The position numbers and the translations under genes were made by a program. Shown piece by piece: positions 1 to 24,000 of a DNA stretch of 24,000 nucleotides. Under the pieces are notes generated by a model. The model searched no databases and was not told where the DNA came from. It was given only the letters and a program-made list of their open reading frames with translations. Numbering within the stretch: the first letter of the stretch is position 1; every line of letters starts with the position of its first letter. Location: NCBI RefSeq assembly GCF_039535435.1, contig NZ_BAAAXE010000013.1:747289-771288 (forward strand), read 5' to 3'. The stretch comes from Streptomyces cremeus (GTDB lineage Bacteria; Actinomycetota; Actinomycetes; Streptomycetales; Streptomycetaceae).

Positions 1-163
1 ACGGCCCAAGATCGGCAAGCGGCGCGAGGAGGCCCAGAAGGTGCTGAGCGCGGCGGTCGGCGCGCCGGTCTCGGTGTCCGGGACGACCAGCGACGGGCTC
101 GGGCTCACCGGGCGCGCCGAGGGTCTCGCGGCGATCGCCACGGCGCTGGTCCACCGCGCCTGA
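1..163 (+). CDS. ispF: 2-C-methyl-D-erythritol 2,4-cyclodiphosphate synthase, C-terminal fragment (gene starts upstream of the window)
   Basis: Frame 2 is open from the window edge to TGA 161-163. The translation [53 protein letters not shown] resembles the conserved IspF C-terminus (RPKI..., TT.E/D.LGFTGRGEG). ispF upstream of cysS is the usual actinobacterial arrangement. Confidence 0.6.
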
Positions 164-263
164 GGCCGCGTGCCCGGTGCCGCTGAACCTCCCGTTCCGC
201 TCTTGCGCACGCCTTGCACGTACGCTGGTACGGCAAGGCGTGCGACAGGAGTGGAGGCCGGCG

Positions 264-839
264 GTGACGGCGACGACCGAGGTCAGGACCGGCGTCCCCG
301 CCGGATACGTGCTGCGGCCCGCGACCCCCGAGGACGTCGGCGGGGCCCGCGCCGTCATGCTGGACACCGTCTACCGCGACCTGGGGTCCGGGTACGTACC
401 GCGCTGGCACGCGGACATCATCGACCCCGACGGAACGTATCTGCGCCCCGAGCGGCGCACCCTCCTGGTGGTCGAGAAGGACGGCGGGATCGTCGCCACC
501 GGGGCCGTCCGCGACCAGGGGCCCCAGGCGCCGCCCAATCCGGAATGGGTCGCCGAGCGCTTCCCGTCCGGGACCACCGCCCAGTTGTGCCGGATCTACG
601 TCCGCCCGGAACACCGGCGGCACGGGCTCGCCCGCGCGCTGGTGAGTGAACTGTGCGACTTTGTCGTCAAGGCCGGCGGGTACGAGGCGGTCTATCTGCA
701 CACCGACCCCGCCGTTCCGGGCGCCGAGCCGTTCTGGCGCTCGCTGGCGACCGAGGTCTGCGACGAGCGGAAGCTGCCCGGCGGGGGGCAGGGCATCGTC
801 CACTTCGAGCTGCCCGTCGCGGAGATCGCCGCCCGCTAG
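264..839 (+). CDS. GNAT family N-acetyltransferase
   Basis: The track ORF is 177..839, but its first ~29 codons have poor third-position GC. GTG 264 is preceded by AGGAGTGGAGG (247-257). Acetyl-CoA motif A is present: RIYVRPEHRRHGLARALV. The start is uncertain (177 or 264). Confidence 0.75.
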   Translation: MTATTEVRTGVPAGYVLRPATPEDVGGARAVMLDTVYRDLGSGYVPRWHADIIDPDGTYLRPERRTLLVVEKDGGIVATGAVRDQGPQAPPNPEWVAERFPSGTTAQLCRIYVRPEHRRHGLARALVSELCDFVVKAGGYEAVYLHTDPAVPGAEPFWRSLATEVCDERKLPGGGQGIVHFELPVAEIAAR

Positions 840-869
840 GTGACAATCGTTTTCAGGTAGGGTCGTGAC

Positions 870-2396
870 ATGTCCTCGATACGCCGTCGTGCCGCGCTGC
901 CCCTCGCAGCGACCGCCGCCACGCTCGCCCTGACCGTCACGGCCTGCGGAGGCGGTGGTTCCGGAAGTGCGACGGGCTCGGGGGACGGCGGACGGCTGCG
1001 GGTCTCGCTCGCCTTTCCGCCCGCGCAGGCCATGTCCCCGTACGGCGACGACGCCGTGACCCTCAGCCGTCTCGCGGTCGTCGAGGGCCTCACCGCGCTC
1101 GGCAGGAACGGCGAGGCACTGCCCGCACTGGCCACCGGGTGGAAGCCCGACGGCGACAGGGCCTGGACCTTCACCCTCCGCAAGGCCGTCTTCCAGGACG
1201 GCAAGCCGGTCGACGCCGAGTCCGTCGTGCGCGCGCTGGCCGCCGCCGAACAGGCCTCGCCCAAGCCGCGCGTGCTCAGCGACACGGACATCGAGGCCGA
1301 GGCCGTCGTCTCCGGCGGCGTCCAGACCGTACGCATCACGACGAAGACCGCCGACCCGCTGCTGCCCCAGCGCCTGGCGAACCCCTCGCTGGCGATCCTG
1401 TCGGCGGGCGCGTACGGCGGCGGCAAGGTGAACCCCGCCGGGCACGCCACCGGCCCGTTCACCCTGACCGAGCTCAACGGCGCCGTCAGCGCGACCCTGA
1501 CCAGGAACGACTCCTACTGGGGCACGAAGGCCAAGGCCCCCGGCGTCGACGTGAAGTTCGTCGCTGACGGCAAGGCGCGGGCCAACGCCCTGCGCGCCGG
1601 ACAGACCGACATCGCCGAGTACGTGCCCGTCTCGCAGGCCTCCCTGCTGGACGAGGGGCAGGTCCGCGAGGTGCCCACCGCGCGCACCAACAGCCTGTAC
1701 CTCAACACCCGGAAGGGCCCCTTCGCGGACGCCGCGCTGCGGGCCGCCGCCCGCACCGCCGCCGACAGCAAGGCGCTGGTCGAGGGCGTGTACGAGGGCC
1801 GGGCCGACACCGCGCAGGGCCTCTTCGGGCCGGGCGTCGGCTGGGCGGCGAAGCAGCGCGTGCCCGTCGCGGACCGGACCGCCCCCGCACCGAAGGACGA
1901 GGTCACGGCCGCCGGCGAGATCGTCCTCGCCACCTACACCAACCGGCCCGAGCTGCCCGAGGTCGCCACGGCCGTGCAGCAGCAGTGGGAGAAGGCGGGC
2001 TTCCGGGTCCGCCAGGTGGTCCGGGACTACGCGCAGATGGAGGCCGACGCGCTCGGCGGGAAGTTCGACGCGTTCATCCTGCCGCGCAACACCCTGCTCG
2101 ACACCGGCGACCCGTCCTCGTACCTGGCCAGCGACTTCACCTGCGCCGGGTCCTTCAACATCGCCCAGCTCTGCGACAAGCAGGTCGACGCGGCCGTCGC
2201 CGCGACCGTCTCCGCCGCCGGGACCCCGGACCGGCAGGCCGCCGAGATGAAGGCCGAGGCGGCCGTGCTGCGCACGGACGCGGTGGTTCCGCTGGTGCAC
2301 GAGCGGTTCGTGCAGGGCGTCGGCAAGGGCGTCGAGGGCGTCTCGCTCGACCCGACGGAGCGGACGCTGGTCACCGCCGACACGCGCGTCGGATGA
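870..2396 (+). CDS. ABC transporter substrate-binding lipoprotein, family 5 (Opp/Dpp/Nik-type)
   Basis: 508-aa ORF with strong codon bias. The N-terminal lipoprotein signal has a lipobox (LALTVTAC followed by GGGGSGS). Length and sequence are typical of peptide/nickel/opine-type SBPs. The stop overlaps the next start (ATGA at 2393-2396). Confidence 0.85.
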   Translation: MSSIRRRAALPLAATAATLALTVTACGGGGSGSATGSGDGGRLRVSLAFPPAQAMSPYGDDAVTLSRLAVVEGLTALGRNGEALPALATGWKPDGDRAWTFTLRKAVFQDGKPVDAESVVRALAAAEQASPKPRVLSDTDIEAEAVVSGGVQTVRITTKTADPLLPQRLANPSLAILSAGAYGGGKVNPAGHATGPFTLTELNGAVSATLTRNDSYWGTKAKAPGVDVKFVADGKARANALRAGQTDIAEYVPVSQASLLDEGQVREVPTARTNSLYLNTRKGPFADAALRAAARTAADSKALVEGVYEGRADTAQGLFGPGVGWAAKQRVPVADRTAPAPKDEVTAAGEIVLATYTNRPELPEVATAVQQQWEKAGFRVRQVVRDYAQMEADALGGKFDAFILPRNTLLDTGDPSSYLASDFTCAGSFNIAQLCDKQVDAAVAATVSAAGTPDRQAAEMKAEAAVLRTDAVVPLVHERFVQGVGKGVEGVSLDPTERTLVTADTRVG

Positions 2397-4159
2397 GGCT
2401 GGGAGGGCTCGCCGGGAGGGCCGCCGCCCTCGTCGGCATGGTGCTGGCCGTCGGGCTGCTGCCCTGGCTGACCAGGAACGATCCGGCTCTGACCATCCTG
2501 CACGCGCGGTACGCCGACCGGCCGCCGACCCCCGGGGTGCTCGCCGCGATCCGCGCGGAGACCGGCCTCGACGGCGGCCCGCCGCAGGTGCTGGGCGACT
2601 GGCTGGGCGGGGTCGCGCACGGGGACTTCGGGGTGTCGTGGGTGTCGGGCGCGCCCGTCGGCCCGGACGTGACGGCCGCCCTCGGGGTCTCCCTGACCCT
2701 GATGGGCTGTTCGCTGCTGGTGGCCGTGGTGCTGGCGGGGCTGCTGTGCCTGCGGACGCTGCGGCTCGGGGCGCGGCGCGGGCTCGTCCGGGCGCGGGCG
2801 GGCGTGCTCGGGGCGGCGCTCGCCGCGCTGCCGGAGTTCCTGGTCGCGGCGGTGCTGGCGACGGTCTTCGCCGTGCAGGCGGGGTGGTTCCCCGCAGTGG
2901 GCTGGGGGACCTTCTCCTCGGCCGTCCTCCCCGCCGTCGCCATGGGCGTCCCGGCGGGCGCGCTGCTCGGGCGGCTGCTGGACGACGCGCTGCCGGCGGC
3001 CTTCGCGGAGCCCTGGGCGCGGGCGGCTGCGGCCCGCGGCATTCCCGGCGTCCGGGTGGCGCGGCACGCCCTGCGCCGGACGCTGCCCGGGGTGCTGCCG
3101 CAGTTCGGGTTCGTGGTGGTCGGCCTGACCGGCGGGGCGGTCGCGGTGGAGACCCTCTTCGCGATTCCGGGTCTCGGCGGCACCGCGCTGAGCGCCGCCC
3201 TGGCCCAGGACCTGCCGGTGCTTCAGGCGGCCGTGCTGGTGCTGCTGTTGCTCGGGGTGGCGGCGGGGCTCGCGGTGCGGGGGCTCGGGCGGCTGCTCCT
3301 CGGGCCCGCGCTGCAGGACGGTGCGCTGCCGACGCTGGTCAGGCCCCGGCTCGCGGCGGGGCGGACGGTGCGGTGGGGGGCCGTGCTGGTGACGGTGGTG
3401 TTCGTGGGGGTGGTGGTGGCGGGGCTGCTGCGGGACCCGTACGCCATCGACGTGACGGCCCGGCTGGCGGGGCCCGGGGCCGGGCATCCCCTCGGCACGG
3501 ACTCGCTCGGCCGCGACACGCTGGCCCGGCTCGGGCACGGGGCGGGACGGACGGTGCTGGCGGCGCTGGCGGTCTCCGCGGTGACGCTGGTGATCGGGGT
3601 GCTGGTGGGACTGGTCCCCGGGGCCGGGGGCTTCACCGAGATGGTCAACGCGCTGCCCGCGATCGTCGCGGGCCTGGTGGTCGCGGGCGTCGCGGGCCCG
3701 GGCGCGGTGGCGGCCGCGGTCGCGGTGTCGGTGGTGGCCTGGGCGCCGCTGGCCGCGCACACCCGGGCGCTGTACGAGCAGGAACGGGCCGCTCCGCATG
3801 TGGCGGCGGCCCGGGCGGCGGGGGCCGGGCCCGGGTGGGTGCTGCGCCGCCACATCCTGCCGGGGGTGCTGCCGGGGGTCGTCCGGCACGCGGTGCTGCG
3901 CGTTCCGGCGCTCGCCCTGGCCCTCGCCTCGCTGAGCTTCCTCGGACTGGGTGCGGCGCCGCCGGCCCCCGAGTGGGGGCGGATGCTGGCCGAGAACATG
4001 CCGTACGCGGAACGGGCGCCGTGGGCGGTGCTGGGACCGGCGGGGGCGCTGGTGGCGCTGGGGACGGGGGCGGTGTTGTGGGCGGCGGTCGCGGGAGGCG
4101 GACGGCGCGGGCGGTCGTCCACAGCTGTGGACGAAGGGGTCGCGGAGGTACGGGTGTGA
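2393..4159 (+). CDS. ABC transporter permease, fused DppB-like + DppC-like double domain
   Basis: The ATG at 2393 overlaps the SBP stop. The 588-aa product is polytopic. It has two EAA-loop-like segments (EPWARAAAARGIPGVRVARHALRRTLP and APHVAAARAAGAGPGWVLRRHILPGVLP), each within its own set of TM helices, plus a GTDSLGRD motif typical of DppC N-termini. There is no stop between the halves. Confidence 0.8.
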   Translation: MRLGGLAGRAAALVGMVLAVGLLPWLTRNDPALTILHARYADRPPTPGVLAAIRAETGLDGGPPQVLGDWLGGVAHGDFGVSWVSGAPVGPDVTAALGVSLTLMGCSLLVAVVLAGLLCLRTLRLGARRGLVRARAGVLGAALAALPEFLVAAVLATVFAVQAGWFPAVGWGTFSSAVLPAVAMGVPAGALLGRLLDDALPAAFAEPWARAAAARGIPGVRVARHALRRTLPGVLPQFGFVVVGLTGGAVAVETLFAIPGLGGTALSAALAQDLPVLQAAVLVLLLLGVAAGLAVRGLGRLLLGPALQDGALPTLVRPRLAAGRTVRWGAVLVTVVFVGVVVAGLLRDPYAIDVTARLAGPGAGHPLGTDSLGRDTLARLGHGAGRTVLAALAVSAVTLVIGVLVGLVPGAGGFTEMVNALPAIVAGLVVAGVAGPGAVAAAVAVSVVAWAPLAAHTRALYEQERAAPHVAAARAAGAGPGWVLRRHILPGVLPGVVRHAVLRVPALALALASLSFLGLGAAPPAPEWGRMLAENMPYAERAPWAVLGPAGALVALGTGAVLWAAVAGGGRRGRSSTAVDEGVAEVRV

Positions 4160-4270
4160 GGGGGCCGGACGGGGGCGGCTGCGGCGGGGCCGGGGCGGGC
4201 CCGGACCCCGGCGGCCTCGACGAGGGGGCGGCGACCGGCGCCGGGGCGGGCCGGAGGGCGGCGTCCGGGC

Positions 4271-4390
4271 GGGCCGGGAGCGGGCGGGGCCGCCCCCTCG
4301 CCCGCCCGTTCCGCCCCCTGGGGGCGGCCCCGTCGCCCAAGGGGGCGGGGGGAGCGTCGCCCAAGGGGACAGGGGAGCCCAAGGGGACGG
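4271..4390. repeat. GC-rich dispersed palindromic repeat, copy A (core shared with 22622..22800)
   Basis: 4271-4307 (GGGCCGGGAGCGGGCGGGGCCGCCCCCTCGCCCGCCC) matches 22622-22658 with 2 mismatches. 4314-4344 (CCCCCTGGGGGCGGCCCCGTCGCCCAAGGGG) matches 22704-22734 almost exactly. It is followed by three GCCCAAGGGG sub-repeats (4335, 4359, 4377). Outer boundaries are not defined. Confidence 0.7.
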
Positions 4391-4470
4391 GGACGGCGGG
4401 GAAGGCGGCCCCGTCGCCCGAGAGGACCGGGGCGGAGGGGGCCGCCCCGGCGCTCCGGGGCCGGTGGCGG

Positions 4471-5685
4471 GTGTTCCGGGAGGTGCGCGGGCTGCCGGCG
4501 TACCTGCGGCTTCTGGTGGGGACGCAGCTCGCGTTCAACGTGGGGTTCTTCGCCGTGCTGCCGTACCTGGCGCAGCATCTCGGCACGGCGCTCGGGATGG
4601 CCGGGTGGGCGGTCGGGTTCGTGCTGGGGCTGCGCACCTTCAGCCAGCAGGGTCTCTTCGTCGTGGGCGGGGCCCTCACCGACCGGTACGGGCCGAGGCC
4701 CGTGGTGCTGGTGGGGTGCGTGCTGCGGATCGCCGGGTTCGGCTGGCTGGCGTTCGCGGAGGAGACGGCGACCGTGGTCGGGGCCGTCCTGCTGATCGGG
4801 TTCGCGGCGGCGCTGTTCTCGCCCGCCGTCGAGTCGGAGACCGCGCGGGAGGCCGTGCGGTTCGAGGCGGCGACCGGGACGCCCCGGGCCCAGGTGCTGG
4901 CCGTGTTCTCCGCGGCCGGGCAGGCGGGCGCGTTCCTCGGGCCGCTGCTGGGGTCCCTGCTGCTGGGGGCCGGGTTCCGGGCGGTCTGTCTGGCGGGGGC
5001 CGCGGTGTTCGTGGCCGTGCTGGCCGGACACTGGCGGCTGATGCCCGCCCGCGAAGGGGCGCACGAGCGGGAGCACCGGCGGGGCGGGGTGCGGGCGCTG
5101 CTGGCCGGCCCCGGCTTCGCCGTCGTGTGCCTGGCGTACGGCTCCTACCTCGTCGCGTACAACCAGCTCTACCTCTCCCTGCCCGCCGAGGTGGAACGGG
5201 CGACCGGCTCGCAGGCCGCGCTCGGGTGGCTGTTCGCGCTGTCCTCGCTGCTGGTGGTGTCCGTGCAGCTCCCCGTCACCCGGTGGGCGGGCCGGCGGCT
5301 GGGACTGCGTACCGCGCTGGTCAGCGGGCTGTGCGTGGTGGGGGCCGGGTTCCTCGGCGTCGCCGCCTCCGTGCCCCTGCGCCTCACCGGGGCCGCCGGG
5401 CTGCTTCCCGGCGCGTTCCTCGTCGTCGCCGTCACGCTCGGGCAGATGCTGCTCGTGCCCGCCGCCCGCGCCCTCGTGCCCGACCTCGTCGACGACCGGC
5501 ACCTCGGACTCGCCATGGGGGCGCTGTCCTCCGTGTCGGGGCTGGTCGTGCTGGTGGGGAGCTCCGCCACCGGCACGCTGACGGCCGGCGGGGGCGTGGT
5601 CCTGTGGAGCGTCCTGGCCGCCGTGCCACTGGCCGGAGCGCTTCTCGCGCGCTGCCTCCGCCATGGGGAGCGGGCGACCGGGTAG
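4471..5685 (+). CDS. MFS transporter
   Basis: This frame is open from 2638. The hydrophobic 12-TM-like core begins near LPAYLRLLVGTQLAFNVGFFAVLPYLAQHLG. GTG 4471 is the first start after the repeat element. An alternative GTG at 4156 (GTGA overlap with the permease stop) would add a 105-aa Gly/Pro/Arg-rich extension encoded by the repeat. The end at 5685 is firm. Confidence 0.75.
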   Translation: MFREVRGLPAYLRLLVGTQLAFNVGFFAVLPYLAQHLGTALGMAGWAVGFVLGLRTFSQQGLFVVGGALTDRYGPRPVVLVGCVLRIAGFGWLAFAEETATVVGAVLLIGFAAALFSPAVESETAREAVRFEAATGTPRAQVLAVFSAAGQAGAFLGPLLGSLLLGAGFRAVCLAGAAVFVAVLAGHWRLMPAREGAHEREHRRGGVRALLAGPGFAVVCLAYGSYLVAYNQLYLSLPAEVERATGSQAALGWLFALSSLLVVSVQLPVTRWAGRRLGLRTALVSGLCVVGAGFLGVAASVPLRLTGAAGLLPGAFLVVAVTLGQMLLVPAARALVPDLVDDRHLGLAMGALSSVSGLVVLVGSSATGTLTAGGGVVLWSVLAAVPLAGALLARCLRHGERATG

Positions 5686-5735
5686 ACGTAGAGAGGCCAA
5701 GCCGTACCCGTGACCCCCGGAAGGACGCGAACACC

Positions 5736-6140
5736 GTGACCGCCGCACTCAGCGACCAGCTCAAGGCACTCCTCGACACCCCCGTCTTCATCTCCGTCGC
5801 CACCATCCAGCCCGACGGCAGCCCCCAGGTCTCACCGGTCTGGGTGAAGCGGGACGGGGACGACGTGCTGTTCTCGACGACGCTCGGCAGGCGGAAGGAG
5901 AAGAACCTGCGGCGCGACCCCCGCGTCACCGTCCTCCTCCAGCCCTTCGACGCCCCCTACTCCTACGCCGAGATCCGCGGCACCGCCGAGCTGACGACCG
6001 AGGGCGGTCAGGAGCTCATCGACGAGCTGTCCGTGAAGTACACCGGCAAGAAGTACGCCGAGTTCAACCCGACCGCCGTCGACGACACCGAGCGCGTCGT
6101 CGTCCGCGTGCGGGCCCGCAAGGTCGTCGGCAACATCTGA
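5736..6140 (+). CDS. PPOX-class (pyridoxamine 5'-phosphate oxidase fold) probable F420/FMN-dependent oxidoreductase
   Basis: GTG 5736 is preceded by GGAAGGACG (5719-5727). The 134-aa product VTAALSDQLKALLDTPVFISVATIQPDGSPQVSPVWV...RKEKNLRRDPRVTVL...YAEIRGTA has the typical split-barrel PPOX/Rv1155-like pattern. Confidence 0.75.
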   Translation: MTAALSDQLKALLDTPVFISVATIQPDGSPQVSPVWVKRDGDDVLFSTTLGRRKEKNLRRDPRVTVLLQPFDAPYSYAEIRGTAELTTEGGQELIDELSVKYTGKKYAEFNPTAVDDTERVVVRVRARKVVGNI

Positions 6141-6222
6141 CGGGCGCCCCGGCCCGTGTCCCGCCGGGCCTCCGCGCGGGGTACGGGCCCGTGGCACGGC
6201 AAACACTCAGTACCCTTGAGAG

Positions 6223-7620
6223 GTGACTATTCGCCTGTACGACACCAGCGCCCGGCAGACGCGTGACTTCACCCCGCTCGTCCCGGGCTGTGTCTCGATC
6301 TACCTGTGTGGCGCCACCGTGCAGGCCGCCCCGCACATCGGGCACATCCGGTCGGGACTGAACTTCGACATCATGCGGCGGTGGTTCGCCCACCGCGGCT
6401 ACGACGTGACCTTCGTCCGCAACGTCACCGACATCGACGACAAGATCATCGCGAAGTCGGCCGAGCAGGACCGCCCGTGGTGGGCCATCGGCTACGAGAA
6501 CGAGCGCGTCTTCAACGACGGCTACACCGCTCTCGGCTGCCTGCCGCCCACCTACGAGCCCCGCGCCACCGGTCACATCACCGAGATGGTCGAGATGATG
6601 CAGGGCCTGATCGAGCGCGGGCACGCGTACGAGGCCGACGGCAGCGTCTACTTCGACGTCCGCTCGTACGACGGCTACCTGGAGCTCTCCAACCAGGAGC
6701 TCGACGGGCTGCGCCAGCCCGCCGAGGAGGGCATCACCGGCAAGCGCGACCCCCGCGACTTCGCCATGTGGAAGGCCGTCAAGCCGGGCGAGCCCAGCTG
6801 GGCGTCCCCCTGGGGCCGCGGCCGCCCCGGCTGGCACCTGGAGTGCTCGGCCATGGCGCACAAGTACCTCGGCCGGGCCTTCGACGTCCACGGCGGCGGC
6901 ATCGACCTGATCTTCCCGCACCACGAGAACGAGATCGCCCAGGCCAAGGCGTTCGGCGACGACTTCGCGAACTTCTGGGTGCACAACCACTGGGTGACGA
7001 TGGCCGGCGAGAAGATGGCCAAGTCCCTCGGGAACTCGGTCCTCGTCTCCGAGATGGTCAAGACCTGGCGGCCGATCGTGCTGCGCTACTACCTCGGCAC
7101 CCCGCACTACCGCTCCGCCATCGAGTACAGCGAGGAGGCCCTGCGCGAGGCGGAGTCGGCCTTCGCGCGCATCGAGGGCTTCGTGCAGCGCGTGGTGGAG
7201 AAGGCGGGGCCGGTCCAGCCCGCCGCCGAGGTGCCCCCGGCGTTCGCGGAGGCCATGGACGACGACCTCGGCGTCCCGCAGGCCCTCGCGATCATCCACA
7301 CCACCGTCCGCCAGGGGAACTCCGCCCTCGCCGCCGACGACAAGGAAGCCGCGGTGGCCCGCCTCGCCGAGGTCCGTGCCATGCTCGGTGTCCTGGGCCT
7401 GGACCCGCTCGACCCGCATTGGGCCGGCGAGTCCGACCGCGGCGAGGACCTGCACGGGGTCGTCGACACTCTCGTACGGCTCGTCCTCGACCAGCGCCAG
7501 TCCGCGCGCGAGCGCAAGGACTGGGCGGCGGCCGACGCCATCCGCGACCAGCTCCAGCAGACGGGCCTGGTCATCGAGGACAGCCCGGCCGGACCGAGGT
7601 GGACGCTCGGGCCCCGCTAG
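6223..7620 (+). CDS. cysS: cysteine--tRNA ligase
   Basis: 465 aa, GTG start preceded by GAGAGG. Class I motifs are present: HIGH-type (APHIGHIRS) and KMSKS-type (KMAKSLGN). Overall CysS-like sequence (YLCGATVQ, WHLECSAM, HHENEIAQ). Confidence 0.97.
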   Translation: MTIRLYDTSARQTRDFTPLVPGCVSIYLCGATVQAAPHIGHIRSGLNFDIMRRWFAHRGYDVTFVRNVTDIDDKIIAKSAEQDRPWWAIGYENERVFNDGYTALGCLPPTYEPRATGHITEMVEMMQGLIERGHAYEADGSVYFDVRSYDGYLELSNQELDGLRQPAEEGITGKRDPRDFAMWKAVKPGEPSWASPWGRGRPGWHLECSAMAHKYLGRAFDVHGGGIDLIFPHHENEIAQAKAFGDDFANFWVHNHWVTMAGEKMAKSLGNSVLVSEMVKTWRPIVLRYYLGTPHYRSAIEYSEEALREAESAFARIEGFVQRVVEKAGPVQPAAEVPPAFAEAMDDDLGVPQALAIIHTTVRQGNSALAADDKEAAVARLAEVRAMLGVLGLDPLDPHWAGESDRGEDLHGVVDTLVRLVLDQRQSARERKDWAAADAIRDQLQQTGLVIEDSPAGPRWTLGPR

Positions 7621-7643
7621 GGGCTGTCCCAGGGCTTACCGAC

Positions 7644-7669
7644 GTGCCGCCCGGGCTCCCGGGCGGCAC
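7644..7669 (+). terminator. Stem-loop downstream of cysS
   Basis: Perfect 11-bp inverted repeat GTGCCGCCCGG (7644-7654) / CCGGGCGGCAC (7659-7669) with a 4-nt loop, 24 nt after the cysS stop. No clear U-tract, which is common in Streptomyces. Confidence 0.55.
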
Positions 7670-7751
7670 ACTTCATTGACGTACACACGAACGACGCATA
7701 GACGATCTGCATCACCATGTGGATCGCCGGATCCACAGGAAACAGGTAGTC

Positions 7752-8708
7752 ATGGCCGGCAACAGCCAGCGCAGGAACCGACGCACGTCCAACAAGAAGG
7801 GCATGCAGGTCGGCAGCGGCGGACAGCGCCGCAAGGGTCTCGAGGGCAGGGGCCCGACCCCGAAGGCGGAGGACCGCAAGAAGCACAAGGCGAACCGTCT
7901 CGCCACCGCCAAGGCCAAGCACGCCCAGGCCCGCCGCCCCGCCCCGCGCCGCGGCGGCGCCAAGGGCACCTCGGAGATGGTCGTCGGCCGCAACCCGGTC
8001 TACGAGGCCCTGCGCGACGGCGTCCCCGCCATCACGCTCTACATCCAGCAGTACATCGACAACGACGAGCGGGTCCGCGAGATCCTCCAGCTCGCCGGCG
8101 AGCGCGGCAAGATCAACCTCATGGAGGCGCCGCGCGCCGAGCTGGACCGGATGACCAACGGCCTCAACCACCAGGGCGTCGTCCTCCAGGTCCCGCCGTA
8201 CGAGTACGCCCACCCGCAGGACCTGCTGGACGCGGCGTACGACAACCACGAGGAGCCCCTGGTCGTCGCGCTGGACGGCGTGACCGACCCGCGCAACCTC
8301 GGCGCGATCATCCGCTCCACCTCCGCCTTCGGCGGCCACGGCGTCGTCGTGCCCGAGCGGCGCGCGGCCGGCATGACCGCCGGGGCGTGGAAGTCCTCCG
8401 CCGGCACCGCCGCCCGCACCCCCGTCTCGCGCGTCACCAACCTGACCCGCGCGCTGGAGGAGTACAAGAAGGCCGGTGTCACGGTCGTCGGCCTCGCCGC
8501 CGACGGCGAGCACAAGGTCGAGGACCTGGAGCAGCTCGCGGGCCCGGTCTGCATCGTCATCGGCGGCGAGGGCAAGGGCCTGGGCCGCCTGGTCGGCGAG
8601 ACCTGCGACTACCGGGTGCGGATCTCGATGCCGGGCGGCGCGGAGTCGCTGAACGCCGGCGTCGCGGCCGGGATCGTCCTGTACGAGACGGCGCGTCGCC
8701 GGAAGTAG
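7752..8708 (+). CDS. rlmB: 23S rRNA (guanosine-2'-O)-methyltransferase RlmB (SpoU/TrmH family)
   Basis: ATG 7752 is preceded by AGGAAACAGG. The product has a basic N-terminal tail followed by SpoU/TrmH motifs (DPRNLGAIIRS, IVIGGEGKGL, ESLNAGVAAGIVLYE). The position after cysS is conserved in actinobacteria. Confidence 0.9.
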   Translation: MAGNSQRRNRRTSNKKGMQVGSGGQRRKGLEGRGPTPKAEDRKKHKANRLATAKAKHAQARRPAPRRGGAKGTSEMVVGRNPVYEALRDGVPAITLYIQQYIDNDERVREILQLAGERGKINLMEAPRAELDRMTNGLNHQGVVLQVPPYEYAHPQDLLDAAYDNHEEPLVVALDGVTDPRNLGAIIRSTSAFGGHGVVVPERRAAGMTAGAWKSSAGTAARTPVSRVTNLTRALEEYKKAGVTVVGLAADGEHKVEDLEQLAGPVCIVIGGEGKGLGRLVGETCDYRVRISMPGGAESLNAGVAAGIVLYETARRRK

Positions 8709-8725
8709 CGCGTCCGGTCGTGCCG

Positions 8726-8752
8726 AGGGCCCCGGATTCCGTCCGGGGCCCT
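8726..8752 (+). terminator. Stem-loop downstream of rlmB
   Basis: AGGGCCCCGGA (8726-8736) / TCCGGGGCCCT (8742-8752): 11-bp perfect stem, 5-nt loop, followed by TCTCGTCC. Confidence 0.55.
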
Positions 8753-8874
8753 TCTCGTCCACCTGTGGTGACCTGCGGCGTCGGCGGGAACGGGGCGAGA
8801 TCGTGTCAGTTTGACGGGTCTCGGACAGATCGAAGGCGTCAAGGCAGTGTCCTCAACACACTTCACTCGGTTAG

Positions 8875-10543
8875 ATGAGTGTGGACACCAGAACACCCGG
8901 GTTCGACGATCAGCCCGCACTGAGCATGGTCAAGGTGCCCTGCGACCCGGCGCAGGTCATCGTCAACCACGCCAGCTTCCGCGTGCAGCTCGCCCCGAGC
9001 CAGAGCGCGCGCCCCACCGTGGTGCGGGGTGCTCTGGACGACCGGACGGCGAGGATCCCCGCGCTCAGCGGGGCGGGAGCCCTCAGCGGGGCGGGAGCGG
9101 CCGTCGGAGCGGCGGCGGGCGCGGCGGCCGGACGCCGCCGGACGCCCGTCGTGTGGACGGGCAGGTCCGAGCCGGGCGACCCCGGCGCGGGCGGACTCCT
9201 CCAGGCCGTGCGCGACTCGACCGCGACCCGCCCCCTCGACGCGTCCGACGACCTCGACGCCGGGGCGACCCAGCTCATCCCGCGCGTCGGGCCGCCGGGG
9301 CGGCTCCCCGACGACACCATGCAGACCCCGGCCGTCGCCGGCGCGACGGGCGAGCCCCCCCCGGATGCTGCCCCGCATGCGGCAGGCCGAGGGCGCGTAC
9401 GACACGTACGAGACCGACGAGGAAGTCCCGTACGAGGACGAGGACGAGAGGCCGGACGAGCGCGCCGACGGGCGCTCGCGGCACTCCTTCTACCCCGACC
9501 GGCGGATGAACCTCGGCGTGGTGCTGCTGCCGCTGCGCGTCTTCCTCGGCTTCATCTCCATCTACGCGGGCATGGGCAAGCTCTGCGACCCCGTCTTCTT
9601 CGACGGCGGCGAGCGCGGCTCCATGGTCAAGTGGCTCAACGCGCTGCACCCGTGGCCGCTCGCCGAGCCGCTGCGCGACTTCGCGCTCCAGCACCCGGTG
9701 GGCGCGGGGCTCAGCGTGGCCTTCCTCCAGGTCATCGTGGGCGTGCTCACCGTGCTGGGGCTGTGGCAGCGGGTCGCGGCGGTCGTCGGGACGCTGCTGT
9801 CGGCGGCGCTGCTGCTGACCGTGAGCTGGAAGAGCGTCCCGGCCTACGACGCGCCGGACATCATCTACCTCGCCGCCTGGTCGCCGCTGATCATCGCGGG
9901 CGCTCCGGTCTACTCGATGGACTCCCGGCTCACGGGCGAGGCCTGGCGGACGCTGGGCCCGCGCAGCGAGGTGTGGGAGCTGCGGCGTCGGGTGCTGCGG
10001 CGCGGCTTCCTGATGGTCACGCTGGTCGTCGGCCTCACCCTGCTGGTCGGCTCGGTGCTCGGCGGAGCGGTCCGCTCGGCGGAGGTCGTCGTGCCCGGAC
10101 CCGAGGACGACCCGGCGAACCACCTGCCCGGCCGTCCGCTCCCCAAGGAGCCCGGCGTCCAGCGCACCCCCAAGACCCCGGAGCGCAAGGCGCCCAGGCC
10201 CTCGGTCTCCGCCTCGGTCAAGCCGTCGGCGAGGCCCAGCACGTCGGCCGGTCCGCGGGCCACGGCCACCGCGGGCGCGACCACGGGCCCGAGCCGGAAG
10301 CAGGGTTCCACGGGCCGCACGCCCACCCGGAACACCCCCCCGGCGGCGAGCACCGCCGGTCCGACCGCCACGGCGGGACCGTCCTCCAGCGGCGGCGGCA
10401 CCGCCTCCGGTGGCGGCAGCACCGGCGGTTCGAGCACCGGCGGGTCCTCCTCGGGCGGCTCGTCCTCGGGCGGCGGCTCCAACGGCGGCAGCTCCGGCGG
10501 CGGTTCGGGTGCGGACAAGGTGATCGGCGGACTGCTCGGGTAG
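8875..10543 (+). pseudogene. DoxX-family (DoxD-like) membrane protein, reading frame interrupted at a C8 homopolymer (9355-9362)
   Basis: Frame 1 (from ATG 8875) is protein-like with high GC3 up to the C8 run (MSVDTRTPGFDDQPALSMVKVPCDPAQVIVNHASFRVQL...). After the run, coding bias switches to frame 2 (first ATG at 9365). That frame encodes the acidic linker, the DoxX-type TM core (MNLGVVLLPLRVFLGFISIYAGMGKLCDP...) and a Ser/Gly/Thr/Pro-rich tail, ending at 10543. Removing one C fuses both parts into about 556 aa. Confidence 0.6.
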
Positions 10544-10569
10544 GCCGACAGGCGTACGCACGGCTGAAC

Positions 10570-10606
10570 GGAGGGGCCCGGCACCGCGATGGTGCCGGGC
10601 CCCTCC
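10570..10606. terminator. Bidirectional stem-loop between convergent genes
   Basis: Perfect 16-bp stem GGAGGGGCCCGGCACC (10570-10585) / GGTGCCGGGCCCCTCC (10591-10606), 5-nt loop. It lies between the stop at 10543 (+) and the stop at 10631 (-). Confidence 0.7.
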
Positions 10607-10630
10607 CGCGTGCGTGCGTACGCGGGAGCC

Positions 10631-11383
10631 TCAACCCCGCTGAGCGGCCAGCTCCTTGGCGGCCTCGGTGAGGTCCTTCGCGGTGTCGATGGCACGCCAG
10701 TAGGCGCCCTGCGGGATCGGGTAGCCGGCCAGGCTGCGGGAACGGGCCAGGCGGGGGAACGTGGTGCGCTCGTGGTCGCCGAGGTCGGGCAGCAGGGCGG
10801 TGAAGGCGGCGGAGAAGACGTACACGCCCGCGTTGATCAGGTACGGCGAGGGCGGCGACTCGATGAAGTCGGTGACGTTGCCGAAGGTGTCCGTCTCGAC
10901 GGCGCCCCACGGGATGCGCGGTCGGGCCAGGGCCAGGGTGGCGGTGGCGTCGCGCTCGGCGTGGAAGGCGGCCATGTCGCGCAGGGAGAACCGGGTCCAG
11001 ATGTCGCCGTTGGCGGCGTACCAGGGCTGTCCGGGTTCGGGGAGGTGCTGCGCCGCGTGCTTCAGGCCGCCTCCCCGGCCCAGGGGCTCCGTCTCGACCA
11101 CCGTCGTGACGCGCAGGGGGAGTTCGGGGGCCCGGTCGGCGAGCCAGTCCTGGAGGACCTCGGCGAGATGGCCGCAGGAGACGACGGCGTCAGTGACGCC
11201 CTCGGCGGCGAGCCAGGACAGCTGATGGCCGATGATCGGGGTTCCGGTGCCGGGAATCTCGACCATCGGCTTGGGGCGGTCGTCGGTGTACGGGCGCAGT
11301 CGCGAGCCCTGGCCGCCGGCCAGGACGACGGCCTGCGTCGGTGCGGCGGACGTCGCGGTGAGGGGGCTGGGGGTGGGGGTCAT
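10631..11383 (-). CDS. Sugar-phosphate nucleotidyltransferase (NDP-sugar pyrophosphorylase family)
   Basis: 250 aa. N-terminal signature AVVLAGGQGSRLRPYTDDRPKPMV (G-x-G-x-R-L...K-P), then INAGVYVF and the C-terminal pattern typical of mannose-1-P guanylyltransferase-like enzymes. No obvious SD, so the exact start is uncertain. Confidence 0.8.
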   Translation of the reverse strand: MTPTPSPLTATSAAPTQAVVLAGGQGSRLRPYTDDRPKPMVEIPGTGTPIIGHQLSWLAAEGVTDAVVSCGHLAEVLQDWLADRAPELPLRVTTVVETEPLGRGGGLKHAAQHLPEPGQPWYAANGDIWTRFSLRDMAAFHAERDATATLALARPRIPWGAVETDTFGNVTDFIESPPSPYLINAGVYVFSAAFTALLPDLGDHERTTFPRLARSRSLAGYPIPQGAYWRAIDTAKDLTEAAKELAAQRG

Positions 11384-11476
11384 GCAGGGGACGATATGCG
11401 GCGCGCGGGGCGCCGCCGGCGAGGGGCAGGACTGTCAGCTCTGTCGGTCGTGTCCGGGTCCGTGGTCTCGGGCGGG

Positions 11477-11893
11477 TCAGGGGCGGTGGTTCGCGACGCC
11501 GGAGGCGAAGGAGGTGTCGCAGACGGGCCGCGAGTACGACTGGGCGCGGGTCGGGCCGTAGTGCGTGACGGCGGCGCGGCCGAGGGCGCGGGCGATGTTC
11601 ATGCAGTGCTTGGCGAGGGACGGGCGGCGCTCGACCTCGCGCTGGAGGTGGGTGAGGGCCGTTCCGGGGTCCTTCTCCTGAAGTTCCACCAGAAGCCGGT
11701 CGCGCAGAATATCCTGCGGGGCACGGGACTTGGCCTGCTGGGAGACACCTTCGGCGGATGCGGTGAGCATCTGGGACTCGGGAGTGCCGGCGACCCACGG
11801 GACGCGGGTGACGGCCAGGGTCCCGGAGAGAACCAGGACGACGGGCAGGACGAGGGCGAGGGTTCGGCCGATACGGCGTGCTGAGTGGGTCAC
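11477..11893 (-). CDS. Hypothetical small secreted or membrane-anchored protein
   Basis: 138-aa ORF with a GTG start. The N-terminus has a basic stretch plus a hydrophobic helix (RRIGRTLALVLPVVLVLSGTLAV). Codon bias is acceptable and no motif is recognised. TACGCT lies 7 nt upstream of the GTG and there is no SD, so the mRNA may be leaderless. Confidence 0.55.
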   Translation of the reverse strand: MTHSARRIGRTLALVLPVVLVLSGTLAVTRVPWVAGTPESQMLTASAEGVSQQAKSRAPQDILRDRLLVELQEKDPGTALTHLQREVERRPSLAKHCMNIARALGRAAVTHYGPTRAQSYSRPVCDTSFASGVANHRP

Positions 11894-12120
11894 GCGAGTG
11901 AGCGTAGCGGCCGGTGACGATTTGGCGACATTCAGTCACCCTCATGGGGGATGGTTCGATGTCCTTTTTCGAATGAGGGGTTGACGTACGGGGCTCGAAA
12001 TGCCCAGTGTGCCGGGGTATTTCGAGTGGGTGGCGGCTAAACGTGGGACGGGACGCGCTTGGGGAAGCGCGTGGGCGGGGTGACGGGTCGGCGGTCCGGT
12101 GAGGCGGTGGCACACATGCG

Positions 12121-12152
12121 GAAGGGCCCCGCAGTCCGGTGCGGGGCCCTTC
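12121..12152 (-). terminator. Stem-loop downstream of msiK
   Basis: Perfect 13-bp stem GAAGGGCCCCGCA (12121-12133) / TGCGGGGCCCTTC (12140-12152), 6-nt loop, 18 nt past the msiK stop on the minus strand. A second hairpin lies at 12053-12072 (ACGCGCTT GGGG AAGCGCGT). Confidence 0.7.
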
Positions 12153-12169
12153 CGTGTGCGGTGCGGGGA

Positions 12170-13306
12170 TCAGTCGCTGAGACGCTCGCCGGTCTTGGTC
12201 GAGAAGACGTGCAGCTCGCCCGGACGCGGGACGACGTGCAGCTCGGTGCCCTTGTCCGGGACGGCGCGGCCGTTGACGCGGACGACGAGGTCCTTGTGCT
12301 CGCCGCCGACCTCGGCGGAGCCGTACACGTAACCGTCGGCGCCCAGTTCCTCGACGACGTTGACGGAGACGGCGAGGCCCGCCGGGGCGTCGCCGGAGTC
12401 CTTCGTCAGGGTCTTCGCGGCCTCGCCGCCGTGCTCGACGATGTCGAAGTGCTCGGGGCGCACGCCGACCGTGACGGTGGTGTCGCCCTTGTCGGCGGCG
12501 GCGCTGAGCGCCTCGCGGGAGACCGGGACGACGCTGTTGCCGAACTTCACGCCGCCGTCGGTGATCGGGACCTCGACCAGGTTCATGGCCGGGGAGCCGA
12601 TGAAGCCGGCGACGAAGAGGTTGGCCGGGCGGTCGTACATGTTGCGCGGCGAGTCGACCTGCTGGAGCAGGCCGTCCTTCAGCACGGCCACCCGGTCGCC
12701 CATGGTCATGGCCTCGACCTGGTCGTGCGTGACGTACACGGTGGTGATGCCCAGGCGGCGCTGGAGGCTCGCGATCTGCGTACGGGTCGAGACGCGGAGC
12801 TTGGCGTCGAGGTTCGACAGCGGCTCGTCCATGAGGAAGACCTGCGGCTCGCGCACGATGGCGCGGCCCATCGCGACACGCTGGCGCTGACCGCCGGAGA
12901 GGGCCTTCGGCTTGCGGTCGAGGTACTCGGTGAGGTCGAGGATCTTCGCGGCCTCCTCGACCTTCTTGCGGATCTCGGCCTTGTTCACGCCCGCGATCTT
13001 CAGGGCGAAGCCCATGTTGTCGGCGACGGACATGTGCGGGTAGAGCGCGTAGTTCTGGAACACCATGGCGATGTCCCGGTCCTTCGGCGGCAGGTGGGTG
13101 ACGTCGCGGTCGCCGATGCGGATCGCACCGCCGTTGACGTCCTCCAGGCCCGCGAGCATGCGCAGGGAGGTGGACTTCCCGCAGCCGGACGGGCCGACGA
13201 GGACGAGGAACTCGCCGTCCTCGATCGCGATCTCGAGCTGGTCCACGGCGGGCTTGGTGGAGCCCGGGTAGATGCGGGTGGCCTTGTCGAACGTGACTGT
13301 CGCCAT
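12170..13306 (-). CDS. msiK: Multiple-sugar ABC transporter ATP-binding protein MsiK
   Basis: 378 aa. Walker A GPSGCGKST, signature LSGGQRQR, Walker B FLMDEPLSNLD, and a MalK/UgpC-type C-terminal regulatory domain. RBS GAAGGAGA lies upstream of ATG 13306. It is a stand-alone ATPase with no adjacent permeases, as described for Streptomyces msiK (SCO4240). Confidence 0.93.
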   Translation of the reverse strand: MATVTFDKATRIYPGSTKPAVDQLEIAIEDGEFLVLVGPSGCGKSTSLRMLAGLEDVNGGAIRIGDRDVTHLPPKDRDIAMVFQNYALYPHMSVADNMGFALKIAGVNKAEIRKKVEEAAKILDLTEYLDRKPKALSGGQRQRVAMGRAIVREPQVFLMDEPLSNLDAKLRVSTRTQIASLQRRLGITTVYVTHDQVEAMTMGDRVAVLKDGLLQQVDSPRNMYDRPANLFVAGFIGSPAMNLVEVPITDGGVKFGNSVVPVSREALSAAADKGDTTVTVGVRPEHFDIVEHGGEAAKTLTKDSGDAPAGLAVSVNVVEELGADGYVYGSAEVGGEHKDLVVRVNGRAVPDKGTELHVVPRPGELHVFSTKTGERLSD

Positions 13307-13359
13307 GGCGATGCGTCTCCTTCACCGGCAGGAACGTGCCGGACGATCCGTTGTAAGGG

Positions 13360-13375
13360 AGTGGTCTGGTCCAAT
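13360..13375. promoter_or_regulatory. Candidate DasR-responsive element (dre) upstream of msiK
   Basis: AGTGGTCTGGTCCAAT matches the 16-bp palindromic dre consensus (approximately A[C/G]TGGTCTAGACCA[C/G]T) at 12-13 of 16 positions. It lies 54-69 nt upstream of the msiK start. It overlaps a 7-bp stem (CTGGTCC 13366-13372 / GGACCAG 13381-13387). Confidence 0.4.
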
Positions 13376-13622
13376 TTGGCGGACCAGGGGTGACGCTACC
13401 CGGGCGAGTGGGTTCTGTCAGTAGGGAAGGGGTGGGCGATTTCGCGGCTCGTGAACTGTGGCAGAGCAACGAACTTTTGACCGGTGCCTGCTGAGGCTGG
13501 GCTTCCCGCTTCGACACCCACTGCCGACCGAACGAGATCTTGGCGGACCACGCCCTGCCGGTCTTGCACGAGCTCCACGGGCATTACGGCCGACGGCCCG
13601 TCGGTCCGGTACAGCATGTGTC

Positions 13623-15029
13623 TCAAGCGGCCAGTGGAACCTCCAGCACTTCGGAGGCGCGGATCAAGGGAGGCGGGGTCCGTCCCGGAGGCAGAGCCTC
13701 GGCCACCAGCCCGTACAGCAGCATCCCCTCCTCACGGAGGTTCCGTGCCGCGTTCACGTCCCGGTCGTGCACCGCGCCGCAACTGCCGCATGTCCATTCC
13801 CGTACGGAGAGATCCAGCCGCTCCCCCTTCAGACGGCAGGACGAGCAACGTCGTGTCGACGGGAAGTACCGGTCGACGATCACGAGCGTCCGTCCGTACC
13901 ACTCGCATTTGTAGCGGAGCTGCTTCAGCAGCTCGCCCCACGAGGCGTCGAGGATCGACTGGTTCAGCTTCGCCTTGCGTCTGCGCCCAGGACCGGTGGC
14001 CGCCCGCATCAGGTTCATGACGGCCAGGTCTTCCACCACGAGCACTTGGTTCTCGCGCACGAGGCGGGTGGTGAGCTGGTCCAGCATGTCCCTGCGGACG
14101 TCGCTGATCAGGGCGTACAGGCGGGCGATCTCCTGGCGCGCCTTCTCCCGGTTTGCCGATCCCCTCTTCTTGCGGTGCAGCTCGCGCTGGGCCTTCGCGA
14201 GCTTCCTCTCGTACTTCCGAAGCAGACGGGGGTGGTCCAGCTTCTCGCCGTCGTCCAGCGTGACGAGGGCGGCCAGACCGAGGTCGATGCCGACCGCCTT
14301 CGGGGCGTGGGTGCCCGACAGGAAGACGGGAGGCAGAGGTGCGATGTGTTCCTCGACCAGTACGGAGAGGAAGAAGCGGCCCGCGCGGTCCCGGGTCATC
14401 GTGAGCTTCACGGGCGTGGTGCCTGCGGGGAGCGGGCGGGACCAGCGGATGTCGAGGGGGGCGGTCTGCTTGGCGAGGGCGATCAGCCCGGTGCCGGGTC
14501 GCTCGGGGTCCTCGAACCAACGGAAACCGGTGCGTACGTACGTCGCGGAGTCGCGTGAGCGGCCCTTCTTCTTGTGTCGCGGGTAGTTCACCCCTCCTCT
14601 GAAGAAGCGGGTGAAGGCGTTTTCGAGGTGGCGGAGGGACTGCTGGAGGACGGTCGAGGAGACGTTCTGGAGCCAGTACGTCTCGCGGGCCTGACGCCAG
14701 CCGGTGAGGGCGCGGCAGGTCTCGGCGAAACCGACTGGGACGCGGTGGTCGCGCCAGGCATTCGACCGCAGGGTCAGGCCCTCGTTGTAGACCCAGCGGC
14801 AGGCGCCGAAGGTCTCGATGAGCTGTTCTGCCTGGTCGGAGGTCGGGTAGCAGCGATAGCGGTAGACACGCTGGTGGGTACCGGGCTCCTTGGTCCGGCG
14901 CTTCATGGGTGCGGCCGGTCGCTGGTGGTGCTTGCGCTGGTCGGGGATGCGCAGGGCCTCGCGCTTGATGCGCTTGGCTTCGGTGCCGGTGATGCGGGGC
15001 GGGAGCGGTTGCTCGGGTGCCTCGGTCAT
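13623..15029 (-). CDS. tnpB: RNA-guided endonuclease TnpB (IS200/IS605 OrfB)
   Basis: 468 aa from ATG 15029, preceded by GGGAGGAGG. The track ORF extends to 15149 and an alternative ATG lies at 14906. OrfB N-terminal signature: YRYRCYPTSDQAEQLIETFGACRWVYN. RuvC triad candidates are intact: D in AVGIDLGL, E in LVVEDL, D in VHDRDVNAARN. Zn-finger: CSSC...CGSCG. Confidence 0.9.
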   Translation of the reverse strand: MTEAPEQPLPPRITGTEAKRIKREALRIPDQRKHHQRPAAPMKRRTKEPGTHQRVYRYRCYPTSDQAEQLIETFGACRWVYNEGLTLRSNAWRDHRVPVGFAETCRALTGWRQARETYWLQNVSSTVLQQSLRHLENAFTRFFRGGVNYPRHKKKGRSRDSATYVRTGFRWFEDPERPGTGLIALAKQTAPLDIRWSRPLPAGTTPVKLTMTRDRAGRFFLSVLVEEHIAPLPPVFLSGTHAPKAVGIDLGLAALVTLDDGEKLDHPRLLRKYERKLAKAQRELHRKKRGSANREKARQEIARLYALISDVRRDMLDQLTTRLVRENQVLVVEDLAVMNLMRAATGPGRRRKAKLNQSILDASWGELLKQLRYKCEWYGRTLVIVDRYFPSTRRCSSCRLKGERLDLSVREWTCGSCGAVHDRDVNAARNLREEGMLLYGLVAEALPPGRTPPPLIRASEVLEVPLAA

Positions 15030-15143
15030 GCCTCCTCCCTCGCTTCTTCGCTTTGTCCGATTGTCGGAACAGCGATTCGGTGCGTTCAACGACGGGTGGC
15101 CGGGAGGGTTATGGGAGAGCAGGTGAGTTCGTGGATCGGCAGG

Positions 15144-15171
15144 GAGCACCCTGTGTAAAGTGAGGGTGCTC
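15144..15171. other. Subterminal hairpin, putative IS left-end structure
   Basis: Perfect 9-bp inverted repeat with a 10-nt loop (GAGCACCCT gtgtaaagtg AGGGTGCTC), 115 nt upstream of the tnpB start and 30 nt from the tRNA-Thr 5' end. Confidence 0.45.
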
Positions 15172-15200
15172 GCGCGCGTGAATTCAGTGGTGCGAGCAGC

Positions 15201-15276
15201 GCCGCCTTAGCTCAGTTGGCAGAGTCTCCCACTTGTAATGGGATGGTCGTCGGTTCGATTCCGACAGGCGGCTCCA
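15201..15276 (+). tRNA. tRNA-Thr (anticodon UGU), genomically encoded CCA
   Basis: Manual cloverleaf. Acceptor GCCGCCT/AGGCGGC. D-arm GCTC-AGTTGGCA-GAGT. Anticodon arm TCCCA-CTTGTAA-TGGGA (TGT at positions 34-36). Variable loop TGGTC. T-arm GTCGG-TTCGATT-CCGAC. Discriminator T plus CCA. 76 nt in total. Confidence 0.93.
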
Positions 15277-15285
15277 CGAAACACC

Positions 15286-15322
15286 TGTCCCGGACCCCCA
15301 GGGTCCGGGACACTTGCGTTTT
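15286..15322 (+). terminator. Intrinsic terminator after tRNA-Thr
   Basis: 12-bp perfect stem TGTCCCGGACCC (15286-15297) / GGGTCCGGGACA (15301-15312), followed by CTTGCGTTTTC (T-tract 15319-15322). Confidence 0.75.
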
Positions 15323-15381
15323 CAGGACGGTACGGGGGTCCGGGCGGCGTTCCCTGGCCCCGTGTGGGGGAGGGCAGCGGG

Positions 15382-17466
15382 ATGAGTCGTCGGTCGAGCG
15401 GGCTGATCGGCACCTGGGCGGAGGCGCAGCGTCAGCAGCAGCGCCGGGTGGAGGCCCAGCAGCGGGCTCAGGTGCAACAGCAGCGTGCGTACGAGCGGGA
15501 GAGGGCGCGGGCGGACCGTCAGCAGCAGGCGGCGTACCGGCAGCATCGCGAGGCGGAGGCGCGGCGGCGTACGGAAGAGCTGGATGCCGAGGTGGCCCGG
15601 CTGGAGGGGTTGCTTGCTGCGGGGTGCCGGGCGGCTCCGTTCCGGGTGGGTGCGCTGGTGCGGCCGGAGGTGGTGGAGCCTTTTGCGCCCGGGCAACTGG
15701 CGGTGCCGGTGGTGATGCCGGATCCGGGGCGCTATCAGGCGCAGGGCGGCGGGTGGACTGCTGCGCGCCGGGCGCAGGCGCAGGAAGAGGCGCGGGCCAG
15801 GTTCGAGCGGGACTGGCATGCGGCGCAGGCTGCGGAGATGCAGCGGCAGCAGCAGTTGGCGGGGTACCGGCAGCAGTACGACGCGTGGGCGGCGGCTCGG
15901 CTGGCGGAGATTCGGGGGCACAACGCCGGGATCGCGGGCATGAAGGACGCGTTGCGTGCGGGTGAGCCGGAGACGGTGGTGGAGTTCTTCTCCGCGGCGC
16001 TGTACGCGTCGGCGGCGTGGCCGGAGGACTTTCCGCGGCGGGTGTCGGGTGCGTTCGACCGGGGTGGCCGTCAACTGGTGCTGAACTGGGAGTTGCCGGG
16101 CTTCGATGTGGTTCCTGAGGTGAAGGGGGTGCGTTATGTGGCGAGTGCCGACGAGGAGCGGGAGTCGGCCCGCCCGATGACGCAGCGCAAGGCCTTGTAT
16201 CGGAGTGTGCTGGCGCAGTGTGTGTTGCTGGCGCTGCGGGACGTGTTCGTGGCGGACGAGTTCGGCACGCTGGACTCGGTGGTGCTGAACGGGTTCGTTG
16301 ACGGTCTGGATCCGGTGACGGGGCAGCCGGCGGAGGTCTTTCTCAGCACGGTGATGGTGGAGAAGGCTGCTTTCGGGGCGTTGAATCTTGAGTTCGTGGC
16401 GGCGGTGGACTGTCTGGTGGAGGGGTTGCGGGGGCAGTTGTCGGCGCGGCCGGAGCAACGGGTGGCGGTGCGGCCGGGGCGGTTGCCGGAGCAGGTGGGG
16501 TCGGGGGTGGTGTCGCACGGGGCCGGTGGGGAGCCGGATTTGCTGGAGATGGATCCGGTGGAGTTCGAGGGTTTGGTCGCCGAGTTGTTCCGGGCTCGGG
16601 GGATGCAGGCGGTGACGACGCAGCGGTCGAATGACGGCGGGGTGGATGTGGATGCGTTGGATCCGGATCCGATCAGCGGTGGAAAGATCATTGTTCAGGT
16701 GAAGCGGTACCGGAACACGGTGCCGCCGAGTGCGGTGCGTGATCTGTTCGGGACGGTGCAGGGGGCGGGGGCGAACAAGGGCGTTCTGGTGACGACGTCG
16801 GGGTTCGGGCCGGGGTCGTACACGTTCGCCCAGGGAAAGCCGTTGACGTTGGTGTCGGGGACGGAACTGGTGGATCTGCTGCATCGGTGCGGGTTGCGCG
16901 GTGCGCTGGGAGGGGGCGGGGCCGGATCGGGTGCGACGGCGCCCGTTCCGTCGCCCCGGGAGCCGGTTGACGCGGGTGGTGCGGACGATTTCAACGTGCT
17001 GGGGATGACGTGGGCGGGGCCCGTGGCGCTGGACGTCTGTGCGTTGGTGTGCACGGGCGGCCGGGTGCTGGGGGAGGAGTACTTCGTCTTCTTCAACAAT
17101 GCGCGGACACCGGACGGTGCTGTGCGCATGGTGGCGGGTGTGGCGGGTGACCGGGCCGCTGTGCGGGTGGCGTTCGACGGGTTGCCGAGGGAGGCGGATC
17201 GCCTCGTTCTGGTGGCGTCCGTGGATGTCGAGAGGAATCCGGATGCCGACTTGTCGGGTTTCACCGACGCGAGTGTGCTGCTGCGGGACCCGTCGGGTGC
17301 TGAGTTGGATCGGCTGCCCGTCGCGGACGGCAGGTCGGGTGAGACGGCTCTGGTGCTGGGGTCCTTTCGGCGCCGCAACGGGGACTGGGATTTCGTGGCC
17401 GGCGGAAGGGGCTACAGGGGCGGGCTGGGTGAGCTGATCCAGGATTACGGGGTCGAGGTCCAGTAG
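15382..17466 (+). CDS. Multidomain protein: N-terminal Gln/Arg-rich coiled coil, unassigned middle domain, Mrr-type (PD-(D/E)xK) restriction endonuclease domain, C-terminal TerD domain
   Basis: ATG 15382 is preceded by GGGGAGGG (15366-15373); 694 aa. Mrr_cat-like core at aa ~387-505 (nt ~16540-16896): EFEGLVAELFRARGM, NDGGVDVDA, IIVQVKRY, GVLVTTSGF. TerD-like region at aa ~535-694 (nt ~16984-17463): EEYFVFFNNARTPDGAV, RLVLVASV, ETALVLGSFRRRNGDWDFVAGGRGYRGGLGELIQDYGVEV. Confidence 0.85.
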   Translation: MSRRSSGLIGTWAEAQRQQQRRVEAQQRAQVQQQRAYERERARADRQQQAAYRQHREAEARRRTEELDAEVARLEGLLAAGCRAAPFRVGALVRPEVVEPFAPGQLAVPVVMPDPGRYQAQGGGWTAARRAQAQEEARARFERDWHAAQAAEMQRQQQLAGYRQQYDAWAAARLAEIRGHNAGIAGMKDALRAGEPETVVEFFSAALYASAAWPEDFPRRVSGAFDRGGRQLVLNWELPGFDVVPEVKGVRYVASADEERESARPMTQRKALYRSVLAQCVLLALRDVFVADEFGTLDSVVLNGFVDGLDPVTGQPAEVFLSTVMVEKAAFGALNLEFVAAVDCLVEGLRGQLSARPEQRVAVRPGRLPEQVGSGVVSHGAGGEPDLLEMDPVEFEGLVAELFRARGMQAVTTQRSNDGGVDVDALDPDPISGGKIIVQVKRYRNTVPPSAVRDLFGTVQGAGANKGVLVTTSGFGPGSYTFAQGKPLTLVSGTELVDLLHRCGLRGALGGGGAGSGATAPVPSPREPVDAGGADDFNVLGMTWAGPVALDVCALVCTGGRVLGEEYFVFFNNARTPDGAVRMVAGVAGDRAAVRVAFDGLPREADRLVLVASVDVERNPDADLSGFTDASVLLRDPSGAELDRLPVADGRSGETALVLGSFRRRNGDWDFVAGGRGYRGGLGELIQDYGVEVQ

Positions 17467-17479
17467 CTCGGCCACGGGT

Positions 17480-17510
17480 GGGCCCGGCGGGGTGTGGGCC
17501 CGCCGGGCCC
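17480..17510. terminator. Bidirectional stem-loop between convergent genes
   Basis: GGGCCCGGCGGG (17480-17491) / CCCGCCGGGCCC (17499-17510), 12-bp perfect stem. It lies between the stop at 17466 (+) and the stop at 17526 (-). Confidence 0.6.
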
Positions 17511-17525
17511 GGTGGCGGGCCGCGG

Positions 17526-18932
17526 TCAGCGGCCCGCGATGCGGTTGGCGAGGGTGGCGATGGGGTGGGTGGTGGCGGTGCGGGCGGTGAGTTCGCGGCG
17601 GTCGGCCTCGCGGTAGGCGGCGTACAGGGTCTGGACGCCGAGCCAGCGGAAGGGTTCGGGTTCCCACTTGCGGACCCGGTGGCCGACCCAGGGGAGGGTC
17701 GTGAGGGCGGTGGCGGTGCCCTGGCCGGAGTCCTGGAGGAGGAGGTCGCGCAGGGTGCGGGCGGCGAGGTTGGCGGTGGCGACGCCCGAGCCGACGTAGC
17801 CGCCGGCCCAGCCCAGGCCGGTCGAGCGGTCCAGGGTGACGGTGGCGCACCAGTCGCGGGGGACGCCGAGGACGCCGGACCAGGCGTGGGCGATGCCGGT
17901 GCCCGCGAGGGTGGGGAAGAAGCGGGTGAGGACCGCGCGGAGGGCGGCGACGGTCGCGGGCTGGGTGCGGCCGTCGTTGTCGGTGCGGGAGCCGAAGCGG
18001 TACGGGACGCCCCGGCCGCCGAGGGCGATGCGGTCGTCGGCGGTGCGCTGGGCGTACATGTAGGCGTGGGCCATGTCGCCGAGGTTCTCGCGGCCGTCCC
18101 AGCCGATGGTCTCCCAGAGGTGGGCGGGGACGGGATCGGTGACGATCATGGATGAGTTCATGGGGAGCCAGGAGCGCTTCTGGCCCTTGAGGTTCGGGGT
18201 GAAGCCCTCGGTGCAGCGCAGGACGTACGGGGCGCGGACCGTGCCGTAGGGGGTGCGGGCGCGCCGGGGCGCGATCTCGGTGACGGGCGTCGACTCGTGG
18301 ATGGTCACGCCGAGGGCCTCGACCGTGTCGGCGAGGCCCGTGACGAGCTTGGCCGGGTGCAGACGGGCGCCGTGCGGGGTCCAGGTGGAGCCGACGGCGC
18401 CGGCGACCTTGACGCGGGCGGCGGTGTCGCGAGCGCCGAGGAGGACCCTGTCCTTCTCCCCGAAGGCGGTCTCGGCCGCGTGGAAGGCGCGCAGGCGGGT
18501 CAACTGGGCCGGGGTGTAGGCGACTTCGAGGACGCCGCCGCGGTGGATGTCGGCGTCGATGCCTTCCGCGGCGGCGGTGTCGACGACCTCGGTGACGGTG
18601 TCGTTCATGGCGTGCTGGAGGCGGGTGGCGGCCTCGCGGCCGTGCAGTCGGGCGTAGCGGTCGCGGCCCGCGATGCCGTTGTAGAGCCAGCCGCCGTTGC
18701 GGCCGGAGGCTCCGTAACCGCAGAACGCGGCTTCGAGGACGGTGATGTCGAGGTGGGGGGCGGCCTTCTTCAGGTAGTACGCCGTCCACAGGCCCGTGTA
18801 GCCGCCGCCGACGACGCACACGTCCGCGGTCGTGTCGCCGGGGAGGGGTTCGCGGGGGCCGGGTGTGCCGTGGTCGGCGTACCAGAAGGAGATGCCTCCG
18901 TTGGTGGTGCGGGAGGTGGGGGTGCTGCGCAT
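17526..18932 (-). CDS. FAD-dependent oxidoreductase (DAO family, gamma-glutamylputrescine/amine oxidase-like)
   Basis: The track ORF reaches 19115, but its first 61 codons are Pro/Arg junk from the G-run region. ATG 18932 is preceded by AGGACGAAGG; 468 aa. Dinucleotide-binding motif DVCVVGGGYTGLWTAYYL followed by GASGRNGG. C-ending codon bias resembles the core genes. Confidence 0.85.
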   Translation of the reverse strand: MRSTPTSRTTNGGISFWYADHGTPGPREPLPGDTTADVCVVGGGYTGLWTAYYLKKAAPHLDITVLEAAFCGYGASGRNGGWLYNGIAGRDRYARLHGREAATRLQHAMNDTVTEVVDTAAAEGIDADIHRGGVLEVAYTPAQLTRLRAFHAAETAFGEKDRVLLGARDTAARVKVAGAVGSTWTPHGARLHPAKLVTGLADTVEALGVTIHESTPVTEIAPRRARTPYGTVRAPYVLRCTEGFTPNLKGQKRSWLPMNSSMIVTDPVPAHLWETIGWDGRENLGDMAHAYMYAQRTADDRIALGGRGVPYRFGSRTDNDGRTQPATVAALRAVLTRFFPTLAGTGIAHAWSGVLGVPRDWCATVTLDRSTGLGWAGGYVGSGVATANLAARTLRDLLLQDSGQGTATALTTLPWVGHRVRKWEPEPFRWLGVQTLYAAYREADRRELTARTATTHPIATLANRIAGR

Positions 18933-19113
18933 GGTGGCCTTCGTCCTGTTCGGCGGTGGTGCCGGGACGCTAACGGGAGGGGGTGGGGGGCGCAATGGGC
19001 GTCGGGGGCGCGGTCGGGGGGCGCGGCTCGACGGTGTGTCGGGGGGCGGGGGAGGGGCCGGGGTGCGGATGTGCGGGCGCGACCTTGTGGGTGGCGGGGG
19101 CGTTGGACGGGGC

Positions 19114-20292
19114 ATGAGTGAGGTTCTTTTTCTGCCGCCGCAGCTCGTGGCGGCGTCCGTGCCCGCGTCGTTCGACGGGCTGGTTCTGAGGTCGGAGAGG
19201 GTGGAGCGGATCGGTGATCACCGGTGGTCGGTGTGGGTGGGCGCCGGTCGGCTGGTGGACCGGGAGTGGGTGGGGGGCCGGCGCGGCTTCCTCGGGGCGA
19301 GCGCGGCGAACGTCGAGCTGACGGAGTTGCTGTGGCAGCGGCCGTGGGACTTCGGGGTGGTGGGGTCGGTGGTGCTGGGCGCGCACGAGGTGCGGGTGCT
19401 GCCGACGGGGCCGCGGGGCGGCGGGACCGTCCAGGTGACCGGTCCCGAAGTCCTGGACGGGGTGCAGCGGCTGGGCGTGCTGGCGCGGGCGGTCGCGGAG
19501 GGGCTGCCCGCCGGTTCGCTGGAGCGGTCGCTGCTGCGGGTGGAGCTGGTGACGGGTCCTGCCGTGGATGTCGTACGGGGGGAACTCGACGCGGAGGACC
19601 GTCGGCGCAATCCGGCCACCGCGCAGGACGAGCTGGTGCGGGATCCGAACGTGCTGCGGGTGATGCGGCAGTTCCGCGCGGACGGGGTCAGCTTCGCGGT
19701 GCGCCGGGGGGAGGTGCGGGAGCCGTACGGGGCCGGGCGGTGCGTGTCGGTCGAGGAGGCGACGTCGGCGCTGGCGTGCCTGGCGCCGGGGGCCCGGCTG
19801 GAGGTGGCGCACGCGGCGGACGGGGCCGCCGGGCGCGAGCGGCTGTGGGCGGACCGGGGCGGGGAGTCGTACCGGGCGGTGTTCAACGAGAACACGGAGG
19901 CGGTGGGGGTGCTGCGGGCGGTGGAGATCGCCCGGTGCGTGCGGGGCGTGGTGGCGCGCAAGGGGCGCGGGAAGCGTTATGGGCACGCTCATCTGTGGCG
20001 GGACGTGCCGCAGTTGGCGGTGTGGGCGGTGGGGCGGCAGTTGCCGCTGGTGGAGCTGCACCGGGAGGGGCGGGGGCCGGGCGCGGTGGACTGGGACCTG
20101 CTGGTGCGGGACCGGCTGGAGCTGCTGACGGCGGGGGTGGCGGAGGGGCTGCGGGAGGCGTACGAGGCGCTGCGGCCGACGGCGGGGGGCAGGCGGCTGC
20201 GGCACGCGGAGGTCAGGGAGCTGGGGTTCTGGGCGGAGCTGATGGAGGAGTACGGGGCTGCCGGGGACGCCGCGGCGCTGGATTCCCTGTGA
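19114..20292 (+). CDS. Hypothetical protein with ParB/Srx-like QR...DGxQR motifs (DndB/DGQHR, DUF262 or AIPR-like)
   Basis: ATG 19114; 392 aa. The upstream part of track ORF 18832.. is G-run derived. Motifs seen: LWQRPWDFGVVGSVVL, then VLDGVQRLGVLARAV (nt 19450-19494). Downstream segments (LRVELVTGP...RRNPATAQDELVRDPNVLRVMRQF; SVEEATSALACLAP...YRAVFNE) recall the layout of AIPR/DndB-type proteins. The family assignment is tentative. Confidence 0.6.
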   Translation: MSEVLFLPPQLVAASVPASFDGLVLRSERVERIGDHRWSVWVGAGRLVDREWVGGRRGFLGASAANVELTELLWQRPWDFGVVGSVVLGAHEVRVLPTGPRGGGTVQVTGPEVLDGVQRLGVLARAVAEGLPAGSLERSLLRVELVTGPAVDVVRGELDAEDRRRNPATAQDELVRDPNVLRVMRQFRADGVSFAVRRGEVREPYGAGRCVSVEEATSALACLAPGARLEVAHAADGAAGRERLWADRGGESYRAVFNENTEAVGVLRAVEIARCVRGVVARKGRGKRYGHAHLWRDVPQLAVWAVGRQLPLVELHREGRGPGAVDWDLLVRDRLELLTAGVAEGLREAYEALRPTAGGRRLRHAEVRELGFWAELMEEYGAAGDAAALDSL

Positions 20293-20935
20293 GGTCTCGG
20301 CCGTGCCCGCCGCGGTGTGTCGCGCGGTTCCTGGTGAGGGGGTAGCAGGCGAGGCCGATGAGGGCGGCGGCGAGGTGGCCGACGTCGGTGAAGGTGCGGC
20401 CGTTGACGAGGGGGAGGGCGTAGAAGGTGAGGACGGCGAAGAGGTAGGGGTACCGCCAGGGGGCCGGGATGAGGTGGGTGAGGACTGCGACGACGCCGGC
20501 CAGTGCGTAACTCACCCCCACGTCCAGGGTGTTGACGGATTCCGGCGGGGCGATGCCGTGCCTGATCGCCCAGCCGAGGACTCCTTCGCTCAGGTACGTC
20601 GCGCCGACGTGCGCGGCGAGGACGACCCCGAGCCAGCGCAGGGTGCCGAGCCGGCGTTCGGCGGGGGCGTGGAAGAGGGAGTACAGGACGGCGTACGGGA
20701 GCCAGCCGCCGCCGTCGAGCCAGAGGGCGGAGGTGATCAGGACGCGGCTGGGGTCCTGGGAGAGGTGGTGGATGTTGGTGGACCGCTGGCGGAGGAACGC
20801 GTCGGTGAAGGCGGGGTCCATGTGACGCGTGGCGACGGTGGTCAGGAGCAGGACGAGGAGCCAGAGGTGGGTGCCGGGGGCGGAGCGGAGGTGGTGGAGT
20901 GCTCTGGCGAGGGCGCTGCGGAGGGGGCGGAGCAT
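20213..20935 (-). CDS. Polytopic membrane protein, rhomboid-like fold (uncharacterised)
   Basis: ATG 20935; 240 aa with about 6 hydrophobic segments (HLWLLVLLLTTVATRH, LITSALWLDGGGWLPYAVLYSLF, WLGVVLAAHVGATYLSEGV, VGVSYALAGVVAVLTHLI, YLFAVLTFYALPLV, VGHLAAALIGLACYPL). The Pro/Arg-rich C-terminal tail overlaps the convergent gene by 80 nt. The functional call is weak. Confidence 0.6.
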   Translation of the reverse strand: MLRPLRSALARALHHLRSAPGTHLWLLVLLLTTVATRHMDPAFTDAFLRQRSTNIHHLSQDPSRVLITSALWLDGGGWLPYAVLYSLFHAPAERRLGTLRWLGVVLAAHVGATYLSEGVLGWAIRHGIAPPESVNTLDVGVSYALAGVVAVLTHLIPAPWRYPYLFAVLTFYALPLVNGRTFTDVGHLAAALIGLACYPLTRNRATHRGGHGRDLTGNPAPRRPRQPRTPPSAPPRTPAP

Positions 20936-21008
20936 GGTCCGATTGTTGCGGTATGAGCTGATTCGCTCGGGCATTCTCCGCCCGTACGGCGAGTGAGGTG
21001 GTGCGGGG

Positions 21009-21932
21009 ATGGGCGAGCGGTACGAGGTGCGGGTGCCGGCCGGGCTGGCGGCGGCGCAACTGCGGTGGAACGGGGAGGCGGGGCGGGCCTGGGTGGCCGG
21101 GCTGCCGGGGCGGGTGCGGGAGTGCCTGGCGGGGTGGGGCCTGCGGCCGGACGGCCCGGTGATGCACGGGTCGGCGGCGCTGGTGGTGCCGGTGGTGCGG
21201 GAGGGGGACGGGCTCGCGGCGGTGCTCAAGCTCCAGCTCCGGGACGAGGAGAACGCGGGGGAGGCGGCGGCGCTGCGGGCGTGGGCGGGGCTCGGGGTGG
21301 TGGAGGTGCTGGCGGCGGACGAGGCGCGGGGCGCGCTGCTGCTGGAGCGGCTGGACGAGGGCAGGCCGCTGGACGGGGTGCGGGACGCGCTGGACGGCGT
21401 ACGGGTGATCGCGGAGTCGCTGGCGCGGCTGAACGCGGTGGCCGCTCCGGCGGGGATGCGGCGGCTGGGGGACATCGCCGCCGCCGTGCTCGACGACGTG
21501 CCGAGGCTGCTTCCGGCGCTGGCGGACGGGGCGGAGCGGCGGCTGCTGGAGCGGTGCGCGGGGGCGGTGCGGGAGGTGGCGGGGGAGGCCGGGGACCGGT
21601 TGCTGCACTGGGACCTGCACGCGGAGAACGTGCTGGCGCCGAGGGCGGGTTCGGGGCGGAGCGAGCCGTGGGTGGTGATCGACCCGAAGCCGCTCGCCGG
21701 GGACCCGGGGTTCGAACTCCTCCCGGCGATCCGGAACCGGTTCGACGCGGGGGAGGTGGTGCGGCGGTTCGATGTGCTGGTGGAGGTCATGGGGCTGGAG
21801 CGGGACCGGGCGGTGGCGTGGACGCTGGGGCGGGTGCTGCAGGACTGCTTGTGGGAGCTGGCGGAGGGGGAGGTCCGGATGCCGGACGTCCATGTGGTCG
21901 TCGCGAAGGCCCTGCTTAGGGTGCGGGCATGA
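21009..21932 (+). CDS. Aminoglycoside phosphotransferase family protein, APH(6)/streptomycin 6-kinase-like
   Basis: 307 aa. RBS GTGAGGTGG lies upstream of ATG 21009. Kinase catalytic-loop motif LLHWDLHAENVL and VVIDPKPLAGDPGFE are present, with an N-terminal layout (RWNGEAGRAWV...LKL) typical of the APH(6) family. Confidence 0.8.
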   Translation: MGERYEVRVPAGLAAAQLRWNGEAGRAWVAGLPGRVRECLAGWGLRPDGPVMHGSAALVVPVVREGDGLAAVLKLQLRDEENAGEAAALRAWAGLGVVEVLAADEARGALLLERLDEGRPLDGVRDALDGVRVIAESLARLNAVAAPAGMRRLGDIAAAVLDDVPRLLPALADGAERRLLERCAGAVREVAGEAGDRLLHWDLHAENVLAPRAGSGRSEPWVVIDPKPLAGDPGFELLPAIRNRFDAGEVVRRFDVLVEVMGLERDRAVAWTLGRVLQDCLWELAEGEVRMPDVHVVVAKALLRVRA

Positions 21933-22411
21933 TTCGCGAAGCGACGGTCGGGGACGTTCCGGAGATCTACGCAATGGTGCGGGAACTGGCCGAGTACGAG
22001 AAGGCGTTGGACGAGGTCCGGGCGAGTGAGGAGCAGCTGCGGGAGGCGCTGTTCGGCGCGCGCCCGGCGGCTTTCGCGCATGTGGCGCAGGACGGGGGCG
22101 GGAAGGTCGTCGGCTTCGCCCTGTGGTTCCTGAACTTCTCGACGTGGCGGGGGGTGCACGGGATCTACCTGGAGGACCTGTACGTGCGGCCGGCGGCGCG
22201 GGGCGGCGGGTACGGGAAGGCGCTGCTCGGGGAGTTGGCGCGGGTGTGCGTGGCGCGGGGGTACGAGCGGCTGGAGTGGTCGGTGCTGAAGTGGAACCGG
22301 CCGGCGATCGACTTCTACGAGGCGGTGGGGGCGCGGCGGCAGGGGGAGTGGGATGTGTACCAGCTGACGGACGAGGCCCTGGGGAGGCTGGGCGGGGCGA
22401 CGCCCCTTTAG
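21929..22411 (+). CDS. GNAT family N-acetyltransferase (diamine/spermidine acetyltransferase-like)
   Basis: 160 aa. The start overlaps the upstream stop (ATGA 21929-21932). Motif A: LYVRPAARGGGYGKALL. The LEWSVLKWNRPAIDFYEAVGA tail is typical of SSAT-like GNATs. Confidence 0.85.
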   Translation: MIREATVGDVPEIYAMVRELAEYEKALDEVRASEEQLREALFGARPAAFAHVAQDGGGKVVGFALWFLNFSTWRGVHGIYLEDLYVRPAARGGGYGKALLGELARVCVARGYERLEWSVLKWNRPAIDFYEAVGARRQGEWDVYQLTDEALGRLGGATPL

Positions 22412-22621
22412 GGGCGCGGGGAACTGCGCGACCAGCCACCCACTCACCTGCACGGGAACCGTGCGCTGGCCGCGCGGCGAGCGCTTTAGGTGGAGGGGCG
22501 GGTCCGGGGCCTCTCCTGCCCGAGCCGGGCGGGGCTGTGCGTCCGGTACGGGGCTGGGGTCTCGGCCTTGGCGGGTTCGCGCAGCCGGCACAGGCGCTTG
22601 CGCGAAGGGCGGCACCCGGGT

Positions 22622-22800
22622 GGGCCGGGAGCGGGAGGGGCCGCCCCCTTGCCCGCCCTCCCCCAAGCTCTCGGCTTCGCTCGAGCAGGGGGTACCCCCC
22701 TCGCCCCCTTGGGGCGGCCCCGTCGCCCAAGGGGACGGGGAAGTGGGAAGGGCGGTCCCGTCGCCCAAGGGGGCGGAGGTGGGGGCCGCCCCAAGGGGGC
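22622..22800. repeat. GC-rich dispersed palindromic repeat, copy B (core shared with 4271..4390)
   Basis: Shares a 37-nt and a 31-nt block with copy A in the same orientation and order. Copy B carries a ~45-nt insertion between the blocks that contains the 12-bp palindrome GGGGGTACCCCC (22688-22699). Three GCCCAAGGGG-type sub-repeats lie at 22725, 22763 and ~22789. It sits in a 480-bp convergent intergenic region (22412-22891). That region also holds the direct duplication GCGGAGGCCCGTGCCC (22804 and 22828) and the hairpin CCGTGCC cc GGCACGG (22842-22857). Confidence 0.7.
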
Positions 22801-22891
22801 GGGGGCGGAGGCCCGTGCCCTGGGGAGGCGGAGGCCCGTGCCCGTGCCCCGGCACGGAGTGCGGGCCGTACGCCGTCGACGCCGTCCGCGA

Positions 22892-23449
22892 CTAGCGGCC
22901 CAGAGCGGCGACACCTGCCTGGGCGAACTTCTCGTCGAGGTCGCCGCTCGGAGCCCCCGCGACACCGATGCCCGCGATCGGCGCGCCCTTGGCCTGGACC
23001 GGCGCGCCGCCGCCGAGGAAGAGGGTGCCGGGGATGTCCTTCAGGTTCGGGGCCTGGGCGAGGCGCTTGACCAGTTCGGAGGTGGGGGCGTTCCAGGCGA
23101 CGGCGGTGTAGCCCTTCTTCGCGGCCGACTCGGGCGACTGCGGGCCGGCGCCGTCGCCGCGCAGGGAGACGATGGTGTTGCCGTTGCGGTCCACGACGGC
23201 GACGGAGACGCGCTGGTTCTCCTTCTTCGCGGCGTCCAGGACGGCCTCGGCGGCCTTGGTGGCGGCGGCGACGGTGAGGTGCGTGGACTGCTGGAGGTTG
23301 CGGTTCGAGGCGTCGGCCTTGACGGCGGCGATCGACTCGGCGGCCGGGGCGGAGGCGTTGGCGCTCACCGCGCCGAACGTGCCCGCGCCGACGGCGGCGA
23401 GCACGGCGGAGGCGGTCAGGGCACGGGCACGGACGGAGAGCTTGCGCAT
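22892..23449 (-). CDS. Secreted GlcG/HbpS-like (DUF336) heme-binding/degrading protein
   Basis: 185 aa. RBS GGAG lies upstream of ATG 23449. Signal peptide MRKLSVRARALTASAVLAAVGAGTFGAVSANA. The DUF336 core (VAVVDRNGNTIVSLRGDGAGP...GGGAPV...PIAGIGVAGAPSGDLDEKFAQAG) resembles HbpS of Streptomyces reticuli. Confidence 0.8.
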   Translation of the reverse strand: MRKLSVRARALTASAVLAAVGAGTFGAVSANASAPAAESIAAVKADASNRNLQQSTHLTVAAATKAAEAVLDAAKKENQRVSVAVVDRNGNTIVSLRGDGAGPQSPESAAKKGYTAVAWNAPTSELVKRLAQAPNLKDIPGTLFLGGGAPVQAKGAPIAGIGVAGAPSGDLDEKFAQAGVAALGR

Positions 23450-23812
23450 GGTGGACTCCAGGGGAGGGGGGTGCTGCCGGAGCGGCGGAGTGCCGGGCTC
23501 CTTCTGACCTCAATCCTGGGCGGGGAACCGTGCCCGTACGGTCGGTGCACCGGCTGCACCCGGCGGGCCGCCCGGCCGACACGGGGGTCGACCGATCGGT
23601 TGATGCGGGGGTGGTCCCGGATGGGGGGAGGATGGATGTGCGGCCCGCCCTGTCGGCCCCGCCGGGTCCCGGGTACGGCGGACGGTATGGCCGGCCTCGC
23701 GCAGCGCAGCGGAGTCCGCGGCTGGAGGGGTACGCGGGCTCCCGGCCGGCCGGGAACGGCCTCGCGCGGCGCGACCCGAACCACGCACGACCGGAACGAG
23801 GACACGGATCCG

Positions 23813-24000
23813 ATGCCCGACCCCGACACCCCGCACGGGACTTCCGCCCCGGGCGACGCCCCGCACGGCACCCCCGCCCCAGGCGACGCCTCGGCCACCC
23901 CGCACGGGACTCCCGCCCCGGGCGGCCCGGCCACCCCGCACGGAATTCCCGCCCCGGGCGACGCCCCGGCCACCTCACACGGCACCCCCGCCCCGGGCGG
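23813..24000 (+). CDS. Pro-rich tandem-repeat protein, 5' fragment (continues beyond the window; start uncertain)
   Basis: Frame 2 shows strong GC3 bias through the repeats (MPDPDTPHGTSAPGDAPHGTPAPGDASATPHGTPAPGGPATPHGIPAPGDAPATSHGTPAPG). ATG 23813 is preceded by GGAACGAGGA. In-frame ATGs also occur at 23603, 23621, 23636 and 23687. The competing minus-strand ORFs translate to Arg/Gly junk. Confidence 0.45.
   Translation, partial: MPDPDTPHGTSAPGDAPHGTPAPGDASATPHGTPAPGGPATPHGIPAPGDAPATSHGTPAPG
23825..24000 (+). repeat. Imperfect tandem repeat, 30-39 bp units (at least 5), coding
   Basis: Units begin with GAC(A/G)CC... and end with CCGCCCC(G/A)GGC. Each encodes [D/G]-A/T-(x)-PHG-T/I-x-APG. 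The array runs to the window edge. Confidence 0.8.

Follow-up and report, generated by a model that had tools for sequence, protein, structure and literature searches.

The gene at positions 15382..17466 of the forward strand (stop codon included) in the 24,000-nucleotide stretch of Streptomyces cremeus DNA analysed here, which we call the window, encodes a 694-aa protein in which an Mrr-type nuclease domain is followed by a C-terminal TerD domain. We read it, with a probability of roughly 0.55, as a DNA endonuclease of the Mrr class that stands alone and belongs to the type IV (modification-dependent) kind of restriction enzyme, its gene being swapped between lineages by recombination at a few chromosomal hot spots. 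The product is probably a DNA-cutting restriction-type enzyme with an unusual extra TerD domain; that it cleaves DNA, what it targets and whether it depends on modification are matters that we infer, and a function in defence can reasonably be proposed.

This reading rests on the Mrr_cat and TerD profile matches, a PADLOC match, an invariant active-site motif, structural likeness to MspJI and AspBHI, the existence of TerD-less plasmid-borne relatives, the conservation of all domains among orthologs, and the position of the gene with no methyltransferase beside it in the window ORF list, by Pfam or in the neighbourhoods examined. It rests also on empty sites in relatives, a haplotype shared with two other genomes (L095 and L007), atypical codons and a second clade located by tRNA-Arg(CCT). 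Several points weigh on the other side, namely a middle domain with no fold match, no recognised reader of modified DNA, housekeeping neighbours in place of defence islands or mobile elements, apparent vertical residence, phage matches confined to the Mrr core, and PADLOC models that define candidates only.

The gene and its immediate surroundings

The stop-to-stop open reading frame spans 15238-17466, and the start at 15382 (MSRRSS...), which lies about 9 nt 3' of a GGGAGG sequence and is at the same position in all orthologs, gives the product of 694 aa. The gene is supported by the ORF list and by matches in Pfam, PADLOC and PHROGs, and a protein identical to its product is annotated in Streptomyces sp. 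NPDC088745. It begins 105 nt after a tRNA-Thr gene (anticodon TGT; 15201..15276, forward strand; ARAGORN, and Rfam tRNA at 66.3 bits), in agreement with the distance of about 100 nt given in an earlier note made from the sequence alone, and the tRNA gene is followed by an intrinsic-terminator-like hairpin (15286..15312, forward strand) with a T-run and a 12-bp stem of which 9 pairs are G-C, the stem being followed by CTTGCGTTTT. At the other end a G+C-rich hairpin (17480..17510, no strand assigned), read directly from the sequence as GGGCCCGGCGG ... CCGCCGGGCCC, lies where this gene and an FAD oxidoreductase gene converge, between their stop codons, and was missed by the terminator scan because it has no T-run. 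The gene is solitary, since the block to which it belongs otherwise holds only tnpB and the tRNA gene, and the neighbours are msiK and the FAD oxidoreductase gene.

All of the sequence-level observations of the earlier note hold. It had also named a missed stop or a frameshift as a possible source of a false fusion, and this is ruled out by the recurrence of the full-length architecture across hundreds of genomes: at least 395 Streptomyces species genomes carry it, labelled "restriction endonuclease", and each of the best 80 loci retrieved matches the query from residue 1 to residue 691-694.

The nuclease domain and the module that precedes it

The Mrr_cat PD-(D/E)xK nuclease occupies aa 388-500 (16543..16881, forward strand; Pfam E 1.6e-31), with the motif S416, D418, G420, D422 ... 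Q439-V-K441-R-Y. The profile (PF04471) scores 109.3 bits against a cut-off of 21 and is covered from position 2 to 115 of its 115 positions, and the domain is found at 392-502 in an AlphaFold model of the 694-aa protein (mean pLDDT 91.9). The Mrr-type core recognised earlier is therefore confirmed by the profile, and its motif is intact, S416, D418, G420, D422, Q439, K441, R442 and Y443 being invariant in 79 orthologs and the motif residues at least 90% conserved among 144 family members. The D-QxK arrangement is the active-site form of Mrr and MspJI. Foldseek matches the model to two modification-dependent enzymes, MspJI and AspBHI (E 1e-6), and further matches to AF1548, FokI and EcoO109I belong to the same restriction-endonuclease fold. 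The PADLOC mREase_IV model PDLC03663 matches aa 15-500 over model positions 23-523 of 544 (E 6.3e-55), these models being homology-based candidates for type IV restriction. As a reader of modified DNA, neither an Mrr_N nor an SRA domain is found by Pfam in the 694-aa protein.

The nuclease is preceded by two long helices (aa 9-75 and 127-192) and a conserved, non-helical, proline-rich connector between them (76-126), which together make up aa 9-192 (15406..15957, forward strand; block pLDDT 87-98 in the model). An internal repeat with a spacing of 330 nt is common to both helical arms. This region is best described as a predicted coiled-coil hairpin; the long coiled coil proposed earlier for aa ~10-190 corresponds to the two modelled helices, which would pair with one another. 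It is followed by an alpha/beta domain at aa 196-385 (15967..16536, forward strand), which lies within the PADLOC match, is confidently modelled (pLDDT 92.8), with the alpha/beta structure at 196-348 of the AlphaFold model, and is common to the whole TerD-less family discussed below. The globular region at aa ~195-360 that had been left unassigned thus has a confident model, and it has no fold match in the PDB or BFVD and no profile match in Pfam or the PDB. We presume it to be a target-recognition module. In the mechanism that we propose, the helical hairpin and the alpha/beta domain would together serve in targeting and oligomerisation, as a module common to a large family of stand-alone 'restriction endonucleases' of about 500-590 aa, and Mrr_cat (D418, D422, Q439, K441) would cut the DNA.

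The TerD domain

A flexible Gly/Ala/Pro-rich linker at aa 506-537 (16897..16992, forward strand; pLDDT below 50 at residues 512-533), with a mean identity of only 40% among orthologs, leads to a TerD-fold domain at aa 538-694 (16993..17463, forward strand). The Pfam TerD profile (PF02342) matches aa 547-689 with 83.3 bits against a cut-off of 25.3 (E 1.9e-23), phmmer of this part against 3ibz and 2kxt gives E 1e-17, and Foldseek aligns it with the S. coelicolor TerD structure 3ibz over 176 columns (E 1.7e-13, TM 0.70). Because nearly all of the 177-aa 3ibz is aligned, the domain is complete, as had been suggested for aa ~535-694.

The calcium-binding loop of TerD survives as a degenerate remnant at aa 581-594 (VRMVAGVAGDRAAV; 17122..17163, forward strand), which reads VAGVAGDRAA where 3ibz has HTGDNITGEGEGDDEQ and carries a 5-residue deletion. 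The acidic loop, of the GDN..GEGDGDDE type seen in 3ibz and 2kxt, is lost in every one of the 79 orthologs, all of which have one or two acidic residues at this place and a conserved (P/G)D(R/K)AA motif, so that the degeneration noticed in the single sequence is borne out both by the 3ibz alignment and by the orthologs. Over about 10 kb, the annotation of the window and of the neighbourhoods examined shows no ter gene and no further TerD domain. The domain would be independent of Ca, and any regulatory role for it is something that we infer. A plausible course of events is that in Streptomycetaceae the nuclease acquired a TerD-fold domain, tethered through some 20-30 flexible residues, that this domain lost the canonical Ca site and gained a conserved replacement motif, and that, on binding a ligand or a partner protein, it would most likely gate or localise the nuclease.

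A different account of the same domain, possible though in our view doubtful, is that the protein is a signal-gated suicide or abortive-infection nuclease, in which TerD senses a small molecule or stress and releases an otherwise silent, non-specific Mrr nuclease; one candidate signal would be the nucleoside-like metabolite proposed for Ter systems, and the logic would be that of effectors in which a ligand sensor is joined to a nuclease, such as Cdn1 and Can2. In the conflict systems of multicellular bacteria TerD is, according to Kaur et al. (2020; PMC7159879), one of the domains that may serve to recognise specialised derivatives of nucleotides. The disordered tether of TerD, which gives it the look of a regulatory module added on, suits this account, as does the replacement of the former Ca loop by a conserved new motif in place of mere decay; several branches of the nuclease family moreover bear TerD tails, among them a short form whose N-terminal part is almost wholly missing (P0131, P0141, P0150), and Foldseek gives a weak likeness to the ligand-gated nucleases Cdn1 and Can2 (E 2e-3 to 8e-2). 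It is opposed by the lack of any signal-making gene near the nuclease-TerD gene among the window ORFs, by Pfam or in the neighbourhoods examined, and by a TerD-less family that evidently works without the domain. We also know of no ligand of TerD domains apart from Ca, the site for which is gone here. Should the Ca-blind TerD domain in fact sense a ligand or a partner and thereby switch on the Mrr nuclease, which we hold to be a long way short of likely, it would be the first effector-coupled TerD and would offer a direct biochemical read-out for the enigmatic Ter/TerD family; the protein would then represent a new sort of immune nuclease, encoded by a single gene, gated by a signal and typical of Streptomycetaceae, and its middle domain could be a new kind of DNA reader.

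The site between msiK and the oxidoreductase gene

The type IV-kind endonuclease that we favour lies in an accessory block of 4.1 kb (13425..17525), composed of a TnpB element, a tRNA-Thr allele and the nuclease-TerD gene and delimited by blastn against the closest relative (L088). Window positions 5679-13424 are 97.1% identical to this relative and positions 17526-22399 are 95.6% identical, and between these flanks nothing aligns, 210 bp and a different tRNA-Thr allele there standing against the 4.1 kb here. The gene is absent at the site from relatives with flank identities of 97%, 90% and 87%, one of which has other cargo; the site is empty in L088 and L090, holds other cargo in L089, and is empty in L091, where the gene is found elsewhere in the same genome.

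The tnpB gene (13623..15149, reverse strand) belongs to a TnpB-only element of the IS200/IS605 family, as judged by Pfam (OrfB_IS605, Cas12f1-like_TNB and HTH_OrfB_IS605) and NCBIfam guided_TnpB (E 5.7e-94). The element probably spans about 13425-15195, its ends being deduced from the breakpoint at 13424/13425. At the corresponding position L095 has an intact copy of tnpB and L007 a decayed copy, and the tnpB-tRNA-gene haplotype of the window recurs in both. The window tRNA-Thr allele, which differs from those of the closest relatives, is 93% identical to that of L007 and 82% to that of L088. A classical integrative island was considered and rejected, as the gene shows presence and absence at a tRNA gene but the block holds no integrase by ORF list or Pfam, and a search of 13300-17700 gave no att-like direct repeat of the 3' end of the tRNA. 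That the whole tRNA allele has been replaced suggests homologous recombination by way of the conserved flanks.

Codon use also sets the gene apart from its neighbours. Its third positions are G in 64%, C in 20% and T in 14% of codons, whereas C makes up 60-73% in msiK, the FAD oxidoreductase gene and cysS, so that the contrast between G-ending and C-ending codons drawn in the earlier note is real. Across the family the means are 0.45 for C3 and 0.44 for G3, and odd codon use as a family-wide trait was rejected; only the msiK-locus clade, in which codon adaptation is low, shows the G3/T3 excess. That the gene is accessory or acquired at the tRNA-Thr site is therefore supported by the empty site in a near relative, the swapped tRNA allele and the atypical codons, with the proviso that the last of these, on which the suggestion originally rested, are a property of one clade. 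The site offers a clean natural case in which very close relatives exchange genes by replacing one allele with another.

Distribution of the family

At least six chromosomal contexts are occupied by the family, each by one protein clade, and only about 16 of the best 80 loci share the msiK/oxidoreductase context, the other contexts numbering at least five. Two of the loci adjoin tRNA genes, a second clade lying downstream of tRNA-Arg(CCT), and one copy, with a transposase alongside, belongs to a variable chromosome arm. A core gene in uniform synteny, the outcome that the earlier note would have counted against its own proposal, was rejected on the strength of these contexts and of the empty sites in close relatives. 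No link to defence contexts emerged, the neighbours in every context examined being ordinary metabolic or housekeeping genes and not defence islands. One clade per context, together with differences of only a few residues within species, looks like long vertical residence. SCO4241 of S. coelicolor was considered as an ortholog adjoining msiK and rejected, since it is listed as a proteinase (PMC3897704) and is therefore not the nuclease-TerD gene.

The fusion is also no rarity, given that hundreds of Streptomyces species carry it; it is present in Kitasatospora, Streptacidiphilus and Actinacidiphila too, and the combination of Mrr_cat with TerD is already on record. Our literature search found no published work on a nuclease-TerD fusion, the survey of Ter systems by Anantharaman et al. 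(2012) lying outside its scope, and no experimental work on any family member, so that the fusion is common yet unstudied in Streptomyces and its relatives. Among the orthologs the Mrr domain is 84% identical and the other domains 66-69%. Most of the best 150 clusters at 50% identity match only query residues of about 10-507 and are without TerD. These relatives share the hairpin, the middle domain and Mrr_cat at 30-50% identity, and occur on small plasmids of Methylobacterium, Xanthomonas and Clostridium, where they adjoin toxin-antitoxin, recombinase and helicase genes. The TerD tail is found only in Streptomycetaceae among the named proteins examined. A phage origin was rejected, as the phage genome collection gave matches to the Mrr core alone. 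Strain-level hypervariability, which the many database clusters for one species might suggest, was likewise rejected; the splitting is a clustering artefact, because no more than a few residues separate the sequences of that species.

Such a distribution has to be weighed against a housekeeping or stress function, in which the protein would be a lineage-specific DNA-processing factor of Streptomycetaceae with a part in repair, recombination or development, connected with the numerous TerD paralogues of these bacteria and not immune in character. Occurrence in at least 395 Streptomyces species genomes and three related genera, a protein tree congruent with genomic location, near-identical sequences within species and ordinary neighbours would all suit it, but we judge it rather improbable, as the gene is lacking from the tRNA-Thr site of the closest relatives, is spread over at least six different loci of which two adjoin tRNA genes, has one copy beside a transposase in a variable chromosome arm, shows low codon adaptation in the msiK-locus clade and has plasmid-borne TerD-less relatives in other phyla. 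Finally, a catalytically dead fold that only binds DNA or acts as a scaffold, like the NACHT-associated inactive restriction endonuclease family, is very improbable, for although aa 396-498 match NA-iREase1 (PF22722) with 33.3 bits, above the cut-off of 27, and this match is precomputed for all orthologs too, the same stretch scores 109 bits with Mrr_cat and keeps every residue of D...D...QxK invariant, with no loss of catalytic residues of the kind that marks that family.

Comparison with known systems

The favoured reading, a solitary endonuclease of the type IV kind, places the protein closest to Mrr and to MspJI and AspBHI, with which it shares a Mrr_cat domain with D...QxK placed C-terminal to the targeting part, structural similarity and a solitary gene without a methyltransferase. 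Unlike these enzymes it has a hairpin and an alpha/beta domain in place of an Mrr_N winged helix or an SRA-like reader, as well as the additional C-terminal TerD domain, and its dependence on modification is putative. Restriction barriers limit the genetic manipulation of antibiotic-producing Streptomyces, and a restriction-type protein as widespread as this one could be one such barrier. The likeness to the TerD-less PDLC03663 family (about 500-590 aa) extends over residues 15-500 and almost the whole model; that family ends after the nuclease and spans phyla and small plasmids, whereas the window protein adds the linker and TerD.

With the CRISPR ancillary nucleases Cdn1 and Can2 the protein shares a plan in which a nuclease of the restriction fold carries a separate domain that may bind a ligand; in structure the likeness is weak. 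The sensors of those enzymes, of CARF/SAVED type, are unrelated to TerD, which stands here with no evident signal-producing partner, and the analogy is one of mechanism only. The stand-alone TerD proteins of Klebsiella (2KXT) and S. coelicolor (3IBZ) have the same fold over the whole domain, but they are proteins of roughly 190 aa with an acidic Ca loop; in the window protein this loop is deleted or substituted, no ter genes lie nearby, and TerD forms the C-terminal part of a 694-aa nuclease fusion. TerD proteins are abundant in Streptomyces and have been linked to tellurite, phage and colicin resistance, and the permanent coupling of a TerD domain to a nuclease whose active site is intact provides an assayable output for any control of DNA cleavage by TerD or by something that it binds.

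Gene and domain architecture

The nuclease-TerD gene lies in a stop-to-stop open reading frame at 15238-17466 and encodes 694 amino acids from the start at 15382 (MSRRSS...), which is preceded at about 9 nt by GGGAGG and is the same in all orthologs. The earlier note had placed this ORF about 100 nt beyond a tRNA-Thr and its terminator, and this is confirmed, as 105 nt separate the gene start from tRNA-Thr(TGT) (15201-15276), which is followed on its 3' side by a 12-bp hairpin and a T-run (15286-15312). The four-part protein that it had described, with an Mrr-type core and a complete TerD domain, is also borne out by Pfam matches to Mrr_cat (aa 388-500, E 1.6e-31) and TerD (aa 547-689, E 1.9e-23) and by an AlphaFold model built from an alignment of 144 sequences (mean pLDDT 91.9). 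The model comprises two long helices (aa 9-75 and 127-192) with a conserved proline-rich stretch between them, an α/β domain (aa 196-348), the nuclease domain (aa 392-502), a disordered linker (aa 512-533) and a beta-sandwich (aa 538-694). This predicted sandwich superposes on practically all of the Streptomyces coelicolor TerD structure 3ibz (E 1.7e-13, TM 0.70). A repeat coding for QRQQQ..AYRQ is found at 15520-15561 and 15850-15891, exactly 330 nt (110 aa) apart, and since each helical arm carries one copy, an internal duplication is suggested as the origin of the hairpin.

Within the nuclease domain S416, D418, G420, D422, Q439, K441, R442 and Y443 do not vary in 79 orthologs and are at least 90 % conserved across 144 family members; D...QxK is the form of the active site in Mrr and MspJI. 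A match to the Pfam "inactive" family NA-iREase1 raised the possibility of a dead enzyme, which was set aside because the motif is conserved, the model resembles MspJI and AspBHI (E 1e-6) and Mrr_cat scores higher (109 vs 33 bits). Mean ortholog identity to the window protein is 84 % in the nuclease, 66-69 % in the hairpin, middle domain and TerD domain, and 40 % in the linker, and the proteins of same-species strains are only a few residues apart.

The canonical acidic calcium loop of TerD was also correctly noted as missing: in the alignment HTGDNITGEGEGDDEQ is replaced by VAGV-AGDRAA, with five residues deleted. Each of the 79 orthologs has one or two acidic residues in the loop together with a conserved (P/G)D(R/K)AA motif, and as judged from these alignments the calcium site is lost from the domain and the loop region is still constrained.

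Family and distribution

The nuclease-TerD protein is not rare, with a confirmed relative in at least 395 species when one genome per species was scanned. An identical protein, labelled "restriction endonuclease", is present in Streptomyces sp. NPDC088745, and the best 120 database matches, from Streptomyces, Actinacidiphila, Streptacidiphilus and Kitasatospora, cover 98-100 % of the query at 67-88 % identity and have both Mrr_cat and TerD. Among clusters at 50 % identity only a handful have the TerD tail, the named ones being from Kitasatospora, and most of the best 150 are of 500-590 aa and align only to query residues ~10-507, having the hairpin, middle domain and nuclease and no TerD. In PADLOC the window protein matches the candidate type IV restriction model PDLC03663 over residues 15-500 (E 6e-55). 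Relatives lacking TerD, again labelled "restriction endonuclease", are carried by small plasmids in Methylobacterium, Xanthomonas and Clostridium, where toxin-antitoxin, recombinase, helicase and NYN genes lie next to them, and matches in phage genomes are to the Mrr core and nothing beyond it. The nuclease class and TerD fold are already known and the fusion is present in databases under a generic name; no description of it or experiment on it was found in the searchable literature, a scope outside which lies a 2012 survey of Ter systems that may mention it.

Genomic contexts

The order msiK, tRNA-Thr, gene, oxidoreductase is seen in about 16 of the 80 retrieved loci, and the remainder belong to five or more other contexts that recur, with neighbours such as an amidase, a ParC-like topoisomerase, citrate synthases, an acyl-CoA synthetase, a luciferase-like oxidoreductase and GAPDH. 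The survey of neighbourhoods that had been proposed therefore shows no single uniform synteny, and the link with defence or mobile elements was not seen among neighbours in the other recurrent contexts of these 80 loci. One copy, 0.3 Mb from the end of a chromosome, adjoins a transposase. Every context is matched by a single clade in the protein tree, and the gene therefore appears to remain in place over long periods within a lineage. Among species the spacing between tRNA-Thr and the gene ranges between about 90 bp and 3.3 kb, and a second tRNA-proximal location is found in another clade, 1.4-4.5 kb downstream of tRNA-Arg(CCT) on the same strand (loci L018, L019, L021, L045, L052, L053 and L072). 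In 11 loci, drawn from four contexts, the immediate neighbour of the nuclease gene encodes an N-acetylmuramoyl-L-alanine amidase (Amidase_3), in varying orientation (L003 8778-9758; L004 2514-3494; cluster c7 in L009, L025, L026, L037, L042, L043, L048, L050 and L062).

Atypical codon use, taken earlier as a sign of acquisition, is true of the window gene (64 % of its third positions are G, 20 % C and 14 % T, whereas C makes up 60-73 % in msiK, cysS and the FAD oxidoreductase), but G- and T-ending codons are enriched only in the clade at the msiK locus, most markedly in the window and locus L007, the mean for the family as a whole being ordinary. Codons ending in C are favoured by the minus-strand genes, and codons ending in G by the plus-strand nuclease gene; plus-strand GC skew over 11000-21000 is positive (0.05-0.4) except around 13400-14200 (-0.01 to -0.05). 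In seven orthologs ARAGORN also reports 'tRNA-Arg/Glu/Gly' genes of 96-99 nt that fall inside the coding region, at 10234-10329 in L001 and correspondingly, at ~+233 nt of the gene, in L009, L012, L015, L030, L049 and L083; these are probably false positives, and neither the window nor the Rfam scan shows anything of the kind.

Presence and absence at the window site

Closest relatives for comparison were picked by the neighbouring oxidoreductase, and at this site they uphold the proposal of an accessory or acquired gene. In L088, with flanks 97.1 % and 95.6 % identical in nucleotides, the counterpart of window 13425-17525 is a stretch of 210 bp that contains another tRNA-Thr allele. L090 (flank 87 %) has nothing between tRNA-Thr and the oxidoreductase, and the site is empty in L091 (DAO protein 81 % identical), whose genome has the gene elsewhere. 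L089 (flank 90 %) holds an unrelated 567-aa gene there (L089 9571-11274, weak FG-GAP_3 match), and for this reason the site is a cargo hot spot.

The three closest relatives, L088 (9480-9556), L089 (11401-11477) and L090 (9472-9548), carry one identical tRNA-Thr(TGT) allele. The window allele (15201-15276) differs, is 93 % matched to that of the more distant L007 and resembles those of distant carriers of the nuclease gene, so that the tRNA was evidently swapped along with the block. The window, L007 and the metagenomic contig L095, which encodes the nearest homolog (88 % aa), have a common tnpB-tRNA-gene haplotype. Neither an integrase nor a repeat of the tRNA end was found at the window block, and we infer exchange by allelic replacement, through homologous recombination via the conserved flanks; on the basis of the tRNA alleles, the direction was most likely gain in the window lineage.

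Between the msiK leader and tRNA-Thr, within the block absent from L088, is a TnpB-only IS200/IS605-family element with no TnpA (probably ~13425-15195; tnpB 13623-15149, minus strand), intact at the same place in L095 and decayed in L007. The block has its left breakpoint about 55 nt past the msiK RNA motif (Rfam RF01747, 13310-13369, minus strand, 55.5 bits), which is directly upstream of msiK. Adjoining the oxidoreductase, a 486-aa ORF of high GC3 (18832-20292, plus strand) has no match in Pfam or PADLOC; L088-L090 have 341-401-aa genes with no Pfam matches at the equivalent position, and the ORF apparently encodes a conserved hypothetical protein.

Interpretation and relation to known systems

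The window protein is most likely a solitary Mrr-class nuclease, predicted to be of restriction type. Within Streptomycetaceae its gene most likely acts as an accessory gene that is long-lived yet open to exchange. Targeting and oligomerisation would be the task of the hairpin and middle domain, and the flexible tether of the TerD domain and its altered but conserved loop point to a probable role in regulating or localising the enzyme without calcium. A stronger, more speculative version, in which TerD would sense a ligand and gate a suicide nuclease, is in keeping with a proposed role of TerD domains in conflict systems, the recognition of specialised nucleotide derivatives (PMC7159879). The protein may instead have a housekeeping role, in favour of which are the wide distribution of the gene, its ordinary neighbours and locations congruent with the protein clades. 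The fusion is common and partly predictable, yet it makes TerD function, and possibly a Streptomyces restriction barrier as well, accessible to study.

Compared with Mrr and MspJI, the hairpin and middle domain stand in the position of the modified-DNA readers of those enzymes and are recognisable as neither, no recognised reader of this kind (the mark of type IV) being found in the window protein. With the canonical TerD family it has the known fold in common, although its domain is without the calcium loop and outside the stand-alone ter-cluster setting. The protein is accordingly filed as a predicted type IV-like Mrr nuclease with a putative targeting domain and a calcium-blind TerD appendage.
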